From Escherichia phage ECOP18: DNA of 64,000 bases. The notes under the pieces are model-generated. The model ran no database searches. It was not told where the DNA came from and saw only the letters and a list, made by a program, of their open reading frames with translations. How positions within the stretch are numbered: position 1 is the first letter of the stretch; the number at the start of each line of letters is the position of its first letter. Positions 1 through 64,000 of the stretch are shown here, piece by piece. The position numbers and the translations under genes are program-made. The stretch is from the sequence record NC_105825.1. One strand, 5' to 3'.

Positions 1-1905
1 AGTTCCATTAACAATCATGTTTCCGTGGAGAACCATTGCAGGGTTAACCCAACCAGACCCATTCCATTGCCTTGTAAATGCTGATTGTGGAGCATTACTA
101 TTAAATTCGGTTAATACATCATATCTAACAGGAGGACTACCAAAGTTATTCTGGAAGAAGGCGTTAGCTTGTCCATCCTCCCAGCCCCCAAGACCTGGAA
201 TACCTAAGGAGTACATTCCAGGACCACGTTGTCCATCATGTCCTATAGTACCTTCAGTACCGCTCCACTGAACTACATCAGACCAGCTAGTACCTTCAAG
301 AAGTTTGTTAGTAACTGGATCAAGTGTACCCGTAGTCGCATAGATATTTTGTGTCATATCGGTACGATTAGGTGGAGTTTTTGACCAGCCAGGAGGCGGA
401 TAATCTTGTTCTAGTGGTTTAGCAGGTAGAGATGTTGCTAACTTATAAACAAATACTGTTTGCTTACCTTGCATACCAGTACCCAGATCTACATCGCCAT
501 TAGGAGTTCCAATAACTACTCCACTAGAAATACGTAGCACATCGCCATCATAACGAATCCACTGTGTGGCATTACCAATATCTAACTTAGCTTTGGCAGA
601 GGTATTATCCATGCCCATCCAAATACCAGAGTTATTATCCCCCCAAGATTTACCTTGAGTGTAAATTGCTGGATTATCCTTACCAGATAAGTTAGTCATG
701 ATAAAGTTCGCAGCATTAATATCTCTAGTAATTACTTTACCATCAACGTTAACAACACGGTTTATAGGGTCAAAAGAAATAGGTGCTTTTCCTTCTTCAT
801 CTAGCAGACCAATGTTAATAGCACCAGTAGCTGCGTCGATTAAGAATGTCTGTCTCCAGATTTCTCCATCTTTCATGCTGCCCTTAATAAAGGCATAGTT
901 AACATCAATACCCGTCTCATTGACAAAGCTGTTGTCTAGAGGAGTATCTTCATTCAATATAAATGTTACAGGAGCTGATTCTGTTATATCCTGCTTATTT
1001 GGTCCCCAGGCAATTGACGAAACCTTAAAGGTATGTTCAACTTTCCACGGGAATGATATAATTGTTGCAGCCCTGGCAGCACCAACGTTTATCTTTTGAG
1101 CTTTAGCCCAGCCAGTCTTAGCGTATTCTTCAGAGTTTATATAAGTAACCAGAAATTCACGGACATTAGCACCCGCACCACGTTCCCAGTCCCACTCTAT
1201 TCTGACATCATATCGTTCCTTACCATCTGCAATTCGTGCAGCTTTAAAAACAATATCGATAGGTGCGGTAGGAGGAACAAAATTATACGCTACAGTTAAA
1301 ATATTAGGGAATTCATAATACCCAGAAGAATCAACTGTAACACCATCAGGCATAGTTACTTGACCAGATATTCTGATCTTATAATCTCCGATAGGAACTC
1401 CACCAAATTTAATAGTAGGTCCCAGCGCGCCTATATAATATTTAACCCATTCACTATCTTCTGATGCAGTACTTTTTAACTCAATAGTACAGTAGCTTGC
1501 TTCACCAGTTGTTTCTACAACAACTATCGGTGCACCTACCCCAACATCCACAGGTTCTGACTCTGATCTTGCTGCAATAATTGTTGGCTTCTCTTTTGTC
1601 CTAAAGTTAGTCTCATTAGAGAGATTGATACCAATCTTAGCCTCTAGCAGTTCAGAATCAATAATAGAGTCATAGAAAGCCCCCTGAATCTCATAGGAGG
1701 TAGAGGGGGTTAGATTATTAATCATTACGAAGAAAGTATCTATACCAGTGTAGTCACGTCTATCTATACTTTCTCCTATTTTTAACCAAAAAGATCTACC
1801 AATAACATCATAATCAGTATAAATGGAGTGCTGGACATAAGCCAAAGTATATCCAGTCATTATACTATTTAAGACCATTTTGGCTGGTGCATTATTTGAA
1901 ATCAT
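1..1905 (-). CDS. baseplate/tail-tip protein, pb4-like (partial; C-terminus beyond window start)
   Basis: Continuous minus-strand reading frame from ATG at 1903-1905 (overlaps stop of upstream gene) to window edge; lies downstream of pb3-like gene as in T5 order (from memory). Confidence 0.5.
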   Translation of the reverse strand, partial: MISNNAPAKMVLNSIMTGYTLAYVQHSIYTDYDVIGRSFWLKIGESIDRRDYTGIDTFFVMINNLTPSTSYEIQGAFYDSIIDSELLEAKIGINLSNETNFRTKEKPTIIAARSESEPVDVGVGAPIVVVETTGEASYCTIELKSTASEDSEWVKYYIGALGPTIKFGGVPIGDYKIRISGQVTMPDGVTVDSSGYYEFPNILTVAYNFVPPTAPIDIVFKAARIADGKERYDVRIEWDWERGAGANVREFLVTYINSEEYAKTGWAKAQKINVGAARAATIISFPWKVEHTFKVSSIAWGPNKQDITESAPVTFILNEDTPLDNSFVNETGIDVNYAFIKGSMKDGEIWRQTFLIDAATGAINIGLLDEEGKAPISFDPINRVVNVDGKVITRDINAANFIMTNLSGKDNPAIYTQGKSWGDNNSGIWMGMDNTSAKAKLDIGNATQWIRYDGDVLRISSGVVIGTPNGDVDLGTGMQGKQTVFVYKLATSLPAKPLEQDYPPPGWSKTPPNRTDMTQNIYATTGTLDPVTNKLLEGTSWSDVVQWSGTEGTIGHDGQRGPGMYSLGIPGLGGWEDGQANAFFQNNFGSPPVRYDVLTEFNSNAPQSAFTRQWNGSGWVNPAMVLHGNMIVNGT

Positions 1906-4754
1906 TAAATGGATGCCCACTCCACAGACTGTTCTCCATCATCCCCTTCTGCCCTAATACGAAAATACAATTTTCTATTTATACCTAGAGCATCACTGTT
2001 CTGGAGAGCAAAGTCTGCCTTATTATATGTTAATAAATAGTCATAAGTATACTGATTTTCAATACGTACACTTCTTAACATCCTATTTTGCGAATCGTGT
2101 ATTTCAAGGGTATAAAATATACTCTCTATTATATCTTCTTCAGGTATTCTATCCCAGGCTAGTTTCACATCTGGGCCAACAAACTCAGTTACATCCCCAG
2201 AAGCCGTATTAGTTACCCTAAAATTAGATACTATACTTAGGTTTTTAGCAGAGTTAAGTTCTATAGATAAGGTTACTGGAGAACTTCTTCTACCATTTAT
2301 ATCCACAGCCCTTATTTCAAATATCGCTAAGCCTGCAGGCTCTCCAATTATCTCTTGGATCATGCGTTCATTGGGATTTGTTTCTAGTTGCTGCACAATA
2401 TAAGGCTCAGCATGCCCGGAATGCACGATAGAGTAATAAACTACGTTATTAGTTAAGCTTGGAAGCCAAGATAACTCACCATTTTTTCCTATAGAACCAA
2501 CTAAACCACCGGGTGTAGGAGTATATTTAAAATCTCTAGGAGGAAGAACGTTGTTACTAATATCTGGTATATCATTACCACTATTATCTACTTGATCAGA
2601 GTTGATAAATACATCTTCCCCATACTCCTGTAGAGTAACATTTATCTTTCCTTCTCTAGAGTTTTCGACTTCATCTACTAAAAAGTACTTCTTATCCCAT
2701 CCGTAACGGTCGTATGTAAATGCAATAGCATCGTTAGGCTCAATACCAATGAATTGATATGGTAAAGAAAATGAGAGGGTTCTAGAATACCTAGATTTCT
2801 TAAGTTCTCTGTCTGCAAAACTTCTAGCAGTATAGTAGTTAGTTATATTTGCAAAAGATAATTGTAATTTTTTATCTAAATTTTTATCCTGCTCTTTATA
2901 TTTAGAGTTATAAAAGGTAATAGAGTTAGTTTTCCAGCTAAGAGCTGGGTCTACTATGGATGCTTGAACTGAGTTGAATTTATTTCTACCAGTAGTATCT
3001 GATAGCTCTAAATCACCATAAGTATCCAGAAAATTAATCTCTAATGGAGTATTAGAATATTTTTCTACAGTAATCCTATATTGACCAGATAAGTTGTTAA
3101 TAGCCCCACCGTAGGATTCTAGTAAACCTTGCACATTTTTAAATACTGATTCAGATGTATCTAGAATAGTATTCATTTGTACTATTTGTCTATTTTCTGC
3201 TAATGGATCAGTCCACCCAACATATCTCCAGTATGGCTGCCAGGATACTTGGTAAGATTCATCTATAATATCTAAGATAGCAGCTTCTTGTACCAATTGT
3301 TGTAGGGGGAACTGATCAATGGTAATATTAGCGCCATATCTATCAGAGGTTAAGTAATCAAGTGTTTGCCAAATACCATTTAAACTAGTACTATTAGCGG
3401 TTACTCTACCATCAGAATGATAGACTTTTACTTTTTTACCTTGAATTTCAGCACTAACTTCTGGAATCTCAGTTCTGTTTTCATTAATAGTAAAACGCAC
3501 TACGGCATAAGCAGTATCTAGTAGCTTATATCTAGCATCCCAGTACTCAGGCCCATTGCCATTCATATTTTGAAGATAAAACCCGCGGTTTTTAGCTATA
3601 TCTACTAGTACTTCAGAAGCCGTTTGGTCAGGTTTTCCATGATACGTCCAAATTCTTATGTCACCATTACCATCATTATACTTATACTCCTGCCCATGCA
3701 CGGAAGGACTACTAGAAGGTGTTCCTGACGCTATTCTTTGCATGGTGTCTCCTGCTACTTTTTTAACACCGAAACAGGTTCTAGCAGAGCTATCATTAGA
3801 GTCCATACAAATCATAGGGTTATCCCCAAAGGAAAAGTCAAGAAAACCGTCTATCTCTCCTTCAGCAAAAGCATATACTACGTAAACTATATTAGGATTG
3901 TGTAATTCCGTATCCGCAAAAATAGGTATTCCCGGTATTTTCTGTACACCATAAACTACTGGTATATACTTAGCAGCAAGGTTAAAATCTATATCTACTT
4001 CTTTAGTAACAGTCTCATAATACTTTTTAAGACTATAACTTCTAGATAGTCCAAATAGCTTTTTCTTAGACTTTAGCTTGTATCTTTCTTCCTGTACCTG
4101 ATATTTTGCTAGGATAGAGATACTTTTATTAGAGTGGAAGAACCCATAGTCTTCTTGATACTCTGGTCTTTTAGCACCATTAGATGGTACTAACTGTCCA
4201 GCTACAACTTCAAGCCCCCTATGGGAAGCGTCATCAGTATATCTACCATTAACTCTATCAAAGTCATAGAATTGGTTAGAACAATTCCAGGTAATTGTAG
4301 AGGTTCCTACTCCAGAGGTACTAATGTTATCTTTAATACCCCCTCCAGTAATCCTCCCCCTAAAGTATAGTAAAGGACCGTTTGTATCTGGGTCTACTGG
4401 CAGAATAGAACCATCTTCAGTAATAATTGCTTGATGAATTGATACGGTTCTATCTAAGAAGGATACACCATTTTGCACTAGTTTTAACACTTCATCCTGT
4501 GCTGTACCAGTAATAGTAAAAGATAGACTACCAATAGATAAATCTCTATTTTGTTTGTGTGAGCTAATAGACTTAACTTTACCCGCCTGGTATAAGATGC
4601 CATTATATAGTACATTCCTAAAATAATCAGTTAAATAAATAAAAGCAGTACTAGTACCAGTAGAGCCAGGTAACTCTAGAGAAATTAGACTAGCAGTTTT
4701 TATTCTGCTATTATTTTTTAAGTAGTTTCTAGCACTATCTAGTATTTTTTTCAT
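1905..4754 (-). CDS. baseplate hub protein, pb3-like (949 aa)
   Basis: ORF track; size and position between distal tail protein and pb4-like gene match T5 (from memory). Confidence 0.6.
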   Translation of the reverse strand: MKKILDSARNYLKNNSRIKTASLISLELPGSTGTSTAFIYLTDYFRNVLYNGILYQAGKVKSISSHKQNRDLSIGSLSFTITGTAQDEVLKLVQNGVSFLDRTVSIHQAIITEDGSILPVDPDTNGPLLYFRGRITGGGIKDNISTSGVGTSTITWNCSNQFYDFDRVNGRYTDDASHRGLEVVAGQLVPSNGAKRPEYQEDYGFFHSNKSISILAKYQVQEERYKLKSKKKLFGLSRSYSLKKYYETVTKEVDIDFNLAAKYIPVVYGVQKIPGIPIFADTELHNPNIVYVVYAFAEGEIDGFLDFSFGDNPMICMDSNDSSARTCFGVKKVAGDTMQRIASGTPSSSPSVHGQEYKYNDGNGDIRIWTYHGKPDQTASEVLVDIAKNRGFYLQNMNGNGPEYWDARYKLLDTAYAVVRFTINENRTEIPEVSAEIQGKKVKVYHSDGRVTANSTSLNGIWQTLDYLTSDRYGANITIDQFPLQQLVQEAAILDIIDESYQVSWQPYWRYVGWTDPLAENRQIVQMNTILDTSESVFKNVQGLLESYGGAINNLSGQYRITVEKYSNTPLEINFLDTYGDLELSDTTGRNKFNSVQASIVDPALSWKTNSITFYNSKYKEQDKNLDKKLQLSFANITNYYTARSFADRELKKSRYSRTLSFSLPYQFIGIEPNDAIAFTYDRYGWDKKYFLVDEVENSREGKINVTLQEYGEDVFINSDQVDNSGNDIPDISNNVLPPRDFKYTPTPGGLVGSIGKNGELSWLPSLTNNVVYYSIVHSGHAEPYIVQQLETNPNERMIQEIIGEPAGLAIFEIRAVDINGRRSSPVTLSIELNSAKNLSIVSNFRVTNTASGDVTEFVGPDVKLAWDRIPEEDIIESIFYTLEIHDSQNRMLRSVRIENQYTYDYLLTYNKADFALQNSDALGINRKLYFRIRAEGDDGEQSVEWASI

Positions 4755-5365
4755 AAACTTTCCCGTAAATTTAATAAGATGCCGGAATATGTTCCGTTAT
4801 TATTTAATGTAGATCCGAAAGCATCACCATTCATGAGTTTTGTTCTAAATAGTATCCCATTAAATACTGGTTTTTCAGCTCCAGTAGTAGTTACAAATAA
4901 ATCAGGATATAAATTTATAGACCATATATTGCCTGATTTGTTAAATGATGTTATTTTATATACTTTTGGGTGGTTAGACAGCTTAAATAGATCTCCAGGT
5001 TTTGGATTACCAGTTAGGAGCCCTTTTGTATCCATAGTAATATTGGAACCTTTTTGTCCCGCTGGTATATTTACTAAGTTAGTATTACCTCTAACCCTAA
5101 AAGCCTCATACTGAGGTAATATAACATCAATGTAGCCTCCTGTCCTTTTGTACTCTAGAATAAAAGCATCTAGAACACTATATTCATCTGGAAATAATTC
5201 TGGGTAGGAAATATTTATACCCCAGTATTGAGCAGATACCTTAACTTCGTTAACTTTACCATTAGGTAACTCATCACGAATTACTGGGTCATTATCAATC
5301 AGGTTAACACTTTCGAATCCTAATCCTGAAAGTTCTGGATTCGTGTATGGGTCTGGTAATCTCAT
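4751..5365 (-). CDS. distal tail protein, pb9-like (204 aa)
   Basis: ORF immediately downstream of tape measure gene; start overlaps pb3-like gene. Confidence 0.5.
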   Translation of the reverse strand: MRLPDPYTNPELSGLGFESVNLIDNDPVIRDELPNGKVNEVKVSAQYWGINISYPELFPDEYSVLDAFILEYKRTGGYIDVILPQYEAFRVRGNTNLVNIPAGQKGSNITMDTKGLLTGNPKPGDLFKLSNHPKVYKITSFNKSGNIWSINLYPDLFVTTTGAEKPVFNGILFRTKLMNGDAFGSTLNNNGTYSGILLNLRESL

Positions 5366-5474
5366 AGTTAATTTCTCCTCTTTAATAACAATATTATAAT
5401 AGTATTAGAAAATTTTATCAAGAAATTTTTATTTTTCCATAAAGAAAAGGAGGACTCAAAGTCCTCCTCCAGTT

Positions 5475-8400
5475 TTAAGAATTTCCTAATGTTTTCAGAC
5501 TAGCACCGTTCTCATTCAGAGCTAATTCTACTGCGTCTCTTAGAGCACCACTATTACTAGAGGCAAACTCTCTAAAACTTGCAGCATCCATAGCACTAAT
5601 ATTCAGGATGATAGGTCTTCCTGAAGTTGAGTTAGACGAGGTTTTTAGCTCATCATTAGGTGTAGCTTTCATAGGAACCATAGGGGTAACTACTTCTGTA
5701 CCATGCTCACCCATTTGATAGCTAACCCCTGGATACATATTACCACCCTCAGCACGAGGAACGAAAGAGTTGGCACTACCTATACCTTGATCGCCACGAA
5801 TATAAGATAGTTCACCTGCATTAGCAGACATGGACACATCTATATTCTTCTGACGCTCTCCTAAGGTTAAGTAACTAGTTGTATCCGCCCCAGAATCAGC
5901 AATACTTGACATACCAGATGCAGAAGATGCTTGTGCTAACGCCAATGCACCCGCTAAACCTGCCGCAACCATTAAAGGAATAGAGAACGGGTATGGTACA
6001 GCTGTTGCCGCTTGCATTACAGCTACTGCAGTTTGGATGATAATCTGCTTCTTAGCTGCATCTTGTTGAATCTTCAGCTTTTCAGCTTCTAGCTTCTTCA
6101 ATTTAGCTTTAGATGCTTCTGATTTACCATCACGTTTCTGCTCTGCTGCAATAGCCTGATCAATTGCACTAACCTGTTGACTAGTACTATATTGGATCAT
6201 AGAGGCTACGGTCTGCATACCGGAAGCAATCATAGATGTAGTATCTAAAGATCCCTGGGAGAATTGAATCATAGCATTGGTTAGGTTACCCATGCTTTGA
6301 GCTACAGCGGTTGCTTCAGAGTTTAGCTCAGATAGTTTAGAGATTGCCTGATCATAAGAAGCCATTCTATTTTGCATATCAGCAAAATCTTTATCTTCTC
6401 CAGATAATCCAGTTGTAGGGGTATACACAGCACCTACAGAAGACCCTACCTGTTGCTGCATCTGGCTATCTCTCTGTTTTCTAAGCTGTTCTAAGGCTGC
6501 TGAAGTTTTATAAATCTCATTACGATATTTAATTTCTTCTTCAGTATTACCTTTAGACAGCTCCAGCTGCTGCTGCAGAATAGATAACCTTTCAGTGAGA
6601 ATCTGGGACTGACCAGTGACATTTCTCTGCGTTTGGCTAACCTCTAAGGCATCCATAAGGGCGGATACATGAGTAGCAGTAGCTTGTTTCTCTGCTTCCC
6701 ATAACTCTCTACTTATCTGTGCTTGAGCACGTCTAGACTGTTCTGCCTCTTTTTGTTTATCCGCTTGTTTTAAGTACCACTCATATTTTTCTTCCTCTAT
6801 AGTTAGTTCTAGCTTTAACTGTGCTAATCTATACTGAGTGCTAGTCATAGTACGGTCATTCAGAAGAGCTATCTCACGATCTACACCCAGAATTTTATCT
6901 GTGTAATCCTTGACCTTTTTCTGGGCTTCCATACCCTGATTAGTAAGCTTAAGTTTCTCCAGCTGAATTTTTTCAATTTCTTTCTCAACAGCTTTATTTC
7001 CCTGGTTTGTTTGAAGAACACGGCGTAAAGCAGCTTCTTGCTCTTCTAACTGTTGCAACTCTAAACGTCTACCAGCTTCCTGAGCCTTTTCCTTATCCTT
7101 AGTTTGATTATACACATCGGCTATTTTCTGTTGAACTGCTAACTGATTTTTAGTTTCATTACCAGTTAGTTTAACATACTCGGACAAGGCCTGAGAAGCA
7201 GTTTTCATCTCAGATAACGTATTATAGCCTAAATTAAGATTTTTAACATACTCATCTGCACTTTTACCCGTACCTAGAGATAGAGATTCTATATTTTTTA
7301 TAGCATCTGCTAAAGTAGCACTAGTTTTAGCAGCAGTATCTGTATTCTGAGCAACGTTCTGTATATCATTAGCTAAGTCACTAGCAGTTTTCTTAGTCTG
7401 ATTGTACGCTTTCTGCTGCTCGGTTAGTCCTTTTAATACAGTAGAGTTAAAATCGTATACAGCATCAGGATCAGTAGTATCTCTCTGTAGATTAATTTGC
7501 TTCTGAAACTCGGGGTTAGCTTTTGCAGCAGCAGCTCCAGCAGCTTGATACGCTGATTTCCAGGCATTAAGGTTTTCAGTAGAATCCTCTACTTCCTTAC
7601 CAAGTCTAGTTACTTGTAGACCCATAGCTGCAGTTTCTGCTACAAATTGCTTATTGGCCTCCGAAGCACCTGCTGCTGCAAGACCAACAGGAATACCTTC
7701 ACCAACTTGACGTATAGCTAGTTTTGTATAGAAATCTGCTTGTTCCATTCGTTTATCGAACTCAGATTTTAGCTTATTACGCTTATCAAGAGATTCCTTA
7801 TACATATCTAGAGCTTTATTATAGCCTTCTTCAGAAGCAGCTAAACTTAAAGCAACAGCACCAACGTTGGTAGGGTCTATCTGTCTATTAGTTTTTTCTT
7901 GAGCTCTAGCTGCCTCCGCAGATATAGAAGCCTGAGAGGTATAAAATACTGTGTTGATAGCATCAATTACTGGCCCTAAATACTTAGCAGCAGCTTGTTG
8001 TATTTTTCTTAGTGCAGCATCTGCATTAGCAGCAAATTGCTCCCATGGAGTTGCACGTAGTACTTCATCTAGGTAGCCAAACCGCTTAGTAGATTCAGCA
8101 ATTACCGCGTTAGCGTATGCTTGTTGTTTCTGGAAAGTGGTAAGACTATTAACATTATATGTTATACCTGTGTTTGCAGCATTTAACTGTTTAACATAAT
8201 CAGCGTATGCGTCATTAAGACGGATGGTGACACCAAGTTCATCTAGAAGTTCGATTTCTTGTTTAGATACGCCCTTAATTACACGGTTAAGTGCATCAGT
8301 CATATCAACACCAAGAACAGCAGCAGCACGACGAGCTACTAAACCAAATTTATTAAGTTGTTCGGCATCAAATCCATAAGCAGATGCTGAAGATGCCTGT

Positions 8401-9155
8401 CTCATTGCTTCCTCAAAAGAAATAGCATATCCAGCAGCTTCTTGTAGTGATCTAGCAAGGGTCTGAACAGGAGTACCTGTCTGAGTACCTACTATAACAC
8501 CAAATTTTTCTAGACGATTTAGCTGATCACCTAGTTTAAGTTGTTCGAATGCAGATTGCAAAACGAAGATGTTGGAAGCAAGAGCTGCGTACATAATAGG
8601 TAAACTACCACCGATCTTAGCCATTGCCGCAAAATCACGAGTTGCACCGCGTGCGGAACCAGAAGTATTACCAATAGCTCTAGAAGCTCTGCCAGCAGCA
8701 CCAGCAGTATCATTAAAACCTCTAGCTGTGCCACCTAATGCTCTATTAGTATCATATAATCTATCCTGGACTTTTTCTGTTGCAGCTGCAACATCATTAC
8801 CCATTGTTTTAACAGATCTAGAAACTCCATCAAATCCGACTTCTAATTTATCTGCTACTTCAATCATTGTAATAGCGAGATCGTCTAACTTAGCTCCTAT
8901 ATCATTAATAGATTTAGTAACACTAAGCATACCTCTGCTAGCTTGCATTTTAGTAAGACTTTTTGCTGCTCTATCCGCTGCCCTCTCAATGGAGTAAAGG
9001 GTTTTGGGCATTTTACCTAACTGCTCATTTGTCAGTTCGGAAGCAGCAGCAGCGTTTTCCAACGCATCAGATACGTTTTCAATAGACTTTGCAGTACGAG
9101 TTGCCCCCTTCTGTTTAACGTCTATTAGTAATTCTCGTATTAGCTTATCAGTCAT
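5475..9155 (-). CDS. tail tape measure protein, pb2-like (1226 aa)
   Basis: Very long Ala/Gln/Lys-rich coiled-coil ORF with hydrophobic C-proximal segment; located between tail tube and baseplate genes. Confidence 0.8.
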   Translation of the reverse strand: MTDKLIRELLIDVKQKGATRTAKSIENVSDALENAAAASELTNEQLGKMPKTLYSIERAADRAAKSLTKMQASRGMLSVTKSINDIGAKLDDLAITMIEVADKLEVGFDGVSRSVKTMGNDVAAATEKVQDRLYDTNRALGGTARGFNDTAGAAGRASRAIGNTSGSARGATRDFAAMAKIGGSLPIMYAALASNIFVLQSAFEQLKLGDQLNRLEKFGVIVGTQTGTPVQTLARSLQEAAGYAISFEEAMRQASSASAYGFDAEQLNKFGLVARRAAAVLGVDMTDALNRVIKGVSKQEIELLDELGVTIRLNDAYADYVKQLNAANTGITYNVNSLTTFQKQQAYANAVIAESTKRFGYLDEVLRATPWEQFAANADAALRKIQQAAAKYLGPVIDAINTVFYTSQASISAEAARAQEKTNRQIDPTNVGAVALSLAASEEGYNKALDMYKESLDKRNKLKSEFDKRMEQADFYTKLAIRQVGEGIPVGLAAAGASEANKQFVAETAAMGLQVTRLGKEVEDSTENLNAWKSAYQAAGAAAAKANPEFQKQINLQRDTTDPDAVYDFNSTVLKGLTEQQKAYNQTKKTASDLANDIQNVAQNTDTAAKTSATLADAIKNIESLSLGTGKSADEYVKNLNLGYNTLSEMKTASQALSEYVKLTGNETKNQLAVQQKIADVYNQTKDKEKAQEAGRRLELQQLEEQEAALRRVLQTNQGNKAVEKEIEKIQLEKLKLTNQGMEAQKKVKDYTDKILGVDREIALLNDRTMTSTQYRLAQLKLELTIEEEKYEWYLKQADKQKEAEQSRRAQAQISRELWEAEKQATATHVSALMDALEVSQTQRNVTGQSQILTERLSILQQQLELSKGNTEEEIKYRNEIYKTSAALEQLRKQRDSQMQQQVGSSVGAVYTPTTGLSGEDKDFADMQNRMASYDQAISKLSELNSEATAVAQSMGNLTNAMIQFSQGSLDTTSMIASGMQTVASMIQYSTSQQVSAIDQAIAAEQKRDGKSEASKAKLKKLEAEKLKIQQDAAKKQIIIQTAVAVMQAATAVPYPFSIPLMVAAGLAGALALAQASSASGMSSIADSGADTTSYLTLGERQKNIDVSMSANAGELSYIRGDQGIGSANSFVPRAEGGNMYPGVSYQMGEHGTEVVTPMVPMKATPNDELKTSSNSTSGRPIILNISAMDAASFREFASSNSGALRDAVELALNENGASLKTLGNS

Positions 9156-9169
9156 GTTTTATTTTCCCA

Positions 9170-9202
9170 ATAAAAAAGGCTCTGGGCAAATCACCCAGAG
9201 CC
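9170..9202 (-). terminator. rho-independent terminator upstream of tape measure gene
   Basis: ggctctggg...cccagagcc hairpin followed by U-run on minus strand. Confidence 0.5.
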
Positions 9203-9237
9203 AAGCCTCATCGTGGAACGCCCATTGGAGGAAACTT

Positions 9238-9606
9238 TTACCGTGCGCGAGATTTAGCATGTGGCTTAACGTTAGGAATTCTCCCGTTTTGCGGTTTATG
9301 CTTCTCAGCACGTTTACGTGCAGCATCTACAGCTTTAGCATCAAATATATTGATAATGTGTAGAACAAATTCTTTTTCTATAGGATCAGTAATCCCATAA
9401 ATATCAAATAAAACACCTAATGCAGCCTTATCCTTACCTATAAAAATAGGAAAGTCACCTGGTATGAAACAGTCAATTAGACTGTTATAAATATTCATAC
9501 TAATAGCTACAATAGGTGGAAAATCTTCGAGTTCAACTGGCATAGCCTTAGGATCAGGCTCTATACCCATTGACTCGCAAAGTATTAAATATTGTTGTTT
9601 AGTCAT
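9238..9606 (-). CDS. putative tail assembly chaperone (122 aa)
   Basis: Small ORF directly upstream of tape measure gene; classic chaperone position. Confidence 0.35.
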   Translation of the reverse strand: MTKQQYLILCESMGIEPDPKAMPVELEDFPPIVAISMNIYNSLIDCFIPGDFPIFIGKDKAALGVLFDIYGITDPIEKEFVLHIINIFDAKAVDAARKRAEKHKPQNGRIPNVKPHAKSRAR

Positions 9607-9667
9607 TTTAGACGCTGAGCTTTTAATACATTTGTCTGCAAAATCAGCAACAGCATCTAGGAGTTCT

Positions 9668-10072
9668 TTACGCTTTTGGGCTACGAAAAGTGTCTAAGTG
9701 GAACACTGTCTGGTTGATCCAAGAATCAAACGCAGCAGAGTTCTGCATAAGCATTACAGCATTATCGCGACTAAAAGGAACTTCAGTTTCAGGATCAGCA
9801 TCTGTTTCAATCAGCATCAGTTTTTCAACGTCACCTACTGTCAAACCGGTCCAACCTTTAATAGCTGCGTCAACGAAGGCTTCAATGAACTTATCATCAT
9901 CCTGTACCTGAATCAAAGTACCATTAACCCATTCATCGCGTTTAGCAGAAGAAATAACACGTTTAGAGGTAGCACGAGACATATAGTTAAGTTCTAGTTT
10001 AAAGTTCGGCATACCCGGGTAGGAAAGAGTAATAGTACGAGTATCGAGAGTAATATCTTTTAAATTAATCAT
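9668..10072 (-). CDS. putative tail assembly chaperone (134 aa)
   Basis: Small ORF upstream of tape measure gene, start overlaps preceding gene. Confidence 0.35.
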   Translation of the reverse strand: MINLKDITLDTRTITLSYPGMPNFKLELNYMSRATSKRVISSAKRDEWVNGTLIQVQDDDKFIEAFVDAAIKGWTGLTVGDVEKLMLIETDADPETEVPFSRDNAVMLMQNSAAFDSWINQTVFHLDTFRSPKA

Positions 10073-10968
10073 TTTTTAATTTCTCCAAAGAAATCTATTC
10101 TCACTGGGTCTGAAGAAGCAGTAGGTATAATATCCCACTCAACTCTATACACATCTGAGAAATCTAGGCGTTTTGTAATACGTGCTAAAGGAAAATCTAT
10201 AGAAATATTATTATTTCTTATATTTAAAGGTACATCGGTCTCTGGTTCGATATTGTAAACCATATCTCCAGCAAAACGTTTTAAGTAGTATAGAGAAATG
10301 GTTGCCGAAGCATTCATTTCATTTACATAAGCTCTTTTATTATTATAAATTTTATTTATATCAAAAACACTCTTATCTTCTCTCCAAGAGCATTGCTGTT
10401 GAAAAGATAAAGAAGCGGAAATAAGGCCAGGTAAGATGCTACCGTTAGTAGAAACTATTACCGGGCTATAAGACATTGCTTCACCTTGTATAATAGAAGC
10501 TGCTTCTCTATATGTAGATACCTCGGAAAATTTCCCTGATTCAATACCAACATTAAGAATTGGTATATTCTTATCTAAAGAAAAATCTACAGTAGATACA
10601 TAGCAGTTCTCAAAATATACACAGTTATTATCTTTATTTACTATATAGATATTAAACATAATAGGTTCAATGTTGTTACTATATAGTGGTAGTAAGAAAG
10701 TATTACCTTTTCTATCAAAACCTAGCCATTCGAAAAAATTAGCTTCAGTAAGTGTATTACTAAAATTTATTGCTAATGATATAGAAGAAGGAGTTTGAGC
10801 ATTTATAATAGAGTCTGCATAGTTAGTTCTACGATGAACAGTCCTACGAAGAGTCTTGAATTCCTCGTAGGAAGTCTGTATATCATAGTTTGATAGGGCA
10901 TCAAAATGAAATGCCCTACCATCATACTCAACTATAACTTTTGACTCTCGCATTAGAGAGTAGTACAT
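10069..10968 (-). CDS. hypothetical tail protein (299 aa)
   Basis: ORF track; inside structural module. Confidence 0.4.
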   Translation of the reverse strand: MYYSLMRESKVIVEYDGRAFHFDALSNYDIQTSYEEFKTLRRTVHRRTNYADSIINAQTPSSISLAINFSNTLTEANFFEWLGFDRKGNTFLLPLYSNNIEPIMFNIYIVNKDNNCVYFENCYVSTVDFSLDKNIPILNVGIESGKFSEVSTYREAASIIQGEAMSYSPVIVSTNGSILPGLISASLSFQQQCSWREDKSVFDINKIYNNKRAYVNEMNASATISLYYLKRFAGDMVYNIEPETDVPLNIRNNNISIDFPLARITKRLDFSDVYRVEWDIIPTASSDPVRIDFFGEIKK

Positions 10969-10972
10969 TTAT

Positions 10973-12379
10973 TTAACCACCAGCACTAACTGTGATAGTT
11001 TTAGTACCTTCTACACCAGAACCGTCTTTAGCTACAGCCTTCACAGTAACTGCACCCGTTTTAGAAACATCAGCAGTTAATAGTCCAGATTCGGCATCAA
11101 TCGTAGCGGCATCACCACTAGAAATAGACCAAGTCACAGCCTTATTAGTAGCTTCTGGAGGGGTTACCTCAACAGACATCTGTAAAGTATTACTATTTGT
11201 TACAGAAGTAGCATCAGCAGCAGATTTAACTGTGATTGATTCGACTAGTTTTGGTGGAGTTTTGGCACCGTCCCCCGTAGCAATCAGATTAGCCACAGTA
11301 GTTTTTGTATACTTGTTAGAAAATCCAAGATAACCTTCGTCACCAGTATCCAAATCTGTAGGAATAGCCTTAAACTCTACTGAAGTACCAAGTACATCAT
11401 CAGTCTCAATAGTAGGAATGTTAACGTGTGCCTGTTTAGCGACTAACACAGTTGCCGGACGTTCATCATCATATTCACCACCGAGGATAAGTGCAATCTC
11501 AAACCTGTTAACCACCTTAAGAGTTTTGACCAGATCTTTATATAGCTCCATAGATCCTAGAGCTTTATCGTTAAGGTATGCTGTCAGAGAACCCGTTAAC
11601 TCAAACGCACCTGTAAATGAGCCGATTGGAATATTTACACGTGACATAATATTCGGGGTTAGGTACGTGATGTTGTTATTAATGGTAAAAGTACCACCAG
11701 TAATAGGAATATCATATGCCTTATCAGAATCCATATCCTTAATTTTTAGGATAGTTAACTTGTTCTTTATATAAGAACTCTGAATAGTCATATAGGTTTC
11801 ATCATCAATACCTAATGCATCAGGGTCAAATGGTTGGCTATCTAACGGGATGAGCTGATTACCATTACCAGACCAAGTTACACGACCAATATCTTCAATA
11901 TCAACGTTAACTTCTGCCTGGTTGATCTGGCAAGAGTCAATGTAACTCCACGCATTGTCAGTTAGAATGTAAATATGCAGCATGGCCAGTTCGTGATATG
12001 CGTTATCTTTGAAGTTAACCATGAAGTTAGTAGCATTATTATGTGCTCCAGTATCTCCATCAAGGTTAATAGCTTTACCACTAGAAAGTGCATGCCATAA
12101 CATATAGTCAGGAACAATTTGTTTGCTAGTAGTTTTATCCATGTATGGCAGGATATAGGTGGAGAAGCTCCACTCAGCTGCATTCAAGGAATCGTTAAAA
12201 CGTTTAGAACCACGAGTAGGACGCGGACCAGCTTCGTTAACAGTAATATCTGTTGAGTTACTGTCCTGACCCCAAGAAATATCATCCTGAACTAGAATCT
12301 CTTGCGTGTTGGTCTTATCGTGACCAGTCTTAACCGTAGACACGAAGATTCGAGTATTACGTAATAGTTGTAAAGACAT
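10973..12379 (-). CDS. major tail tube protein, pb6-like, C-terminal Ig-like domain (468 aa)
   Basis: C-terminus has bacterial Ig-like repeat character (VTVKAVAKDGSG...TITVSAGG); position upstream of chaperones and tape measure. Confidence 0.7.
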   Translation of the reverse strand: MSLQLLRNTRIFVSTVKTGHDKTNTQEILVQDDISWGQDSNSTDITVNEAGPRPTRGSKRFNDSLNAAEWSFSTYILPYMDKTTSKQIVPDYMLWHALSSGKAINLDGDTGAHNNATNFMVNFKDNAYHELAMLHIYILTDNAWSYIDSCQINQAEVNVDIEDIGRVTWSGNGNQLIPLDSQPFDPDALGIDDETYMTIQSSYIKNKLTILKIKDMDSDKAYDIPITGGTFTINNNITYLTPNIMSRVNIPIGSFTGAFELTGSLTAYLNDKALGSMELYKDLVKTLKVVNRFEIALILGGEYDDERPATVLVAKQAHVNIPTIETDDVLGTSVEFKAIPTDLDTGDEGYLGFSNKYTKTTVANLIATGDGAKTPPKLVESITVKSAADATSVTNSNTLQMSVEVTPPEATNKAVTWSISSGDAATIDAESGLLTADVSKTGAVTVKAVAKDGSGVEGTKTITVSAGG

Positions 12380-12405
12380 TTAATTATTTTCTCCTAATCT
12401 GTAAC

Positions 12406-12891
12406 TTATCTGCGAAGTGACCTACGTGGAGGCTGATACCTCACTGTTACATTTATTTCTGCTAAACCATATGGGGCCAGTAGACCCTCATCTGTACTAA
12501 CTGATGTAATGCTCATATCAGTCGCCTCACATGGGAAGGTCGATCCATTAGGTTTACTAACAGTATATTCTAAATTTCCACCTGTGTCAATAACGGTTTT
12601 TATATCCGCTACGAGTTTTTCAAGTTGCTCTTGAATGTCTGTTTTCTCTTTATCATACACCAGGATAGGAAGTTCTAAAAACATCCACTGTTGACCTGAG
12701 GGAAGATACTGCCCAGTTTCAGTTCCGATATGAACTGCAACATAAGGAAACTCTCGTATCTCCTCAAACTTATAAGTTTGACGTGAGACGTTTCCATACA
12801 AGTTATTAAAATATTCATCTGGTTGAGAGCCATCCATTTGTTTGGCTATTCGATCAACCAGAGCTTGTGCTATACTTGTTCTGTGATCCAT
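12406..12891 (-). CDS. tail completion/neck protein (161 aa)
   Basis: ORF between capsid and tail tube genes. Confidence 0.4.
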   Translation of the reverse strand: MDHRTSIAQALVDRIAKQMDGSQPDEYFNNLYGNVSRQTYKFEEIREFPYVAVHIGTETGQYLPSGQQWMFLELPILVYDKEKTDIQEQLEKLVADIKTVIDTGGNLEYTVSKPNGSTFPCEATDMSITSVSTDEGLLAPYGLAEINVTVRYQPPRRSLRR

Positions 12892-12894
12892 TTA

Positions 12895-13662
12895 TTAGGT
12901 TCCTTGATTAACCTTAATTTTGTATCTGGAGTGAATTAAGTCTCTTGCAGCTTTAGCTATCGCCTCTCCAATTAGTCTTTGAGGGTTTCTAGCACCTGGG
13001 TAGGGTCGTAATGACAATCTTCGATATGTAGATACTGCAGGATTAAATACTGAATATGGACGTACCATATAATTATATGTAACATTTAATTCAGGAGCAC
13101 CTTTGCTAGTTCCAGCATCTCTAAGCATAACATCTTTAACTTTTAGAGAATTTGCAAAACGACCTGTTCTAAATTTAAGTGGAGCCCCTGCTTTTTTCAT
13201 ATCCTTTATTAAGTATTCTTTAGCAACCAACTCCAGAATAACCTTCATATTACTATTTGATACAAAACGACCAGAAGCACCTGTTACTGCACCAGAATAT
13301 CCATCTTCTACGTCTCTAGGATCCCCAAAGTTTACTTGAACTCTACCAGTAGAACGTTTTTTACCCACAGAGGATTTTTTACCAGCAGTTGCCTGTATGA
13401 GGTTTTCCAGAGCACCTAAGTCTCCTGTTAGATCTAAGCTAGAAGATACAGCTTTTAGGATAGAAGCGGTCCTAACATTAAGGAGATCCTGTGATACCGG
13501 TTTTGAGAATTTAAAAGATACTTGAGCAATAGTACCATCTCTAGTGGGATCTTTTAGTCCTGTTTCAACAGAATATACAACAGTATTCTTATTGTTCTCG
13601 GAACGTCCAACATTATCTAGCTGCTCCTTAATAATTTGTGTAGCTAAATCAGAAAGAGACAT
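12895..13662 (-). CDS. head-tail joining protein (255 aa)
   Basis: ORF track; structural module position. Confidence 0.4.
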   Translation of the reverse strand: MSLSDLATQIIKEQLDNVGRSENNKNTVVYSVETGLKDPTRDGTIAQVSFKFSKPVSQDLLNVRTASILKAVSSSLDLTGDLGALENLIQATAGKKSSVGKKRSTGRVQVNFGDPRDVEDGYSGAVTGASGRFVSNSNMKVILELVAKEYLIKDMKKAGAPLKFRTGRFANSLKVKDVMLRDAGTSKGAPELNVTYNYMVRPYSVFNPAVSTYRRLSLRPYPGARNPQRLIGEAIAKAARDLIHSRYKIKVNQGT

Positions 13663-14174
13663 TATACTCTCCTGTAAACTTCAATAATAGTACGAATATG
13701 CTCTGGAATACCAGACTTAGTATTATTAAAAGTAACTGTTTCTCCGCCAATTGTTTTAGCTTGGCGATAATCCTGTTTGTGCCAATGATCTACTAGCATA
13801 CATGCTGCAAGTTTGAGATCCTCAGGTATTGGATTAAATCCACCTTGTGTGTATTCTACATCCATATAACCTTCTGGAGGGTTAAATTTAAGAAGTATAA
13901 CCCCATCAGAATACAACTTATACTGTTCAGGATCTATCTCCTTGTCGTTAATAGTCATTTTGGTTACTGAAGTAGCCGAGGGAGAACTTAAGAAGTATTT
14001 TTTACGAGTAGGTTTTGTATTGATTAACTGGTCTACCGCATCAGCATCATCCATACCTAAAAGGCTAGTAATCAGCGCATTGGCAGCAGTAATCATCATC
14101 TCTACTCCAGATTCTAGTTCAGGTCGTTTTAAACCACCGTATAATCTATAGTCTTCAGCTGTGATTATTTGCAT
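13662..14174 (-). CDS. head completion protein (170 aa)
   Basis: ORF downstream of capsid gene and its terminator. Confidence 0.4.
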   Translation of the reverse strand: MQIITAEDYRLYGGLKRPELESGVEMMITAANALITSLLGMDDADAVDQLINTKPTRKKYFLSSPSATSVTKMTINDKEIDPEQYKLYSDGVILLKFNPPEGYMDVEYTQGGFNPIPEDLKLAACMLVDHWHKQDYRQAKTIGGETVTFNNTKSGIPEHIRTIIEVYRRV

Positions 14175-14186
14175 TTATTTTTCCCA

Positions 14187-14212
14187 ATAAAAAAGGAGAG
14201 CCGAAGCTCTCC
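14187..14212 (-). terminator. rho-independent terminator after major capsid gene
   Basis: ggagagc...gctctcc hairpin followed by U-run on minus strand. Confidence 0.55.
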
Positions 14213-14233
14213 TTATCGGCTGAAAAGCCTGTA

Positions 14234-15610
14234 TTAAACTGCAGCGTAAGCACCAGATACAACGCCATTTGCAAAGTAACGTTGCAGGTTAACGCGCTGA
14301 GTAACGTAATATGCATCACGCTGTTTACCAGCTTGGCGCTCACGTTCAACAGTAACAGCACGCTGACGTGGCATTACGAAGTTATCTTTATAAACGATAA
14401 CTGCGAACTCTTTATCAGCAGCTTTAGCTGGGAAGTACTCAGAAACTACAACCGGCAGACCGTAAATACGACCAACCTGACCCTGTAGTTTAACAGCATC
14501 ATTACCAACCTGGGCAACATCCTGCCATTCTTCATCTTCCAGCAGATCGTAGTAAGCATCCATAGATACGATCAGTACTAGTTTGCTCAATTTCAGACCA
14601 TGACGGCCCAGTTTACGACGCAGTTTAGAGATAGTTTTAGCAGTTACCAGTACGGAACCATCAGCTTTAGCTTCAGTAGTAACTTTAGCACTATCTTCAC
14701 TAGCCAGAGTCAACAGACCTTTCGGCTGACCCGTACCATTACCAGTCATAAACGCTTCTTCGATAGAAACAGCATGTGCTTCGATCAGACGCTTACGCAG
14801 CAGAGGCAGCAGGGAGAAGATTGCATCTTCTTCAGTTTCATCAGTGATGAAGGACTTAGCAGCCAGCTTGTAAGTTTTGAAGCTGATTTCAGTCAGGGCA
14901 CCTTTAACTTCGTCACCAACAGTTTCGTCAGTACCAAATTTGGAAGCATCTACCCAAGTAGCTTTTCCAGCTTCTGGTTCAACGAGCATAGTAAGAATTT
15001 TGCTGGACATTGGCAGTTCATCGAACAGTGCACCAACTACTAATTCTTTCTGCAGATCACGGATAATACGGGTGGAGAAGATAGTTTCGTATGCTTCGCT
15101 AGACATAGAAACGGAAGAAGAACCATTGACAGCCTTAACGTGGGCTTTACCATGTTCAGTTTCGAATACGTCCTTCTCCATCATATAAGACAGAAGAACT
15201 AGTTTTTCAACTTCATCTTCAAAAGCTTCCTGAGTACCGTACAGTGCTTTAGCTACGCTATCACCGACGAAGGAGCGACCTTCACGAGCTGTCAGCAGAG
15301 ATTTAATTTCATCCTGAAGACCAACAATAGTTTCCTGTTGTTTTTCTACAGTTTGTGCAAACAGTTCTGCGCTCTTCTTAGATTTCTCATCCAGAGACTT
15401 AACCAGATCCAGAGCCTCTTCCAGACGCTTACGATCTTCGCCAACTGCTTTAGAAACCAGGTCATTCATACGAGCCAGTTCTTTTTCTTCCTGCTCTTTA
15501 CGCATACGTTCAGCTTCCTGAGCTTTCTGAGCAGCGGTCAGACCTTCCAGAGATTTAGCCAGATCACCCAGACCAAGTTCTTCTTTCAGCTTATTAATAT
15601 CAATAGTCAT
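14234..15610 (-). CDS. major capsid protein, pb8-like (458 aa)
   Basis: Follows prohead protease; N-terminal coiled-coil scaffold-like delta domain then capsid body; terminator immediately downstream. Confidence 0.75.
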   Translation of the reverse strand: MTIDINKLKEELGLGDLAKSLEGLTAAQKAQEAERMRKEQEEKELARMNDLVSKAVGEDRKRLEEALDLVKSLDEKSKKSAELFAQTVEKQQETIVGLQDEIKSLLTAREGRSFVGDSVAKALYGTQEAFEDEVEKLVLLSYMMEKDVFETEHGKAHVKAVNGSSSVSMSSEAYETIFSTRIIRDLQKELVVGALFDELPMSSKILTMLVEPEAGKATWVDASKFGTDETVGDEVKGALTEISFKTYKLAAKSFITDETEEDAIFSLLPLLRKRLIEAHAVSIEEAFMTGNGTGQPKGLLTLASEDSAKVTTEAKADGSVLVTAKTISKLRRKLGRHGLKLSKLVLIVSMDAYYDLLEDEEWQDVAQVGNDAVKLQGQVGRIYGLPVVVSEYFPAKAADKEFAVIVYKDNFVMPRQRAVTVERERQAGKQRDAYYVTQRVNLQRYFANGVVSGAYAAV

Positions 15611-15627
15611 TTTTAAATAATTCTCCG

Positions 15628-16260
15628 TTATTCTTTAACGTAGCCTAAAGCTATCGCAAGTTTTTCTAGTTCAGAAAGATTACGTTCTTGAGCTGGGACA
15701 GCTTTAGAACTTATTGCAGTAAAAGATTTACGCCATTCAGTATAATCATGACCATTCATGCTCTTAGCGAGATTGAACGTTGAGTCCTGATTACAAGGTA
15801 CAGAAACTACCGAAACTTCGTATAGTTCTAAATCTTTAATAATAAATATATCAGTAGCTTCATCCCACTCTGCATCTAGGCAGCGGAATCCGATACTAAA
15901 AGTTTTCAGTACACCGTTTTTAATTAGTGAAAAGATAGCCGGATCGGAACTTTCATAGATCTCACATTCGATTTCGAGACCCATTTCAGTAGGGTTAAGA
16001 TCAATACACTTACCGATTGGACGACGATGATCGTGTCCGAAAAGAATAATCGGGTTTTTCATATAGTTAGTAAGTGCATTAGATGTTTTCCACGCAGAAG
16101 CAGGAATTACATCACCAGCGCGATCTTTACTAATTGTATTAGCGAATCCACGGATTTTTACAACGCCCTCTTTGGATTCGCTATCAATAGATTTAATATA
16201 AGCATCTAAATGAACGGGTGCTGATTTTAACTTGTTATAGTCAATAGCAGCTTGTGTCAT
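15628..16260 (-). CDS. prohead protease, pb11-like (210 aa)
   Basis: Between decoration and capsid genes; size typical of prohead protease. Confidence 0.6.
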   Translation of the reverse strand: MTQAAIDYNKLKSAPVHLDAYIKSIDSESKEGVVKIRGFANTISKDRAGDVIPASAWKTSNALTNYMKNPIILFGHDHRRPIGKCIDLNPTEMGLEIECEIYESSDPAIFSLIKNGVLKTFSIGFRCLDAEWDEATDIFIIKDLELYEVSVVSVPCNQDSTFNLAKSMNGHDYTEWRKSFTAISSKAVPAQERNLSELEKLAIALGYVKE

Positions 16261-16263
16261 TTA

Positions 16264-16758
16264 TTAGCCTCCAGGAACAGTAGGATTAACTGTCACAGCA
16301 CATGCAGTAGAATCCTTACTTACTTGCTTACTATCTGTTACAGTTACTTTATAAGAGCCGGCATCCTCCGTAGCTGCTGCAGGCTTAGTATAGGTAGCTC
16401 CTGAAGCACCAGGAATAGGAGAACCATCTTTAGTCCATGCATAAGTATATGGACCAGTACCACCAGTTGCAGTAACAGAAAGTGTTAATGCTGCTCCCTC
16501 TTCAACTGACATGCTAGCAGTTAAATCTCTAGAAAGAGTTAATGGTGGAGCCGGTGGAGCAGGAGGAACTGCTTTACCATAGGCCTCTACAAATTTCTTC
16601 CATACTTTACGGTTAGTATGCGCAGATGAAAGCCCTAGTTCTCTACGCAGAAAAGCATAGCTAGGAACATATTTATGCGCAGCAACCGTAGCAAAGAAGA
16701 TATGAGATTCTGGCAGTTTTTCACCAAAAATGGTCTTTAGACCATTATAATCAATCAT
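16264..16758 (-). CDS. capsid decoration protein, pb10-like, Ig-like domain (164 aa)
   Basis: C-terminal Ig-like segment (TLSVTATGGTGPYTYAWTKDGSPIPGASGATYTKPAAATEDAGSYKVTVTD). Confidence 0.6.
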   Translation of the reverse strand: MIDYNGLKTIFGEKLPESHIFFATVAAHKYVPSYAFLRRELGLSSAHTNRKVWKKFVEAYGKAVPPAPPAPPLTLSRDLTASMSVEEGAALTLSVTATGGTGPYTYAWTKDGSPIPGASGATYTKPAAATEDAGSYKVTVTDSKQVSKDSTACAVTVNPTVPGG

Positions 16759-17972
16759 TCTTTATCTCCCTCGGTGGAACCTTGAGGTCTACCACCTTCT
16801 TGACCAGATACACCTGTTGCAGAACCAGCAACGTTAGCAGGAATACGAATCCTATCCATCTGCTCATCATCTAAAGGTTCAAGGTTCAGCTCTAAACGAG
16901 CTTCGTTACCAGTCATAATACCATTATTAACCAATGAGGTTAAATGTTTAGCCTCAGCTTCTTTATCTGGTGTTAATGCAGCTACTTCCTTAGTATTAGG
17001 AGTAATCTTATAACCAAAAAAGAAAGTAAGAGAACTAGTCAGTTTGTTCAGCATAGGAATGATAGTCATATAATAGAACAATTCGATGTTTGGTCGAATA
17101 TTCGCATTATTACCACCATCAAGCAGTACTTGCGGAACTCCAAAGGCTAGACAAATAGATTTATTAAATCCTTCGATGTCTTCCTTAAAGTCTAGATCTT
17201 TAAAAGAGGATATTTGGGAGTACGGTTTAGCTTTCATACCACCATCTAGAATCAGGACAGAAGACTGACCCGTACTAGGATTATAATCGAGTTGTAATTC
17301 TTCTTGTTTACGCTCACGCAATTTCTTGTTCAGGATTTCATCCGTTTCAAGAATAAGACCAATCACGGTTCCGTTATCGAGGAATTTCTCTTTAAAGTTA
17401 AGCATTTTAGAACGCTTTTCAAGAGAGTCAATAACAGTAGCAACACGAGATTGTCCAGAAATTTGAGAATTTGTGCCACACACGTAACTGTTATCCTTTA
17501 TAAAGATAATCTCATCTACGCGATAGTTTATCTGATTATTAAATATAAATTTTTTGATAAACTTATTGGCATCTGCCTCGACCTGCATAAGAGCAGCCGG
17601 GACATGGTAAAGCGATGTGCCATCCCAATAGATGTATGCACAACCTTCAAAAAGTAGGTCAGTGACTACAAGTCTACGGAATGTGCTTATATCCATGAAT
17701 GGATTAGGTCGTACATTTAAGAGAGTGTCTAGAGTCTTTGTTTTGACGCCATTAGCGTACGTAACAATATTATATTTATCTCCGACAGTATAAGAACACT
17801 CCGCCGCACTATCTATAACCATATTGGCAGTTCGATTGAGAATCTCAATCTTGCTATAGGCTTGTCCAGTGGTAAAAGGCTTACGGTTAGTGCGATGACT
17901 AACTGGTTCCATGTCTCTTATAATACGTTGACCCGGATTTAGCTTTTCAGTAATCCAGCTTTTAAAACCCAT
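16755..17972 (-). CDS. portal protein (405 aa)
   Basis: Size and position between terminase and protease. Confidence 0.7.
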   Translation of the reverse strand: MGFKSWITEKLNPGQRIIRDMEPVSHRTNRKPFTTGQAYSKIEILNRTANMVIDSAAECSYTVGDKYNIVTYANGVKTKTLDTLLNVRPNPFMDISTFRRLVVTDLLFEGCAYIYWDGTSLYHVPAALMQVEADANKFIKKFIFNNQINYRVDEIIFIKDNSYVCGTNSQISGQSRVATVIDSLEKRSKMLNFKEKFLDNGTVIGLILETDEILNKKLRERKQEELQLDYNPSTGQSSVLILDGGMKAKPYSQISSFKDLDFKEDIEGFNKSICLAFGVPQVLLDGGNNANIRPNIELFYYMTIIPMLNKLTSSLTFFFGYKITPNTKEVAALTPDKEAEAKHLTSLVNNGIMTGNEARLELNLEPLDDEQMDRIRIPANVAGSATGVSGQEGGRPQGSTEGDKE

Positions 17973-18424
17973 TATAAGAACCTTGCGAATCCTGATTTTG
18001 TTTCAGTCTTGACTTGTGTCTTTTCTTGAGGATTCTGTAATTTGTCTTTCTGCTTTTGAACCCATGCTTTCTGTTTATTAGCAGAAAATAATGGAGGTTC
18101 TTTCGTGTAAACCTTATGTAATAGTTGGTGATGGTGCTGGCACAATGTTACCACGTCCCTAACTAACTCATGCTCATATTTCTTGTAGAATGCTTCCCTA
18201 TTTGAAAGGACGATATTCTCATCAGTGAAATCCAGCTGGAGTTCTTTAGCAAATTTTTTTATTAGCTGAGATATAGTATGATAGTGATGAAGTTCTAGGT
18301 CTTCACTACTACCACATATAGCACAGCAACCATCCTTACTATACCTAGATTTTATACCATCTCTCATTATGGAAATGGCATCACGTTTGTACTTAGTATT
18401 AGTGGCCATAATCCTCCAATCCAA
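17972..18424 (-). CDS. HNH homing endonuclease (150 aa)
   Basis: CAICGS...LELHH...LCQHHH motifs. Confidence 0.6.
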   Translation of the reverse strand: MDWRIMATNTKYKRDAISIMRDGIKSRYSKDGCCAICGSSEDLELHHYHTISQLIKKFAKELQLDFTDENIVLSNREAFYKKYEHELVRDVVTLCQHHHQLLHKVYTKEPPLFSANKQKAWVQKQKDKLQNPQEKTQVKTETKSGFARFL

Positions 18425-19073
18425 AGCTACTTAGAAAGATTACTATATCCTCAGGAGCAACATTAAAAAATTCCGTGCTTCCTGTAAAATTAGAAAACCC
18501 ACAGTTTTTATTATAATATTCTCTGTGAACTTCCTTTTCTAAATCTAAAGCAGTCTCTCTATCAGGTAGATGATACATGGTGAACAAGTACAGGTCAGAA
18601 AATCCAGATTCTCTTTTAACTTCATTCAACCGTTTCTCAGGGTATAAGCTTATGCCTACTTTAGTACCGCTAGAGGAGGACATGATATAGAGGAATCCGC
18701 CATTCTCCCACTTAAGAGAACAATAAGGACATCTCTTACCTTGAGTCAATCCATCTAAGGTAATGAAACAGTCATGCCCATTATTGCAGCGTAGATGTAG
18801 TTTTGTTTTAGCATTAGTATAGCTGCTTAACAGAGTATACCCTATATTAGATATTCTGTTACTAACTTCATCTAACGATATTGTATTATTGGAGCAGTGT
18901 GGACAACCTCTCCTCATATGGAGTATAGAATGTGGTGTTGCTTCCCAAACGTGTGCTCTCTGGCATTTAAATACTGTTTTTATACGTTGGTTTACATACT
19001 CACCGACAATTTGGATTCCACGATCAGCTAATCTAATATTTATATCTTTTATTGTTAGCTTTTGTCGACCCAT
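18399..19073 (-). CDS. homing-endonuclease-like protein, Zn-ribbon plus GIY-YIG/T5orf172-type domain (224 aa)
   Basis: CPHC and CPYC motifs followed by GGFLYIM...VGIS...YHL segment. Confidence 0.45.
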   Translation of the reverse strand: MGRQKLTIKDINIRLADRGIQIVGEYVNQRIKTVFKCQRAHVWEATPHSILHMRRGCPHCSNNTISLDEVSNRISNIGYTLLSSYTNAKTKLHLRCNNGHDCFITLDGLTQGKRCPYCSLKWENGGFLYIMSSSSGTKVGISLYPEKRLNEVKRESGFSDLYLFTMYHLPDRETALDLEKEVHREYYNKNCGFSNFTGSTEFFNVAPEDIVIFLSSFGLEDYGH

Positions 19074-19244
19074 AGAATCTCCTACACCTCATGTAGAGCA
19101 TTAATTTTTCTTGTTTACGTTCTATTATGGGAGAAGTTCTCCCGATCAATGAATATAGTATACATAATCGTATCGAATTTGTAAAGGGGATTTTAAAATG
19201 CAGGAATGGGATACCAACTGAGTAGTATCCCATCCTATACTTAT

Positions 19245-20561
19245 TTATTTACCACGGGAAATAGAGTAAATTCCATAGCGCAGCGCATCACAGAGGTGAG
19301 AGTTAGCATCATGACGTGGTTTTTCACGTGATAATTTTTCTTCACCTTCTTGGAAGTCCCATTTATAGTTCTGCAACGCATGGATTAATGAGGAACATGA
19401 AGCATCTACAATAATCTTGCCTTGCTGGAATAGCGCTTGCAAGCATGCTAGACCGTCTAGGACAGATTTTTTAGCTGGAGCCGATGCAATTTCATGTTCA
19501 TAAGCTAAGTCCTGACGGAACTGAGCTGCGGCAGAGTCAACAAAAACACGATCAACTTTATAACGATCTATACAGTGCTGGATATACGCAGCATGTTGCG
19601 CTGTAGTTTTCTCCGCCTGCTGGTACTCTTCTAATACATAGTAAGTATCTGTATCATAGTGGTACTTAATAGTAAGAACTGCTGTAGGATCACGATAACC
19701 AACGTCAATACCAAGCAACGTTTCGAATGCTTCATCATCTTTAAAGAAGTGACGCATACCTTTAAGGTCTTTAACATGATCAATAGCATTAAAGGTATCG
19801 AAGATCTGACCTTCGAATACAGAGAAGTCAGCCTCATATTCCTGACGGAAGTAGTTTTTACTAACGGTACGACGTGCTTCTTCGATATCATTCAGATCAG
19901 CACGTGGGTTATCACGATATGTACCATGAATAGATACCCAGTTAGGCAACGTATCATCAAATCCATAGGCATAAAACTCTTTAAACCAGTTACCACCACG
20001 AGGAGTAGAGATAAATAGAGCCTTAGAGTTTGGTTTATCTAGGGTAGGGCGCAACTGAACTCTAAAGGCATCGCCACCAACATCGGAAATTGCCGCCTCA
20101 TCGAAGATGATAAAGTCATATGAACGTCCAACTGCGGAGTCAGCCTGCGCCGCAGAAGCTAGTTTAAACAGTGAGCCGTTTGCCAGCTCAATTTCTTTAT
20201 CTTTAGCATTCTCACGTTCAGTTTGTAGGCCATACTTCTTAATAAGACCACGAATCTGAGACCATCCGATGTTGGCTAGTGAGTAGTTAGGAGCAACTAC
20301 TAGTACCTTTACATTAGGTTCCAGCAATTTTAGGAACCCAAGTGTATATGCTATAAAGGACTTGCCCACACGACGTGATACACACGCCGTTACAAAACGA
20401 TGTCTAGGGTCTTCTAGAGCATTAATAATTGCTATTTGGGGGCCATTAGGTGTAATACCTTCTTGTGCTAGTATTCCTGAAACGGGTAGACGAAAGAAAC
20501 GTTTATCTATTCCGAAATCAATAACATCTACTGTGTTAACGTAGGGTCTTGATACTTCCAT
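19245..20561 (-). CDS. terminase large subunit (438 aa)
   Basis: Walker A-like VSRRVGKS, ATPase then nuclease-like C-terminus with acidic residues. Confidence 0.85.
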   Translation of the reverse strand: MEVSRPYVNTVDVIDFGIDKRFFRLPVSGILAQEGITPNGPQIAIINALEDPRHRFVTACVSRRVGKSFIAYTLGFLKLLEPNVKVLVVAPNYSLANIGWSQIRGLIKKYGLQTERENAKDKEIELANGSLFKLASAAQADSAVGRSYDFIIFDEAAISDVGGDAFRVQLRPTLDKPNSKALFISTPRGGNWFKEFYAYGFDDTLPNWVSIHGTYRDNPRADLNDIEEARRTVSKNYFRQEYEADFSVFEGQIFDTFNAIDHVKDLKGMRHFFKDDEAFETLLGIDVGYRDPTAVLTIKYHYDTDTYYVLEEYQQAEKTTAQHAAYIQHCIDRYKVDRVFVDSAAAQFRQDLAYEHEIASAPAKKSVLDGLACLQALFQQGKIIVDASCSSLIHALQNYKWDFQEGEEKLSREKPRHDANSHLCDALRYGIYSISRGK

Positions 20562-21043
20562 TACTTCTTACCTCCAGTAGCTAGGGAAGTAATTAAGTCC
20601 ATATAGTTTTGATCCCCAGCTCCAGCAATAATATTATTCTGGATATTGGTCTGATTAGCAGGAGCACGGACGGCAGCTTTAGCTTTTTCTAGCTCCACCA
20701 TCATTTTCATCTCTTCCATTTTCATCTTGTGCGCCTTCCAGAGAATATCCATAATATCCTGGTCAGAACCCATGCCGGTTTCTTCTAGTTCTTCTAGTTT
20801 ACGCTTAATAACTTCATCTAGAACACCAAACAAACGATCTCTGTTACGGAATCCACTTTCCATAAAAATATCGTTTAAGTAGTTCTTAACTTCACTACGA
20901 TTCATAATATCTCGGAAAGCAATTTCTGACATTCCAAGGCTACGTGCGGCAGAAGGCACATCGCTACCGCACTGTAAATAAGCTTCAATTACATCCATCC
21001 CTTCAGGGGACATAAGATCTGGTACTAATACATCATTTGCCAT
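20561..21043 (-). CDS. putative terminase small subunit / DNA-binding protein (160 aa)
   Basis: Helix-turn-helix-like [16 protein letters not shown]; directly upstream of large terminase. Confidence 0.4.
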
Positions 21044-21053
21044 ATTTCCTCCT

Positions 21054-22811
21054 TTAGGTAAGGCGTTGAACTGTTACTCTTAATCTAGGTAGAAAAACTG
21101 CACTACCTAAACTTACGTGCATAACTACCCCTAACTCTACATTTCCGTTCCCCAGATTTTTAGCAGTGTATATAAAACTATTTCTACTTAGGGCATTGTT
21201 AGGTGTGTATCTAAAAGCAGATGTAGTATGAAAAGGTACTAAATACCCTACTGGTAGTGTTAAAATCTGGTGGAATATCGCATCTCCATTACCATAACTA
21301 TATGCTCTTCTTCCTTGCACTTGAAACACGCCGTTATTCCATGTATTAGCAGGAACACCTGCACAGTTAAGATTACCTGATATAACTTCAGTGGTAAGAA
21401 TTACAGTAGCATTGCCACCCGGTATACCTAGCCCAATAGTTGATAAACCAACGTATCTATCTCCAGTTCCTGGGTAGCTGGGAGTAATATCATCCCCCAT
21501 GTAAGAACTACCAACATTTCCGCTAAAAAGTCGTAGTGGAACTGCTGAAGGCCCCCAAACAACCCCGTGTTCATTACCGATAGTATTATCATTAGAGTTT
21601 ACGTACCATTGCTTACCAGCTCCGAATTTGTAAATACTAATTTGAGACTTAACCCCTCCATAGTCCACAGGAGACCATAAACTCCCGTTACTAGAACCTA
21701 CAAGTTCACACCTTGCGGTGGTATCTCCAAAGGCCCCAGTGTACGCTGCATTATTTCCAACATATTCCATATCTGGTCTATAACCTAAGTTACCAAAAGC
21801 GTTCTGGTTAATAAACTTGTATCCAGTATTGGGAAGACTAACCCCTTTAATTATGAAATTAGAAGGAGATATAAGAATATCTGAACCAGTAAAAGGATTA
21901 CCAGAGATACTCATACCACCATTTGAGTATCTTAAATTCAGAACATACCAAATAACTTTAGTAGGGGTTATGTTATACCAATCCTGTAATATTGTAGCGT
22001 TACCAGATTGGTTAGCTAAATTAGTTGTAGACCCCCTACAAACAAATCTGTTACCTCCATCATGATACATAGTATTTACATTACCAGGAAGACCTTGTCT
22101 TACCCCACCATACCCACGTATGTTAGAGTTACAAACATAAAACCAATCGTGCCCTCTGTGTGCTGATCCTAAAGGAGACATCCATCCTGGGTCCCAGTAA
22201 TATTGGTTATTACCATCTATAGGTACTGTACTACTATTAGTAGGGAATCCTAACTGTGCAAAAGCTTCTGCAACAGTAATACCTACTGGAGCTCCTGCAC
22301 CCGGCCTAACTATATCATGATACGTACTATGTAAGGTAGTACCCCCTGTACCATTCCTAGAAATAGATTCTTCATGCCCTATAGATGGATTATAGTTATA
22401 TGTACCAGATGCCAGGCTATTACCAAATGCAAATCCACTAGTCTGGGAAACACTAGCAAAAGATCTAAAAGGATCTGCTTGAGTGGCAACTATAGTTTGA
22501 CCCACCTTACTCTGAGTACCATTAAGAAAAGCTCTGTGAGTACCATTAATCTCAATAGCAGTTAATATAACTCTACCGGGGTCATTGGATTTAATATTTA
22601 TTATGTCAGAGGGCATCTGACATACAAAAAACCCATTACCGGCATCACCTAACCCAGACTCATAAGTACCATCAACTAGGACAAATGGCATATCACTATG
22701 AAAAATACTATTGGTATTTGGACTATAGTGACGATTAATGTCACCACCAGATTCAGTATTTAAAGATAGTACGGTCTTACCATCGCTATATTTTCCAGCG
22801 AAAAAACCCAT
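21054..22811 (-). CDS. receptor-binding tail protein, pb5/Oad-like by position (585 aa)
   Basis: Gly/Asn/Ser-rich beta-type protein, divergently adjacent to lipoprotein gene as for T5 oad-llp. Confidence 0.55.
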
Positions 22812-22896
22812 ATAATCTCCTATTATAAAAATGTATTTGCTTTCATCTCTCTATTTTGCTATAATATATTCATAAATTAGAAATGGAGAGATAAAT

Positions 22897-23163
22897 ATGA
22901 AAAAGTTTGTGATTACACTAGTTGCCGCAGTTATGTTATCTGGTTGTGCACCTGCTCCCAAACCATTTTGTACTGGATTTGTAAAATCTTTTGGTGGTGC
23001 GGGAGAAGAACATTACGGCCTCAAGGTTCAAAAAGTTCGTATTAAGGGAGATCGATTCCCAGTAGTACAGCTCCGTACTAAGTTTGGGTGGTGGGATCTC
23101 AGTCAGTTTGACCTTAAATATGGTGATTGTAAATTTAAACTAGAGCAATCTAACTACCTGTAA
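22897..23163 (+). CDS. llp: lytic-conversion lipoprotein, Llp-like (88 aa)
   Basis: Signal peptide with lipobox LSGC; divergent from receptor-binding gene. Confidence 0.65.
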   Translation: MKKFVITLVAAVMLSGCAPAPKPFCTGFVKSFGGAGEEHYGLKVQKVRIKGDRFPVVQLRTKFGWWDLSQFDLKYGDCKFKLEQSNYL

Positions 23164-23276
23164 TTAGTATAAAGCAAAAAGACATCTAAGTAAACTAAAT
23201 TTTTTATTTTTTGGACGGTATATTGGCAGAAACCACTATGTAAGAAAAGTAGAAGTCCTTCTAGGAAGTCACGAGC

Positions 23277-23468
23277 ATGGTTGGTTATGCACAAATTATA
23301 AAATATTCCAAATACCAGACTCATAGGAGCATAAAAGATATGTCAAATAAAAGAAAGAACAGACGTGGAGAAGTGTACGAAGCGTGGATTAATATTTACG
23401 GATTTGGTTTTGTATTATTCCTAATCTTCGTAGGTTTTTGGTTAGCAGCTATGGCGGGGTGGATTTAA
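23277..23468 (+). CDS. small membrane protein (likely start at internal Met, ~42 aa)
   Basis: C-terminal hydrophobic helix FGFVLFLIFVGFWLAAMAGWI. Confidence 0.35.
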   Translation: MVGYAQIIKYSKYQTHRSIKDMSNKRKNRRGEVYEAWINIYGFGFVLFLIFVGFWLAAMAGWI

Positions 23469-23623
23469 TGGAATGGGTAATTATTGGCATATTCGTCTTA
23501 TTGATACTTCTCTTTGTAGGCTTACGTGTAATAGATACCTCTGTAACCCAAACAGAAATTAGATTAATGCAGTTGAGTAATAGATTATCTAGAATTGAAA
23601 CTTTATTAGAGGAGCGTAAATAA
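23468..23623 (+). CDS. small membrane protein MEWVII family (51 aa)
   Basis: ATG at 23468; single TM helix; ends ...RIETLLEERK. Confidence 0.4.
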   Translation: MEWVIIGIFVLLILLFVGLRVIDTSVTQTEIRLMQLSNRLSRIETLLEERK

Positions 23624-23730
23624 TGGAATGGGTAATTATTGCACTACTGGGGATTGTGATTATTGGGCAATGTATTCTAGATAATCACTTAGCTAGAATT
23701 GAAACCTTACTATCGGAGAAACGTAAATGA
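23624..23730 (+). CDS. small membrane protein MEWVII family paralog (35 aa)
   Basis: Not in ORF track (<60 aa); MEWVIIALLGIVIIGQCILDNHLARIETLLSEKRK, tandem paralog of preceding gene. Confidence 0.4.
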
Positions 23731-23921
23731 TGGAAGTAGTAGCTACACTAATAGTAATACTAGTCTGGGCAGTTTTCATTATTTCTTACACCGTGTACGT
23801 TCGCCTAAAAACTCTAGAAGCTCAAGTAAAACAACAACAATTTGCGCTAGAAAAATTAGTAGAACTGCAACGTTGTGATAGTACCCGTATTCTGCAAATT
23901 GAGAGGGAATTAGATGTTTAG
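23727..23921 (+). CDS. small membrane protein (64 aa)
   Basis: N-terminal TM helix then charged helix. Confidence 0.4.
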   Translation: MMEVVATLIVILVWAVFIISYTVYVRLKTLEAQVKQQQFALEKLVELQRCDSTRILQIERELDV

Positions 23922-24138
23922 TATTATAGTTGCTTTTATTATCGGGGTAATCGCGGGAGTTTTCGGGACGACTGCGGCTATTAACAAGCATCGTAAATAT
24001 ATTGCGGAAGTATCGCGGGAGATTGCGGAAAGAGAGCGGAAGTTTGACGAGAAACGTGCGGAGTTTGAGCGAGAATGGTCGGATGGATCTCGGGCGTCGC
24101 GGAAGAGATTTCGGGCTAAGGTGAGTGATGAAGAATAA
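23914..24138 (+). CDS. small membrane protein (74 aa)
   Basis: N-terminal TM helix then highly charged tail. Confidence 0.4.
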   Translation: MFSIIVAFIIGVIAGVFGTTAAINKHRKYIAEVSREIAERERKFDEKRAEFEREWSDGSRASRKRFRAKVSDEE

Positions 24139-24664
24139 CTTAAGTATACAGGGCATACAAGAAGCATTTGCTTATGATCCCGAAACCGGAGTTATTACCT
24201 GGAAAAGTGGTAGTCGTAAAGGAAAAGAAGCTGGCACTTTAAATAGAGGATATAGACAGCTTAAGTACAAAGGGTTTAGAGCTTATGCACATCAAATAGC
24301 TTTTGTTATTATGGAGAATAGATGGCCCGAGGAATGCGTTGACCATATTGACAGGAATAAACTAAATAATAGATGGTCAAATCTGCGAGAAGCTACAATT
24401 ACGGAAAATAATCATAATGGTAGAACTTCAAAAACATCCTCGGGCTATCTAAATGTTACGTGGCATAAGGGACTCCATAAATGGATGGTAAGATTACACG
24501 ACAAACATGGACTTATAAAGGGTACTACTGAGTATTTTTCCTACGATAGATTGGAAGATGCAGTAAATTATGCGAATTTACTAAGAAAGAAATTTCATGG
24601 CAGCTTTGCAGTACAAGAGGCATTCAAAGGGAACATACCAGATGTTGTTCAGTTAAACAGTTAA
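24125..24664 (+). CDS. HNH homing endonuclease (179 aa)
   Basis: HQIAF...CVDHIDRNKLNNRWSNLREAT...ENN motif block. Confidence 0.65.
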   Translation: MMKNNLSIQGIQEAFAYDPETGVITWKSGSRKGKEAGTLNRGYRQLKYKGFRAYAHQIAFVIMENRWPEECVDHIDRNKLNNRWSNLREATITENNHNGRTSKTSSGYLNVTWHKGLHKWMVRLHDKHGLIKGTTEYFSYDRLEDAVNYANLLRKKFHGSFAVQEAFKGNIPDVVQLNS

Positions 24665-24785
24665 TTAGCACTAAAATGACTTTTGCCAAATTCTTTGGAT
24701 TACGTACGCGTGGGTGGGTCCACTGCCTCCGGCGAAAATACTTAGTCTGCTAACCGCCACCCCCGTTACTATTACCATGCTAACT

Positions 24786-24822
24786 GTTTCACCCTGCAAC
24801 CATTTTAATTGCAGGGTGAAAC
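24786..24822. terminator. bidirectional hairpin between convergent genes
   Basis: Perfect inverted repeat gtttcaccctgcaa...ttgcagggtgaaac. Confidence 0.5.
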
Positions 24823-24839
24823 AATTTCAACTTTAATTA

Positions 24840-25574
24840 TTACGCAACTTTTAATTTCTCCATGTATTGTTGCGGGCTGCAACTATATTCTGCGCGTTCT
24901 TCCTCGGTCATACCTTCCCAACATAATTTCAAACGATCAGCTAGGAATTGATAATCATTATCATCGTCGAGGGATTCATCAATAAAGGTTTCACCTATCA
25001 ATGTAACCCCAATCGATAGAATATCGTTAACGGCTTGTGCGTCCAGCGTTTTAAATCCATATGACGCTGCCGCTGATAGCACGCCTTTATGATCATCAAT
25101 CATTGTAAAATCAGCGTTCGGATATAACTGTTTAAATAACTCAAAATAATAAGATTTATACACGGCGTCCTTGCTGTGGTATATTTCGCTAACCTTATCA
25201 GCTTTAAAATATTTATGCAGTGTGTCGCGGGAAAACACGCGGATATTGCTTTTATCACGACCACGCAAGCCTTGTTTGCGCAGGAAGTAATAATCTGATT
25301 TGCTCATTAGTCGAGCGGTGCAAATAATGTTTAAAGTATTTGCGTCATTCATGCACTGGCGCATGTATTCAACTAATGGTAATAATGTATCTTGCATTAT
25401 TAAATGATGTTTGCAGGCTTCATTTTTATACTTATTTAAATCTAAATTGCCCTCACTATCAAAGCAAGGCGCTACACGGTGGAAAGAATTAACAATAGTG
25501 CCGTCTAAATCCCAAATCATGACGCGGGAAATATGCGGGAAGCTGCGGGAAATATTCATAATAGCTTTATTCAT
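24840..25574 (-). CDS. dmp: 5'-deoxyribonucleotidase Dmp-like, HAD hydrolase (244 aa)
   Basis: HAD motif I (IWDLDGTI); size matches T5 Dmp (from memory). Confidence 0.65.
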   Translation of the reverse strand: MNKAIMNISRSFPHISRVMIWDLDGTIVNSFHRVAPCFDSEGNLDLNKYKNEACKHHLIMQDTLLPLVEYMRQCMNDANTLNIICTARLMSKSDYYFLRKQGLRGRDKSNIRVFSRDTLHKYFKADKVSEIYHSKDAVYKSYYFELFKQLYPNADFTMIDDHKGVLSAAASYGFKTLDAQAVNDILSIGVTLIGETFIDESLDDDNDYQFLADRLKLCWEGMTEEERAEYSCSPQQYMEKLKVA

Positions 25575-25661
25575 TTTGTTACGTTCTCCATTTAAGGGAT
25601 TAGATTAATTCAATCTTGCCAGCTAATTATATTAGATTAGCTGGCAATGTTCAATTAACTA

Positions 25662-26054
25662 TTAATTAGTGAGGCCATACGCTAGCGCGTCACCAATAAA
25701 GCTAAGATCTTCACCATGTACGCTAGAACGAATCCCCGCGCAAGTATAAACCATTGCGCTAGCTTCTGGATTGCAGACCGGACACGGCTTAACAACTGCA
25801 AACGCTAAACCGGATTTAAGCGCATCAATAATAATTGTTTGCACTGTCAAAGTATCAGCGTAAACGCCTTTTGCTTTTGTATGGCTTGCCACTTTGCCGG
25901 TATCATAAGCAAAGGTAGTAACCTGCAAAGCGTCGTTATAATTCAGCAAATCAAAATTAACTTGCCCCGCCTCGACGTGGTAACGTTCGCCGTTAGAATA
26001 AACCAGAACAATGGAAGACTGAGCGCGGTCAAATGGAATATTTTGCTTTTTCAT
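25662..26054 (-). CDS. hypothetical pre-early protein (130 aa)
   Basis: ORF track. Confidence 0.4.
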   Translation of the reverse strand: MKKQNIPFDRAQSSIVLVYSNGERYHVEAGQVNFDLLNYNDALQVTTFAYDTGKVASHTKAKGVYADTLTVQTIIIDALKSGLAFAVVKPCPVCNPEASAMVYTCAGIRSSVHGEDLSFIGDALAYGLTN

Positions 26055-26093
26055 ATTTATAAAACTCCGGTTAGTTTAATATAGGGATTTAAT

Positions 26094-26384
26094 TTATTGT
26101 ACTGTAATACTAGGAGAATGATTAGTTAATTCTAGTGGCACTTTAAACGTTTCTTGTGATAGCGTACAGGCATCTATAACAATAGCCCCCGCTTTACCTA
26201 CTACTAGCACACCATTATAAACAGGGATAATAAAATCACCTTTATGAATTGGATAATCGGGATATTCTAGGAGGTCAGAACATGCGCGATATACTTCCCC
26301 GTTTATATAAGCATCTTGATAAGAAATATCATCCAGTAAAGAGGATTTAGGGGAAAATTCATTGCTAGGTAAATTAATTTTCAT
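26094..26384 (-). CDS. hypothetical pre-early protein (96 aa)
   Basis: ORF track. Confidence 0.4.
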   Translation of the reverse strand: MKINLPSNEFSPKSSLLDDISYQDAYINGEVYRACSDLLEYPDYPIHKGDFIIPVYNGVLVVGKAGAIVIDACTLSQETFKVPLELTNHSPSITVQ

Positions 26385-26394
26385 ATTGCGTCAC

Positions 26395-26652
26395 CTATTT
26401 AATAATAATCTGCATCTGGTACGGCGTTAATTCACCGTTTACGGGTAAATTATTATCACTTAGCCACTCATAAAAAGCGCTATCGTCATCAAAAGGAACA
26501 ACATCATTATCACGGGAATCGACGGAAATAATGCCATCAGTATTAGTTTTGGCGGCTAGGATAGGCCCGAAGCTGTAAACTTTATCGGATTCCATTTCAT
26601 CGGGTGAAATGAATACTTTTTCGTCCAGTGTTTTGGGTAATGTAACTTTCAT
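26395..26652 (-). CDS. hypothetical pre-early protein (85 aa)
   Basis: ORF track. Confidence 0.4.
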   Translation of the reverse strand: MKVTLPKTLDEKVFISPDEMESDKVYSFGPILAAKTNTDGIISVDSRDNDVVPFDDDSAFYEWLSDNNLPVNGELTPYQMQIIIK

Positions 26653-26704
26653 TTTTGTGACTACTGAAATAGCGGCTATATTTCAAGCCGCCGCCCTGAT
26701 TTAA

Positions 26705-28369
26705 TTACGCAAAAAATTTGCCGTTTTTAAAGTCGATCAAAGTACGCTGGCCGTTCGCATAGGTAATAACATGCGTTTGCGTCCAGCTTGACGCGCCAAC
26801 GTTGTAACCCATGTCCAGACTACCAGCTACGCCAGCGGTATATACCCCGCCGTAAATGCTTGCCGTATGAGTATGCCCCGTGTTTAATTTGCCCAATTTC
26901 TTAAACTGTTTAGGATTGCCACGGCTGCCGTTAATGCCGTTGTGACCGTGTACGCCGCATTCAATGCCTGCAATTTTAAATGATTGGTCAGTTGTTAGGA
27001 AAATGGCGTTAAACTCGCAACCTGCAACCTTACGCAGCGCATAATCTAGCACGTTGAAAGTATCGTCTTTTTCTGCAATAGCTCCGTAAATCGCGGCATT
27101 TAGGCGGTGATACAGTTCCGCGTTGGCTGGATCGTCCTTAATGTTAGCATTACGATCATCTAACCAACGGGATAGCGCCAGATCGTGGTTTGATTCTACA
27201 ATGATCGTTTGAGAAAAATCGCGCTCCATTGATTCCAGTACGCGCCCCGTATCGATGAGATCATCCAGCACTTTATCACGTCCGGCGGCGTATTGTTTTG
27301 CTAGGAATACACCGGATGCACGGTTATGATGGTTGCGAGATGTAAAATCATGCACGTCATGGATAAACTGATATTTTGGTTTAAGAATATCAAGCAAGCT
27401 ATTTTCGCCAGCCCATGACGCAGCGGCGCAATCGTCATCTAATTTTTCGGCGTGAATATCGCCATACTGCAAGCCTAAAACATGCCCCGATGTTTCATAA
27501 CATCCGGCGGGAGTAGCGCAAACATTCAGATCATAAAATACCCCGCTTTCATCCATCGTTTCAAGCTGGCGAACAAAAAATTCCCCGTCCTCGTCGAACT
27601 CGACAACAAGCGCACCGAAATTATGAAGTGCTTCCGCTTTTTGTCCTGCTTTCTGCTGGATGTAATTTTTTAGCGTTGCCGTGCCAGTTGAATACATACG
27701 GCGCACTACTTCACCTTTTAAAGCTGGCACGCTTTCAGCGGTGATTTTAGCGTGACCAATTGCCAGCCCCTCAATATTGAGCGCCGTTGCAGTTTCTGCA
27801 AATCCTGAAAGCGGGTAATCTGCGGTTGGCAAAACATTAATTTCAGCCATGAAAGCAAAACGGCGGTTATTTAAAAACACGTTTTTGCTGCAAATATATT
27901 TATCAAATGCGGGATCGTATTTGATACCGTCTGCACCTTCTCCATTCTGGAAGCCGTTTTTATTATAAATATACTTAGAAACAAGCAAATCAGCACCGAT
28001 ATATTCAGCGAATTTTTCCAGACTTGCTAAAAAGTTTTTATGCGGGAAAGTATTATTTTGAATCGACGTAATAATAAAGCGTTTACCCTGTTTTACTTCC
28101 CATTGCTCAACCGTACTAGAAACAATTCCCGCCGCTTCTGGGCGCTCATCGTTTTTAATGGCTTTTGTTACTTTTGCCGCTTTCGGTTTAGCTGGTTTAT
28201 TTGCTTCCAGCCAGTCGCAGATAGCGGTTGAATGCTTCGTTGTATCGTAGACCGCTTTTGATATATCGTCGCAGACTTCCAGTTTAGTAGCGCGCAGACG
28301 TTTACCATAGAAATTAAAGTCAGCGGCCATTTTCAGGATAACGGTTTGTTTTTCTGCGGAAATAATCAT
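26705..28369 (-). CDS. A1: A1-like pre-early protein, metallophosphoesterase fold (554 aa)
   Basis: Calcineurin-like motifs (GDIH, SNHD, GHTH); size and position match T5 A1 (from memory). Confidence 0.65.
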   Translation of the reverse strand: MIISAEKQTVILKMAADFNFYGKRLRATKLEVCDDISKAVYDTTKHSTAICDWLEANKPAKPKAAKVTKAIKNDERPEAAGIVSSTVEQWEVKQGKRFIITSIQNNTFPHKNFLASLEKFAEYIGADLLVSKYIYNKNGFQNGEGADGIKYDPAFDKYICSKNVFLNNRRFAFMAEINVLPTADYPLSGFAETATALNIEGLAIGHAKITAESVPALKGEVVRRMYSTGTATLKNYIQQKAGQKAEALHNFGALVVEFDEDGEFFVRQLETMDESGVFYDLNVCATPAGCYETSGHVLGLQYGDIHAEKLDDDCAAASWAGENSLLDILKPKYQFIHDVHDFTSRNHHNRASGVFLAKQYAAGRDKVLDDLIDTGRVLESMERDFSQTIIVESNHDLALSRWLDDRNANIKDDPANAELYHRLNAAIYGAIAEKDDTFNVLDYALRKVAGCEFNAIFLTTDQSFKIAGIECGVHGHNGINGSRGNPKQFKKLGKLNTGHTHTASIYGGVYTAGVAGSLDMGYNVGASSWTQTHVITYANGQRTLIDFKNGKFFA

Positions 28370-28459
28370 AGTAATAAAACTCCATTAAAGGGATTAGATT
28401 AATAACGGCAATATTGCCAAATATAACGCCTCAAATAATAGGCGTTATAATTTGCAACA

Positions 28460-28657
28460 TTAATTTAAAGGCACTAGGCTAGAACTAACACCACAAGCAA
28501 CGGCAGCGATAAAACAAAGCAAGCCCAAACGTTTTGCTAATTTAGATTTACGTTTAAAATAATATGAATCTAAATCATTTTGAAAATAAGCGAACAATAA
28601 CGAGGCCGCCATAATAAACAAGCCTAGAATTAATGATTCAGTAGGATAAAAGATCAT
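28460..28657 (-). CDS. small membrane protein (65 aa)
   Basis: Two hydrophobic helices. Confidence 0.35.
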   Translation of the reverse strand: MIFYPTESLILGLFIMAASLLFAYFQNDLDSYYFKRKSKLAKRLGLLCFIAAVACGVSSSLVPLN

Positions 28658-28749
28658 TTTAAAAACTCCTGATTTAAGGGAAGAAAATAACTATCGCTAA
28701 ACAGTTATATTATTGCCCCCTCACTAAAAAAGGGGGCAAGGTATAACTA

Positions 28750-29157
28750 TTATTCGCCTGCGGCTTGTTTTACTTCCTCGGCAACGCCTAACAATTGCGC
28801 TACTGCGTCCAGCGTTTCAAGTTTTGCACTTTCAAGGCTTGCCAGATCATCGGCATCTTTGATAATGCCGGAATCGATAGCGTGTTTTGCAATAACGCGT
28901 ACATAATGAGCTTTGCGGATTGAACTACCGCCGCCAACTTTGCGAGGCTTATCGCTTTTTTGATATGCTTTTGCGCTGGTCAATTTTGACCGAACGGATA
29001 CGGGAGAAGCCGCGCCTACTGCTTTTGCAATCTCTTTCAGGCCGTCGCTATTTGCGAAATCTAAACCGTTTTCATTAATTAACTGTTGATACATGGAAAC
29101 AGCTTTCTGAGTGTTTTCTTCATTCCATGCGAATTTTGCGGTTTTAGCGTTAGTCAT
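28750..29157 (-). CDS. A2: A2-like pre-early DNA-binding protein (135 aa)
   Basis: Position upstream of A1-like gene; basic central segment. Confidence 0.45.
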   Translation of the reverse strand: MTNAKTAKFAWNEENTQKAVSMYQQLINENGLDFANSDGLKEIAKAVGAASPVSVRSKLTSAKAYQKSDKPRKVGGGSSIRKAHYVRVIAKHAIDSGIIKDADDLASLESAKLETLDAVAQLLGVAEEVKQAAGE

Positions 29158-29253
29158 GATGTAACTCCTATTAGTTTAATTTAAGGGATTAGATTAACTT
29201 AATGTTAATCGTTATATCCCCCTGAAATAAGGGGATATAAAGTTAACACTAAT

Positions 29254-29505
29254 TTACAATACAGCTTCCCATTTTTCGTTGCGTTGAACAACCTTTACAA
29301 CATCGCCGGATTTAACGCGAACGCTAAAAACGGGCTTGCCGTTGTTACTACGTTCATTTTCAGCGTATACCGCGTCGATTGTATCGAACGGCATAAGCGC
29401 CGCACCTTTAATACGTTCGGCCTTTCCGGTTAATTCATCCGTTTTAGTAACGAAAGGAATGAAGACGGATTGACCAACTTTCGGCGCGGTAATAACGTTT
29501 TGCAT
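29254..29505 (-). CDS. hypothetical protein (83 aa)
   Basis: ORF track. Confidence 0.4.
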   Translation of the reverse strand: MQNVITAPKVGQSVFIPFVTKTDELTGKAERIKGAALMPFDTIDAVYAENERSNNGKPVFSVRVKSGDVVKVVQRNEKWEAVL

Positions 29506-29735
29506 AATATAAACTCCTAGTTATTTGGGGATTGTTCCGCATTACCTGCTAGAAAGTAACAGCAGGTAATAAGTAACAATCCGCTCGCCAATATAATCAA
29601 TTTTAAAGAACTCCACGTAGGCCGCTATATCCCGTTAGGGGGCGGGATGCATTATGGTAAGCACCGACCGTCAAATTTTATCAAGTTATCGCTCTTATCG
29701 AACTGGGTACATCTTAAAACCTATCGGCTAGGTTG

Positions 29736-29939
29736 TCAAACAATTTTTTGCAATTTTTTATGATTTTCTTTTAGGTCAATCATAATATTTCGCCAGATCA
29801 TTTCCAGACCTTGCTGGCGACCTTTCTTGTACTGCGTGAATCTATATCTTACTGATCTTTGAGCTACTGTCAACAAATTTTTTGTTTTGCTATCTAGTGC
29901 CTTAATAGGCTTGCCAGTGATCAAAAGCGTTTGTTTCAT
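29736..29939 (-). CDS. hypothetical protein (67 aa)
   Basis: ORF track. Confidence 0.35.
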   Translation of the reverse strand: MKQTLLITGKPIKALDSKTKNLLTVAQRSVRYRFTQYKKGRQQGLEMIWRNIMIDLKENHKKLQKIV

Positions 29940-30386
29940 ATCGTCGATTCCTTATAATGAATAAGTTTACCGCCGATAGGCTTTAAGATGTACCCAATTT
30001 TTAAAGAGCGTGGCGGTAAACTTCCCGCCGTGTAGTTCGTCATTGCCGCCCTACGAGATAAATAATAGGGGATTCCCGAAAATGGCGCAACCTTATTTTT
30101 GTAAAGAAATGTAAAGGTAAAACTCACCGGACACCGTGCGGCGACGGCCTAAAATTAAAAGAAACGGGCGCGCGAATACCACAAAATAAAGCAAATAGGC
30201 AAGTAATTTTTTCATTTATATTTGCTTTGCCCTACTTGACAAAATCTAAAAAGCTCGTGGTAACGATAAACGGCTTATCCCCTTATGATGGGATGGCTAA
30301 AAACTTTATTGCGTTCTGGAGCGTTTTAGGCGCATTCTAGCCTTGTTGATAACTTATCCCCAAAAGCAAAAATGAAATTTTCCTAG

Positions 30387-30395
30387 TTATCCACT
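30387..30395 (+). promoter_or_regulatory. DnaA box-like (ttatccact)
   Basis: 8/9 match to TTATCCACA; inverted partner agtggataa at 30411-30419. Confidence 0.45.
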
Positions 30396-30497
30396 TGACT
30401 TTTATTTTCCAGTGGATAACTACTTATTTTATGAAATAAATTAATTGACTTTTATTTGTTAGTATGCATCGGAAAGATAGCAGACTAATAATTGCTA

Positions 30498-30512
30498 GAA
30501 TGATAATCATGC
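30498..30512. promoter_or_regulatory. Fur-box-like site (gaatgataatcatgc)
   Basis: Contains AATGATAATCAT, the core of the Fur consensus GATAATGATAATCATTATC. Confidence 0.35.
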
Positions 30513-30518
30513 TGGTGG
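30511..30518 (+). other. Chi octamer GCTGGTGG
   Basis: Exact match; second copy at 33872-33879, same strand. Confidence 0.4.
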
Positions 30519-30683
30519 ATTGTAACGACCTGAATTATTAGCAGACTATTAATCACGGAAAAATCTCATTAGCCAACTAACTATTTCATGATATATAATA
30601 TACATATAAATTAATGAGAAATAATAACTATAAGAAATCATCTAGCTAAGTGAGAACCACTATCATTTAAGTTATACACAAAG

Positions 30684-30692
30684 TTATCCACA
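30684..30692 (+). promoter_or_regulatory. DnaA box (ttatccaca)
   Basis: Perfect consensus 9-mer. Confidence 0.55.
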
Positions 30693-30763
30693 GCACTTTT
30701 TGACTTGACACGATAGGCGGCGATATAAGGACTTTTACACAGACTTATCTACAGGTTATTCCA

Positions 30764-30779
30764 CTGTATAAATATACAG
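30764..30779. promoter_or_regulatory. LexA (SOS) box-like palindrome ctgtataaatatacag
   Basis: CTGT-N8-ACAG with AT-rich spacer. Confidence 0.45.
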
Positions 30780-31046
30780 GGTAAAAAGGTAGTGTTAACA
30801 ACTGCAATCAATTTTAAGCGGCTTAAATCGCATTCTAACGAGCTAAACGCTGCGGGGTAATATTAAAGTAAAGCCTTAATGCGTCGCCCTGGTGGCTTCG
30901 CCGTGGTTTGCTCTTTATTGCACCGCTGCGCGGTTAGCATAAAAATAGGCGCTAGGCAAGGAAAATAAAAAGGTAAAATAATATTTGCCTATGCTAGAAA
31001 TTTACCTTTATCATTCACTCACCGATTAACGAGGGAGGCCGAACAA

Positions 31047-32057
31047 ATGAGGCTTTATAAACCTGATAATGCCACCGTTTTAAAAGGTGCATTGCGCAAC
31101 CTGCTGGATGGTAGCAAGTCAACCAGCATTAAACATTTTATTAACAAGATTGAAACTATTCATCAAAACTTTTTTGATGATTATGACGCTTATGATATGG
31201 ATAGTTTTCTACCCTTATATAGACAAGGGGCAACGCTAGTTTTATATAATCGGGATTGCCATATCTTTACAGGCAGGGGAGCGGGGCCGGATACCGATTT
31301 TATTGTTGCGCAGGGTAATAATATTGTTGCGTATCATAGCAATTCAGGCCGTCAATCATTTAATATAAATAGTTTTGAGCTTATTGGACTTGATCTGATA
31401 AATGGACTTTCTAGCATTGAGGGATTTTTAGATGTTATCTGGAAGTATTTACCCGCTGGATGGCATAAGCCGGATAACGACGGATCTCAATATACCGGTA
31501 TAATGGCTTTTGATGGCGACGGTAATTTTTTGTTACCACGGGAGCTATACCCATATATTTATGATGGGGATATAGAAAGCGCTGGTTTTTCTTTCTGGAA
31601 AGATGAAGATCAGATTATTGACAGCGTAGAAAACCATGCTGTAAATTCTAACACTCAAAGCGTTAACACTCAAACTACTGAAAACAAAGGAAAAAACACT
31701 AGGACCAAGATTGCTAACATCGTTGCCGCTAATAAATCCGCCGTTGTAAATGCTGCAAAACTGGAAGCGGGTAAAATTGCACTGACTCAAATCACGAAAG
31801 TAGCGGCTAAAAAAGCACCGTTCATGATTAAAGGCTATATTGATACGCCGATTGGTCGAGTAGTGATTGCTAACCTGCTAAGTGTAGCGGTTGACCAGTA
31901 CGCACCGACTAACCAGAAAGCGAAAGCGGTAGCAGGGGCGGCTATGGAAGCGGCAATGGTGGAAATGGTGCAAAGTTTTAACATCGCTGAAATGATTGAT
32001 GAAATGGTGAAAGGTATTGATATTTCTACTTTTACCACTAGCACCGAAATCGAGTAA
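31047..32057 (+). CDS. hypothetical protein (336 aa)
   Basis: RBS gagggagg upstream; N-terminal globular part, NT-rich linker, amphipathic Ala/Val/Lys-rich C-terminus. Confidence 0.6.
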   Translation: MRLYKPDNATVLKGALRNLLDGSKSTSIKHFINKIETIHQNFFDDYDAYDMDSFLPLYRQGATLVLYNRDCHIFTGRGAGPDTDFIVAQGNNIVAYHSNSGRQSFNINSFELIGLDLINGLSSIEGFLDVIWKYLPAGWHKPDNDGSQYTGIMAFDGDGNFLLPRELYPYIYDGDIESAGFSFWKDEDQIIDSVENHAVNSNTQSVNTQTTENKGKNTRTKIANIVAANKSAVVNAAKLEAGKIALTQITKVAAKKAPFMIKGYIDTPIGRVVIANLLSVAVDQYAPTNQKAKAVAGAAMEAAMVEMVQSFNIAEMIDEMVKGIDISTFTTSTEIE

Positions 32058-32066
32058 TAATATTTA

Positions 32067-32096
32067 GTGGGGATTATTTCCCCACTTTACTATTCC
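32067..32096 (+). terminator. hairpin plus T-rich tail
   Basis: agtggggattatttccccact followed by ttactatt. Confidence 0.45.
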
Positions 32097-32122
32097 CTTG
32101 TTAATTAATAGGAGGCTAACTA

Positions 32123-32617
32123 ATGGCTGAGGAAAAATACGGCTTCTCGCTAGGAGAAGTGAGCACGGCTAAACATGATATGATCATTTTAGTCGATTGT
32201 CATACTGGCTATTGCGGAGAAGGGAACACCGAAGAATACTTTGTTCCTGCTGGTACGGATCTGGACGCTTTCGCTCATGAAATGGCTATTGATAATGCTT
32301 CTCGTTTTGGTAGCGATGGCTATGAAGACGAAGAAACTGGCGAATGGTATGAAAATGAAAACGTATATGCAAGCCTTTATCATTATCAGCTAAGTAAATC
32401 CGGCACATATGTAAACGGCGGCGATCCTATTAATTCCGTCATGAAATTAATTATTAAATATGGTGGCGTCGAGATAATTGATAACAAAGCGGTAATATAC
32501 GCAAACCGATTAAAACAGCTTGTTTATATTCCTGATAGTACCCGATGGGATGAATACGCTGTTTTGCATGACGAATTGAAACGATGTTTCAATATTGAAT
32601 CCCTGCAAGTAGTCTAA
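32123..32617 (+). CDS. hypothetical acidic protein (164 aa)
   Basis: RBS aggaggc; Asp/Glu/Tyr-rich, no motif. Confidence 0.6.
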   Translation: MAEEKYGFSLGEVSTAKHDMIILVDCHTGYCGEGNTEEYFVPAGTDLDAFAHEMAIDNASRFGSDGYEDEETGEWYENENVYASLYHYQLSKSGTYVNGGDPINSVMKLIIKYGGVEIIDNKAVIYANRLKQLVYIPDSTRWDEYAVLHDELKRCFNIESLQVV

Positions 32618-32722
32618 TGTAAAGTTTTGTAAAGGTCGCCTTTTATGGTGGCCTTTTTTGTTATAATGCTTTTACACCAAAACGGTGGATTGAAAATTTT
32701 CCCAAAAATTTGGAGGCTTAAA

Positions 32723-32953
32723 ATGGTTGCTTATTCTTCTGCTAGTCATCTGTTTACCGCGCAAGGCTGGGTATCTAATCGTGCTGTCATCTATGAAATG
32801 GTGCAGGAGTTCGGCATTGCTAAAACTTATAATACCATTCAGGAACTATATAACGCCGATAAAATCGATCAGCAAACGGCTGGCTTTTTACTGGATACCC
32901 TGAAAGCTGAACATTGCACTAAAAAACAAGCCGCTAAAATTGTTTTAATGTAA
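32723..32953 (+). CDS. hypothetical protein (~76 aa; start moved to ATG with RBS)
   Basis: ggaggcttaaaATG at 32723; ORF track start 32645 lacks RBS. Confidence 0.45.
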   Translation: MVAYSSASHLFTAQGWVSNRAVIYEMVQEFGIAKTYNTIQELYNADKIDQQTAGFLLDTLKAEHCTKKQAAKIVLM

Positions 32954-33002
32954 TTAATAACGGGGCGTTACTTTCGCCCCGATAACTAGGAGGCTATCAC
33001 AA

Positions 33003-33150
33003 ATGGTTATTTTTCGATCTATTTTAGCGGGTATCTTGGGCGCTATTTTATCGTTATTTGCGATAGCTTTCGGCGTTCACGCTGTTATTATTGGCGCTGG
33101 CATTGCTGCGTTTTCTTATCTGCTGGGCTGCATGACTAGTAAAGGAGAAT
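33003..33150 (+). CDS. small membrane peptide (49 aa)
   Basis: Not in ORF track; strong RBS taggaggct; two hydrophobic helices. Confidence 0.45.
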
Positions 33151-33154
33151 AAAA

Positions 33155-33367
33155 ATGATCCGCAACGTTTCCCTTGCACGTTCGAAAGGCTTTAAGCTGG
33201 TGGATGTTAACACGTTCGAGCGGGAAGATTGTAAAATCGAATATGTAGCACGTAACAAAAATGCCTTTCGTGTTACCGAGAAAAAATTTGATAAGCGCGG
33301 CAACGTGATAGCTGAAACAGTTAAACATTTTGCCACCTTTTACGCTGCTTTTCGTGGGGTATTATGA
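33155..33367 (+). CDS. hypothetical protein (70 aa)
   Basis: RBS aaggaga; basic. Confidence 0.45.
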   Translation: MIRNVSLARSKGFKLVDVNTFEREDCKIEYVARNKNAFRVTEKKFDKRGNVIAETVKHFATFYAAFRGVL

Positions 33368-33486
33368 TTCAGCAAATTAAAACGGCTTTTCGTTTTTGGG
33401 GCGTCCTGCCTTCAATTGGTTTTATTCTGATAATTATTAGTCAGCTAATGATCATCGGCGGAACTATTTGGGAGCTATGCAAATGA
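33364..33486 (+). CDS. small membrane peptide (40 aa)
   Basis: Not in ORF track; start overlaps previous stop; single TM helix. Confidence 0.35.
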   Translation: MIQQIKTAFRFWGVLPSIGFILIIISQLMIIGGTIWELCK

Positions 33487-33827
33487 TAATTTATGAAGGC
33501 AATCGCTTTGTTGCTAATTACCGTCCGGCATTATTAGCAAACTATTTAAACCAGCTTTCCCCAGCTTATAAGGGCGTTATTAATATTTATGAGGGAAAGG
33601 CGCATTATAAAATTAATGCGGTCGTTGCCCGTGAACTAGCATTTCAATTTTTGACCTTTGCATCTTGTGACGTTCAGGTTATGGGTGAGGCATTAATCGC
33701 GGAAAATGAAGAGGATTTTATTAATATTTTCCGTAAGGTATGCACTGAGCGCTTGATAATGAAAGGCGCGTATATTCAATCAACTGCGGAAAGTATTGAA
33801 ACAGCATTTCGAAAGGTGGCGCAATGA
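33483..33827 (+). CDS. hypothetical protein (~114 aa)
   Basis: ATGA overlap with previous gene; ORF track frame 33468-33827. Confidence 0.45.
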   Translation: MIIYEGNRFVANYRPALLANYLNQLSPAYKGVINIYEGKAHYKINAVVARELAFQFLTFASCDVQVMGEALIAENEEDFINIFRKVCTERLIMKGAYIQSTAESIETAFRKVAQ

Positions 33828-33927
33828 GATTATATATTTTCGTTGGTAATGTTAAGGCAGCTAATGATTCCGCTGGTGGCGACAACGTTCGCCACCATTG
33901 GCAAAAATATATTTACTAGGAGTTATT

Positions 33928-34035
33928 ATGTCTGGTTTAATGTTTACCTTATTAGTAGTTTATAGCATAATTACGGCAGGAATAGTAACTTATGTTACTA
34001 GTAAAATTTGGCCGGGAATATATGGTAATTTTTAA
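33928..34035 (+). CDS. small membrane peptide (35 aa)
   Basis: Not in ORF track; RBS taggag; single TM helix. Confidence 0.35.
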   Translation: MSGLMFTLLVVYSIITAGIVTYVTSKIWPGIYGNF

Positions 34036-34050
34036 TAACGGAGCGTTATT

Positions 34051-34254
34051 ATGAGCAATAAAATTATTGTAACCAAAATCAGTACAATGGTTGATGTTTT
34101 TTACGTGCCAGATACGCCGGAGAATCGGCAAGCGGTCGAGCGGGGCGAATATGATAAAGTGATTTATGATCACGATGGTTATTATCAGTATTTGGTGGAT
34201 TCCTACGGGGAGGAGGAGAAGATCACGCATCGACTACCGGAGGAGGGTTTATGA
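34051..34254 (+). CDS. hypothetical acidic protein (67 aa)
   Basis: ORF track; RBS acggag. Confidence 0.45.
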   Translation: MSNKIIVTKISTMVDVFYVPDTPENRQAVERGEYDKVIYDHDGYYQYLVDSYGEEEKITHRLPEEGL

Positions 34255-34406
34255 AACGATGGTTTAATCACTGGTACAAGCGGTTTTTAGTACGCCGTCG
34301 CAAGTCTAGGCATCAAGATGAGTGGCGGGAGTGGGCAAAGCGTAACGGTTGCCCGCTACTATAATAATCACGGGGCGCAACTATCGGGAAGTGCCCCCAA
34401 TTCTCA

Positions 34407-34427
34407 AATGAGAATGATTCTCATTTG
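34407..34427. repeat. Fur-box-like palindrome, copy 1
   Basis: aaatgagaatgattctcattt. Confidence 0.5.
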
Positions 34428-34620
34428 ACCGCGCCCGCGATGGTTAGCCTGCTAATGATTAGGGTGTTACGTGTCGCCTTGTGTGATCGTTAGCGAGCTA
34501 ACTAATTTTCAAGCCTCCTCCAATTTTGCCCTTGTTTTAGTATCTCCACCAAAATTAAACGCGTTAGAATGCGATCTAGGACGTTTTAACGCTATATTAG
34601 AATTATTCACTGCGTAGGAA

Positions 34621-34640
34621 TACTGTATATTTATACAGTA
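34621..34640. promoter_or_regulatory. LexA (SOS) box-like palindrome tactgtatatttatacagta
   Basis: CTGT-N8-ACAG, close to consensus TACTGTATATATATACAGTA. Confidence 0.5.
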
Positions 34641-34648
34641 GGATAAGC

Positions 34649-34657
34649 TGTGGATAA
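34649..34657 (-). promoter_or_regulatory. DnaA box (tgtggataa)
   Basis: Perfect reverse complement of TTATCCACA. Confidence 0.55.
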
Positions 34658-34721
34658 GTCTGTTAATAACACCCCAAAATGGCTAGGATTCTGTCAAGTC
34701 AAATCGTGCTGTTAATAAGTC

Positions 34722-34730
34722 TGTGGATAA
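34722..34730 (-). promoter_or_regulatory. DnaA box (tgtggataa)
   Basis: Perfect reverse complement of TTATCCACA. Confidence 0.55.
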
Positions 34731-34796
34731 CTTAAATAATAGTGTTTCTCACTTCCGTTCTTAAATACGAATCACTATCATTTGCGTTCCACTTTC

Positions 34797-34815
34797 TAAA
34801 TGAGAATCATTCTGC
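34797..34815. repeat. Fur-box-like palindrome, copy 2
   Basis: taaatgagaatcattctgc. Confidence 0.45.
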
Positions 34816-34901
34816 TTTTTAAAGGAGAATCGTTTCACTTCCTGAATAATTCTCACTTCCATTCTTAAATGCGAATTATTATCATTCTCATTCCGCTTTT
34901 T

Positions 34902-34930
34902 AAATGAGAATCATTCTCATTATCATTCGC
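34902..34930. repeat. Fur-box-like palindrome, copy 3 (perfect 19-bp palindrome AATGAGAATCATTCTCATT)
   Basis: aaatgagaatcattctcattatcattcgc. Confidence 0.5.
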
Positions 34931-34964
34931 ATTCAGGCGAGCAGGGCAATTGCCCTGCGCTTTT

Positions 34965-35632
34965 GTGCAAATCCGACATTGCTCCACGGGTGTTACGTGC
35001 GGGCGTGTATGTGCGAATCCGACAATTTTTGGTAGTGTGCAAATCCGACCCGAAAAATTTTTATAGTGTGCAAATCCGACAATGAATTTTCCTAAAAACT
35101 CCAGCAATCACGAACTGCGTTCGAATCCTGTGGGGTATGTGCAAATCCGACACGGTTTTTCTAGGATTAAGATGTGCGAATCCGACAAGATTTTTGTGAC
35201 TTCGATTGGAGGGTGTGTGATTGTGTGAGTTTGGGGAGAAGTTGAGAGAGCGAGAAAAATTTGAGGGAACTGCGGGAGGGGCGCATGTTTGGTGCGGAGC
35301 ACCTGATTTGCGGGGATTTTGGGGAAGAGTTGAGAAGATTTGGGTTAATTTGAGATTAGTGCAGAAAAAGTAAAATTTTATTAGCTAAATGGAGCAAAAT
35401 AGCTTGACAAGTGAAAATTCTTGTGGCTCTAAAAACTCAGGCAATCATGGGCCTTCGGCCCGAAATAATGCTGCCATTTTCAGGAGATTATGTGTCCATG
35501 AAAACTCAGGCAATCATGGGCCTTCGGCCCGAAATAATGCTGCCATTTTCAGGAGATTATGTGTCCATGAAAACTTAGGCAATTGTGCAAATCCGACCAG
35601 TTTTTAAACTTATGTCAGTGTGCAAATCCGAC
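34965..35632 (+). repeat. dispersed direct-repeat family GTGC(A/G)AATCCGAC(A/C), eight copies
   Basis: Copies at 34965, 35011, 35037, 35068, 35139, 35174, 35585, 35619; each followed by a T/A-rich tract; spacing irregular. Confidence 0.7.
35432..35569 (+). repeat. perfect tandem duplication, 2 x 69 bp, each unit with GGGCC-TTCG-GCCC hairpin
   Basis: Unit aaaactcaggcaatcatgggccttcggcccgaaataatgctgccattttcaggagattatgtgtccatg repeated head to tail. Confidence 0.8.
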
Positions 35633-35677
35633 AGTAATTTCTGGAAATGTGTTTTGGAAAAATGCCCTCTAGAAATA

Positions 35678-35749
35678 ACCGCCCTCCCAATAACCGCCCT
35701 GTATTAAACCGCCTAGTATATGTTCCTAGAAACTTAGGAGAACCGCCCT
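35678..35749 (+). repeat. short direct repeats aaccgccct (3-4 copies)
   Basis: Copies at 35678, 35692 and 35741, plus a degenerate copy at 35707. Confidence 0.5.
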
Positions 35750-36077
35750 AGAAAGAGGGAGTATTTCGTGAGAACTCTGGAGTTTCTAGGAAAGTGTTGT
35801 GCCATCCTAGCAGAAGAGCGGCAACCGGTGTATCATCTTGAACACAAATATTGCCTTTAAATATTTTTAGTTATTTAAAAGTAAATATACCCCCATTTCA
35901 TGTGAGATTCCTCGTGGGGCGCGTGAGTATTACGGAAGAACTCTAATATTGGCCCGCGCTAAGACTAGCCGCTATAGCACAGACGCAAATAGAGTTGTAA
36001 TAATCATCGCCCCTAGAGTTCACAATAAGAGTTATTGTTAATCTATGAGATTATTATAACATACATTTTTAATAACG

Positions 36078-36833
36078 TCAAGAAGATTTTACTAATGTTT
36101 TTGGATTCTTCTTGGCTTTGAGATATATCCCTTTAGATGCTAGATAGATATATGTTGCTAGAAATGAAGATTCTGATCCCGATTCCTCATAGGTTAACGT
36201 ACCTCTAGGGTATTTATTTGTTTTAGGAGCATAGTTAAGCACAGCCGCAGTTAATGACCCTAATCCTAGAACATCTGCAAGACGTCTAAAGGTATTCTCT
36301 TCATCATGGATAGCATAAAGAATGTTATCTTCAATATCCGTTAATGGAATTTTACGGGTATGAGATACTGCAATCCGTGCTATCATAGCTCCAATTGTTT
36401 TATTAATATCCTCGAAAGAAACACTCTCCATATATTTTAGAGGGGGAAGATGGTCATATTTACATTTCTTAGGTGGAATAAGAAGTTGTTCAGGATAAGC
36501 CTCTAGTGCCTGACGAACGTTTGCTTCTGGATATGTTGGTAAAGGTTCATCTATAATAACATGTAAGAAATTAGCTCTGTGCCCCTTAGCAGTTGGATCT
36601 AAAGACTTCAATATTTTGTTCATATCCACGTATGAATACGCTAGATCTGCTTGAGGAGCATTAATATCAAACTTAATCTTCTTACCTTCCCATTTAGCAG
36701 GGAACATCTCACAAACAAACATTACTGCATGTTTAACATCTGGCTCTAGCTCTGATAGACATTTGTGATCTGCTGTTACTGCTAAAGCGAGTATATTCTT
36801 AAATTTATTAGCTTCTTCAATCATATATCCCAT
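36078..36833 (-). CDS. hypothetical early protein (251 aa)
   Basis: ORF track; no motif recognised. Confidence 0.45.
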   Translation of the reverse strand: MGYMIEEANKFKNILALAVTADHKCLSELEPDVKHAVMFVCEMFPAKWEGKKIKFDINAPQADLAYSYVDMNKILKSLDPTAKGHRANFLHVIIDEPLPTYPEANVRQALEAYPEQLLIPPKKCKYDHLPPLKYMESVSFEDINKTIGAMIARIAVSHTRKIPLTDIEDNILYAIHDEENTFRRLADVLGLGSLTAAVLNYAPKTNKYPRGTLTYEESGSESSFLATYIYLASKGIYLKAKKNPKTLVKSS

Positions 36834-37162
36834 GCCTGCTGACTATTATCACTAACTTGTGTCTTTTTCTTTCTTTGTGGTTTAAAAGCTCCTTTAGTAT
36901 TGCTTCTATTAGGCTCTAATTTATACCACAGCATTCCTAGCTGGTTAACCATATGAGCAACATTTCTAGGAGTCAATGGTGGTAGAAATTCGCAGTTTGA
37001 TATTTCCACTAATATATTAAGTAACTCTGTCTCTTTAGCTTTACTGTTTACTACCACCACGTATTCTAATGTTTCTACCTCGGAATCCTCGTCTTTATAG
37101 TAGAGGCTAAGAGTAATTAAATTGTCACCAGCAGGAGTTATTTTTGTTTTACCAAATATCAT
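36821..37162 (-). CDS. hypothetical early protein (113 aa)
   Basis: ORF track. Confidence 0.4.
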   Translation of the reverse strand: MIFGKTKITPAGDNLITLSLYYKDEDSEVETLEYVVVVNSKAKETELLNILVEISNCEFLPPLTPRNVAHMVNQLGMLWYKLEPNRSNTKGAFKPQRKKKTQVSDNSQQAWDI

Positions 37163-37755
37163 TAATTACCTCTCTTATCTTCATTAATAGCAGCTCCCAA
37201 CGCCTCCATAATAGCATCCTCTAAACTTCCATGTTTACCAGGATTATTAAAATGAATAGTACAAACAGAACTCCTAGAAACTCCAGCATCCACAGGTGCT
37301 ACGCTTCGCATATCAGATTCAAAAGCTTCTTGAGTATGTTTCAACTGCACAGAAGGGCCGTAATCTTCACCAACTCGATAAGATTGATTAGACGACAGCG
37401 TACCACCGCATGGAACATTGTGTAAATCCGATGATTTATTTAACAGTGCAATACCGCCTTTTGACCACGGGTCACTAACAGTGGTACTGGGACGATTTAC
37501 CTCAGTCTTCACGAGTTTATAACCAGCGTCTATTAGTGCATTAATCAGGTTATCAGCTGGGATGCGAGCCGTGCCAAAAATCTTACGAGCATCTTCAAGC
37601 TTACCTTCAAAATCTTTACACGCTCTAAGGTCGGTGTGTGCAAATGTTAGCTTCATAGATTTGAATTGTACAGTAGCAGTTAAATCTTTAAAGCTATAAT
37701 CCCATGTGTTCAGTTCATGGTCTAGTACTAATTGAATAGGTTGTTGTGTAAACAT
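37162..37755 (-). CDS. hypothetical early protein (197 aa)
   Basis: ORF track. Confidence 0.45.
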   Translation of the reverse strand: MFTQQPIQLVLDHELNTWDYSFKDLTATVQFKSMKLTFAHTDLRACKDFEGKLEDARKIFGTARIPADNLINALIDAGYKLVKTEVNRPSTTVSDPWSKGGIALLNKSSDLHNVPCGGTLSSNQSYRVGEDYGPSVQLKHTQEAFESDMRSVAPVDAGVSRSSVCTIHFNNPGKHGSLEDAIMEALGAAINEDKRGN

Positions 37756-37940
37756 TATTTATTCTCCAGTTTGTCTAACAGTTTATGGGCTGCTAGATTA
37801 TATTGTTTGAGTTCACGATTAAGGATTTGGTTCTCACACTTTAGCTCTAGATTCTTGTTGTTAAGAATGTTGCAGATTAGTAGAAGTGCTAGTATTAGTA
37901 ACAGAGAACCTACGAGCATTAAAAGAAAAAGAGTTTCCAT
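37755..37940 (-). CDS. small membrane protein (61 aa)
   Basis: TM helix then coiled segment. Confidence 0.35.
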   Translation of the reverse strand: METLFLLMLVGSLLLILALLLICNILNNKNLELKCENQILNRELKQYNLAAHKLLDKLENK

Positions 37941-38173
37941 TATTTAATTCCCATGTAACGTTTGAGATATATGATGAAGTCTTCTGCTGTATGCTCTACG
38001 CTACCTTGAGCTACGAATAGCTTGAGAGCTTCACGTTGTAACTTAAGAGCAGCCAACTCACCCCGTAATTTTACCAGATCTTCTGCTAGTTCTCTAGCTC
38101 TACGCATAATAGCAAAAGATACAAGTACTACGATGAATAACATAACTACTAAAATAATTGCTATGATTTCCAT
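37940..38173 (-). CDS. small membrane protein (77 aa)
   Basis: TM helix then coiled segment. Confidence 0.35.
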   Translation of the reverse strand: MEIIAIILVVMLFIVVLVSFAIMRRARELAEDLVKLRGELAALKLQREALKLFVAQGSVEHTAEDFIIYLKRYMGIK

Positions 38174-38451
38174 ATTAACATCCAGCTTTTATCACACATT
38201 TGGGCATGATCTATCAGTTCATTCATTGATGTGTTGTTATCATAAATGCACTCTAGTATATACTTTCTGTCAAATTCGTCAACCAAATATTCTACATTAT
38301 TTATTACTACTTTATACAGATCTGGGACTAGAGAGCATGTATTTGGTACGGGGCGACTGCTTAAGTCTATTTCATTATAGCCCCATGTTGTTTTAAATAG
38401 TTTGTTACTAAGTGCTGCTAATGGATTTGACCATATAATATAGCTACTCAC
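38161..38451 (-). CDS. hypothetical protein (96 aa)
   Basis: ORF track. Confidence 0.4.
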   Translation of the reverse strand: MSSYIIWSNPLAALSNKLFKTTWGYNEIDLSSRPVPNTCSLVPDLYKVVINNVEYLVDEFDRKYILECIYDNNTSMNELIDHAQMCDKSWMLIWKS

Positions 38452-38992
38452 TATTTATCTCCATTCTTAACTTTGAAAACTTATTATACCAAACTATATG
38501 ATTATCGTCAATTACAAATTTATGATAACATGCTGGTACGGTATAAGTTCCATAATCCGTGACACGCTGCACAACCTTGTGTGCACACAGTCGACAACCG
38601 TGCCCTTCTAAATGAGATCTAGCCGTTTGCCAGTAATAACCATCATGATCCGGACAATAGATCTCGACTTGCTGTTGCATTGTTTTATAATTTACACGCT
38701 CATACCCAAAGAAAGCTCCATGAGCTGCAACAGCTTTCTTGATAAATATAAGGTTTAGTGCTTCTTGCTGAAAGTCGGGATGTAGCTGCTTAATCTTATT
38801 TCTATTAATAGATCCATCAGATTTGATAAACCTATTTATTGGGAAGTTGTTAGCTTCCTCGATTAATAATTCATTTACTTTTTCTCTCATATTAGATATT
38901 CTCACAGCTAAGGTAGAAGCATTCGTAAGCATCACCAGTAAACTCTTTATCTTGTAGTATACACTTAGCCTGGTCTTGTGGTACTCCGGCAT
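38444..38992 (-). CDS. hypothetical protein with C-terminal Cys/His cluster (182 aa; true start may be internal)
   Basis: ORF track; overlaps next ORF by 100 nt. Confidence 0.4.
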   Translation of the reverse strand: MPEYHKTRLSVYYKIKSLLVMLTNASTLAVRISNMREKVNELLIEEANNFPINRFIKSDGSINRNKIKQLHPDFQQEALNLIFIKKAVAAHGAFFGYERVNYKTMQQQVEIYCPDHDGYYWQTARSHLEGHGCRLCAHKVVQRVTDYGTYTVPACYHKFVIDDNHIVWYNKFSKLRMEINSE

Positions 38993-39116
38993 CTAATAAT
39001 TGTTGTTTACTTGGCTTTTCAGCGAATACTTTTACAAAATATTCGCCATCCTGATTATACTCATTTATATCTCTAGTAAGGACATATACTTGCATTTGAA
39101 GTTCCTTGAAACACAA
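38892..39116 (-). CDS. hypothetical protein (74 aa)
   Basis: ORF track. Confidence 0.3.
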   Translation of the reverse strand: MCFKELQMQVYVLTRDINEYNQDGEYFVKVFAEKPSKQQLLDAGVPQDQAKCILQDKEFTGDAYECFYLSCENI

Positions 39117-39143
39117 AAGGCCAGAACAATTAAGTCCTGGCCT
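39109..39143 (-). terminator. rho-independent terminator
   Basis: aggccag...ctggcct hairpin followed by U-run on minus strand. Confidence 0.5.
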
Positions 39144-39149
39144 CTAGAA

Positions 39150-39587
39150 TTAATGAAGTTGTTTACCACTTCTTAAAATAGTGGCCGTTTCCATAAGATT
39201 TAACGTTGTATCACGCTTTTTGATTTGTTTGTCCAGTTCATCGGTACGTTTGCCAATGTAAGCGTTAATAGCCATATTCATAGCTGAGGCAAGATCTTCT
39301 TTGGTTATCTCTTCATTATCTAAAGCTAATTTAGCTAAAGAATCGAAAGTACTAGAAAGGCCTATAAGATCTGAGGTTTCACTGGCCAAAATAGGGTTAA
39401 TATTATCTATTGTTACTTCTAACATAGAGTTAACAATATCTTCTCCGTCTACTAGACCAGATTCAATATTACTCTCCCATTCCTTCATCTGCTCCAGCAA
39501 GGGATTTTTCTTTTCTGTCATGGTAGAGATTTCCTGTGTCAGTTGGTAAGAAGGATGATTGCGTTTTAGGTGGATGTTGTTTAGCAA
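39150..39587 (-). CDS. hypothetical protein (145 aa)
   Basis: ORF track. Confidence 0.4.
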   Translation of the reverse strand: MLNNIHLKRNHPSYQLTQEISTMTEKKNPLLEQMKEWESNIESGLVDGEDIVNSMLEVTIDNINPILASETSDLIGLSSTFDSLAKLALDNEEITKEDLASAMNMAINAYIGKRTDELDKQIKKRDTTLNLMETATILRSGKQLH

Positions 39588-39930
39588 TCCAGTTAAGAAT
39601 CAGCACACGACTAGGAACAATATCAGTGTTGTACCAGAAATCGTGAACCCATTGACGAGCATCCTCAAACTTACCAAATTTATACGCTTTCTTAAACAAT
39701 TCAAACCCAAAACAATCTGGTGTAAAGTCTACTTCACGATACTGAATTACTTTAGAACCAGTTAGGTCTTGGATCGCTGCATTAATTTCTGTATGCGAGA
39801 ATTTTGTTTCGTGAAACTTGTTAAAGAATCGGTAGTTGAAGCGTCCGTTCGTTTCGACAAACAACTGGATGAAGAGATCGTTAAATTGGTTATCAAACCA
39901 GTAATTCTGTAGTTGTTGTAGTGCTGTCAT
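39469..39930 (-). CDS. hypothetical protein (153 aa)
   Basis: ORF track. Confidence 0.4.
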   Translation of the reverse strand: MTALQQLQNYWFDNQFNDLFIQLFVETNGRFNYRFFNKFHETKFSHTEINAAIQDLTGSKVIQYREVDFTPDCFGFELFKKAYKFGKFEDARQWVHDFWYNTDIVPSRVLILNWIAKQHPPKTQSSFLPTDTGNLYHDRKEKSLAGADEGMGE

Positions 39931-40127
39931 TTACGAACTCCGTTAATCGCCATAATGATGCCTTCGTACATAAAAGGAAGTAACCCAGAAGTATAGAATA
40001 TATTTTCCGTTATTCCTAAATGTCTAAAAAGTATATTAAATAATGCTGTTAGAAACACAACCTGAGGCAGTAGTACAAAATACTCAGTTACGATCTTTGG
40101 TGCCTGATAAACAAGACGTTTTATCAT
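39927..40127 (-). CDS. small membrane protein (66 aa)
   Basis: Hydrophobic. Confidence 0.35.
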   Translation of the reverse strand: MIKRLVYQAPKIVTEYFVLLPQVVFLTALFNILFRHLGITENIFYTSGLLPFMYEGIIMAINGVRK

Positions 40128-40226
40128 TGTTTTTAAGTCTCCTTATTACTTTGGCCTGCTCCACAATAATGAAAACTGCGAGCACTAATAGTGCTATTAG
40201 CCCCGCAGTAACTGGTACTAAATCAA

Positions 40227-40553
40227 TCATGGGAGACGCCATACGTAATTAGCTGTCTGTAGGATCTTAGGTGTGTCATTATGATACATTACTACAGACT
40301 TTGGTGAGTAGCTATCAGCTAGTTCTTTACGAATCATTTCACACTCTTCACCAGTATCAATATTTTTAACTATCACTTTCATATTAAGTGGTGTTAATAC
40401 AGAAAGTGGTTTCCAAGAGTCCTCAATTTCAATTCCTACCTTTTTCTCAATTATCCTGATAACTTCTAATGTATCATCCGGAATACTTATATTATTATTC
40501 ACAAACTGTAATATCTCATGTAAGGTATTTAATTCATTAAAATTAAGCTTCAT
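40227..40553 (-). CDS. hypothetical protein (108 aa)
   Basis: ORF track. Confidence 0.4.
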   Translation of the reverse strand: MKLNFNELNTLHEILQFVNNNISIPDDTLEVIRIIEKKVGIEIEDSWKPLSVLTPLNMKVIVKNIDTGEECEMIRKELADSYSPKSVVMYHNDTPKILQTANYVWRLP

Positions 40554-40788
40554 CTTTAAGAATGTCCTCTACCATATCACAAGACTGTTGCAATTCATCA
40601 GCAATACGTTTAATATCGGTTTTTGTTACTTTACCAACTAACATCACCAGTAGCATAGAAAAGATAATAAGTGGAACTGGAATAACAAATAAAGCTACCT
40701 TAACAACATTCTTTGGTGCCCATGTGTGGTACTTGGTAACCAGTACACCAACCACAATCAAATAAAACGCTAGAATAAACATTATCAT
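40543..40788 (-). CDS. membrane protein (81 aa)
   Basis: Two TM helices. Confidence 0.35.
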   Translation of the reverse strand: MIMFILAFYLIVVGVLVTKYHTWAPKNVVKVALFVIPVPLIIFSMLLVMLVGKVTKTDIKRIADELQQSCDMVEDILKDEA

Positions 40789-41066
40789 TTTTTAATCTCC
40801 GTAATTATCTGAGCACGCATCACTTTATTAGGTAATTTTGTATTCCCAGCTATTGCTTCAATATTGTTTAGTTTTTCTTTTAGAATATCTGAGCGTCTCT
40901 GTGCTAGTTCAATATCTTGTTCTTGCTCTAGCAAACGGTGGTGTAGTCCATCATTAGTAATAAGCATACTTTCCATGTTTTTTCGTGCGTTTACAACGCC
41001 AATAATTCCACCAATCGCTACTAGCGTAGTAAGAACCAGTAACCCAATAAGAATTTCTGTAATCAT
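40785..41066 (-). CDS. membrane protein (93 aa)
   Basis: TM helix then coiled coil. Confidence 0.35.
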   Translation of the reverse strand: MITEILIGLLVLTTLVAIGGIIGVVNARKNMESMLITNDGLHHRLLEQEQDIELAQRRSDILKEKLNNIEAIAGNTKLPNKVMRAQIITEIKK

Positions 41067-41184
41067 TTATTTAATTCCTCTAAAGTAGGTAAGGGTTTTG
41101 TATGATCAAAAGTTTCTATAACAGCGTTAGACCCATGTAGTTCTAAACGTAGTTCATTAGCTCTTTGAACTGCCAACTCTAAAT

Positions 41185-41598
41185 CTAAATACCTAAAGTA
41201 GCCTCCGTGTATTGTAATACTTTCGGCGCTTCTGACCTGGACTCTCCATTGTTGTCGATCTTTTTCCAGGTAACTCCTAAGTACCCCGAATTAGATTGAG
41301 CGATTTTGCTGCGATTATTTTCTTGGGACGTACAATCTTTTAAATTACACCATCTATTATCGTTTCTTATATTATTTAAGTGGTGTACTAGATTTGGAAT
41401 ATATCCCTCCATGTACAAAAAGGCTAATCTATGGGCTGCATATCTTTTTCTACTTATCCCAATAAATATATAGCCATCCTTATCAGGACTACCGGCAATA
41501 CTACCTGCTTTACCCCGCCCTCTACTGACTTTCCTTATAAACACGCCCGTTTCCGGGTGGTATTCAAATAGCTCTTTTAATTTTTCTTGTGTTAGCAT
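41185..41598 (-). CDS. HNH homing endonuclease (137 aa)
   Basis: HRLAF...VHHLNNIRNDNRWCNL...ENN motif block. Confidence 0.6.
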   Translation of the reverse strand: MLTQEKLKELFEYHPETGVFIRKVSRGRGKAGSIAGSPDKDGYIFIGISRKRYAAHRLAFLYMEGYIPNLVHHLNNIRNDNRWCNLKDCTSQENNRSKIAQSNSGYLGVTWKKIDNNGESRSEAPKVLQYTEATLGI

Positions 41599-41888
41599 TT
41601 TTTCTTTAATTGCTTGACTTCACGCTCAAAGCTAGCTGCTCGGCGTTCTGCCACTGCTTGATGCTCCTTAGCAAAGCGTGCCTCTTGTTTTGCTAAGTTA
41701 AAGGCCATAGCGTTCTTGTTAAGAGAATCGTACATCTTCTTCATCGCCGGAATAGACATTTTCATCAGTTGCCCCTCAAATCCTTGCATGTCGAGAAGAA
41801 TTGCTAATACATTGGCCATTTCAGTCTTGGTAAGGTTAGAGGCGTCGAAGTCTTTAGTCATGTTTTCCATTAGAATTTCCTCTCTCAT
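41592..41888 (-). CDS. hypothetical protein (98 aa)
   Basis: ORF track. Confidence 0.4.
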   Translation of the reverse strand: MREEILMENMTKDFDASNLTKTEMANVLAILLDMQGFEGQLMKMSIPAMKKMYDSLNKNAMAFNLAKQEARFAKEHQAVAERRAASFEREVKQLKKKC

Positions 41889-41902
41889 TAATTTATGAAC
41901 TT

Positions 41903-41931
41903 ATTATACAGAATTTTAAGGCTTAAAGCAA
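41903..41931 (-). promoter_or_regulatory. early sigma70-type promoter (-35 TTGCTT, 17-bp spacer, -10 TATAAT)
   Basis: Read on minus strand; A/T-rich upstream tract; conserved downstream box. Confidence 0.6.
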
Positions 41932-41948
41932 CTGAATTTTTTAATTAC

Positions 41949-42380
41949 TTACCAATCGTTAACAACGCCGGAGAACTCAGAAGCAAAAACTTTTTCAAAT
42001 TTCTCTGCAATTTCAGGATGATCTTTGCAGATCAGCTCAATACAGGCTTCTGGAGTCATTCCTTCATCTTCAGGATCACCGTAATACTTGTCCCAAAGAT
42101 CATCAGGGATGATGTGCTCTGCCAAATCTTGGAAAGAGATTAGCTGATAACGTTCTGCTTCCTCAGGGAGGAGGATTTCACAAAGATCTTTATCTATGTC
42201 ACTACGGTAATCAGCAATTAGCAGGGCATTGCAAGCATGACACTCCCAAACCATCAAGCGCTCAGAAATAGGATTAGACTTATCCTGAACGTAGGACTGA
42301 AACAGGGTTCGGAAAGTAGCTTTAACTTGTTCAAACTTATCTGCTGCTGCAAAAACTAGAGCTTTATCAACTTTGTTCAT
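41949..42380 (-). CDS. hypothetical acidic protein (143 aa)
   Basis: ORF track. Confidence 0.4.
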   Translation of the reverse strand: MNKVDKALVFAAADKFEQVKATFRTLFQSYVQDKSNPISERLMVWECHACNALLIADYRSDIDKDLCEILLPEEAERYQLISFQDLAEHIIPDDLWDKYYGDPEDEGMTPEACIELICKDHPEIAEKFEKVFASEFSGVVNDW

Positions 42381-42539
42381 TTTTATTCCTTCTCATCAAT
42401 TTATAAAGTAATTATACAGAAACTTAGGCATTTTAGCAAATAAAACTTTTAATTAAAATGCCTAGTCCTGTGCCAATAGCAATACAAATGATTATAAGTA
42501 TTGCTACTGTTTGTATTACTCGTTTAATAATACCCATGA

Positions 42540-43061
42540 TTAGACATTTAACATCCAACTAGTTTTATCATGAGAAGTATATGTACCACTCATTATGTCT
42601 TCCAGCCGTACTGGTGATTTTGCATACTCAACGCAAACGTTAATATAACGAGGGTCTCCCATTAACTCAAAGTGAGTATGCCCGTGTAAGTTCTTCTTGC
42701 CCCTTAACTCTTCTGGATGTACTGGAGCATGGGAAAGCCAAAAGTTTTTATACTTAACTAGGGATTGTACATTATCTACTACTCCTACTAAGTCTTTGAA
42801 AGATAATCCTTCTCGCTCTAAGTCGTGGTTCCCCAAAACTAATGTAGTTCTAACATTGCTAAAGAGTTTTTCGAACTTCTCCAAACCATTTCTAGATACA
42901 AATGCATCTCCTAAAATATAAAATACTGTACGCTTATCTTTCATGGATGTAATAGTATCCATAATAAATTCATCATGCTCTTCCATAGTAGAGAAGATTG
43001 GTCTGAATTTAGTAATATTTGCATGTCCTAAGTGGAGATCACTCCAAAAGCAAACTTTCAT
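42540..43061 (-). CDS. calcineurin-like metallophosphoesterase (173 aa)
   Basis: DLHLGH and GNHD motifs. Confidence 0.5.
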   Translation of the reverse strand: MKVCFWSDLHLGHANITKFRPIFSTMEEHDEFIMDTITSMKDKRTVFYILGDAFVSRNGLEKFEKLFSNVRTTLVLGNHDLEREGLSFKDLVGVVDNVQSLVKYKNFWLSHAPVHPEELRGKKNLHGHTHFELMGDPRYINVCVEYAKSPVRLEDIMSGTYTSHDKTSWMLNV

Positions 43062-43936
43062 TAAAGAATCCTCTGTATGCCACAGCTATCTTCTCGAAGC
43101 GTGGTAAATGTTGTGATTTTCCCCGTTTCATCATTAACTTGCGCAACTGTCAACTGCCCGTTGAAAACACCGCCAGTATCAAGATAAACACGATTCTGGT
43201 ATAAAATAGGGTAAGGTACTCCAGTATGCCCGTGAAACACAAAGTCTACCCCACTAACTGGAGGTACTTCTATCCTGTATTTTTCTTTAAATCCTGCATA
43301 ACGCTGGAAATACGAGTGTTCCTCACCCTTTTTGGACAAATGGAAGCCTATTTCTTGGATTACATCTCGATCCCATAAGTATGGTTCAACATGGTATCCA
43401 GGATGGTCGTGTGGGTCTTCCTTAGCTGCTTCTACTTGTGCAATAAGATTATCCCATACTGGGGTTTCTACTTCATTACCACATTCTTTGTACGTAAAAG
43501 GTACACCACCATGAACAACACCAAACTTCTTACCACGATGTCTAACAGTTAGGAATACTGGCATTTTTTCAGCCATATCTTCGGCAATATTTTTAATGGT
43601 ATCCTCGTCTAGCTCATTCATAGCCCACATACCGCCATTATACATCCAGTTAGCCCAATCTCCTACAATCATAAATTGGTCATGATTACCACGAACGCTA
43701 CAGAAACGTGGATTATATAGGAATTTGGCTAGAACTTGTAGGTTCTGCGTGCCCCGATCAATTAAATCCCCCACGCATACAACGCAATCTTTCTTGCCGT
43801 TATAGCCAGCTAACTGTAGTGCATCTTCTAGTAAATCGTTGCATCCATGAATATCACCAACAAAGAATAAGTTAACATCATCAGGTACTACTAGTGTTTT
43901 ATGCACATTAAATTCTTTTTTCATAATTATTCCCAA
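43061..43936 (-). CDS. Ser/Thr protein phosphatase-like, PPP family (291 aa)
   Basis: GDIHG, GDLIDRG and GNHD motifs. Confidence 0.6.
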   Translation of the reverse strand: MGIIMKKEFNVHKTLVVPDDVNLFFVGDIHGCNDLLEDALQLAGYNGKKDCVVCVGDLIDRGTQNLQVLAKFLYNPRFCSVRGNHDQFMIVGDWANWMYNGGMWAMNELDEDTIKNIAEDMAEKMPVFLTVRHRGKKFGVVHGGVPFTYKECGNEVETPVWDNLIAQVEAAKEDPHDHPGYHVEPYLWDRDVIQEIGFHLSKKGEEHSYFQRYAGFKEKYRIEVPPVSGVDFVFHGHTGVPYPILYQNRVYLDTGGVFNGQLTVAQVNDETGKITTFTTLREDSCGIQRIL

Positions 43937-44172
43937 ATAACATTTAAAATAGTTGTACCATAATTATTTGATAGTTTTAGAGTATAACCATCTTTATAGA
44001 GGGCTTTTATAGCTTCATAACTAATTTCATCACGATTAAATTGTATAAAAGAACCCCCAGCCTCTACAGAAGCTAGAATCCGTCTTTTAACGTATCTATA
44101 CGGCTTCTTTCTGCTCTTGAGAAGAGCAGCTCTATTAACTCTAGCTAAACGTTTTGCTTGCTCTGCTAACAT
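43927..44172 (-). CDS. hypothetical protein (81 aa)
   Basis: ORF track. Confidence 0.4.
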   Translation of the reverse strand: MLAEQAKRLARVNRAALLKSRKKPYRYVKRRILASVEAGGSFIQFNRDEISYEAIKALYKDGYTLKLSNNYGTTILNVIWE

Positions 44173-44269
44173 TTAATCCTCCTATCAATCTATATAAATA
44201 TTATACCAAAATTTTTAGCAAAAAGCAAGTAAAATAAAAGCCTGATCAGCTAAGATCATGCTTTGTTTA

Positions 44270-44560
44270 TTAGTCCTCTGGATTATCATCCAGGAAATTT
44301 TTAATAGCTTCGTGCATAGTTTCTTTACGAAGCTGACGTCCAATCAGAATATGATTAGCTTCTACTCGACCATTAGGTAAGCGATCCGCCAGAACTACTA
44401 CAGGAACTTGGCGTACTCCAAATTTCTGCATTAATTCTGTATTATCAGTCTCTTTATGGACTTCCAAATTATATTCATTGACTACTTTATCAAATACTGG
44501 CTCAAACATTTTGCAAGGATTGCAAGTAGAACCTTTCAATAGATATACTAATTTACTCAT
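44270..44560 (-). CDS. glutaredoxin/thioredoxin-like protein (96 aa)
   Basis: CNPC active-site-like motif near N-terminus. Confidence 0.4.
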   Translation of the reverse strand: MSKLVYLLKGSTCNPCKMFEPVFDKVVNEYNLEVHKETDNTELMQKFGVRQVPVVVLADRLPNGRVEANHILIGRQLRKETMHEAIKNFLDDNPED

Positions 44561-44984
44561 AGTTATTAATGGCCTCTAAGAAGTTTTTCATAGTTTTTAC
44601 GGTTGCGGTGCTCAGATCAAGACTTACACCCAAACACTCGGTTAGTGCTTCCTGATAAGGAGCCTTTAATCTGCCTTCTGGGACTTCTACCTTCTTATAT
44701 TCTTTATTTTTGACCTTTTTAATCATAGTCTCTAGTACAAGAAGCGGTAATTTAGCACCTTCAATATCAGTACCCAAAAGTTCAGTTAAAATTTTATTAA
44801 GATCAAGACGAGTTAACTTTTTGCCCTTAGACATAGATGCACCTACCTTTGTATCAATAGATTTTTCCGCTTTCTTTTCGAGCTTTTTGTACTCAGGAGA
44901 GTCATGATTACGGAGTGCAATGTTTAGCTCGTAATGTGGTATACGAAAATGTTCCGCCATTTGAGTATAGAAACGATCAGACAT
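44553..44984 (-). CDS. hypothetical protein (143 aa)
   Basis: ORF track. Confidence 0.4.
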   Translation of the reverse strand: MSDRFYTQMAEHFRIPHYELNIALRNHDSPEYKKLEKKAEKSIDTKVGASMSKGKKLTRLDLNKILTELLGTDIEGAKLPLLVLETMIKKVKNKEYKKVEVPEGRLKAPYQEALTECLGVSLDLSTATVKTMKNFLEAINNYE

Positions 44985-45059
44985 AATATATACCTCTCTT
45001 AACTAATTTATGTATATATTATATAATAACTAGGGCTAAAAGTCAACTACTTTTTTATC

Positions 45060-45476
45060 TTAATTTACTGCATGTATAAATCTTTTCCTAACTAGATACA
45101 TAGTTATTGGGTAAATTGAGTACATAAGTATCGGGGAGAAAAGGGTGAAATACGCTGTAACTCCCCCAGCTAACATCAAAGGTATTAATGCTAGAGTAAG
45201 GGCCATAAGAATCATACCGAATGAAACAGCCAAAGCTATGGATATAGGATTCTCTAGTTCCATCCATAACCAACAATATTTCGTATCTCTATGGCAATTG
45301 CATTTACAAACGCCGAATGAACCCATAATTATATACTCTAGTCCGTGAATAACCTTTATTAATAAGCTATTTCGGGTAGTTAATGCAATGATAGTAAAGA
45401 CTATCATTAAAACGAATACTACTAGACTTATTTTCCAGATACCTAGCAGCATCATAGTGAATAGTTCTGCAAACAT
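45060..45476 (-). CDS. membrane protein (138 aa)
   Basis: Multiple hydrophobic helices. Confidence 0.4.
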   Translation of the reverse strand: MFAELFTMMLLGIWKISLVVFVLMIVFTIIALTTRNSLLIKVIHGLEYIIMGSFGVCKCNCHRDTKYCWLWMELENPISIALAVSFGMILMALTLALIPLMLAGGVTAYFTLFSPILMYSIYPITMYLVRKRFIHAVN

Positions 45477-45553
45477 GGCTTTCTCCTATCTTCAAAAATT
45501 ATTAAAGCCCCCTTTGCCTAAAAAGGCGGGAATATTCCCGCCTCAGTTATTAA

Positions 45554-45967
45554 TTAAACTAGTTCGACATGACCGCCATCATAGGTACCACGTTTTATTT
45601 CATCGTGATAATCTCCTGAAGCATTCCAATCGGCACCAAAACGAAGTTTAATGCCTAGTTCTTTACCAGCTTGTTCAAAAGCCTTTTTAACTGCCCAAAA
45701 TGCTTCTAGGTCATTCCAATCAATCTTGCCATTAATGTATGGAGCAAAATCAAGAGCATCTCCAGTAATATGCTTGCTTTTACTAGGATCTTTTAAAAAT
45801 GAAGTACCATTAGCAATATTCTGGGCACTTTGTGCTACTGTACGAATACCCTGTACGATCGTGAAATCATATGGAGATAATTCTAAAGCTCTACGAGCTA
45901 CTTTTTGTAGCTCTGGCTTAACGGTAGCTAATTGTTTTTCGCTATTTTTACCAAATTTAAAACTCAT
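45554..45967 (-). CDS. endolysin, M15-type L-alanyl-D-glutamate peptidase-like (137 aa)
   Basis: His/Asp metal-ligand pattern (H...D...H) and size as T5 endolysin (from memory). Confidence 0.55.
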   Translation of the reverse strand: MSFKFGKNSEKQLATVKPELQKVARRALELSPYDFTIVQGIRTVAQSAQNIANGTSFLKDPSKSKHITGDALDFAPYINGKIDWNDLEAFWAVKKAFEQAGKELGIKLRFGADWNASGDYHDEIKRGTYDGGHVELV

Positions 45968-46620
45968 ATTGATCTACCTAAAGATCTCTGTTGTGGGGAA
46001 CAGAGCTTTGTTAAATACTCGTTAAATTTCTCAGAATCGGCTGCATCTACAGGATTATCTTTCCAAGCAATACCAATATATCCAGCATAGATATTGTTTA
46101 GATTGAAATACGGACAAGTGTATATGTAATTAAAAGTAACGTTCTTAAACGCAGGTATATTTAACCCCATGTATTTATTTACTTTTACACTTAAATCCGA
46201 CGCGTAGTTAAAGCCGTCTAAGTGACGTCTATATAGCTCAGACGTCTTATTTACCGCTTTATCGGCCAAGTCAGCCCTATCTAATTGCGCATTGCTTTCC
46301 CATGCAATAATGTTAGAATAATCATTAATGGCATCGGGTTTATACTTGACTACAAAAACAGCATCCGCACCCGTTTGGGAAAAAAGCACCATGCTCTTTT
46401 CTCTAGCTACGTTAGGAAAATTACTTATCCTTTGAGTTTGAACATCCTGTAGAACCGCAGACGTGGAGAAAGTCTTTAAGAATGACATCACCTCACTAGT
46501 ATTACTAACAAATAAGAAAATAATGACAGCAACTAAGATAGTTAGCAGACGTTTAAGAAGCGATGCTGGATCTTTCGCTTCTTGGAGCAGTACCGTTAAT
46601 AATTGTAAGAACTTTTCCAA
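45964..46620 (-). CDS. holin-like membrane protein (218 aa)
   Basis: Directly upstream of endolysin; N-terminal TM helix. Confidence 0.45.
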   Translation of the reverse strand: MEKFLQLLTVLLQEAKDPASLLKRLLTILVAVIIFLFVSNTSEVMSFLKTFSTSAVLQDVQTQRISNFPNVAREKSMVLFSQTGADAVFVVKYKPDAINDYSNIIAWESNAQLDRADLADKAVNKTSELYRRHLDGFNYASDLSVKVNKYMGLNIPAFKNVTFNYIYTCPYFNLNNIYAGYIGIAWKDNPVDAADSEKFNEYLTKLCSPQQRSLGRSI

Positions 46621-46732
46621 TTGTAACCTCCTCTAACCAGTACCATTATACTAATTTTGGAGGAAAATTACAATGTGTTTTTAAAGATTTTCTTTGGAGC
46701 ACAAAATTTTGTCGTTGTCAAGAAGAATTTTA

Positions 46733-46766
46733 GATAAAAGAAAAGCCAGGGTCGTTAAACCCTGGC
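46733..46766 (-). terminator. rho-independent terminator
   Basis: agccaggg...ccctggct hairpin followed by U-run on minus strand. Confidence 0.5.
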
Positions 46767-46776
46767 TTAAAACTAC

Positions 46777-47376
46777 TTACTCTTCTTTATGCTCCTCTGA
46801 TTGAGGTAACTGGGCTTTATTATACTGCTCAGATCGATATTTTGCCAAGATTTCAATACGCTTATGGATTTCTTTGCTATCTAGATAGATATTTTTGTTG
46901 TATTTTACCATCTCGTCGATTTCGTCTATTGAGAAGAACGGATAGTAGACATCTAGCATCATATCTTCTACTAACTTGTTGTAAGATTCATAGGCTTTCT
47001 TGATTTCTTGACCCTTCTCACAGAATCCGCCAGAGAACGTGTGTCCCATTAGCGTAGCATGTGGATGTACTACCCATCCATGACAGGATAGGAAAATTGT
47101 ACAGTAAGCAGAAGCACTAGGACCAACCAGATGCCCTATAACTGTTCCACGGCAATTAGCAATTAAGTTAGATAACTGTGCAGCAGTATCAACATAACCA
47201 CCTGGGCCATTAATCATCAGATTAATTTCGTCGTCCTCATTTGCCTGCATAAGTACCATTGATAAATCACGGTATTCATCCGGCGGGCCTAATTCTTCAT
47301 CAAAGAAAAAGGTATACTCATTAGATTGGCGAATGGAGTGAAACAGGTTAGTCTTTTCTTCTTTTTTATTAGTCAT
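46777..47376 (-). CDS. ClpP-like serine protease (199 aa)
   Basis: Weak resemblance to Clp protease fold (GPGG, Ser/His context). Confidence 0.35.
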   Translation of the reverse strand: MTNKKEEKTNLFHSIRQSNEYTFFFDEELGPPDEYRDLSMVLMQANEDDEINLMINGPGGYVDTAAQLSNLIANCRGTVIGHLVGPSASAYCTIFLSCHGWVVHPHATLMGHTFSGGFCEKGQEIKKAYESYNKLVEDMMLDVYYPFFSIDEIDEMVKYNKNIYLDSKEIHKRIEILAKYRSEQYNKAQLPQSEEHKEE

Positions 47377-47388
47377 AGCGATCCTTGA

Positions 47389-48141
47389 TTATCCAACTAG
47401 TGGTTCTAGCTCTAAGTCACAGAAGTTATAAACTTCTAGTTTAAGGTTATTGATACCATCGAATTTATTAACTAATTCGTGAGTAATATATTTTGCAGGA
47501 ATACCACTTTCAGATGGATGATCTGATTTAATAGTGAACTTCTGCTCAGCGGGTACTACATTTACTATCAAAGAATCCATATCTAAATGGTTTGTTTCTC
47601 TGAGTAACTCTCCTTCATTGGGGAATCTAACATCTGTTATTACGGCGACATCTGGGTCGTCTTTAAAGATGGATTGCTCCAGAATTATGAGCCAAATGCG
47701 TTCATGCACCAGCTGCCTTCCTAGCTCTGTCCCTACGAGCTGTAACATTTTTCTCGGAGAAATAAATAAACTATAAAGTCCGTCTTCTTTATTCTCTGAG
47801 ATAAGTTGTTGAGGATTAAGATATTTTTCCTCAAAAATAGGCCAAACGTACGAGAAGTCTTCAAACTTATCGATACCGTACTTAAACCACACATCTCTGG
47901 CTCGCTCCAATTGAGATTGTGTGACCGTAAACCATTGGTCAATCTCTTTTCCTCTGCGCTCTCCTAGAAACTCTGGAGTTACACCGAGGATTACGGATGC
48001 AAGTTCATAAACAGGCTTAGCAAAACTATAACGACGGGATAAACACGTTGGATACGTGTCATTACACCAATCGATAATTAATTTTGCAACGGTATCTTTT
48101 CCCGAACCAGCTTCACCATGTAAACCAACTAATACTGACAT
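47389..48141 (-). CDS. deoxynucleoside monophosphate kinase-like P-loop protein (250 aa)
   Basis: Walker A GEAGSGKDT. Confidence 0.5.
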   Translation of the reverse strand: MSVLVGLHGEAGSGKDTVAKLIIDWCNDTYPTCLSRRYSFAKPVYELASVILGVTPEFLGERRGKEIDQWFTVTQSQLERARDVWFKYGIDKFEDFSYVWPIFEEKYLNPQQLISENKEDGLYSLFISPRKMLQLVGTELGRQLVHERIWLIILEQSIFKDDPDVAVITDVRFPNEGELLRETNHLDMDSLIVNVVPAEQKFTIKSDHPSESGIPAKYITHELVNKFDGINNLKLEVYNFCDLELEPLVG

Positions 48142-48494
48142 TAATCTTTCCTATTGTTAATTGGTGGATAGTAAACTAAGCAACGTTTTTCTTGTAAATC
48201 TTGGCGATAGAAGCAAACCATACCAGTCAGTCGTGAGATATATGAATATTCTGCCTCGCGGCATTTTGCCAACATATTCCAATCTTTATATGGTACAACA
48301 ACTACTACGCCATCTTCGCCATTTGTAGCTAATTTCTTTTCGAATTTGAAATCAAAGCTACAAGGCTGAAGTCCTTTAGGCCAGTCTACATGAGCTTGCT
48401 TTAACTCATGAGATGACTCTGGTTTTATTTCTTCTGCACAGCCTGTGATTGTGATTGCGGCTGCGAGCAGTATTCCAAGTTTCCAGTTAAACAC
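48141..48494 (-). CDS. outer-membrane lipoprotein, o-spanin candidate (117 aa)
   Basis: Signal peptide with lipobox ITGC; overlaps i-spanin candidate. Confidence 0.4.
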   Translation of the reverse strand: MFNWKLGILLAAAITITGCAEEIKPESSHELKQAHVDWPKGLQPCSFDFKFEKKLATNGEDGVVVVVPYKDWNMLAKCREAEYSYISRLTGMVCFYRQDLQEKRCLVYYPPINNRKD

Positions 48495-48874
48495 GCTAAT
48501 CTTTCCTCGAACTCTTTACTCTGCTTTTTAGCAATTAATGTTACCAATCCAGGCTTTGCAGCTATAATATCTTGGCGACTAAGAGCTTTATCTAACTGCT
48601 TAATCTTTTTGTCTAGATCTGCTTGCGAAATATTATTCATTGTGAAATACTGATTCATTCTAGTCTCACGAAGTTCACTTTCAGCTTTCACCTTATTAAG
48701 GGAAGCCTCTAGAGAAGAAATCTTTTTAGTAGCTACCGCAAGATCTCCCGCTAAAGTCTCCACTTTATCTACTAAGTGATAAGCACCGAATCCGATGCCT
48801 ATCGCTAGACCTGCTCCCAGGATATACCACTTACCGTGCCATATTCCTGAAAGAAGTTTTTGTATCAAATCCAT
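48425..48874 (-). CDS. i-spanin candidate (149 aa)
   Basis: N-terminal TM helix followed by coiled coil. Confidence 0.4.
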   Translation of the reverse strand: MDLIQKLLSGIWHGKWYILGAGLAIGIGFGAYHLVDKVETLAGDLAVATKKISSLEASLNKVKAESELRETRMNQYFTMNNISQADLDKKIKQLDKALSRQDIIAAKPGLVTLIAKKQSKEFEERLACLTGNLEYCSQPQSQSQAVQKK

Positions 48875-49529
48875 GCGCTGCTAACCTGTCTTTATCTGAT
48901 ACTTTAATCATATCAGGCTCACCAGTTCCTAGTACACCGAAGATATACTGTTCGAGAACTTGGTGTAAACGGTATAAGTTACTTTCAATTTCCTGCCACG
49001 GAATACCGGACTGATGGAAACGAATGTTAGTCTGAATTACGAAGTTACGAACATCATCGTTATCGTTCTTCTTAATACCTTTCACATATGCAATTGGTAC
49101 ACGCAGTTCGGATAAGATGCGTTCTGCTTTAGGTTTTGCTTCAGCGAGCAAATCACGCATTGTTTCACGAACATCTCCGAGACTCTTATCCATTAAGTAA
49201 GAGCGAGCATGTAATCCCATCTCTTCCATTTTATCGAACATAGAGTCGAGGTTGAACGTTTTGAAGCTAAATGCTGGATGCCAGCAGTATAGCTCGTGTA
49301 ACCAGTAAACTTCACCTGCAACAAATAGTGGGTTTACAAAATATTCGAAATCACCACGGAAAGATAGCGAACCATCACGAAATACCTGGCGACTATGCAC
49401 GATGTTCTTTTCTGCATCATCAGTTACTTTAACCAGTAACTCTTCAGTTTTACGCTCCCAAACACGATCTGGGTCGAACAAACTGTTCTGCAAATCATAC
49501 ACATCGGCGAACTTAGAAATAATCCTCAT
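48831..49529 (-). CDS. hypothetical protein (232 aa)
   Basis: ORF track. Confidence 0.45.
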   Translation of the reverse strand: MRIISKFADVYDLQNSLFDPDRVWERKTEELLVKVTDDAEKNIVHSRQVFRDGSLSFRGDFEYFVNPLFVAGEVYWLHELYCWHPAFSFKTFNLDSMFDKMEEMGLHARSYLMDKSLGDVRETMRDLLAEAKPKAERILSELRVPIAYVKGIKKNDNDDVRNFVIQTNIRFHQSGIPWQEIESNLYRLHQVLEQYIFGVLGTGEPDMIKVSDKDRLAAHGFDTKTSFRNMAR

Positions 49530-49560
49530 ATTTAATCCTCTTGCCTCAATCTATAAACAT

Positions 49561-49589
49561 ATTATACAAAAGTTTGGGCATCTAAGCAA
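49561..49589 (-). promoter_or_regulatory. early sigma70-type promoter (-35 TTGCTT, 17 bp, -10 TATAAT)
   Basis: Read on minus strand. Confidence 0.6.
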
Positions 49590-49683
49590 CTAAAATTTTA
49601 TTATAAAAATAGCCCAGTCGCAAAAGTGCAGGCTGGGCTTTGTCATTATTTGCTTTTGCTAGTAAGCTGACTTAGTGTCAATC

Positions 49684-50064
49684 TTATGTAATATTAGTTT
49701 TTCTAGCTTTGTGCAGTACCCCTGCATTTCTCCATAACTTAATATCATCTACTGTTTCTTTATAAGGAGCTATGGTAAAACCTAGTGGGCCAGCACTAAA
49801 TAATCCTAAGAATCCTATTGCACGCATATAGAATAAGCATTCTTCGCCTGTCATTCCTTCAACTGCTTTTCTTTGTTTTTCGTTTTCAAACTCGTGCTCC
49901 TTGTTGTCTATACGAAGGTGTTTAATGAACCATTCAGCAGAATATTCATCTAAGTGTCTAAGTATAGCTACTGCATACCCAGCGCCGATTAAAAACCAAG
50001 TGGTAACAAGAATTAGTACTATAGTCATATAATCTCCAGTTAAGGTCAGCGACCAACTCACCAC
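49684..50064 (-). CDS. membrane protein (126 aa)
   Basis: Hydrophobic helices. Confidence 0.4.
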   Translation of the reverse strand: MVSWSLTLTGDYMTIVLILVTTWFLIGAGYAVAILRHLDEYSAEWFIKHLRIDNKEHEFENEKQRKAVEGMTGEECLFYMRAIGFLGLFSAGPLGFTIAPYKETVDDIKLWRNAGVLHKARKTNIT

Positions 50065-50138
50065 TTACCGCACTAAGGGGCACGACTCCCTTATCCGTAA
50101 CAGTTGCAGGTGACGCAACTCGGTCCTACGCGAGTTCT

Positions 50139-50423
50139 TTAGGTATTCTGCATTTCAGCTTTAAATTTTTTCATATTACGAGTCTTTCTATAAAAGAAAA
50201 ACACATATGTTGGGCCTAGAAGAATATCCACAATAAATATCATAGATCTAGCACATCTGAGTAATGTTTTATCATCAAGAGGAGGCAGATCTAACGGTCG
50301 AGTTTTATGTATAACGTATAATATTACATCTTTATTCTTAGAAATATACAGATCATCAACCAAGCTGTAAATAGCTACTATAGACCCAATGACGAACCAA
50401 AGAGCAAATGGAGAAATAATCAT
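50139..50423 (-). CDS. membrane protein (94 aa)
   Basis: Hydrophobic helices. Confidence 0.4.
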   Translation of the reverse strand: MIISPFALWFVIGSIVAIYSLVDDLYISKNKDVILYVIHKTRPLDLPPLDDKTLLRCARSMIFIVDILLGPTYVFFFYRKTRNMKKFKAEMQNT

Positions 50424-50716
50424 TTCAGATCCTTTTCATTAATTAGAATATTAGTAAACAGTGGAGTAACCCCTAGACTCATAGTAGGTCCAAACGTATT
50501 CATGGCTACCCACAATTGCATAGTGATCATCCCATCTTTAATCTCCGGATCTTTATATTCTTCGATACGTTTTTTGGCAAAGGCAACTACATCTGGAATA
50601 CTACCGTTCTTTACAACATGATCATGCCAAAACTGAGCGTTTTCACTTCGTAGGAATGTTAAAACATCCTTAGTTGCTGGAATCTGCACTGTGCTATTGA
50701 TGTTTAGTCTTTTCAC
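50420..50716 (-). CDS. hypothetical protein (98 aa)
   Basis: ORF track. Confidence 0.4.
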   Translation of the reverse strand: MKRLNINSTVQIPATKDVLTFLRSENAQFWHDHVVKNGSIPDVVAFAKKRIEEYKDPEIKDGMITMQLWVAMNTFGPTMSLGVTPLFTNILINEKDLK

Positions 50717-51113
50717 GTTCTTCTCTCCGACGTTTAGATTCTTTCATCATATGAGCTGCTACAACTTCGTGGTAGTAGTCATTAATGTTATCTTCTGGCA
50801 AGAAATGCTTAATAGTCTCTAGCTGACAAATAACTCGATGAAGATGGCTATTTGGTAGACATAATTTCATCCCCGCAACAAATCCAGAGAAGCCTGGAAC
50901 ACTGAACATAGGTTGGGCTTCTACTCTACCTTCAGAGTTGATATTAAGCTCAATTGAGATACCCATTTTCATGCTGTAAAGCTGGCAGTACTCCCCATTA
51001 CCAGACCTTGACCAAATAGTGAAGTCCTCATCAATTTGATCTTGGATTTCTGTAATTGCAAATTTAATTCTAGGGTCTAAATTATTCATCTTCACCTTCA
51101 AAGTCGCAATCAT
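50694..51113 (-). CDS. hypothetical protein (139 aa)
   Basis: ORF track. Confidence 0.4.
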   Translation of the reverse strand: MIATLKVKMNNLDPRIKFAITEIQDQIDEDFTIWSRSGNGEYCQLYSMKMGISIELNINSEGRVEAQPMFSVPGFSGFVAGMKLCLPNSHLHRVICQLETIKHFLPEDNINDYYHEVVAAHMMKESKRRREEREKTKHQ

Positions 51114-51447
51114 AACGACAAGTAAAAGAATCAGAACTATTAGTACGTTGAGTGGTTATTTCACCGCGTTTGCTAATAGTAACGGCTGGAGTAGAGAAGT
51201 TTTTATTAGTATATATTTCTACTTTACCATTACGTTCCTTAACATCACGAACTTTACCATACTCGGTAATAATGCCGTTCTGTTGGACTTTAACATTACC
51301 ATTTTTCATAGAAACTTTGGTAGATGCCAGAGAACCGAAACTAACTGCGGAGATCATCAGTGCAATAATAAACTTATTCATCTTCATCCTCCCCACTACA
51401 ATCACGACATACATCATAATCGTTGAAAGAACGTTCGTGAGCTTCAC
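51082..51447 (-). CDS. secreted protein (121 aa)
   Basis: N-terminal signal-like hydrophobic segment. Confidence 0.4.
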   Translation of the reverse strand: MKLTNVLSTIMMYVVIVVGRMKMNKFIIALMISAVSFGSLASTKVSMKNGNVKVQQNGIITEYGKVRDVKERNGKVEIYTNKNFSTPAVTISKRGEITTQRTNSSDSFTCRYDCDFEGEDE

Positions 51448-51655
51448 ACCACCAAGAACAAGAATCGCAGAGAAACATTTCGGTTTTCTCCAGTGCTTGA
51501 CCTAAAAGATCATCAGCTTCCTCAGCAGTAATCTTCAATCCGCACACATCTGCCACACGTTCTTTAATTAAACGACCTGCTTCATGGTAGGACATACAGG
51601 TTCCCGCAACATCATGTTCAAGAACATGAATGGCACAGTCTAGGCGATTTTTCAT
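51374..51655 (-). CDS. Cys-rich acidic protein (93 aa)
   Basis: CDSCSWWC and CRDC motifs. Confidence 0.4.
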   Translation of the reverse strand: MKNRLDCAIHVLEHDVAGTCMSYHEAGRLIKERVADVCGLKITAEEADDLLGQALEKTEMFLCDSCSWWCEAHERSFNDYDVCRDCSGEDEDE

Positions 51656-51683
51656 TTCAAACCTCTCTCATCAATTTATAAAC

Positions 51684-51712
51684 ATATTATAGCAAGAAAA
51701 GAGAGGTTTAGC
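51684..51712 (-). promoter_or_regulatory. early sigma70-type promoter (-35 TTGCTA, 17 bp, -10 TATAAT)
   Basis: Read on minus strand. Confidence 0.6.
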
Positions 51713-51731
51713 AAATGAATTATTTCAGAAT

Positions 51732-52079
51732 TTAGTCATAGCACCACCATAACCCACGCTTACGCATGTCATGATCGCGATTATAATCATAATTTTCTGG
51801 ATCTTTCATCACGCGGTGGAGTTCTTGACGATTCCCTTGACGAACCATTTTATTAGAATGCCACTTAACATTCTTACTAATAGAATTCCAGTTATAACCA
51901 TCCTTTTTCTCATTACGAATGGTTGCTTCCTTCATTTCTTTCTTGATGTCGTCCCAGGATTTGGCATAAATAACACGAATCCAGTAGCCATTTTCTTTGA
52001 AGAAAGAATATTCTTGAGAAAAGTGTTCTTTAGACTTCCACCACTGATCACCAGATTGTTTACGATAAGTACGGCTCAT
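51732..52079 (-). CDS. hypothetical basic protein (115 aa)
   Basis: ORF track. Confidence 0.4.
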   Translation of the reverse strand: MSRTYRKQSGDQWWKSKEHFSQEYSFFKENGYWIRVIYAKSWDDIKKEMKEATIRNEKKDGYNWNSISKNVKWHSNKMVRQGNRQELHRVMKDPENYDYNRDHDMRKRGLWWCYD

Positions 52080-52154
52080 ATTACCTCCATTAAGTCTTTT
52101 AAATTAACCTAATGTGGATGAATTTTATTATACATAGATTATTTACCTATATAC

Positions 52155-52190
52155 AGAAAAACCCCAGACTACTTATTCAATAGCTGGGGT
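52155..52190 (-). terminator. rho-independent terminator
   Basis: accccag...ctggggt hairpin followed by U-run on minus strand. Confidence 0.5.
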
Positions 52191-52200
52191 TTGTTATTAA

Positions 52201-52515
52201 TTACAGATCGGGGCGTTCATCTTCGAAACAGCCTGAGCTGATTCCTTCTCCGAATCCTACAAAGCCATCAAATTCATCATTTGAGATGCCCATAATCATC
52301 GCTTCCATTTTCCTGATCTCCGAGGTTTTCATGCCTGCTTTACTATTCTTATAGTACTTGCGAGGGTTCCCGCACATCCAACAAGAACAGATGCAAGGAG
52401 TAGTAGTGATAATACCTAACCGCTTAGGGCTTTCTTCATGTGGAAAGACTGTCCAGTACTTCTTGCGGTTGTTCTTCACACGTTGCCGGTGATGGCGTCT
52501 TAATGCTCGATCCAC
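52201..52515 (-). CDS. hypothetical Cys-containing protein (104 aa)
   Basis: ORF track. Confidence 0.4.
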   Translation of the reverse strand: MDRALRRHHRQRVKNNRKKYWTVFPHEESPKRLGIITTTPCICSCWMCGNPRKYYKNSKAGMKTSEIRKMEAMIMGISNDEFDGFVGFGEGISSGCFEDERPDL

Positions 52516-52596
52516 ACATTTCTCCTAAAACTTGGGAGATAAACGGAGTTTGCTCGACTACCTTACGTAGTTCGTAGAAACCGTACCCAAACCCCA

Positions 52597-52965
52597 TTAC
52601 ATCGCCTGAGTAAATGTACGACTAATAACATCGTTCTGCTGTTCACGCGTCAGTGCGTTAAAACGTACAGCATAGCCAGAGACACGGATGGTCAACTGAG
52701 GATATTTTTCAGGATGTTTCTGCGCATCCAAAAGCTGATCACAGCTTAACACATTGACATTTAGGTGCTGACCACCTTCGATTTGAGGGGCGACTTCCAC
52801 TTTGACTTCACGGAAGGCTTCGGGATCGAATTGTGGTGTGATACCTTCTAGATCTTCAACTAGAACTTTCTGTTTAAGTTCACCGTTGTCGGAGTATAGC
52901 TGAATAATCTGATTTTCATGAACAAGGTTAATTACGCCAGATTTAAGATTTTGATATGCTTTCAT
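52597..52965 (-). CDS. autonomous glycyl-radical cofactor, GrcA/YfiD-like (122 aa)
   Basis: C-terminal glycyl-radical fingerprint [19 protein letters not shown]. Confidence 0.6.
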
Positions 52966-53007
52966 TAGATCTCCCCGATGTTAGAATTTGGCTCAGCTAT
53001 TTATTCT

Positions 53008-53202
53008 TTATACTTTTCCATAGTATACGGAAACTGTCTTACCAGTTTGGTTCATGACATATGCTACTTCATCTTCTTTTAAAAAGATGGCTTGGTCTAC
53101 TCCAACTATAGCCAATCTTTTATTTCTAGGATTAAAGCTTACACTTTTGCCTGTATGAATCTGTTCCCCATTCTTGGCTGACATTATTTTAATTGTTAAC
53201 AT
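53008..53202 (-). CDS. hypothetical protein (64 aa)
   Basis: ORF track. Confidence 0.35.
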   Translation of the reverse strand: MLTIKIMSAKNGEQIHTGKSVSFNPRNKRLAIVGVDQAIFLKEDEVAYVMNQTGKTVSVYYGKV

Positions 53203-53239
53203 AGCTGCTCCTAAAGTTAGCTATCTCTAGCTCTTTTAA

Positions 53240-53315
53240 TGGTAGTTAGTAGTGGATTTGAACCACTGTAGTCGCTCCGTATGAAGGAGGTGCATAACCA
53301 CTCTGCCAACTAACT
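53240..53315 (-). tRNA. tRNA, anticodon CAT (Met, fMet or Ile2)
   Basis: Manual fold: 7-bp acceptor AGTTAGT/ACTAACT, T-arm AGTGG-TTCAAAT-CCACT, loop TTCATAC, CCA encoded. Confidence 0.55.
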
Positions 53316-53482
53316 AGTTAATTCTTTATAGGTTAGATCTAGAAGATCTTTCTTACTGATAAGTCCTTCTCTATATTGGTCAATAAACATATCTATTCTA
53401 GAGTTCTCTGAGACTTCTATATCAGAAAGTTCAGCAAATATTTTTGCAAGTTTATCAATATCTTCCATACATAACCTTAATT

Positions 53483-53559
53483 TGGTACTCCGGGAGGGAT
53501 TTAAACCCCCGATCTCTCGGTTATCAGCCGAGTGCTTTAGATCGCTAAGCTACCGAAGC
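53483..53559 (-). tRNA. tRNA-Ile (anticodon GAT)
   Basis: Manual fold: acceptor GCTTCGG/CCGGAGT, anticodon stem CTCGG/CCGAG, loop CTGATAA. Confidence 0.65.
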
Positions 53560-53560
53560 A

Positions 53561-53788
53561 TTAACATTTTACAGCAGAACGTTTGCCATTTCTAGGTGCA
53601 CCTGGAAGTCGTGCACGTTCTGCCATTCTTCTCTTAATCTTTGAGATATTTTCTAGTGTTTGTTCCTCCGGCTTAATACCTGAAACACTACACCACTGAT
53701 TACCATCCCATGCGGTAATGATCATAACACCATTACTCATGATCTTTTCTGTAAAAGTAATCCTCATTATAGCAACTCGTCTAAGCAA
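53561..53788 (-). CDS. hypothetical protein (75 aa)
   Basis: ORF track. Confidence 0.35.
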   Translation of the reverse strand: MLRRVAIMRITFTEKIMSNGVMIITAWDGNQWCSVSGIKPEEQTLENISKIKRRMAERARLPGAPRNGKRSAVKC

Positions 53789-54060
53789 GAGGTATATTTA
53801 AGTTTACCATCTTTATCTACTTTGATTTCGACTTCCGCTCGTGGTACTTGATGAACTACACCATGAATCATCTTATAGCGAATGCCTTTAGCTGGTTCAT
53901 GCTCTTTTGGAAATACTTGCTTAACCGTTACTACCTTAAAACCCTCACGCGGTGTTAACACTACTACTTGATCACCTTCTTTGATCTTCCAAGAGCCAGG
54001 AAATTCATAGGTATAGCGTTGACCACCAGTTTGGAACACAACAGAAAGATAACGTTTCAT
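53767..54060 (-). CDS. hypothetical protein (97 aa)
   Basis: ORF track. Confidence 0.4.
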   Translation of the reverse strand: MKRYLSVVFQTGGQRYTYEFPGSWKIKEGDQVVVLTPREGFKVVTVKQVFPKEHEPAKGIRYKMIHGVVHQVPRAEVEIKVDKDGKLKYTSCLDELL

Positions 54061-54090
54061 TTGGCTTCCCTCTCATTAATTTATATAAAT

Positions 54091-54119
54091 ATTATAACAA
54101 TAAATAAGAGAGAAAGCAA
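54091..54119 (-). promoter_or_regulatory. early sigma70-type promoter (-35 TTGCTT, 17 bp, -10 TATAAT)
   Basis: Read on minus strand. Confidence 0.6.
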
Positions 54120-54127
54120 ATGAATTT

Positions 54128-54322
54128 TTAATAAAGTTTAGTCACTTCATAAACTATACTACGAGATTCTTTATTACGTTCTATTAAATTAGAATATGCT
54201 TTTTCAGCTTCATTTTTAGTATTAAAGTCTATAACGTGGGAGGTATTCGCTCTATTTGATTGACTATACCAGATAACTACTAATAATTTAAACATAATAG
54301 TCCTTAAGTTGGTGCTGGGCAC
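54128..54322 (-). CDS. hypothetical protein (64 aa)
   Basis: ORF track; 3' end abuts tRNA. Confidence 0.3.
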   Translation of the reverse strand: MPSTNLRTIMFKLLVVIWYSQSNRANTSHVIDFNTKNEAEKAYSNLIERNKESRSIVYEVTKLY

Positions 54323-54396
54323 AGGATTCGAACCTGTAACGGGATTACTCCTCCTGATTACAAATCAGGTGCATTCAACCATTCTGCCGACCCAGC
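54310..54396 (-). tRNA. tRNA with long variable region; anticodon loop reads TGT (identity uncertain)
   Basis: Manual fold: acceptor GCTGGGT/GCCCAGC, T-arm ACAGG-TTCGAAT-CCTGT, anticodon stem CCTGA/TCAGG, 15-nt variable region. Confidence 0.45.
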
Positions 54397-54561
54397 AGAA
54401 CCCGTTATTTCAACGGGATTTCTTTTTCAATAATAGGAGACTTATCAGTCATAACCGCCATTGCCATTTGTTGTAGAAATTCAAAGGTGAAGGCTACACG
54501 TTCTTCACCAATCTCTACTTCTACACGTTTCTTTTGTTTATCGATCTTGACTTTTAGGTTA

Positions 54562-54813
54562 TCAGCCATTAGAGAGTACAGTACTGGTAGTTGGCAATAC
54601 TACAGATGAAGCAACAGTGTTTAAATGCTTTCTCCAGTCTAGGTTAAATTGTTTTCGAAACTCTTCATAAGGTTCTTCTGGATAAAAGCTAAAACCTCCT
54701 TTCTCATCATTCAGGATAACAGAGCCGTCAGTTTGTTCGTATGCTCGGTATGTTTCTCCAATAACAATAACTCGTTTTTCGGTACTTTTATTACGAAACT
54801 CAAAAACGTGCAT
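54562..54813 (-). CDS. hypothetical protein (83 aa)
   Basis: ORF track. Confidence 0.35.
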   Translation of the reverse strand: MHVFEFRNKSTEKRVIVIGETYRAYEQTDGSVILNDEKGGFSFYPEEPYEEFRKQFNLDWRKHLNTVASSVVLPTTSTVLSNG

Positions 54814-54829
54814 AATGTTTCCTTAAAGT

Positions 54830-54905
54830 TGGAGCGGCTAGAGGGAATCGAACCCTACTCAGCGAGGCTTGGAAGGCCTGCGGCACAACCCGTGTGCTTA
54901 ACCGC
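54830..54905 (-). tRNA. tRNA-Gly (anticodon TCC)
   Basis: Manual fold: acceptor GCGGTTA/TAGCCGC, loop CTTCCAA. Confidence 0.55.
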
Positions 54906-54913
54906 TTATTGTT

Positions 54914-54989
54914 TGGCTGGAGAAGGAGGAATCGAACCTACCATTAACGGAGTCAAAGGCCGTTGTGCTAACCGTTACACTACTCTCCA
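54914..54989 (-). tRNA. tRNA-Gln (anticodon TTG)
   Basis: Manual fold: acceptor TGGAGAG/TTCTCCA, discriminator G, loop CTTTGAC. Confidence 0.6.
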
Positions 54990-54995
54990 ATTATT

Positions 54996-55071
54996 TGGCT
55001 GGGATGCCACGGATCGAACGTGGAACCTTCGGAGTCAGAGGCCGACGATCTGCCAATTGATCTACATCCCA
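54996..55071 (-). tRNA. tRNA-Gln (anticodon CTG)
   Basis: Manual fold: acceptor TGGGATG/CATCCCA, D-stem GATC/GATC, loop CTCTGAC. Confidence 0.6.
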
Positions 55072-55083
55072 ATAATTTTTATT

Positions 55084-55278
55084 CTACGGAAAAATTGTTG
55101 TTGGCTCAGATTCTTCCAAACGTTTGCCTTCATGATCAACACGAATAACGCCGCATCCTTCGCAAATCACAACTGCACCATAACCTTCTTTGACCTCAGC
55201 TTCTGTAATCAAACCAGAAAGATCACCAGTATCTTTACCCCACATATCAATGGAGCATTGTTTGCAGAAATCAGCCAT
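55084..55278 (-). CDS. zinc-ribbon protein (64 aa)
   Basis: CKQC...CEGC motifs. Confidence 0.4.
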   Translation of the reverse strand: MADFCKQCSIDMWGKDTGDLSGLITEAEVKEGYGAVVICEGCGVIRVDHEGKRLEESEPTTIFP

Positions 55279-55303
55279 ATTTTATTTCCTATTTAAGTTA
55301 ATT

Positions 55304-55380
55304 TGGGGTGGCTAGTGAAATTCGAATCCACATAGGCCTGATTCACAATCAGGATCATTAACCAATTATGATATAGCCAC
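55304..55380 (-). tRNA. tRNA-His (anticodon GTG)
   Basis: Manual fold: acceptor GTGGCTA/TAGCCAC, anticodon stem CCTGA/TCAGG, loop TTGTGAA. Confidence 0.65.
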
Positions 55381-55603
55381 AATTGAAAACTCGCAGGGTT
55401 AGCGAAACCTTCCTCAATTAGCATGTTCTAGAATACTAATCAAGTTATCTCCTATTGCACGCAGCTCAAGACGAGTACGAATTTTCAATTGTGGCGGCTC
55501 TCAGAAACTCTTCTACTCTAGTCTTAGCAGCTTACTCCCGAACGCATGTCGGGGAAGTCTTACTAAGCGCATCAAATAGCACCGTTACACTTTGAGCCAT
55601 TGG

Positions 55604-55700
55604 TGTATTAAGAAGCAGAAGGACTTGAACCTTCACGAGATAGACCATTTATCTCAGCCGCTTTATGAGGTATGTTGCAGGGAGTGGATGTTCCCTATAA
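55604..55700 (-). ncRNA. tRNA-like element with canonical T-arm but no matching acceptor stem
   Basis: T-arm GAAGG-TTCAAGT-CCTTC and hairpin GAGATA-AATGGTC-TATCTC; no 5' acceptor partner found. Confidence 0.25.
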
Positions 55701-55746
55701 ACCTTTTAGGCAGCCCCGTCTACCGATTCCGGCATACTTCAGGATT

Positions 55747-55841
55747 TGGAGGTAGGTAAGGGGATCGAACCCTTACACCGTATCACTACGATCAACCGAT
55801 TTCAAGTCGGAGTCCAGCGCCAGCCATTGGATTGACCTACC
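55747..55841 (-). tRNA. tRNA-Ser (anticodon TGA), long variable arm
   Basis: Manual fold: acceptor GGTAGGT/ACCTACC, T-arm AAGGG-TTCGATC-CCCTT, loop CTTGAAA. Confidence 0.6.
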
Positions 55842-55853
55842 ATATAAATTGTT

Positions 55854-55944
55854 TGGCGGAAGAGGAGAGATTTGAACTCTCAAGCCGTTTTACCAGTCAG
55901 CCACTTTCCAAGCGGTTTTCGTCACCAATTCGATTTGCTCTTCC
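55854..55944 (-). tRNA. tRNA-Ser (anticodon GGA), long variable arm
   Basis: Manual fold: acceptor GGAAGAG/CTCTTCC, T-arm GAGAG-TTCAAAT-CTCTC, loop TTGGAAA. Confidence 0.5.
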
Positions 55945-55980
55945 AATAACAAGATGATGCCTCTATCACACCAGGCAGTT

Positions 55981-56053
55981 ACGCCTCGCTGGGATTCGAA
56001 CCCATTAAAACAGCTCAACCGAGATAGTAGGTTTAATTTACTCTGACCATCAA
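55981..56053 (-). ncRNA. tRNA-like element (GGGTTCGAATCCC T-arm) without recognisable acceptor stem
   Basis: T-arm at 55989-56005; no complementary 5' strand within tRNA distance. Confidence 0.25.
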
Positions 56054-56056
56054 ATT

Positions 56057-56133
56057 TGGTGCGTGACAAGGGATTCGAACCCTCAAAACCCGACTTCTAA
56101 GGACGGTATGTATGCCAATTCCATCAATCACGC
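56057..56133 (-). tRNA. tRNA, anticodon loop reads TAG (Leu-type anticodon on short-variable-arm scaffold)
   Basis: Manual fold: acceptor GCGTGAT/GTCACGC, T-arm GAGGG-TTCGAAT-CCCTT, loop CTTAGAA, 5-nt variable loop. Confidence 0.5.
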
Positions 56134-56138
56134 GTATT

Positions 56139-56217
56139 TGGTGGAGAATAACGGAATCGAACCGTTCTGATGTCCTCGGTGCAAGCGAGGTGTCCACTCC
56201 ATGCAGACCCATTCCCC
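56139..56217 (-). tRNA. tRNA-Ala (anticodon TGC)
   Basis: Manual fold: anticodon stem CCTCG/CGAGG, loop CTTGCAC, acceptor with G3-U70 pair. Confidence 0.6.
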
Positions 56218-56455
56218 AAATTATTTAGTTTACTAAGGCTATTAGCTCGGCGTAACTACAGCACCTTCGCTTCGAGCGGAAGGAACCGCGTCATCTCGCA
56301 AACCCGATACACTATTCAGTTGCCACTGAATCTAGTGGACTAATCTAGAACTTCTCCCGAATCGTAGGGATCGTGCTTTTTGGCAGCCAGTCCTAGGTCG
56401 AACTAATACCTTAGTGAACTATGATGAGGATTTCTCCTCATCAATTTATATAAAT

Positions 56456-56484
56456 ATTATAACAAGAAATTAAGCATTAAGCAA
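56456..56484 (-). promoter_or_regulatory. early sigma70-type promoter feeding leftward tRNA cluster
   Basis: -35 TTGCTT, 17-bp spacer, -10 TATAAT read on minus strand. Confidence 0.6.
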
Positions 56485-56502
56485 CTGCGTTTTTCTTGAA
56501 AT

Positions 56503-56581
56503 TGGTAGATCGCCTGGGACTCGAACCCAGAACCTTCCGATTAAAAGTCGGATGCTACTAAACCTATTGAGCTAGCGATCT
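56503..56581 (-). tRNA. tRNA-Lys (anticodon TTT)
   Basis: Manual fold: acceptor AGATCGC/GCGATCT, anticodon stem TCCGA/TCGGA, loop CTTTTAA. Confidence 0.65.
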
Positions 56582-56769
56582 ATTAGTAACCATTATACAC
56601 TTCTTTAATAGAGTGGACTTTTAAGTAAGGGTGATTAGTACTAAACTCTACCATTACTTCATCCCAATTTTTACCATAATGAGCGAGTAAGGATTTTGAT
56701 GTATTCTTACCTAACCGTTTGTCACTTACTACTAATCGAAATACTTTCATTTCGAAATCCTCTATTAAA

Positions 56770-56847
56770 ATGGAAGCGGGTGCAGGAATCGAACCTACCT
56801 CTTTCTAGCTTATGAGACTAGCGATCTCTACCAGAGATCTAACCCGC
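56770..56847 (-). tRNA. tRNA-Met-like (anticodon CAT), unpaired position 1-72
   Basis: Manual fold: loop CTCATAA, T-arm GTAGG-TTCGATT-CCTGC. Confidence 0.5.
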
Positions 56848-56853
56848 AATTGT

Positions 56854-56930
56854 TTGGTCAGTGCGGCAGGACTCGAACCTGCGACCCGAAGCATCCAAGG
56901 CTCCCACGCTACCAACTGCGCTACGCACTG
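56854..56930 (-). tRNA. tRNA-Pro (anticodon TGG)
   Basis: Manual fold: perfect acceptor CAGTGCG/CGCACTG, loop CTTGGAT. Confidence 0.65.
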
Positions 56931-56939
56931 TTAATTCTT

Positions 56940-57137
56940 TTATTGTGGAGGAATATTAATAATTCGTCCGTCTACACAATAAACGGTACTAGGAATTGTA
57001 CTATATATGTAGAAATTCTTTATATTACTCTCTCCGCCACAGAAATTTTTAGCAAATTCATACTCTTTATTAATGGTTGAGTCAAGTTTAAAACAACCAG
57101 TAAGTAGGAATACAGACAGCAGTAAAACTTTTTTCAT
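56940..57137 (-). CDS. small lipoprotein (65 aa)
   Basis: Signal peptide with lipobox LTGC; embedded in tRNA array. Confidence 0.5.
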   Translation of the reverse strand: MKKVLLLSVFLLTGCFKLDSTINKEYEFAKNFCGGESNIKNFYIYSTIPSTVYCVDGRIINIPPQ

Positions 57138-57169
57138 TTTGCTTTCCTTCTCAACACTTTATAAGGTAT

Positions 57170-57198
57170 ATTATACAGAGAATTAAGCATAATAGCAA
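57170..57198 (-). promoter_or_regulatory. early sigma70-type promoter (-35 TTGCTA, 17 bp, -10 TATAAT)
   Basis: Read on minus strand. Confidence 0.6.
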
Positions 57199-57347
57199 AT
57201 GAATTTTTAATAAATTTACTTATTGTGTAGGCCACCTGGAGGCTACCAACCCCACGGCTGACAAAGAAGTTTGCGAGACCTCTCTTAAGTGCCAGAATAG
57301 ACCCGCCGATCTATCGGAACCTACATAATAAGTAAACTTTATAGTGT

Positions 57348-57468
57348 CATTCTAGACAGGACTCGAACCTGTTATCACTTGTGCGGACTTACGAGAACCA
57401 TTCTTTCACTCGAATCGAACGAGCTTCTGCCCTCGCCAAGCTGGTTTCCCCATCAACCACGCTAGAAT
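57348..57468 (-). ncRNA. structured tRNA-like region (two T-arm-like hairpins inside a 7-bp inverted repeat)
   Basis: attctag...ctagaat terminal pairing, internal ACAGG-ACTCGAA-CCTGT and ACTCG-AATCGAA-CGAG hairpins. Confidence 0.25.
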
Positions 57469-57632
57469 GTTTGATTGTTTTCAGTGCAAGAGTCCGAGTC
57501 TTGGACACGACCGCTTCGCAAGTACATAGGCAGCTTATCATGAGTCAGCACTTCCGAATTGCTAGCTCCGTGTTCTGCACTGAAATTTTATTAGTTTAAC
57601 CGTAAAGTATTATCTACTTCACCATTAATTGT

Positions 57633-57938
57633 TCAGCATTCTTCTGGGATTGCTGGTGTAGCCTTATATTCCCACCATTCAGAACCGTCGTATTCACCAC
57701 GTTCTAACCAAGTTCCATCAGTAAACCACACGTTACCATAAAGCAATTGCCCACCGAAACCAGAATCATATTTAAAGTCTAGATTATTTAGAAAATCTTC
57801 AATATCTTTTTCTGTATAACCTACGGGTAACACCCAAACTTCTTTGTCCCCATAATAACCGAATTCTATCTTAATACACTTAACTTCAGAATTAATATTC
57901 TTTAAGGCAAGTAACAATTCTTCTTTAGCATTAATCAT
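57633..57938 (-). CDS. hypothetical protein (101 aa)
   Basis: ORF track. Confidence 0.4.
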   Translation of the reverse strand: MINAKEELLLALKNINSEVKCIKIEFGYYGDKEVWVLPVGYTEKDIEDFLNNLDFKYDSGFGGQLLYGNVWFTDGTWLERGEYDGSEWWEYKATPAIPEEC

Positions 57939-57964
57939 AGCATATTTCTCGTACTAGTTTAATT

Positions 57965-58041
57965 TGGCGCGACCGATGGGATTTGAACCCACATTCTCTC
58001 CCGTGACAGGGGAGTACCATTACCAAGCCAGCCCCGGTCGC
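57965..58041 (-). tRNA. tRNA-Asp (anticodon GTC)
   Basis: Manual fold: acceptor GCGACCG/CGGTCGC, anticodon stem CTCCC/GGGAG, loop CTGTCAC. Confidence 0.7.
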
Positions 58042-58050
58042 ATAATTCAT

Positions 58051-58236
58051 TTACTCAGCTTTGAGTTTTTCAATAGCTGCATTAAGTTCTTTAAGAAACT
58101 TTTTTCGTACATTAAGACGGTTGAGACTTACTAGTATATCATGTTTAAGTTCTTCGATGTATTTCTTCTCAACTTCAATATTGTTGATAGTGCTATCACG
58201 ATGAACTTCTAGCTGTGCAATTACATTCTTGGACAT
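58051..58236 (-). CDS. hypothetical coiled-coil protein (61 aa)
   Basis: ORF track. Confidence 0.35.
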   Translation of the reverse strand: MSKNVIAQLEVHRDSTINNIEVEKKYIEELKHDILVSLNRLNVRKKFLKELNAAIEKLKAE

Positions 58237-58337
58237 GCTTGTTTCCTCAGTTATTAATGAAAATGGTATCTGTGACTGAATTCGATGTCAGCAATGATAG
58301 CTGGTTGGCTACCGGTTTACTTAACTCTACACAGAAT

Positions 58338-58421
58338 TTGGCGGGCCGTGTAGGATTCGAACCTACGTTGTCTTTCGACATGGATTAACAGTCCACCGCC
58401 AAACCGCTTGGCTAACGACCC
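58338..58421 (-). tRNA. tRNA with extended variable hairpin; anticodon loop reads GTT (Asn-type)
   Basis: Manual fold: acceptor GGGTCGT/ACGGCCC, T-arm GTAGG-TTCGAAT-CCTAC, loop CTGTTAA, variable hairpin GTC-GAAA-GAC. Confidence 0.45.
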
Positions 58422-58572
58422 TAAATTTATATTGCTGACTAGGATTTTCACCTAGACGGAGTTAGCACCGTAGCGTGTAGCGGCATACCTCTCCAAACCG
58501 TGCCTCATCTTTCAATTACGGAGACAGTGTTCCTACGCGTGCCTGAATTGATTTAACAACTCTTTCAGCAAA

Positions 58573-58649
58573 TTGGACGACCGCATGAGATTTGAACTCA
58601 CATAAAAAGGATTTGCAATCCTTCGCCTAAGCCATTCAGCCAACGGTCG
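58573..58649 (-). tRNA. tRNA-Cys (anticodon GCA)
   Basis: Manual fold: acceptor CGACCGT/GCGGTCG, loop TTGCAAA. Confidence 0.6.
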
Positions 58650-58718
58650 ATTTATCTTGTTCTGTCATGTTGCTTCTCCAGTTCAATTTATGTAATTATT
58701 ATACAGAACTTTTGGAAA

Positions 58719-59006
58719 CTAAGCAACTACATTTTTTAAAAATTTGATGCCTTTCTTTTTCTTCTTATATTTCCACGTTAAGGGATTCTGTCGATTATGA
58801 ACGCTTGAGATCTTTGTCTCGTCAAAGTTCTTCAATATCATGTAATCACAGGATAATTGTTCTAATGGAATGTGATCACCGTCAAAAGCGTATACATAAG
58901 GCTGTTGACTAGCACGATAATGATAGACTTTGTTAATTCTACGTTTCAGCAACTTATCCGCGCAGTAAATAAAGAAGTTTTCAGGATGCATCAGCAGCTC
59001 CCTCAA
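58719..59006 (-). CDS. hypothetical protein (95 aa)
   Basis: ORF track. Confidence 0.4.
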   Translation of the reverse strand: MRELLMHPENFFIYCADKLLKRRINKVYHYRASQQPYVYAFDGDHIPLEQLSCDYMILKNFDETKISSVHNRQNPLTWKYKKKKKGIKFLKNVVA

Positions 59007-59089
59007 TTTGGTGCACCCTGTTCGTATCGAACGAACCTCTCAAGCTCTTCAGGCAAGCGCTAATCCATCTCAGCTAAAGGTGCAAATTT

Positions 59090-59166
59090 TGGCAAACCTA
59101 CTAGGACTTGAACCTAGACCGTACGGTTTTGGAGACCGACATGCTGTCCAGTAACACTCTAGGAAT
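59090..59166 (-). tRNA. tRNA-Trp-like (anticodon CCA), imperfect acceptor stem
   Basis: Manual fold: T-arm CTAGG-TTCAAGT-CCTAG, loop CTCCAAA; two acceptor mismatches. Confidence 0.4.
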
Positions 59167-59173
59167 GCAGGAT

Positions 59174-59250
59174 TGGCGTCCTGTGCGGGGATCGAACCCA
59201 CAAATCCTACCTTGAAAGGGTAGTGACTTTACCAGTTTGTCTAACAGGAC
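59174..59250 (-). tRNA. tRNA-Glu (anticodon TTC)
   Basis: Manual fold: acceptor GTCCTGT/ACAGGAC, anticodon stem CTACC/GGTAG, loop CTTTCAA. Confidence 0.7.
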
Positions 59251-59257
59251 TTAAATT

Positions 59258-59348
59258 TGGTGTTGGATGATGGAGTCGAACCACCCGAGACCCTTCCGAG
59301 TCGGCAGATTTACAGTCTGCTTCGCTACCTCTACGATACTAATCCAAC
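59258..59348 (-). tRNA. tRNA-Tyr (anticodon GTA), long variable arm
   Basis: Manual fold: acceptor GTTGGAT/ATCCAAC, anticodon stem GCAGA/TCTGC, loop CTGTAAA. Confidence 0.7.
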
Positions 59349-59476
59349 ATATTTAAAAGTATTCAAATACTAGTTTAAACACTTTTAGATATGTTTCCAA
59401 ATTAGATAACTATTATATCAAGTTTTATGGCACTGAGCAAGTCAAATTTTAAAGAACTTGCTCAGTGCTGTATTAG

Positions 59477-59752
59477 TTAGTCGAACTTAGGAGCGACAGT
59501 TAAGGAGAATGGAAGTTCGAAAACTTCTTCGCCCTCATCACTAACAGTAATTACACGACCTTTAAGTTCAGACATTGAAATATCAATATCAGCTTTTGCA
59601 TCTGGAGCCATGCCAGCTTCAATACATTTAGCTTTAACTTCCGGCAGAAGTTCTACATCGTAGAAATAAAGCCATTCAATCTCACCTTCCCAGCCTTCCC
59701 AGGATTTACAGATTGCACTTTCAATACCAGTTGCTATAACACGATTTTGCAT
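59477..59752 (-). CDS. hypothetical acidic protein (91 aa)
   Basis: ORF track. Confidence 0.4.
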   Translation of the reverse strand: MQNRVIATGIESAICKSWEGWEGEIEWLYFYDVELLPEVKAKCIEAGMAPDAKADIDISMSELKGRVITVSDEGEEVFELPFSLTVAPKFD

Positions 59753-59781
59753 TCGTTAACTCCTTCATCAATTTATATAAC

Positions 59782-59810
59782 TATTATACCAGAAATTTAA
59801 AGCAAAAGGC
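59782..59810 (-). promoter_or_regulatory. early sigma70-type promoter (-35 TTGCCT, 17 bp, -10 TATAAT)
   Basis: Read on minus strand. Confidence 0.55.
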
Positions 59811-59842
59811 AAGTACATTTTTAAAAATTCTGTTTGGAGGAG

Positions 59843-60049
59843 CTAAACTCCAGATTCTTCAGCTAAGTCTAGGCTAATAAGAGATATAGCCATAATTGCT
59901 GCTCCGTGTTCTCTTTCTCCTGTCTCTTTAGCTAGGGTTATAATATCAAGAAATTGCTTATGAAAGTCTGCAACCTCTTGAGTCATACCTGCCTCAGCAA
60001 TCATGCCTTTAAGCATGAAACGTTGTGCGGTAATTTCGGGATTAGCCAT
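59843..60049 (-). CDS. hypothetical protein (68 aa)
   Basis: ORF track. Confidence 0.4.
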   Translation of the reverse strand: MANPEITAQRFMLKGMIAEAGMTQEVADFHKQFLDIITLAKETGEREHGAAIMAISLISLDLAEESGV

Positions 60050-60224
60050 GTTGTTTCTCCAGTTTCATGTTTAATAGTCTACAAATAAAATCAATGTCTT
60101 CATCTGTGCCTAGATCTCTATCTTCAAGAGTTGCCTTGAAGTTTTTCGTCAATTCCATGAGGATAACTTCTATAGAACGACGTGTTGGCGGAGGTGGATG
60201 TCTATACATCTTATTTCCTTAAGT

Positions 60225-60301
60225 TGGTAGGGGTGGTGGGATTCGAACCCACAAAACCTGAATTTTAAGTCCAGTACCTATGCCAATTCGATTACACCCC
60301 C
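60225..60301 (-). tRNA. tRNA, anticodon loop reads TAA (Leu-type anticodon on short-variable-arm scaffold)
   Basis: Manual fold: acceptor GGGGGTG/CACCCCT, T-arm GTGGG-TTCGAAT-CCCAC, loop CTTAAAA. Confidence 0.5.
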
Positions 60302-60402
60302 ATGTAATCAGTTTATTAGTTGATACATATTATAGCCTAGTGAAAATCCTACTACTAGTCCCACAAACCAACCAATATAATAATCTTTTAGTTTCACAGG
60401 TA

Positions 60403-60588
60403 TTATCCTCGTTCAATATCTAGGGAAACACCGCAGTTAGGATTAATACCTGTACCGTTGCAATTTGAACAAATCCAGATATTGCAAAAAGTATCTCCTG
60501 CTTCTGCATCAGAACTTTCACCAATTCCCCTACACTCAGGGCAGGCACATTCTTCTAGCTCTTGCTTGAGTTCTTGAAACTTGGACAT
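60403..60588 (-). CDS. zinc-ribbon protein (61 aa)
   Basis: CxxC...CxxC pairs. Confidence 0.4.
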   Translation of the reverse strand: MSKFQELKQELEECACPECRGIGESSDAEAGDTFCNIWICSNCNGTGINPNCGVSLDIERG

Positions 60589-60597
60589 ATAGTCTCC

Positions 60598-60790
60598 TTA
60601 GTCAATTACTTTTGAGGCTTCAAGGGAGTCGATATAGTATACGTTTTCTACCATAATCATATAATCTGCCACTTTATCCATAGCTTGGGCCTCAGAGGTA
60701 GCTCTGGCTAACCTATATCCTTTTTTATATTCATCCGGGTATTCTCTATCTTGAATAAATACAACATAAACTATGTATAATTCCACTTGT
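60598..60790 (-). CDS. hypothetical protein (~63 aa, GTG start)
   Basis: RBS aggggа-like AGGGGA 6 nt upstream of GTG at 60788-60790; ORF-track N-terminal extension overlaps two tRNAs and is rejected. Confidence 0.3.
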
Positions 60791-60816
60791 AATCCCCTAA
60801 TTAAGTTGGTGGCTCC

Positions 60817-60894
60817 CCGAGGATTCGAACCTACGTACCTTCCGGTTATGAGCCGGGTGCTCATACCATATGAGCTTGAGAACCAGAATTTGGC
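60817..60894 (-). tRNA. tRNA, anticodon CAT (Met, fMet or Ile2), extended D hairpin
   Basis: Manual fold: acceptor GGTTCTC/GGGAGCC with two G-U pairs, loop CTCATAA. Confidence 0.45.
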
Positions 60895-60900
60895 GGAAGA

Positions 60901-60989
60901 AGTGGGAATCGAACCCACAAGGCTATATTTCAAACCGACAGATTAGCAATCTGCTGCAATACCGTTATGCTATTCTTCCGAATTTATAA
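60901..60989 (-). tRNA. tRNA-Ser (anticodon GCT), long variable arm
   Basis: Manual fold: acceptor GGAAGAA/TTCTTCC, T-arm GTGGG-TTCGATT-CCCAC, loop TTGCTAA. Confidence 0.6.
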
Positions 60990-61000
60990 GATATATTATA

Positions 61001-61570
61001 TTAGAAATTTAGCTTCATAGCAAGAAAATTTTTCAAGTTTTCGGTAGACATCTCATCCACATCTACGGGAGAAACAAAGCCGTTTAATTTTCTAGCAAAT
61101 TTTTCACCCGCAGGATCGTTGTCTCCGACAGCTACCAATTTAAAAGGTAATAATTTCAGTTGCTTTAATAACGCTTTTCCTGGAGAAGAACCTAACATTG
61201 CCAGGGCTGGATAACCAGCGTTATGTAGCGCAACTGCCTTAAATACAGATTCAGCGATCAATACTACTTTTTCATCTCCATTGAGAGTTTCTAGTCCCCA
61301 TACACACTGGGTAGTAGAATAAGTAAAATATTTAGCTTCAAAGGGACACTTACTATGACCTTTTGGAGCAGAAGGATTATACGTCTGATAGCCTCGCAAC
61401 ATCCCGGAGAAGTCATACAACGGGACTGTTAGCCATCCTTCCGGACTTAACCAGCAATGATATTTATCTGTATCAAATCCTCTGGATAAGAGGTGCTGTG
61501 TTAGCTCATCAACATTCATATTTGGTTCCTCTCTCAAATTTATAGATATATTATACAGAGAATTTAGCAT
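61001..61570 (-). CDS. small Toprim-domain protein (189 aa)
   Basis: Toprim-like acidic motif LVAVGDNDPAGEKFARKL preceded by a Glu-containing strand (VLIAESVFKA); N-terminal Cys/His pairs. Confidence 0.45.
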   Translation of the reverse strand: MLNSLYNISINLREEPNMNVDELTQHLLSRGFDTDKYHCWLSPEGWLTVPLYDFSGMLRGYQTYNPSAPKGHSKCPFEAKYFTYSTTQCVWGLETLNGDEKVVLIAESVFKAVALHNAGYPALAMLGSSPGKALLKQLKLLPFKLVAVGDNDPAGEKFARKLNGFVSPVDVDEMSTENLKNFLAMKLNF

Positions 61571-61578
61571 TCAAGCAA
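61550..61578 (-). promoter_or_regulatory. early sigma70-type promoter (-35 TTGCTT, 17 bp, -10 TATAAT)
   Basis: Read on minus strand. Confidence 0.6.
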
Positions 61579-61694
61579 TCAAATTTTTTAACTTTTTAGA
61601 GGAAAATCATAGGGCACTTAAGGGTAGCAGATAAGTGGGGAGGACCAAAATTTGTGACCCCACTAAAAATCCGGGGGCAATTTTTAAAGACCCC

Positions 61695-61723
61695 TTGACA
61701 TTTTCGCTGGGGTAGTGTAAAGT
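61695..61723 (+). promoter_or_regulatory. sigma70-type promoter (-35 TTGACA, 17 bp, -10 TAAAGT)
   Basis: Upstream of plus-strand island; RBS aggaggtg follows. Confidence 0.5.
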
Positions 61724-61785
61724 ATATGTTATGGATGAGTGATCAAAGAGACACACATTTTCTATATACTAGGAGGTGTCAAAAT

Positions 61786-62775
61786 ATGACAGAAGAAGTA
61801 GCTAAGAGTCCTGAGACCGTCGCTAGCGTTGCAGCAGAACTGCACCGTCACGAGGAATCAGATAAGAAAAAGTGGGAGAAGGTCAGAGTCTACGAAGAAA
61901 AACATCGTGAACACGATGATGAAGAAGAAGATGACGATGATGAACATTGTCATAAATATGGAAAACATAAAATGCAAGAACCAGTAAACGTATTCACTAG
62001 TGGCTTCCCTGGCCTACTGGGTGGTTACCCAGCAAACGCAGGTGCTTTCGGTGGTGAAGGTATGGGACTATTCGGAGCTATCCTAATCGGTGCTCTATTA
62101 ACCGGCGGATTCGGTGGTTTCGGTGGATTCGGTGGACGTGGTGTAGTTGGTGAAGGTACCGCAGTTGATGCAGTACTTCAGAACCAAGATACCGCTAGTA
62201 TTCTAGCAGCTATCAACACTACTCGTACAGAGGCTAACCAGGGTACTGGAGCTGTTTTAAGCGCAGTTAACAATGGTTTTAGCCAGACAACCCAAAACCA
62301 GAGCCGTGATACTCAGTCTGTACTAACTACGATCTACGGTACAGGTGCTAATCTGTCTAATCAGATCTGCCAGGAAACTCGCAACGTTATTCAGGGTCAG
62401 TTCGATCTTTCTCGCCAGATTGATCAATCTTTCGCAGCTAACCAGATAGCTCGTGCACAAGATAAGTTTGATTCTGCACAGATCGCTTTCCAGCAGACTT
62501 TACAAACTAATAACCAGTTTGCCGCTGTTCAGGCTCAGATGTGTGCTAACCAGAACTCTCTGGAACGTCAGATCGCTGAATGTTGCTGTGAACTTCAGAC
62601 TGCGATCGCTGGTGTAACTACTGCGCGTATCCAGGATGAGTTAGACGCATGTCGCCTACGTGAAGCAATCGCTGCGGGTAGCGGTGCTAACGGTCAGGTA
62701 ATTAATCAAATCGCTTTAAGTCTTGGTGCTATCACTCAGACTCTGGCTGGTCTGCAGGCTAAACTGCCGGCTTAA
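61786..62775 (+). CDS. hypothetical protein with acidic N-terminus, glycine-zipper hydrophobic segment and Gln/Asn/Thr-rich C-terminus (329 aa)
   Basis: Start moved to ATG at 61786 with RBS aggaggtg; segment GLFGAILIGALLTGGFGGFGGFGG. Confidence 0.55.
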   Translation: MTEEVAKSPETVASVAAELHRHEESDKKKWEKVRVYEEKHREHDDEEEDDDDEHCHKYGKHKMQEPVNVFTSGFPGLLGGYPANAGAFGGEGMGLFGAILIGALLTGGFGGFGGFGGRGVVGEGTAVDAVLQNQDTASILAAINTTRTEANQGTGAVLSAVNNGFSQTTQNQSRDTQSVLTTIYGTGANLSNQICQETRNVIQGQFDLSRQIDQSFAANQIARAQDKFDSAQIAFQQTLQTNNQFAAVQAQMCANQNSLERQIAECCCELQTAIAGVTTARIQDELDACRLREAIAAGSGANGQVINQIALSLGAITQTLAGLQAKLPA

Positions 62776-62796
62776 TATTAAGGGGAGGAGCCCCTT

Positions 62797-63213
62797 ATGA
62801 GTAAATATGGTTTTGTAAATAACGGACTTAATCAAAGTATGGGCTCCCAGCAGCCCATTCCGGGTCTGGATAACCCCTACTTACAACAGTTGCAACAGCG
62901 TTTAGCAGAAGCGCAACAGATGCAGCAACAACTCCAGCAAAACCCTGGAAGTGTGAGTCCTATGCAAATGATGCAGCAAATGAGCGGGCAGTCGCAAATG
63001 CCTCAACAAATGCAGCAACAGGTGCCTCAGCAGCAAGTTCAGCAACAAACCCAACAACCGCAGGTTTCTGCGGAAGGACAGGCAGTACTAGCCCTTTTCG
63101 AAGACTTCGCAAAGACAGAGGATGGGAAACAGCTTGTATCACTTATGGGTAAGTTTAATAGCTTCTGCCAAAGCCAAGTTGCAAAAGCTCAAAATGGGGG
63201 TAGTAACTCCTAA
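62797..63213 (+). CDS. hypothetical Gln-rich low-complexity protein (138 aa)
   Basis: RBS ggggagg; long QQ-rich tract. Confidence 0.5.
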   Translation: MSKYGFVNNGLNQSMGSQQPIPGLDNPYLQQLQQRLAEAQQMQQQLQQNPGSVSPMQMMQQMSGQSQMPQQMQQQVPQQQVQQQTQQPQVSAEGQAVLALFEDFAKTEDGKQLVSLMGKFNSFCQSQVAKAQNGGSNS

Positions 63214-63222
63214 GGAGGAAAT

Positions 63223-63417
63223 ATGTGTTGCAGAAAATCTGTTTCGTGCTGCCCAGTGCCTGTAGCACGTTGTTGCTCTCCAGCAATGTTTACGCAAATA
63301 CCGGCGTTCAATCCCTTTGCCTTTAAACCTACTCTTATCCTGCCCCCTAGAGTAGATTTTCAGTCAAGATTGGCCTCCCGTATGGGTGGTTGCTGTACAC
63401 CGAGAGTATGGTTCTAA
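63223..63417 (+). CDS. small Cys-rich protein (64 aa)
   Basis: RBS aaggagg; CC and CxxC pairs. Confidence 0.4.
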   Translation: MCCRKSVSCCPVPVARCCSPAMFTQIPAFNPFAFKPTLILPPRVDFQSRLASRMGGCCTPRVWF

Positions 63418-63430
63418 ACCAAAAACAAAA

Positions 63431-63464
63431 GCCCCTGCCGAAAGGTAAGGGGCTTTTTCTTTTG
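63431..63464 (+). terminator. rho-independent terminator
   Basis: gcccct...aggggc hairpin followed by ttttt. Confidence 0.6.
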
Positions 63465-63472
63465 CCTTAAAT

Positions 63473-63507
63473 ACAGAAAAGCCCGCGCTCTCGTAGGAAA
63501 CGCGGGC
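63473..63507 (-). terminator. rho-independent terminator for convergent minus-strand gene
   Basis: gcccgcg...cgcgggc hairpin with U-run on minus strand. Confidence 0.5.
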
Positions 63508-63532
63508 TTGGTTCGAAGATTACGTGTAACTA

Positions 63533-64000
63533 TTACTTGTTACGCATATCCATGATCATTTGACCATCGTAGCCAGTACCTACCACAGTCTGAGGTACAC
63601 CACCTTGATACTTCTGAGCACGGATCATTTCAACTTCCAGTTGTTTCCAACGAATCATTTCAGGAGTAATGGTACGTTGCAATGCGGCGTTAGCTTCAGC
63701 TTCTTTCTTAGCTGCGTACAGTTTAGCATCTGCGTCACGTTCATTAGCAATAGCTTGGTTGTTACGAGCTTCACGATCTGCTTCTGCTTGTTTAACTTTT
63801 TGCTGTGCTTCCTGTTCAACGCGAGCAAGTTCAGCTTTCGCAGCATTAACTTGCTCTTCACGAACTTTGGTATTCTGTACCTGTTCCATGATTACTGGCG
63901 GCAAGGTAATATCCTGAAGGAATACCTGCTTAACTGTGTAACCATATGGGCGCGCATACTCTTCAACTTCCTGTTGAATTGCAGTTTGCAATTGAGCCTG
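63533..64000 (-). CDS. SPFH/band-7-like protein (partial; N-terminus beyond window end)
   Basis: C-terminal coiled-coil tail rich in Glu/Ala/Lys after a QDITLPP-type segment; resemblance is weak. Confidence 0.35.
   Translation of the reverse strand, partial: QAQLQTAIQQEVEEYARPYGYTVKQVFLQDITLPPVIMEQVQNTKVREEQVNAAKAELARVEQEAQQKVKQAEADREARNNQAIANERDADAKLYAAKKEAEANAALQRTITPEMIRWKQLEVEMIRAQKYQGGVPQTVVGTGYDGQMIMDMRNK

Follow-up and report, generated by a model that had tools for sequence, protein, structure and literature searches.

In bacteriophage T5, the left genome end is the first to enter the cell, and entry is arrested after a first step. The arrest does not require phage protein synthesis, and it does not occur in vitro with purified receptor. 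The injection stop signal (iss), assigned to 'Repeat Region 3' of the left terminal repeat in the work cited as Heusterspreute et al. (1987), is carried as a feature by the T5 records AY543070 and AY587007 in GenBank. Repeat Region 3, including its IRD'-spacer-IRC' element, was described by Davison (2020, bioRxiv 10.1101/866236), where the T5 shear point is estimated at coordinate 9618. In the T5 literature the iss has been placed by shearing and position only, and its role in the arrest is a positional inference.

We analysed a 64-kb stretch of DNA from Escherichia phage ECOP18 (the window). On sequence grounds it is a Tequintavirus: it has 99.8% identity to Escherichia phage MM-1, and 455 T5-like records match it. 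The terminal repeat at 24718-35429 (10,712 bp) holds dmp, A1 and A2 (24840-29157) and a rightward pre-early gene cluster (31047-34365). To the right of this cluster lies a repeat block, 34380-35770, which aligns collinearly with T5 'Repeat Region 3' (~9330-10409) with 88% identity over 983 bp. The alignment brings the T5 features 'injection stop signal (iss)', left terminal repeat end and major nick over the block, and it also places on the window the named T5 repeats palD, IRD', DRB1/2, IRC', DRC1-4, palE-J, DRD1-8 and DRA2/3. The AACCGCCC repeats and a 69-bp duplication are without any T5 GenBank feature. Thus, the block is almost certainly the non-coding right end of a ~10.7-kb terminal repeat homologous to T5 Repeat Region 3. 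The block itself is already known, textbook T5 biology, and nearly every listed element has a T5 GenBank feature.

A sequence-only reading of the same DNA had taken the block for the boundary of first-step transfer in a T5-like phage, roughly 10 kb from the start of the dmp-A1-A2 genes. The alignment to the T5 terminal repeat, which that reading named as a check, gave a collinear match to the iss region and the repeat end. The distance of the block from the start of the window's terminal repeat (24718) is 9.7-11.1 kb. The boundary is supported by the alignment to the T5 iss, with the causal role remaining positional as in T5 itself. Absence of the motifs from relatives was to have counted against the reading. 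The motifs were found in related phages, so this test does not refute it. The rediscovery means mainly that the boundary of first-step transfer is recognisable from raw sequence.

The candidate core of the iss in the window is the IRD'-spacer-IRC' module at 34623-34754. Its partner (IRC-spacer-IRD, T5 'Repeat Region 2') lies 3.8 kb upstream at 30648-30779, outside the block but in the same system. The two form a 132-nt inverted repeat, 77% complementary, and flank the rightward pre-early cluster. Perfect DnaA boxes TTATCCACA lie on the minus strand at 34649 and 34722, where they had been reported before, and a third was found at 30684 (three against 0.53 expected). Both minus-strand boxes belong to pairs in which the members are 3 bp apart on the same strand: TTATCCACA at 34649-34657 with the variant TTATTAACA at 34661-34669 (T5 DRB copy 1), and TTATTAACA at 34710-34718 with TTATCCACA at 34722-34730 (T5 DRB copy 2). 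The partner module contains a DnaA box at 30684-30692 on the plus strand and a LexA-type core, CTGTATAAATATACAG, at 30764-30779. The composite pattern of LexA-type and DnaA boxes occurs in 82 stretches of viral contigs versus 15 in bacterial genomes totalling 596 Gb, about the chance level in the latter. Some phages that are not related carry the composite module as well, at the borders of modules.

The LexA-type box of the block, TACTGTATATTTATACAGTA at 34621-34640, corresponds to T5 'palindrome D' (T5 9330-9349). It differs from the LexA consensus TACTGTATATATATACAGTA (TACTG(TA)5CAGTA) by one mismatch (19/20), and 100 shuffles gave no match at up to three mismatches. The sequence-only reading was right to call it near-consensus and the second of its kind, the first being CTGTATAAATATACAG in the partner module. 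To evaluate conservation, we used ~45 distinct loci drawn from 542 matching records. With the DnaA pair as the sole anchor, 34 of 35 loci kept the 20-mer TACTGT...CAGTA, even where the upstream flank could not be aligned. The changes among phages affect mainly the central AT-rich bases or convert ACAG to CCAG, which is a natural LexA-box variant. One Klebsiella phage carries CCAG in one half-site, and two near-identical loci of the 35 have an A-to-G change beside CTGT. The box stands beside DnaA boxes, as two inverted copies, in T5-like phages of Escherichia, Klebsiella, Pantoea, Pectobacterium and Vibrio. Among genomes chosen without regard to the motif, the two copies were found in Vibrio phage Chester (A1 33% identical), in Pectobacterium phage My1 and in two contigs with A1 at 43%. 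A clean LexA box was absent from two very distant A1-bearing contigs, in which DnaA clusters are present. A link between LexA and T5-like phages was not found in the literature searched, with Heusterspreute et al. (1987) and Davison (2015) outside its scope. It is possibly new that palindrome D appears as a near-perfect LexA consensus, conserved across the family beside known DnaA boxes. This conservation could equally be explained by a phage protein of similar specificity.

As the best explanation overall we regard the block as the homologue of the T5 iss with host proteins docking on the module, a reading that we judge about as probable as its negation. That the pause in DNA entry falls in the region of the block is likely. 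Docking of host proteins as the mechanism of the stop is our favoured inference, held tentatively and at less than even chances. By homology and position, DNA entry would pause in the block after ~8% of the genome is inside the cell, and the pre-early proteins A1 and A2 would let the remaining DNA follow. The working part would be the 132-bp module, in which one LexA-type box abuts two DnaA-box pairs. It is present twice per repeat in inverted orientation, and each copy may be bound on emerging into the cell. The binders would be resident host proteins, membrane-associated DnaA and LexA, so that no phage protein synthesis would be required. Membrane-associated DnaA is Davison's proposal, and LexA is added in the present analysis. 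A bulky or membrane-tethered complex, together with hairpin-prone palindromes just behind the module, may hold the DNA until A1 and A2 release or cut it. The block would have other functions as well, with hairpins that terminate the rightward pre-early operon and with the counterpart of the T5 nick at 7.9%. According to Davison, a second fragment from first-step transfer, ~5.8 kb long, was observed by Rhoades; this is near the other module copy at T5 6022 and suggests two pause sites.

Several points bear on how such a brake could act. Once DNA has entered the cell, a protein complex bound to it would be a physically weak brake against the capsid pressure at 8% ejection. RecA-driven cleavage of LexA would be attractive as the restart signal because A1 destroys host DNA. 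We rejected it: T5 grows on recA hosts, hence LexA cleavage is not the restart signal, and T5 A2 mutants degrade host DNA and do not complete transfer. The A2 protein, considered as a LexA-like competitor for the box, has no sequence match in Pfam or PDB. Its single-sequence model is mediocre (pLDDT 75.7, pTM 0.40) and predicts two small helical bundles, for which fold matches were only non-significant (HTH, homeodomain and Myb-like, E at least 0.7); thus, nothing ties A2 to the LexA-type box. The most specific version of the docking reading states that palindrome D is a genuine LexA site, that with the DnaA pairs it forms a virus-specific two-protein docking module, and that this module, not the surrounding repeats, is the lock of first-step transfer in phages from Escherichia to Vibrio. 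As a joint claim this is unlikely.

The right half of the block may have another purpose. It contains eight copies of GTGCRAATCCGAC, all on the plus strand (34965, 35011, 35037, 35068, 35139, 35174, 35585 and 35620), and no further copy was found in the 64-kb window (0.06 in shuffles). The eight copies had been noticed before, each supposedly followed by a T/A tract; the count stood, and the tract follows six to seven of the eight, the first copy being without it. DRD1-6, of the form (T)GTGCRAATCCGAC(A), occupy 34964-35187 inside the terminal repeat, and DRD7-8 occupy 35584-35633 outside it. Their orientation and number are kept in Escherichia, Yersinia, Klebsiella, Pantoea and Pectobacterium phages. 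Between the two groups, a tract at 35190-35400 has far more G than C on the plus strand and contains T5 DRA2 and DRA3 (35316-35354). Its GC skew of 0.6-0.7 over ~200 bp (35150-35400, plus strand) had gone unmentioned in the sequence-only reading. The right end of the terminal repeat (35405-35430) reads ...TTGACAAGTGAAAATTCTTGTGGCTC up to the cut and TAAAAACTC after it; alignment places the cut, which the sequence-only reading did not mention, between 35429 and 35430. Beyond it, four (A)AACCGCC(C)T repeats, a family listed in the earlier reading, lie at 35676-35750 on the plus strand (AACCGCCCT at 35677, 35692 and 35741; AACCGCCTA at 35707), and they are kept in relatives.

It is possible, if doubtful as an account of the block, that these elements serve genome-end recognition. 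The GTGCRAATCCGAC array, with six copies to the left and two to the right, the conserved TTGACAAGTGAAAA motif and the G-rich tract would be terminase signals, perhaps with the AACCGCCC repeats included, and would direct the cut and the start of packaging instead of arresting injection. By the last-in-first-out rule, the right end is packaged first; with the left end entering the cell first, packaging should start at the block. In four related records (MM-1, phiR2-01 and two of T5), the annotated end is at the aligned base equivalent to 35429, 255-257 bp past the sixth DRD. The terminal repeats differ in length (8.1 kb in DT57C, 10.1 kb in T5 and 12.9 kb in My1). The DT57C end lies ~253 bp past a one-mismatch DRD copy (for the 8081-bp repeat quoted by Davison), and the My1 end, in a similar context, also lies between DRD copies. 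The estimated shear point is to the left of all DRD copies, which means that the DRDs would still be outside the cell during the pause. TAACCGCC is present again 34 nt in from the left repeat end, and Vibrio phage Chester, which has no DRD, carries a different tandem array (~13 x 8 bp) located precisely at the terminus. Against this, terminase binding or cutting sites of T5 were not found in the literature searched, DRD copies are absent from the vicinity of the left repeat end, and the DRD spacing is irregular (46, 26, 31, 71, 35 and 411 bp). Genome-end recognition can explain the right half of the block and is compatible with an iss in the left half. Within the docking reading, too, the GTGCRAATCCGAC array and the G-rich tract, which bracket the physical repeat end, more likely serve this purpose.

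The perfect tandem duplication of 2 x 69 bp reported earlier proved exact: 35432-35500 is identical to 35501-35569 on the plus strand. Each unit contains a GGGCC-TTCG-GGCCC hairpin. MM-1 and T5 have a single copy. Among the best 25 of 272 matching phage records, the copy-to-copy junction was contiguous in none, and all 17 full-coverage places were split in two, so by sequence comparison the duplication is private to this phage. As the duplication is private and begins 3 bp beyond the repeat end, an assembly artefact was suspected. However, its boundaries are formed by pre-existing direct repeats, AAAACTCAGGCAAT and AAAACTTAGGCAAT, 14 nt long and identical at 13/14 positions, as expected from slippage or unequal exchange.

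The block is rich in palindromes. The 25-bp palindrome TCAAATGAGAATGATTCTCATTTGA at 34404-34428 is the first perfect copy of a AATGAGAAT-N-ATTCTCATT family. The 19-bp palindrome was said to occur perfectly three times; two copies are indeed perfect, at 34407-34425 (central G) and 34903-34921 (central C), and the copy at 34799 departs from the motif at two positions and is no palindrome. Other, degenerate copies are present as well. The AATGAGAAT palindromes are the T5 DRC and palE-I elements, and the palindrome-rich direct repeats at 34746-34934 comprise DRC1-4, palE-I and the DRE units 34746-34813 and 34850-34917. The palindromes resemble Fur boxes of the 7-1-7 type (TGAGAATCATTCTCA 12/14; best 19-mer 16/19), and of the 49 Fur-like matches in the window that reach at least 13/19, 10 are in the block. 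At the position of the key T, different phages have G, C or T, and we treat Fur as a weak lead only.

These palindromes at 34746-34934, together with a GC hairpin and the nick, might stop the DNA by structure alone, by forming cruciforms or kinks that jam the tail or membrane channel without a host DNA-binding protein. Folded as single-stranded DNA, 34790-34935 is strongly self-complementary (-19.8 vs -8.5 kcal/mol in shuffles, z -5.1, 0/200 shuffles). By alignment, the T5 shear point 9618 maps into the perfect palindrome 34903-34921, and 40 bp beyond this palindrome the T5 'major nick 1, 7.9%' aligns to the minus strand between 34960 and 34961, where a nick would give a 5'-GCGC end. Nevertheless, T5 ejection is complete in vitro with receptor proteoliposomes, hence DNA alone does not block the channel. 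The individual palindromes also vary more between phages than the IRD'-spacer-IRC' module does, and structure accounts neither for the second copy 3.8 kb upstream nor for the LexA and DnaA boxes showing the strongest base conservation. We consider this explanation quite unlikely.

Control of transcription seems improbable to us as the only function of the block. It would then just terminate the pre-early operon and carry a LexA/DnaA-controlled promoter, with its -35 overlapping TTATCC and its -10 in TATAAAT of the box, timed to host DNA destruction. On the plus strand, GCAGGGCAATTGCCCTGC followed by GCTTTT (34941-34964, T5 palindrome J) was found in a terminator scan. It forms a GC-rich hairpin (34941-34958) with a T-run, missed by the sequence-only reading, and is an intrinsic-terminator-like site, predicted for the rightward pre-early operon. 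Another GC-rich hairpin on this strand, GGGGCGC...GTGCCCC at 34372-34397, directly follows the last pre-early ORF. Its place is approximately that of T5 palindrome C, a putative terminator (9194-9213), in a poorly aligned stretch where only the end of the T5 feature maps, to 34400. The two module copies bracket the pre-early cluster. However, the best promoter-like match over the box is weak (9/12), and such matches are no commoner than in shuffles (12 vs 8.0 +/- 3.2). The centre of the box is asymmetric and flips orientation between phages (ATATTTAT or ATAAATAT), a poor fit to a fixed -10 element. By eye, the operon has a better promoter-like sequence 200 bp downstream of the upstream module copy, and 1.4 kb of conserved repeats would be unaccounted for. 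A classical SOS-regulated promoter over the box is likewise unsupported, with promoter-like matches at background frequency; lacking a convincing promoter overlap, the box is not a classical SOS operator.

A replication origin, built from the DnaA boxes, iteron-like direct repeats and AT-rich DNA, is very improbable. The DnaA boxes are paired and form a DnaA-box cluster, the eight 13-bp repeats lie on the same strand, and Davison (2020) likened the arrangement to oriC; but the same author places the T5 origins near mid-genome by electron microscopy and notes that expression from first-step DNA does not include the replication genes, and we identified no AT-rich unwinding element beside the DnaA boxes. 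A search of 33000-37000 against Rfam (E up to 1) found no structured RNA, and ARAGORN found no tRNA. That the block encodes small proteins has practically no probability and is effectively refuted: automatic annotation of MM-1 and of some other records places 'hypothetical proteins' there, nine of them in MM-1, but the curated T5 records have no genes in the block, and all nine ORFs of at least 40 aa, in line with the earlier reading that the ORFs here are spurious, show flat codon-position substitutions against six relatives (e.g. 5/5/6 and 8/9/10, compared with 5/5/25 to 14/8/38 in a neighbouring real gene), indels that are not multiples of three and in-frame stops in relatives.

Probably, then, the left half of the block is about injection and the right half about genome ends, a split that is relevant to the engineering of T5-like phages and to the annotation of their termini. 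It may be useful to know that the most strictly conserved bases of the candidate stop signal are a consensus LexA site by DnaA boxes, an arrangement that persists where A1 is only 33-43% identical. If palindrome D is a genuine LexA site and the docking module is the lock, LexA would enter the 58-year-old problem of two-step injection as a host factor not recognised before.

Compared with T5, the block has the same place, after dmp-A1-A2 and the rightward pre-early genes. The window differs at 34380-34528, which is not alignable with T5, lacks DRD9, and has two perfect DnaA boxes where T5 has one; its variant box is TTATTAACA, that of T5 TTATCAACA. With oriC and DnaA-titrating sites the window shares consensus TTATCCACA boxes in closely spaced pairs. 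Here the pairs are combined with a LexA-type box, and the T5 origins map elsewhere. Terminase recognition arrays are known at phage ends, such as lambda cosB, P1 pac and SPP1 pacL/pacR. In the window, too, a fixed cleavage point is flanked by short repeats, but at longer distances from the cut, ~250 and ~90 bp (in genomes with a single copy of the 69-bp unit). With LexA operators of Enterobacterales, the box, a candidate site by sequence, shares the CTGT-N8-ACAG palindrome and matches 19/20 consensus positions, and it varies among phages mainly at positions that are also variable in natural boxes. In contrast to them, it does not lie over a recognisable promoter, the phage is virulent and has no lysogeny switch, and the T5-like box always stands by DnaA boxes, as two inverted copies. 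For the use of host LexA by a mobile element, phage GIL01 provides the example with which this box can be compared.

The layout of the window was derived from a comparison with Escherichia phage vB_EcoS_MM-1, which is 99.8% identical to it over the non-coding block at 34380-35770. The right unique end, carrying the terminase and the receptor-binding protein, lies at 15837-24110. At ~24718-35429 the long terminal repeat is present once, collapsed into a single 10,712-bp unit, and the left unique (early) region follows past 35429. The genes dmp (24840-25574), A1 (26705-28369) and A2 (28750-29157), all on the minus strand, are in the left part of the repeat. The window's best Fur-like match, the perfect 7-1-7 consensus TGATAATCATTATCA (24949-24963), falls within the coding part of dmp, close to the left repeat end. 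The block matches 455 phage records, nearly all of them T5-like. A more sensitive search with 34529-35430 as the query gave 542 records, 395 of which have at least 80% query coverage.

The motifs noticed in the sequence-only reading sit in the block where it placed them, far above chance. All eight copies of GTGCRAATCCGAC are on the plus strand (0.06 expected), the first of them lacking the T/A tract claimed for every copy. The near-consensus LexA box is a 20-mer with one mismatch to the consensus; shuffles gave none even at three mismatches. Its implied counterpart lies at 30764-30779. Two perfect DnaA boxes were confirmed in the block (three in the whole window, 0.53 expected), and each pairs with a TTATTAACA variant 3 bp off. 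The 2 x 69 bp tandem duplication is exact, and the aaccgccct repeats are four AACCGCC(C)T copies. The 19-bp palindrome, counted as three perfect copies, is perfect at 34407 and 34903 and has two mismatches at 34799. Only spurious ORFs were expected here. Indeed, the nine ORFs that reach 40 aa all show an even spread of substitutions over codon positions in six relatives, with indels mostly not multiples of three and in-frame stops in relatives. In the adjacent control gene (33468-33827), substitutions concentrate at the third position, as expected, with counts from 5/5/25 to 14/8/38. No Rfam family or tRNA matched. In the MM-1 record (3092-4593), a dozen 'hypothetical proteins' of 30-50 aa are annotated across the non-coding block; these are almost certainly gene-finder over-calls.

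The block is a feature already known. In the T5 record AY543070, an 'injection stop signal (iss)' is annotated at 9140-10149; the minus strand has a major nick annotated at 9748/9749, and the left terminal repeat is marked as ending at 10219. Alignment to the T5 terminal repeat gave 88% identity over 983 bp of the iss region, which supports the proposed boundary of first-step transfer in a T5-like phage. Using the detailed T5 feature table in AY587007, we carried every feature to the window by alignment. T5 palindrome D (34621-34640) is the LexA-type box, and DRB1 and DRB2 (34648-34670 and 34709-34731) are the DnaA pairs. IRD' (34623-34663) and IRC' (34715-34753) delimit a 132-bp module. DRC1-4 with palE-I (34759-34928) are the AATGAGAAT palindrome family, followed by palJ (34941-34958), nick 1 (7.9%; 34953-34960), the direct repeats DRD1-6 (34964-35187), DRA2/3 (35316-35354), the repeat end (35429) and DRD7-8 (35584-35633). 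The block corresponds to T5 Repeat Region 3, whose conservation in 25 phages and eight paired DnaA boxes have been described, along with IRC-spacer-IRD, an inverted partner of the module in Repeat Region 2 (Davison 2020, bioRxiv 10.1101/866236). We found this partner at 30648-30779. Since the T5 annotation and the earlier description match the block, it is a rediscovery, except for the AACCGCCC repeats and a private duplication. The two inverted module copies bracket a variable gene cassette (31047-34365), whose genes are poorly conserved or swapped in comparison with T5, DT57C, Klebsiella and Pantoea phages; the non-coding modules on either side persist.

The one detail for which we found no published counterpart is the putative LexA reading of palindrome D, with its apparent family-wide pairing to DnaA boxes. 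GenBank names the element 'palindrome D' only, and LexA is not linked to T5-like phages in Davison 2020 or elsewhere in the literature searched. We surveyed 35 loci anchored on the adjoining DnaA pair, reading 20 bases upstream. TACTGT-N8-(A/C)CAGTA is retained in 34 of them, including lineages whose farther upstream flank is unalignable. Differences are mainly in the central AT-rich bases (ATATTTAT, ATAAATAT, ATATTTGT, and GTATTTAT in one phage lineage) or are ACAG to CCAG, a form common among natural SOS boxes. The motifs also recur in related phages picked regardless of motif. Pectobacterium phage My1 has both module copies, the palindromes, DRD and AACCGCCC repeats. Vibrio phage Chester (A1 33% identical) has TTATCCACA twice, then TACTGTATATTTATACAGTG, and an inverted partner with further DnaA boxes 3.5 kb off. 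Two contigs with A1 43% identical carry two boxes apiece, one of them abutting DnaA boxes; two with A1 34-35% identical have DnaA clusters and no clean LexA-type box. A search of viral contigs for the composite pattern TTATCCACA-N(0-30)-CTGTAT-N4-ATACAG gave 82 stretches, and many of these contigs also have genes for A1, A2 and dmp (30-45% identity). Bacterial genomes (596 Gb) gave only 15 stretches, about the estimated chance number. The same composite is found in a few unrelated phage contigs without detected A1/A2 (L091 6464-6500, L070 5248-5288, L098 6705-6741, L067 10574-10609). There it is intergenic, at module borders: it separates a terminase-like cluster from primase/helicase, directly precedes terminase genes, or lies beside tail-fibre genes.

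How DNA transfer stops may be considered in this light. First-step arrest requires no phage protein synthesis and is not seen in vitro with purified receptor; the T5 shear point was estimated at 9618, and a shorter first-step fragment of ~5.8 kb, once observed, ends close to the other module copy (Davison 2020). Mapped to the window, 9618 falls inside the perfect palindrome 34903-34921. Two module copies go with two fragment sizes, which suggests that the module is the pause element. LexA and DnaA are both present before infection, which favours Davison's idea of DnaA docking, extended here to LexA: both host proteins would dock on the module, with hairpin-prone palindromes (z -5.1) directly behind it. 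We regard this mechanism as possible, with the balance tilted somewhat against it. Proteins on DNA already inside the cell would do little to hold it back against capsid pressure, the LexA-type box is not over a promoter, and A2 has no recognisable relation to LexA or another family in sequence and fold searches. In addition, T5 grows on recA hosts, and LexA cleavage therefore cannot be the restart signal. The LexA reading gives an inexpensive way to approach a long-standing question by experiment.

Repeat ends annotated for MM-1, T5 and phiR2-01 fall at one aligned point, ...TTGTGGCTC|TAAAAACTC, window 35429|35430. The surroundings of the My1 end are similar and share the TTGACAA(A/G)TGAAAA motif. 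The exact 69-bp duplication (35432-35569) starts 3 bp right of this physical end. MM-1 and T5 have a single copy of the unit. The copy-to-copy junction is contiguous in none of the top 25 of 272 matching phage records, and its 17 full-coverage places among them are all split in two. The duplication could come from slippage, as pre-existing 14-nt direct repeats flank it; it could also be an assembly artefact, since it adjoins a physical end. Farther right, a strong sigma-70-like promoter (36053-36081, minus strand; TTGACG, 17-bp spacer, TG-extended TATAAT; 11/12) lies at the stop codon of ORF 36078-36833, directed leftward into the non-coding region, towards the repeat end, without a gene downstream.

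Directly left of the repeat end, a ~200-bp tract of the plus strand (35150-35400), kept in T5, has G far above C (GC skew 0.6-0.7) and several GGG/GGGG runs. Together with the DRD array and the conserved TTGACAAGTGAAAA motif, it brackets the physical end, partly outside the terminal repeat. By the general last-in-first-out rule, the end that enters the cell last is the first to be packaged. The left end enters first (Davison 2020), so packaging should start from the right end, and the right-half elements would remain outside the cell at the pause. Thus, a role in terminase recognition would suit these three elements better than one in stopping injection; published terminase-recognition data for them were not found in the literature searched. 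At the left terminus, TAACCGCC (24751-24758) lies 34 nt inside the repeat end, likewise in T5 and MM-1, and the My1 left end (17-45 of its record) has a AATGAGAAT...TCTCATT palindrome and ACCGCCCT. Right-end motif families therefore recur at the left terminus. The Chester record opens (1-107) with ~13 tandem 8-bp units, TCTAGACT or TCTATCCA. This array sits at the counterpart of the T5 repeat end, a place that in T5-like coliphages is taken by the GTGCRAATCCGAC array.

Follow-up and report, generated by a model that had tools for sequence, protein, structure and literature searches.

Concatemer junctions of phages T7 and T3 carry pacB, form a hairpin-end intermediate at a palindrome by the terminal repeat, and contain a class II pause/termination site. 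Recognition repeats that flank the cut are a feature of pac and cos sites such as pacL-pacC-pacR of SPP1 and cosQ-cosN-cosB of lambda. Phage T5, which relies on host RNA polymerase and differs in this point from T7 and T3, is a classical model phage for which the delimitation and regeneration of the 10-kb terminal repeat and the terminase cut site are still undefined. T5 DNA is injected left end first, and the replicative circles contain one repeat. The non-coding region at the repeat boundary has so far been discussed solely as an injection stop signal; in T5 the region around the element described here is named Repeat Region 3 (Davison 2020), and the T5 annotation places the injection stop signal just left of it.

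The locus analyzed here, from Escherichia phage ECOP18, shares several traits with the T7/T3 junction: the terminal repeats are direct and exact, a concatemer junction contains a single repeat, the left end is injected first, and a palindromic or termination-like signal adjoins the repeat boundary. It differs in that there is no sequence similarity, and in that the T5 repeat has ~10 kb versus 160 bp in T7. As in pac and cos sites, the cut lies in the most conserved segment, short direct-repeat arrays flank it on both sides (six copies left, two right), and the sequence of the element is lineage-specific, changing where TerS diverges. Unlike in pac and cos sites, these direct repeats (iterons) are conserved even with a TerS that is only ~40% identical (Thalassa), which argues against the iterons as the TerS specificity determinant.

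Genome context and right end of the terminal repeat

The window, i.e., the whole stretch of 64,000 nucleotides that was analyzed (sequence record NC_105825.1), is that of a T5-like phage (Demerecviridae, Tequintavirus) with a cluster of 20 tRNA genes at 53-61 kb. The closest record was Escherichia phage vB_EcoS_MM-1 (99.8% over 34300-36100). Late genes are followed by a single terminal-repeat copy and then by early genes; therefore, the assembly is permuted and repeat-collapsed. A 69-bp repeat, the subject of this analysis, lies within a non-coding region of ~1.65 kb with rightward pre-early genes on one side and leftward early genes on the other. The boundary has the following features.

24718-35429, + strand: direct terminal repeat (DTR), one collapsed copy of ~10.7 kb, mapped to the LTR and RTR of MM-1
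34965-35186, + strand: iteron GTGC(A/G)AATCCGAC ("direct repeat D" of T5) in six copies, at a distance of 256-465 nt to the left of the cut
35404-35429, + strand: conserved context left of the genome end, with TTGACA (35404-35409), 12 variable nt and TGTGGCTC (35422-35429)
35430-35435, + strand: A-tract TAAAAA, immediately outside the cut
35585-35597 and 35620-35632, + strand: two further iteron copies, right of the 69-bp unit

The last base of TGTGGCTC (35429) is the right end of the DTR, and the junction reads TGTGGCTC/TAAAAACTCAGG. Both the LTR end (10407) and the RTR/record end (118039) of MM-1 mapped to window position 35429. In agreement, the repeat end is annotated at the homologue of 35429/35430 in two T5 records, Shivani, EscoHU1 (Epseptimavirus), and Yersinia phage phiR2-01, and the homologous end position is the last base of the record of vB_EcoS_I14 and of six full-length IMG/VR genomes. 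In all, seven annotated genomes and the termini of six IMG/VR genomes support the position, at which TGTGG(C/A)TC is followed across the cut by TAAAAACTCAGGCAAT. The genome end of Slocum (PhageTerm) is offset by 2 nt from the T5-type position. In a 123-kb Sugarland-type genome, the two repeat copies match without a difference for at least 10,257 nt, and their divergence sets in exactly behind TGTGGCTC, which marks the repeat end in the Sugarland and Slocum lineages too. Located at the virion DNA end, the locus has the position of a terminase cut or recognition site (pac/cos-like).

Two nucleotides separate the right end of the DTR from the 69-bp unit, which lies inside the homologue of T5 Repeat Region 3 (AY587007 9194-10409), a context that was absent from the first-pass annotation of this DNA. 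In T5, where the cut corresponds to 10,219/10,220, the unit is homologous to NC_005859 ~10,222-10,290, between copies 6 and 7 of direct repeat D and in the 270-bp part of Repeat Region 3 beyond the LTR, and iss lies ~500-900 bp to its left. The GTGCAAATCCGAC iterons are the DRD of T5 (named in AY587007 and Davison 2020). Neither the stem-loop described below nor the 14-bp repeats that flank the unit are a feature in either T5 record, and no role is given to them in the Davison 2020 preprint. An assignment of the 14-bp repeats to Davison's "direct repeat A" was rejected, as copies 2 and 3 of DRA lie ~100 nt upstream.

At the left boundary of the DTR, a search for a similar element or for a motif shared with the right boundary gave no such sequence, so that the two genome ends would need different formation routes. 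A 10/12 resemblance near the left end (AAATACTTAGTC versus AAAACTTAGGC) was absent in EscoHU1 and was dropped.

Anatomy of the tandem duplication

Tandem Repeats Finder reported a repeat at 35432-35583 (period 69, 2.2 copies, score 297). Direct string comparison of 35432-35500 with 35501-35569 gave 100% identity in head-to-tail arrangement, i.e., a perfect tandem duplication as already described in the first-pass annotation. The elements of the repeat are listed below.

35432-35500, + strand: 69-bp unit, copy 1 (Tandem Repeats Finder), identical to copy 2; homologous single copy in T5, MM-1 and ~445 relatives
35501-35569, + strand: 69-bp unit, copy 2 (string comparison), the extra copy, apparently private to the ECOP18 genome
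35432-35445 and 35501-35514: A1, the 14-bp unit start, two occurrences in the window
35570-35583, + strand: A2, 14-bp direct repeat (AAAACTTAGGCAAT), a partial third copy with 1 mismatch to A1
35440-35475, + strand: two-tier stem-loop, copy 1, with outer helix GGCA (35440-35443)/TGCC (35472-35475) and inner hairpin 35449-35461
35509-35544, + strand: two-tier stem-loop, copy 2, with outer helix 35509-35512/35541-35544 and inner hairpin 35518-35530
35476-35483 and 35545-35552: T-tract ATTTTCAG, matching the A-tract
35389-35607, + strand: spurious ORF of 72 aa, by-product of the repeat

No second perfect full-unit tandem duplication with a period of 20-200 was found in the 64-kb window, in which GGGCCTTCGGCCC occurs in the two unit copies only. 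The A1-A2 spacing of 69 equals the duplication period; A1 and A2 are 69 bp apart also in single-copy relatives, where AAAACTCAGGCAAT and AAAACTTAGGCAAT stand at the two sides of the unit. Of the two complete stem-loops of ECOP18, the second lacks the left-of-cut context, and the distance from the cut to the right-hand iterons has grown by 69 bp, or about 6.6 helical turns.

The 72-aa ORF had been regarded as a by-product of the repeat from the outset, and all data obtained agree with this view. A PHROG search with the ORF gave no match, its start codon (ATG) is absent in T5, where no gene is annotated at this site, and relatives carry frame-breaking 1-nt indels within it. A protein-coding reading is ruled out by this variation pattern together with the missing PHROG match and the nonconserved start. 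The duplication also warns of spurious ORF calls in this region.

Copy number in relatives and origin of the second copy

A 261-nt query across the feature matched 445 phage records; the matches listed span 189-193 nt of the record, which with a query of this length corresponds to one copy in each of them. The duplication junction as one contiguous piece was present in 0 of 439 records. In IMG/VR, the spacing of two copies was found at 0 loci and that of one copy at 25. All 13 metagenome contigs, which had been picked by a DTR-internal anchor and not by the core, were single-copy. A "core followed by core" pattern had no match in IMG/VR or metagenomes, with the window itself matched as positive control. 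Sampling via the neighbouring 251-aa protein yielded three close loci only. Since relatives (T5 included), IMG/VR loci, and metagenome contigs all have one copy versus two in ECOP18, the duplication is, as judged from these sequence comparisons, private to the ECOP18 genome and recent.

This outcome separates two proposals made in the first-pass annotation. The very recent duplication proposed there is supported by the copy-number comparison (one copy in the matches listed from ~445 phage records, at 25 IMG/VR loci and on 13 metagenome contigs), whereas a concerted maintenance of two copies is at odds with the single copy in every relative. A paired protein-binding site as the normal state, suggested there too, does not hold either, the pairing being private to the ECOP18 genome.

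The simplest origin of the extra copy would be slipped-strand mispairing or unequal recombination between the two 14-bp direct repeats (AAAACTYAGGCAAT), whose spacing is 69 bp in all relatives: a period identical to the A1-A2 spacing is a signature of slipped-strand mispairing or unequal crossing-over. We infer that the duplication itself is an ordinary, minor and recent slippage event.

Fold and conservation of the stem-loop

The inner palindrome of each unit is GGGCC-TTC-GGCCC, with a 5-bp stem and a 3-nt loop under both RNA and DNA parameters (ViennaRNA). The start of the two-tier stem-loop is 8-11 nt beyond the DTR right end, with an A-tract on one side of the structure and a T-tract on the other. 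A GGGCC-TTCG-GCCC tetraloop, as originally annotated, is inconsistent as a stem: the UUCG register breaks it, with C-C mismatches beside the closing pair, and all folds gave the TTC loop. Similarity to C(UUCG)G hairpins is thus limited to the letters TTCG at the tip of a GC stem, and the 3-nt loop (TTC here, ACA and TCC in other lineages) sets the element apart from them. The thermodynamic stability of a single unit was no better than that of shuffled sequence (z -0.6 to -1.0). Searches with Rfam 15 found tRNAs only in the window and nothing in 34300-36200 at E<=1.

The identity peak of the whole 1.65-kb non-coding region is at 35379-35483 (0.95-0.99 mean pairwise, 18 sequences) and is centred on the cut; anchor-free windows at 35424-35483 gave mean pairwise identities of 0.97-0.99. 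Among the non-coding sequence of the region, conservation is highest in the first ~50 bp of the unit, and the last ~20 bp are freely variable and rewritten in some lineages. The blocks AACTCAGGCAA, GGGCCTTCGGCCC, GAAATAATGCT, and ATTTT, with the loop and the internal loop, are identical in 36 distinct T5-type variants; 1-nt indels are present around these blocks. All 36 single-copy variants have their flanking anchors 97-98 nt apart.

Covariation within the T5-type phages is impossible for the inner stem because of its invariance. Changes in the outer stem are one-sided, some being wobble-compatible and two pair-breaking; the wobble compatibility exists on the + strand only (T/C opposite G at -1, C/T opposite G at +14). 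With invariant stems, the T5-type set neither supports nor opposes the structure.

Covariation between lineages

The helices found in three lineages are as follows.

T5-type: inner hairpin GGGCC-TTC-GGCCC, outer helix GGCA…TGCC
Klebsiella Sugarland: inner hairpin CACGGTG-ACA-CACCGTG, outer helix CAAGC…GCTTG
Serratia Slocum/Kamaji: inner hairpin CGGC-TCC-GCCG, outer helix CACCA…TGGTG

Both helices were recovered by folding each lineage independently. Inner pairs 1-4 are Watson-Crick in 3/3 lineages, with two-sided changes at pairs 1, 2, and 4. Pairs were counted on a loop-anchored table; a MAFFT alignment of loop-centred 17-mers shifted one row. The loop has 3 nt in all three lineages and a different sequence in each (TTC, ACA, TCC); in T5 and Sugarland alike it is centred on position +26 relative to the cut. 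An A-tract precedes and a T-tract follows the structure in every case; in Sugarland, TTGACA…TGTGGCTC/TAAAAAA lies left of it and TTTCAGGAGAT right of it.

Compensatory changes thus occur in independent lineages, three in number, and on this comparative basis the two-tier stem-loop is considered a real, selected structure. The proposal that the unit carries a structured nucleic acid, for which a fold and covariation check had been suggested, is therefore strengthened, as both helices covary. The covariation of the outer helix across internal loops would imply intramolecular pairing, in single-stranded DNA or RNA.

Two further candidates were not counted as lineages. The distant Vibrio phage Thalassa, whose terminal repeat was located, has no GC hairpin at +26; it has a small TTC-loop hairpin ~90 nt out, whose equivalence to the +26 hairpin was not established. 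A "third hairpin type" (TTGGCG-AAA-CGCCAA) from eight IMG/VR contigs turned out to be a chance match in an ORF of an unrelated GC-rich virus, and L059 and L075 were discarded along with these contigs.

A candidate signal for the right genome end

The observations are best explained jointly, if tentatively, by a recent private duplication of a conserved stem-loop that serves as a right-end cutting signal. For the stem-loop itself, the sequence data point most readily, with some reservation, to a cis signal that directs formation of the right genome end in packaging. The stem-loop, TTGACA-N12-TGTGGCTC, and the flanking GTGCAAATCCGAC iterons would together constitute the signal where replicated concatemers are cut and the right end is made, and the hairpin could be read by terminase either as extruded/single-stranded DNA or as nascent transcript. 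The right end would probably be packaged first because T5 injects its left end first (usual last-in-first-out rule).

A role in packaging is consistent with the fixed place of the element beside the cut and with a conservation peak that straddles it. Within a lineage every base of the element is invariant, yet between lineages the sequence is replaced wholesale, and this combination is the pattern expected of a specificity site. Phages with the T5-type hairpin share a TerS identity of 92% or more; in ECOP18, this small terminase subunit has 160 aa and is encoded on the minus strand at 20561-21043. For Sugarlandvirus, the TerS identity is 68% and confined to residues 1-101, and TerL is 88% identical over its full length. 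In the mosaic phage vB_Kpn_3, the hairpin type goes with the unique region, which encodes the terminase. Several points count against this role: the left boundary of the DTR has no comparable element, the unit is no more stable than shuffled sequence, the covariation covers three lineages, Thalassa has no GC hairpin at +26, and the divergence of TerS may just reflect its faster evolution. That the stem-loop would both fix the right end and start packaging, its folded single strand being read by TerS in a lineage-specific manner, appears doubtful. The resemblance to the hairpin intermediate and the pause site of the T7 concatemer junction may be taken as a lead only.

What is new at this boundary is that the sequence abutting the right end is the regional conservation peak and contains a covarying stem-loop, the type of which shifts together with TerS. 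The conserved and previously unannotated stem-loop is thus a concrete, testable candidate for the end-defining signal. Should it act in this way, ECOP18 would be a natural two-site variant with the signal duplicated 69 bp apart, in which two alternative right ends might be possible or the sufficient half of the site might be revealed; the duplication is useful as such a variant.

Alternative explanations

With its A- and T-tracts and its place between convergent gene blocks, the stem-loop looks equally like a bidirectional terminator. As a bidirectional intrinsic terminator or insulator placed between the pre-early genes (rightward, terminal repeat) and the early genes (leftward, unique region), it would owe its position beside the repeat end to inheritance rather than to mechanism, and the duplication would represent two tandem terminators. 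We consider this reading, the main rival, possible but rather unlikely. Like bidirectional rho-independent terminators, the element has a GC-containing stem-loop between an A-tract and a T-tract (in 3/3 lineages), convergent flanking units, and stems that covary while loop sequences differ between lineages; the wobble-compatible changes on the + strand fit as well. It differs from them in its large internal loops and in T-runs that are short or offset. The GC hairpin has no T-run behind it; the T-tract (ATTTT) follows the outer helix, and the T-runs lie 1-4 nt from this weak helix of 4-5 bp. On the minus strand of Sugarland the arrangement is near-canonical, outer helix GCTTG leading directly into TTTTTT.

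A scan for terminators (GC-rich stem of at least 5 pairs, loop of 3-8 nt, at least 5 T within 8 nt, 0-2 nt after the stem) called the element on neither strand and found, in 34300-36200, the hairpin at 34941-34958 only, the site to which the terminators annotated in Lindwurm and VAH1 map, outside the unit. Pre-early transcripts would meet this hairpin and a T5-annotated terminator ~500-1000 nt upstream of the element. For the early genes, there is no other minus-strand candidate between the last of them (36078) and the unit, but the element lies 500-640 nt past it. The extreme invariance of the loop and internal-loop bases in the 36 T5-type variants would not be needed in a plain terminator, and the motif has no further occurrence in the 64 kb analyzed.

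An assembly or sequencing artefact as the source of the extra copy, in a repeat-rich region beside the coverage step at the terminal-repeat boundary, is improbable. It would account for the absence of the duplication from all other records and contigs searched, and the window is itself a collapsed, permuted assembly; a collapsed DTR, however, makes no artificial junction here. The extra copy lies 2 nt from the DTR boundary, the site of coverage doubling in repeat-collapsed assemblies, but this proximity is accounted for by the conserved position of A1 in all relatives. A period of 69, the natural spacing of the 14-bp repeats, fits homology-driven slippage and not a k-mer overlap or misjoin, and assemblers tend to collapse short tandem repeats rather than to expand them. 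Slippage or unequal crossover thus stays the preferred origin.

A binding or cleavage site for the pre-early proteins A1/A2 or for a host protein is very improbable. The element is palindromic and, within T5 Repeat Region 3, located on the right side of the injection stop region, and a specific cleavage site right of iss is predicted by Davison; his model, however, requires the site in both terminal repeats, while the element is outside the repeat and absent from its right-hand copy. Covariation of the outer helix across internal loops is hard to reconcile with the binding of duplex DNA, and the hairpin type of vB_Kpn_3 tracks the unique region and not the repeat that encodes A1/A2.

The least probable reading, that each unit is a structured RNA of ~40-45 nt transcribed from TTGACA (35404-35409) and a weak -10 TCTAAA with an 18-nt spacer, starting near the outer helix and ending at the T-tract, with two copies doubling the dose, can draw on the promoter-like pattern of an invariant TTGACA followed by 12 variable nt in 3/3 lineages, on the covarying structure with wobble changes that fit the + strand, and on the T-tract behind it, but it is countered by the lack of an acceptable -10 hexamer and of any promoter call at the unit, by a second copy outside the TTGACA context and hence devoid of a promoter, by the absence of an Rfam family even at E<=1, and by a fold no better than shuffles. 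A literature search for T5 transcript data retrieved none.

Independent of the function of the stem-loop, the conserved motif TGTGGCTC/TAAAAA offers a practical means of assigning genome ends in the many T5-like assemblies that have been deposited in permuted or repeat-collapsed form.

The nick-site homologue and the annotated repeat end of Sugarland

A consensus terminator scan of 34300-36200 gave a single match in the region, a hairpin homologous to the site annotated in T5 as the 'major DNA single-chain interruption' (between …CCCTGCGC and TTTTGTGCAAATCCGA). Thus, nick site, terminator-like hairpin, and first iteron (T5 'direct repeat D') lie at one place.

34941-34959: terminator-like hairpin, GCAGGGCAATTGCCCTGC followed by GCTTTTGTGC
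34965-35186 and 35585-35632, plus strand: iteron GTGCAAATCCGAC, eight copies

In Klebsiella phage Sugarland (MG459987, locus 839), the 'repeat region predicted by PhageTerm' stops at record position 10138 between CCTGCGC and TTATGTGCGAATCCGAC, a position homologous to the nick site of T5. The conserved end, immediately after TGTGGCTC, lies approximately 350 bp to the right of this predicted repeat end, and a 123-kb Sugarland-type genome has its true repeat end there. PhageTerm probably mistook the nick for the terminus in Sugarland, and the annotated repeat would accordingly fall approximately 350 bp short.

Conservation of the iterons and exchange at the genome end

Conservation of the iteron GTGCAAATCCGAC extends to Sugarland and Slocum. 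Thalassa, a distant Vibrio phage, has it 12 nt outside the repeat end (record position ~121,185). The small terminase subunit (TerS) of Thalassa is only ~39% identical, yet the iteron is kept near the repeat end, which suggests from sequence comparison that the iterons bind a conserved factor distinct from TerS. The sequence TGTGCAAAT differs by one base from the reverse complement of the DnaA-box consensus TGTGNAWAA.

Klebsiella phage vB_Kpn_3 (MZ079855.1) is a natural mosaic, being T5-type to the left of the genome-end cut (GCAAAATAGCTTGACAAGTGAAAATTCCTGTGGCTC) and Sugarland-type to the right of it. Thus, terminal repeat and unique region act as exchangeable modules that meet at the genome end or close to it.

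Spurious ORFs and chance pattern matches

In the closest relative, MM-1 (PV577657.1), about a dozen 'hypothetical proteins' of 30-50 amino acids tile the non-coding region (record 9229-10950), one of them (10367-10516) covering the 69-bp unit that is duplicated in the window, whereas T5 has no annotated genes in the same region. The MM-1 proteins are gene-caller artefacts and will propagate across protein databases.

Eight near-identical GC-rich viral contigs of IMG/VR (L061, L063, and L068-L073; 33000490xx-33000499xx) matched CTTGACAAG-N10-TGTGGATC. They were rejected as T5 relatives; the match is a chance one within an ORF (…PLDKWPRVWIKKPLAKRQ*), unrelated to T5, and illustrates how such an 18-base pattern misleads.

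Further structures and a near-consensus promoter near the genome ends

35291-35303: small hairpin within the terminal repeat, ~130 nt from its right end, GGTGC-GGA-GCACC
36053-36081, minus strand: near-consensus sigma-70 promoter (TTGACG, 17 nt, TATAAT, upstream TG; 11/12 matches)
24786-24822: 14-bp perfect inverted repeat, GTTTCACCCTGCAA … TTGCAGGGTGAAAC, 9-nt loop

Among relatives, the small hairpin shows compensatory changes (GGTGC…GCACC versus GGCGT…ACGCC) with varying loops; by sequence comparison, it is a second covarying structure of the non-coding region around the unit. The promoter overlaps the last early gene (minus strand, 36078..36833) at its stop codon and faces leftwards into a non-coding stretch of ~600 nt running to the unit, and could therefore drive a predicted non-coding transcript ending at the unit's stem-loop. 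The inverted repeat lies within the terminal repeat, 68-105 nt from its left end and directly downstream of a leftward dmp-like gene, and is probably the terminator of that gene. It is the first structured element beside the left genome end.

What the first reader, a model, noticed from the sequence alone, without database searches (positions are those of the whole stretch)
52597..52965. Phage-encoded GrcA/YfiD-like autonomous glycyl-radical cofactor
The C-terminus carries the glycyl-radical fingerprint [17 protein letters not shown] in a protein of GrcA size. Such a protein could repair oxygen-damaged host pyruvate formate-lyase and support anaerobic or microaerobic infection, as expected of a gut phage.
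Basis: partly seen in the sequence, partly recalled or inferred. Interest (0 to 1): 0.5.

Follow-up and report, generated by a model that had tools for sequence, protein, structure and literature searches.

The report
Known T5 phage GrcA-like spare part
This is a real and strongly conserved small gene of T5-like phages that copies the radical-carrying tail of the host enzyme pyruvate formate-lyase, but it has been annotated in phage T5 since about 2005 and its T4 relative was characterised biochemically in 2001, so it is ordinary rather than new.

Summary
Window 52597..52965 (minus strand) encodes a 122-aa protein. [17 protein letters not shown] sits at residues 94-110, and Gly97 aligns with the radical glycine of E. 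coli PflB (G734) and GrcA (G102).

The window is a T5-like phage (Tequintavirus). The gene is the orthologue of T5.056/T5p055, which GenBank records already call a pyruvate formate-lyase related protein or GrcA. An identical protein exists in phage SUT_E520.

Homologues occur in 1581 phage records. One is T4 Vs.6/Y06I, 52% identical over the full length. Published work shows that PFL activase activates Y06I and that Y06I restores oxygen-cleaved PFL.

Across 33 T5-like copies the median dN/dS is 0.06, so the gene is functional.

It has not been tested for T5.

The only modestly new point is context. T5 also carries the formate-dependent anaerobic ribonucleotide reductase gene nrdD. In jumbo and Aeromonas phages the GrcA-like gene lies inside the nrdD-nrdG cluster. 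This suggests the phage keeps host PFL working partly to supply formate for its own dNTP synthesis.

Novelty: already known. Interest: low.

The parts
52597..52965 (-). CDS of the GrcA-like protein (122 aa plus TAA stop). It is the orthologue of T5.056 / T5p055.
   Evidence: Searches show the ORF. It is 90% nt identical to T5.056. It matches Pfam PF01228 and phrog_1209 over its full length at E=1e-46.
52971..52976 (-). Shine-Dalgarno sequence GGGGAG, 5 nt upstream of the ATG.
   Evidence: Read directly from the sequence. The start MKAYQ is shared with T4 Vs.6.
52786..52965 (-). N-terminal half (aa 1-60), the divergent region. In E. coli YfiD the corresponding half is needed for binding cleaved PFL and for efficient activation.
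   Evidence: dN/dS is 0.10. hhalign links aa 32-61 to the T4/jumbo-phage type at E=1e-5, and that type matches the bacterial GrcA N-half at E=4e-11. The role in YfiD comes from PMC8683613.
52600..52785 (-). C-terminal PFL-like module (aa 61-122). It comprises the beta-strand [11 protein letters not shown], a helix, the glycyl-radical hairpin and a final helix.
52666..52686 (-). RVSGYAV (aa 94-100), the glycyl-radical fingerprint. The Gly97 codon GGC at 52675-52677 aligns with PflB G734 and GrcA G102.
   Evidence: It is invariant in 39 homologues.
52741..52743 (-). Cys75 codon (TGT). The other 32 T5-like copies compared have Arg here (PflB R712, GrcA R80).
   Evidence: Cys75 is shared with T5_ev212 and SUT_E520. 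The position is R/K/Q in the wider family.
54066..54131 (-). Homologue of T5 early promoter P11, the likely start of the transcription unit carrying tRNA-Ile, tRNA-Met, small ORFs and this gene.
   Evidence: 97% identical to the annotated T5 P11 promoter.
52157..52189 (-). Homologue of the T5 rho-independent terminator downstream of T5.055, the likely end of the unit.
   Evidence: 100% identical over 33 nt to the annotated T5 terminator. My simple terminator scan did not pick it up.

Best explanation
The gene encodes a phage version of the autonomous glycyl-radical cofactor, the 'spare part' protein GrcA/YfiD. It belongs to the Vs.6/Y06I type found in T4-like, T5-like and jumbo phages.

Proposed mechanism, by homology:
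- The protein is made early in infection from a host-RNAP promoter, in an operon that also carries phage tRNAs.
- When oxygen cleaves the host's active pyruvate formate-lyase (PflB) at G734, the phage protein docks through its PFL-like beta-strand and N-terminal half.
- It presents its RVSGYAV loop to the host activase PflA. The phage encodes no activase. PflA installs a radical on Gly97.
- The loop then returns to the PFL active site and hands the radical to Cys419. This restores conversion of pyruvate and CoA to acetyl-CoA and formate.

Inferred benefit to the phage: T5 shuts off host gene expression and destroys host DNA (established knowledge), so no new host GrcA or PflB can be made. Keeping PFL running under microaerobic or fluctuating oxygen preserves ATP production through acetyl-CoA. 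It also preserves formate, the reductant of the phage's own class III ribonucleotide reductase NrdD.

Shown here: homology, conservation of every residue of the fingerprint, purifying selection, stand-alone architecture, and genomic context.

Inferred: activation by PflA, binding to cleaved PFL, and the physiological benefit.
For: Family and alignment evidence is.

Full-length 52% identity to T4 Vs.6/Y06I is shown. Y06I and YfiD are the two validated spare-part proteins: PFL-AE activates them and they restore O2-cleaved PFL (PMC8683613). In vivo, GrcA rescues formate production by PflB G734A (PMC12338860).

Across 33 T5-like copies the median dN/dS is 0.059, with 0.10 for the N-half and 0.02 for the C-half.

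The AF2 model's C-terminal half matches the YfiD NMR structure and the PFL Gly-radical domain.

No PflB body, PflA or NrdG is encoded in the window or in T5 20-80 kb.

The gene lies between conserved copies of the T5 early promoter P11 and a terminator.

T5 carries nrdD, T5.099. Class III RNRs use formate as reductant (PMC4493059).

The GrcA-like gene lies inside nrdD-nrdG clusters in three IMG/VR jumbo-phage loci, in Klebsiella phage RCIP0023, and in three Aeromonas T4-like phages.

Phage-database counts for the T5 types are similar: 434 records with GrcA at >=80% identity and 390 with NrdD at >=80% identity.
Against: There is no experiment on any T5-type protein.

The NCBIfam GrcA equivalog model TIGR04365 scores 120 bits, below its 170-bit cutoff, and matches only aa 50-122.

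The first ~31 residues show no statistically significant similarity to bacterial GrcA, and YfiD's N-half matters for binding.

This window's copy carries an unusual R75C change.

In T5-like and T4-like phages the gene is not physically linked to nrdD. The formate link therefore rests on co-occurrence and on linkage in other lineages. I could not compute a proper presence/absence matrix.
Confidence: 0.75

Rival explanations
1. The protein is a decoy or inhibitor. It titrates host PflA, or occupies PFL without supporting catalysis, and so shuts down formate/acetyl-CoA fermentation or redirects pyruvate during infection.
For: A decoy would also need the conserved RVSGYAV activase-binding loop and the PFL-docking strand. 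The divergent N-terminal 31 residues and the sub-threshold TIGR04365 score allow altered behaviour.
Against: The T4 homologue restores PFL activity rather than inhibiting it (PMC8683613). The C-terminal 62 residues, including positions beyond the activase contact, are under very strong purifying selection (dN/dS 0.02) and 77% identical to PflB, as expected for a working replacement part. Linkage with formate-consuming NrdD in other phages argues for keeping formate production going.
Confidence: 0.07
2. It is a spare part mainly for another host glycyl-radical enzyme, above all the PflB paralogue TdcE (2-ketobutyrate formate-lyase), rather than PflB.
For: The 3' half of the gene also matches tdcE at 75% nt identity in E. 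coli genomes. Several GenBank records label the gene '2-ketobutyrate formate-lyase'. PMC8683613 notes that spare parts for other GREs are conceivable.
Against: The best nucleotide match in all 5426 E. coli genomes is pflB at 77-78%. PflB is the abundant enzyme, and it is the only target shown for YfiD and Y06I. Other GRE C-termini are far more distant, with E-values of 1e-11 or weaker.
Confidence: 0.1
3. It is a spare part or radical donor for the phage's own class III ribonucleotide reductase NrdD. This would explain its position between nrdD and nrdG in some phages.
For: The gene sits inside nrdD-nrdG clusters in jumbo and Aeromonas phages. NrdD is also cleaved by oxygen at its glycyl radical (established knowledge).
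Against: There is no detectable similarity to the T5 NrdD C-terminus, which carries RRVCGYLG after a zinc ribbon (BLASTP E=5.2). By contrast the protein is 77% identical to the PflB tail. The T4 homologue works on PFL.
Confidence: 0.03
4. It is a non-functional captured fragment of host pflB or grcA, a passenger in the variable tRNA region.
For: The 3' half retains 76-78% nt identity to host pflB. The tRNA region of T5 is a mosaic of small ORFs and homing endonucleases.
Against: The frame is intact in all 33 T5-like copies, with dS up to 0.99 and median dN/dS 0.059. The N-terminus and RBS are conserved. The position next to the tRNA cluster is conserved even in a Vibrio member of another Demerecviridae subfamily. 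The gene is retained in the T5st0 deletion mutant.
Confidence: 0.02

Closest known systems
Bacteriophage T4 Vs.6 / Y06I (autonomous glycyl radical cofactor)
   Same: Both are stand-alone proteins of ~120 aa encoded by a virulent coliphage. They share the N-terminal start MKAYQ, are 52% identical over the full length, and fall in the same PHROG (phrog_1209). The RVSGYAV loop is identical. T4 also carries nrdD.
   Different: The C-terminal 62 codons of T4 are 96% nt identical to E. coli K-12 grcA, which indicates a very recent exchange with the host. The T5 type is only 70-76% nt identical to grcA or pflB and forms its own conserved lineage. The T5 type has extra residues in the N-half. The genomic setting differs: a tRNA cluster in T5-likes, and the denV-to-tk (thymidine kinase) region in T4. 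Only the T4 protein has been tested biochemically.
E. coli GrcA (YfiD), PDB 6owr
   Same: Similar size and two-part layout. The two are 73% identical over aa 51-122. The glycyl-radical glycine and the duplicated beta-strand [11 protein letters not shown] are the same. This is the top structural hit. The proposed mechanism is the same.
   Different: The N-terminal ~45 residues are not detectably similar by BLAST or by a direct profile comparison. The protein falls below the TIGR04365 cutoff. It is phage-encoded and expressed from a phage early promoter rather than from the host's own grcA gene.
C-terminal glycyl-radical domain of E. coli pyruvate formate-lyase PflB (residues 698-759)
   Same: 77% aa identity and 76% nt identity. 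This is the best nucleotide match in every E. coli genome. It is the part that the phage protein is proposed to replace.
   Different: The phage protein lacks the ~690-residue catalytic barrel with Cys418/Cys419, so it cannot be an enzyme on its own. GenBank labels such as 'pyruvate formate-lyase' or '2-ketobutyrate formate-lyase' overstate its function.
Class III ribonucleotide reductase NrdD glycyl-radical domain
   Same: It also carries a C-terminal oxygen-sensitive glycyl radical. It is encoded by the same phages, and in some phages by the same gene cluster.
   Different: There is no significant sequence similarity. The motif differs (RRVCGYLG, preceded by a zinc ribbon) and the activase differs (NrdG).

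Membership tests
Autonomous glycyl radical cofactor (GrcA/YfiD; NCBIfam TIGR04365, Pfam Gly_radical PF01228) | Small (~14 kDa) stand-alone protein, not the C-terminus of a full-length glycyl-radical enzyme | tested here: met
   The ORF is 122 aa with its own RBS and start. tblastn with PflB residues 1-690 finds nothing in the window.
Autonomous glycyl radical cofactor (GrcA/YfiD; NCBIfam TIGR04365, Pfam Gly_radical PF01228) | Glycyl-radical fingerprint RVSGYAV, with the Gly aligned to PflB G734 / GrcA G102 | tested here: met
   Residues 94-100 are identical, and Gly97 sits in an invariant column. Pfam PF01228 scores 63 bits against a cutoff of 22.
Autonomous glycyl radical cofactor (GrcA/YfiD; NCBIfam TIGR04365, Pfam Gly_radical PF01228) | C-terminal ~60 residues closely duplicate PFL 698-759, including the beta-strand retained in cleaved PFL | tested here: met
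   77% identity to PflB and 76% to GrcA over 62 aa. [11 protein letters not shown] is conserved. The modelled fold matches 6owr and PFL.
Autonomous glycyl radical cofactor (GrcA/YfiD; NCBIfam TIGR04365, Pfam Gly_radical PF01228) | N-terminal ~60 residues homologous to the GrcA N-half, which is needed for cPFL binding in YfiD | tested here: inconclusive
   A direct profile comparison is weak: E=0.006 and 6% probability, covering aa 32-61 only. There is a transitive link: T5 type to T4/jumbo type at E=1e-5 over aa 32-61, and T4/jumbo type to bacterial GrcA at E=4e-11 over the full N-half. Residues 1-31 are not established. AF2 predicts similar beta-strand N-halves for both proteins.
Autonomous glycyl radical cofactor (GrcA/YfiD; NCBIfam TIGR04365, Pfam Gly_radical PF01228) | Score above the curated equivalog cutoff of TIGR04365 | tested here: not met
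   The score is 120.2 bits against a cutoff of 170, with a match to aa 50-122 only. This is a model threshold tuned to bacterial GrcA, not a biochemical feature. I therefore file the protein as a phage Vs.6/Y06I-type homologue of GrcA, not as an NCBIfam equivalog.
Autonomous glycyl radical cofactor (GrcA/YfiD; NCBIfam TIGR04365, Pfam Gly_radical PF01228) | Radical installed by PFL activase, and activity of oxygen-cleaved PFL restored | not testable with these tools
   Shown only for E. coli YfiD and T4 Y06I (PMC8683613).
Phage Vs.6/Y06I family (phrog_1209) | Full-length match to the phage family profile | tested here: met
   phrog_1209 matches at E=1.3e-46, aa 1-122 against profile positions 1-121 of 121. 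BLASTP gives 52% full-length identity to T4 Vs.6.
Pyruvate formate-lyase / 2-ketobutyrate formate-lyase (as labelled in many GenBank records) | Catalytic barrel with the Cys418-Cys419 pair (~760 aa) | tested here: not met
   Only the last 62 residues of the TIGR01255 model (positions 683-744 of 744) match, at 83 bits against a cutoff of 994. The window encodes no PFL body.

The most novel reading that the evidence does not exclude
Phage GrcA-like proteins may belong to a phage 'anaerobic dNTP supply' module. By keeping host PFL alive they would secure formate, the reductant of the phage-encoded class III ribonucleotide reductase. This would explain two observations: the gene sits between nrdD and nrdG in jumbo phages and directly after nrdG in Aeromonas T4-like phages, and it co-occurs with nrdD in T5-like and T4-like phages. 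A stronger version is that phage NrdG can itself activate the GrcA-like protein in those phages. I found no paper stating this link in the searchable library. The key 2001 paper is not open to me, so the idea may already have been voiced.
Probability: 0.35. Interest if true: 0.5.

Novelty: already known. Interest (0 to 1): 0.15.

Why it matters
As a finding it mostly confirms existing annotation. T5-like phages carry a GrcA-type spare part, like T4. The practical value is limited to two points. First, many GenBank records mislabel the gene as 'pyruvate formate-lyase', '2-ketobutyrate formate-lyase', 'acetyltransferase-related' or even 'ribonucleotide reductase subunit'. These labels should read 'autonomous glycyl radical cofactor, Vs.6/Y06I type'. 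Second, the gene co-occurs with, and in some lineages is physically linked to, the formate-dependent anaerobic ribonucleotide reductase. This gives a concrete and testable reason why virulent enterobacterial phages keep such a gene. That reason bears on how phages used for therapy or biocontrol replicate in the low-oxygen gut.

Tried and rejected

2. Direct profile-profile homology of the T5 N-half to the bacterial GrcA N-half was not significant. Only a transitive link through the T4/jumbo type exists.

3. Spare part for NrdD: rejected, because there is no similarity.

4. A phage-encoded activase: none was found in the window or in T5 20-80 kb. T5.100, next to nrdD, has no Pfam match.

5. Dispensability from the classic T5st0 deletion: the deletion lies elsewhere and the gene is retained, so this says nothing either way.

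6. A de novo promoter/terminator scan around the gene gave counts no better than shuffled sequence. I relied instead on conservation of the annotated T5 P11 promoter and terminator.

7. Literature on the T5 gene specifically: four searches found nothing.

8. A rigorous GrcA/NrdD co-occurrence test was not possible. The pattern-based NrdD scan confirmed NrdD in 19 of 27 large T5-like IMG/VR contigs that carry the gene. The scan misses divergent copies and the lists are capped, so absence in the rest is uninformative.

9. Origin of the T5-type C-half, pflB or grcA: aa identity is equal (77% against 76%). Nucleotide identity slightly favours pflB for this window (76% against 70%) but not for T5 itself (71.5% against 70.4%). 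This remains unresolved.

Full report
**Observation**

Window 52597..52965 holds an ORF on the minus strand: ATG, 122 codons, TAA. A GGGGAG ribosome-binding site lies 5 nt upstream.

The match is far beyond chance:
- Pfam Gly_radical (PF01228): E=4e-17, 63 bits against a gathering score of 22.
- E. coli GrcA (PDB 6owr): E=1.6e-29.
- C-terminus of E. coli PflB: E=6e-26.

I aligned the protein with E. coli GrcA, the last 127 residues of PflB and T4 Vs.6. Gly97 falls on the radical glycine (PflB G734, GrcA G102), inside an invariant block [19 protein letters not shown]. In a 39-sequence alignment of phage and bacterial homologues, 36 columns are invariant and all lie in the C-terminal half.

**What the window is**

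The surrounding DNA is 98.6% identical to Escherichia phages SUT_E1520 and SUT_E520 and 98.5% identical to T5_ev212 (Tequintavirus, Demerecviridae). Twenty tRNA genes lie just upstream on the same strand, which is the T5 tRNA region. Window 45.6-64 kb maps collinearly on T5 20-40 kb.

The gene is 90% nt identical to T5.056 of the reference genome. There it is annotated 'putative acetyltransferase-related protein, match to IPR001150'. It is also T5p055 of the T5st0 record, annotated 'pyruvate formate-lyase related protein; glycine radical motif PF01228; COG3445'. Other records call it grcA, autonomous glycyl radical cofactor, pyruvate formate-lyase, 2-ketobutyrate formate-lyase, or even ribonucleotide reductase subunit. 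SUT_E520 encodes an identical protein. The gene is therefore already known and annotated, though with inconsistent names.

**Anatomy**

The protein has two halves.

The C-terminal half (residues 61-122) is 77% identical to PflB 698-759 and 76% identical to GrcA 66-127. It keeps two known features. One is the strand [11 protein letters not shown], which in YfiD duplicates a strand of cleaved PFL. The other is the RVSGYAV loop, which is the activase substrate.

The N-terminal half (residues 1-60) is much more divergent. BLAST finds no similarity to E. coli GrcA there. The NCBIfam GrcA equivalog model matches only residues 50-122 and scores 120 bits against a cutoff of 170.

The protein does match the phage family phrog_1209 end to end at E=1e-46. 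It is 52% identical over its full length to T4 Vs.6/Y06I and shares the start MKAYQ.

Profile comparisons restricted to the N-halves gave three results:
- The T4/jumbo-phage type is clearly homologous to the bacterial GrcA N-half (97% probability, E=4e-11, 59 columns).
- The T5 type links to the T4/jumbo type only over residues 32-61 (E=1e-5).
- The first ~31 residues of the T5 type remain unassigned.

**Is the gene functional?**

I compared 33 T5-like copies: the window, three GenBank phages and 29 IMG/VR contigs. There were 31 distinct DNA sequences and 19 distinct proteins.
- All copies are intact.
- Synonymous divergence reaches 0.99.
- Median dN/dS is 0.059 overall, 0.10 for the N-half and 0.02 for the C-half.

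Both halves are therefore under purifying selection, which excludes a decaying host fragment.

The position at the edge of the tRNA cluster is conserved even in Vibrio phage KIT04, a member of another Demerecviridae subfamily.

This window's copy has Cys75 where the other 32 copies have Arg. The wider family has R, K or Q at this position, so I treat the change as a minor lineage variant. T5_ev212 and SUT_E520 share it.

**Expression context**

The annotated T5 early promoter P11 is 97% conserved at window 54131..54066. The annotated terminator downstream of T5.055 is 100% conserved at 52189..52157.

The likely transcription unit on the minus strand runs in this order:
1. P11
2. T5.058 homologue
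3. small ORF
4. tRNA-Ile
5. small ORF
6. tRNA-Met
7. 64-aa ORF
8. GrcA-like gene
9. T5.055 homologue
10. terminator

My generic promoter/terminator scan was uninformative.

**Mechanism**

Published work cited in PMC8683613 reports the following:
- E. coli YfiD and T4 Y06I receive a glycyl radical from the PFL activating enzyme.
- Both bind oxygen-cleaved PFL and restore its activity.
- These are the only two validated spare-part proteins.
- YfiD's N-half is needed for binding and for efficient activation.

In vivo, GrcA restores formate production to PflB G734A (PMC12338860).

By homology the T5-type protein should do the same, using the host's PflA. I found no PflA- or NrdG-like activase and no PFL body in the window or in T5 20-80 kb.

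One inference rests on established knowledge: T5 shuts off host gene expression and degrades host DNA. The infected cell then cannot replace damaged PflB or make more GrcA, which gives a reason for the phage to bring its own copy.

**A contextual lead**

T5 also encodes the class III (anaerobic) ribonucleotide reductase NrdD, T5.099. Class III RNRs characterised so far, including that of T4, take their reducing equivalents from formate (PMC4493059). Formate is the product of PFL.

The GrcA-like gene is physically tied to the anaerobic RNR genes in two other phage lineages:
- In three IMG/VR jumbo-phage loci (345-357 kb) and in Klebsiella phage RCIP0023 the order is nrdD, GrcA-like, DUF4326, nrdG.
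- In Aeromonas phage Ah1 and two related contigs the order is nrdD, nrdG, then GrcA-like. In Ah1 the GrcA-like start overlaps the end of nrdG, and nrdC and nrdH follow.

In T5-like and T4-like phages the genes are not within 10 kb of each other, but both are present. Record counts in the phage collection are similar:
- T5-type GrcA at >=80% identity: 434 records.
- T5-type NrdD at >=80% identity: 390 records.
- Any GrcA-like homologue: 1581 records, against 2652 with NrdD.

A pattern-based scan confirmed NrdD in 19 of 27 large T5-like IMG/VR contigs that hold the gene. This is a lower bound because of the method.

The GrcA-like protein shows no similarity to the NrdD C-terminus, which carries RRVCGYLG after a zinc ribbon. 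It is therefore not a spare part for NrdD. The more plausible link is metabolic: keep PFL working and formate stays available for phage dNTP synthesis. I found no statement of this link in the searchable literature. I cannot read the 2001 paper, so I rate the lead as suggestive only.

**Comparison and membership**

The protein works like GrcA/YfiD and is a member of the phage Vs.6/Y06I family. It meets the structural definitions of an autonomous glycyl-radical cofactor: it stands alone, it has the fingerprint, and it has the PFL-duplicating C-half. It fails the NCBIfam equivalog threshold because of its divergent N-half. It is not a pyruvate or 2-ketobutyrate formate-lyase, because it has no catalytic barrel.

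**Verdict**

- Observation: confirmed.
- Interpretation: supported by homology to an experimentally characterised phage protein.
- Novelty: already known.
- Interest: low. The nrdD linkage is a small, testable addition.

Noticed in passing
L002:4175-4360 (T4 vs.6) compared with L004:14726-14911 (E. coli K-12 grcA): The last 62 codons of T4 vs.6/Y06I are 96% nt identical to E. coli K-12 grcA, with 95% identity at third positions. The N-terminal half is phage-like and AT-rich. This looks like a very recent recombination or gene conversion between host grcA and the T4 gene. The T5-type gene shows nothing similar (70-76% nt identity).
   Followed up: partly
L039:8039-11082; L093:2104-5082; L010:367-3384; L070 and L090 around 7.2-10.3 kb: The GrcA-like gene is embedded in the anaerobic ribonucleotide reductase cluster. 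In ~350-kb jumbo phages the order is nrdD, grcA-like, DUF4326, nrdG. In Aeromonas T4-like phages the order is nrdD, nrdG, then grcA-like, followed in Ah1 by nrdC and nrdH.
   Followed up: partly
proteins P0077, P0100, P0104, P0108, P0112, P0113, P0119, P0120: Many metagenome-derived enterobacterial GrcA sequences combine a typical GrcA N-half with a C-terminal tail that carries PflB-specific residues (MNREMLLDAME.PEKY...TKEQQQDVITRTFTQSM). These could reflect grcA/pflB gene conversion in some Enterobacteriaceae, or chimeric assemblies on ~1-kb contigs.
   Followed up: no
window 52974-53240, ORF 53008..53202 (-): About 265 bp carrying a 64-aa ORF lie between tRNA-Met and the GrcA-like gene. In T5 itself the tRNA-Met gene ends only 13 nt upstream of the gene. 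The ORF has no Pfam match. T5_ev212 annotates it as hypothetical.
   Followed up: partly
window 52436..52597 (-) and 52201..52515 (-): A 53-aa ORF starts at the GrcA stop codon with a TAATG overlap and runs into the 5' end of the T5.055 homologue. That homologue is 104 aa, basic and Cys-rich, and reads in another frame. T5_ev212 annotates the 53-aa ORF. The T5 reference annotates only T5.055. Neither ORF has a Pfam match.
   Followed up: no
window 53240-60979 (-): ARAGORN calls twenty tRNA genes, all on the minus strand, interleaved with small ORFs. Several T5 tRNAs annotated in relatives (Gly, two Ser, Val) are not called here, and homing-endonuclease genes present in T5 (hegC, hegD, hegE) appear to be absent, judging from the gaps in the T5-to-window map.
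   Followed up: no
window 51732..52079 (-): The T5.054 homologue is a full-length member of Pfam DUF7295 (E=2e-53), a family of unknown function.
   Followed up: no
L006:8962-11167 (T5 nrdD region, outside the window): T5 encodes NrdD, but I found no NrdG-like activase in T5 20-80 kb or in the window. The ORF after nrdD (T5.100) has no Pfam match. T5 therefore appears to depend on host activases for both of its glycyl-radical proteins.
   Followed up: partly
window 1905-22811 compared with 45623-63994: Large minus-strand ORFs of 949 and 1226 aa and others, at the scale of late or structural genes though I did not annotate them, lie upstream of the early tRNA region in one 64-kb window. In T5 the early region sits near the left end. 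The source record is therefore probably circularly permuted, or assembled with a single copy of the terminal repeat.
   Followed up: no
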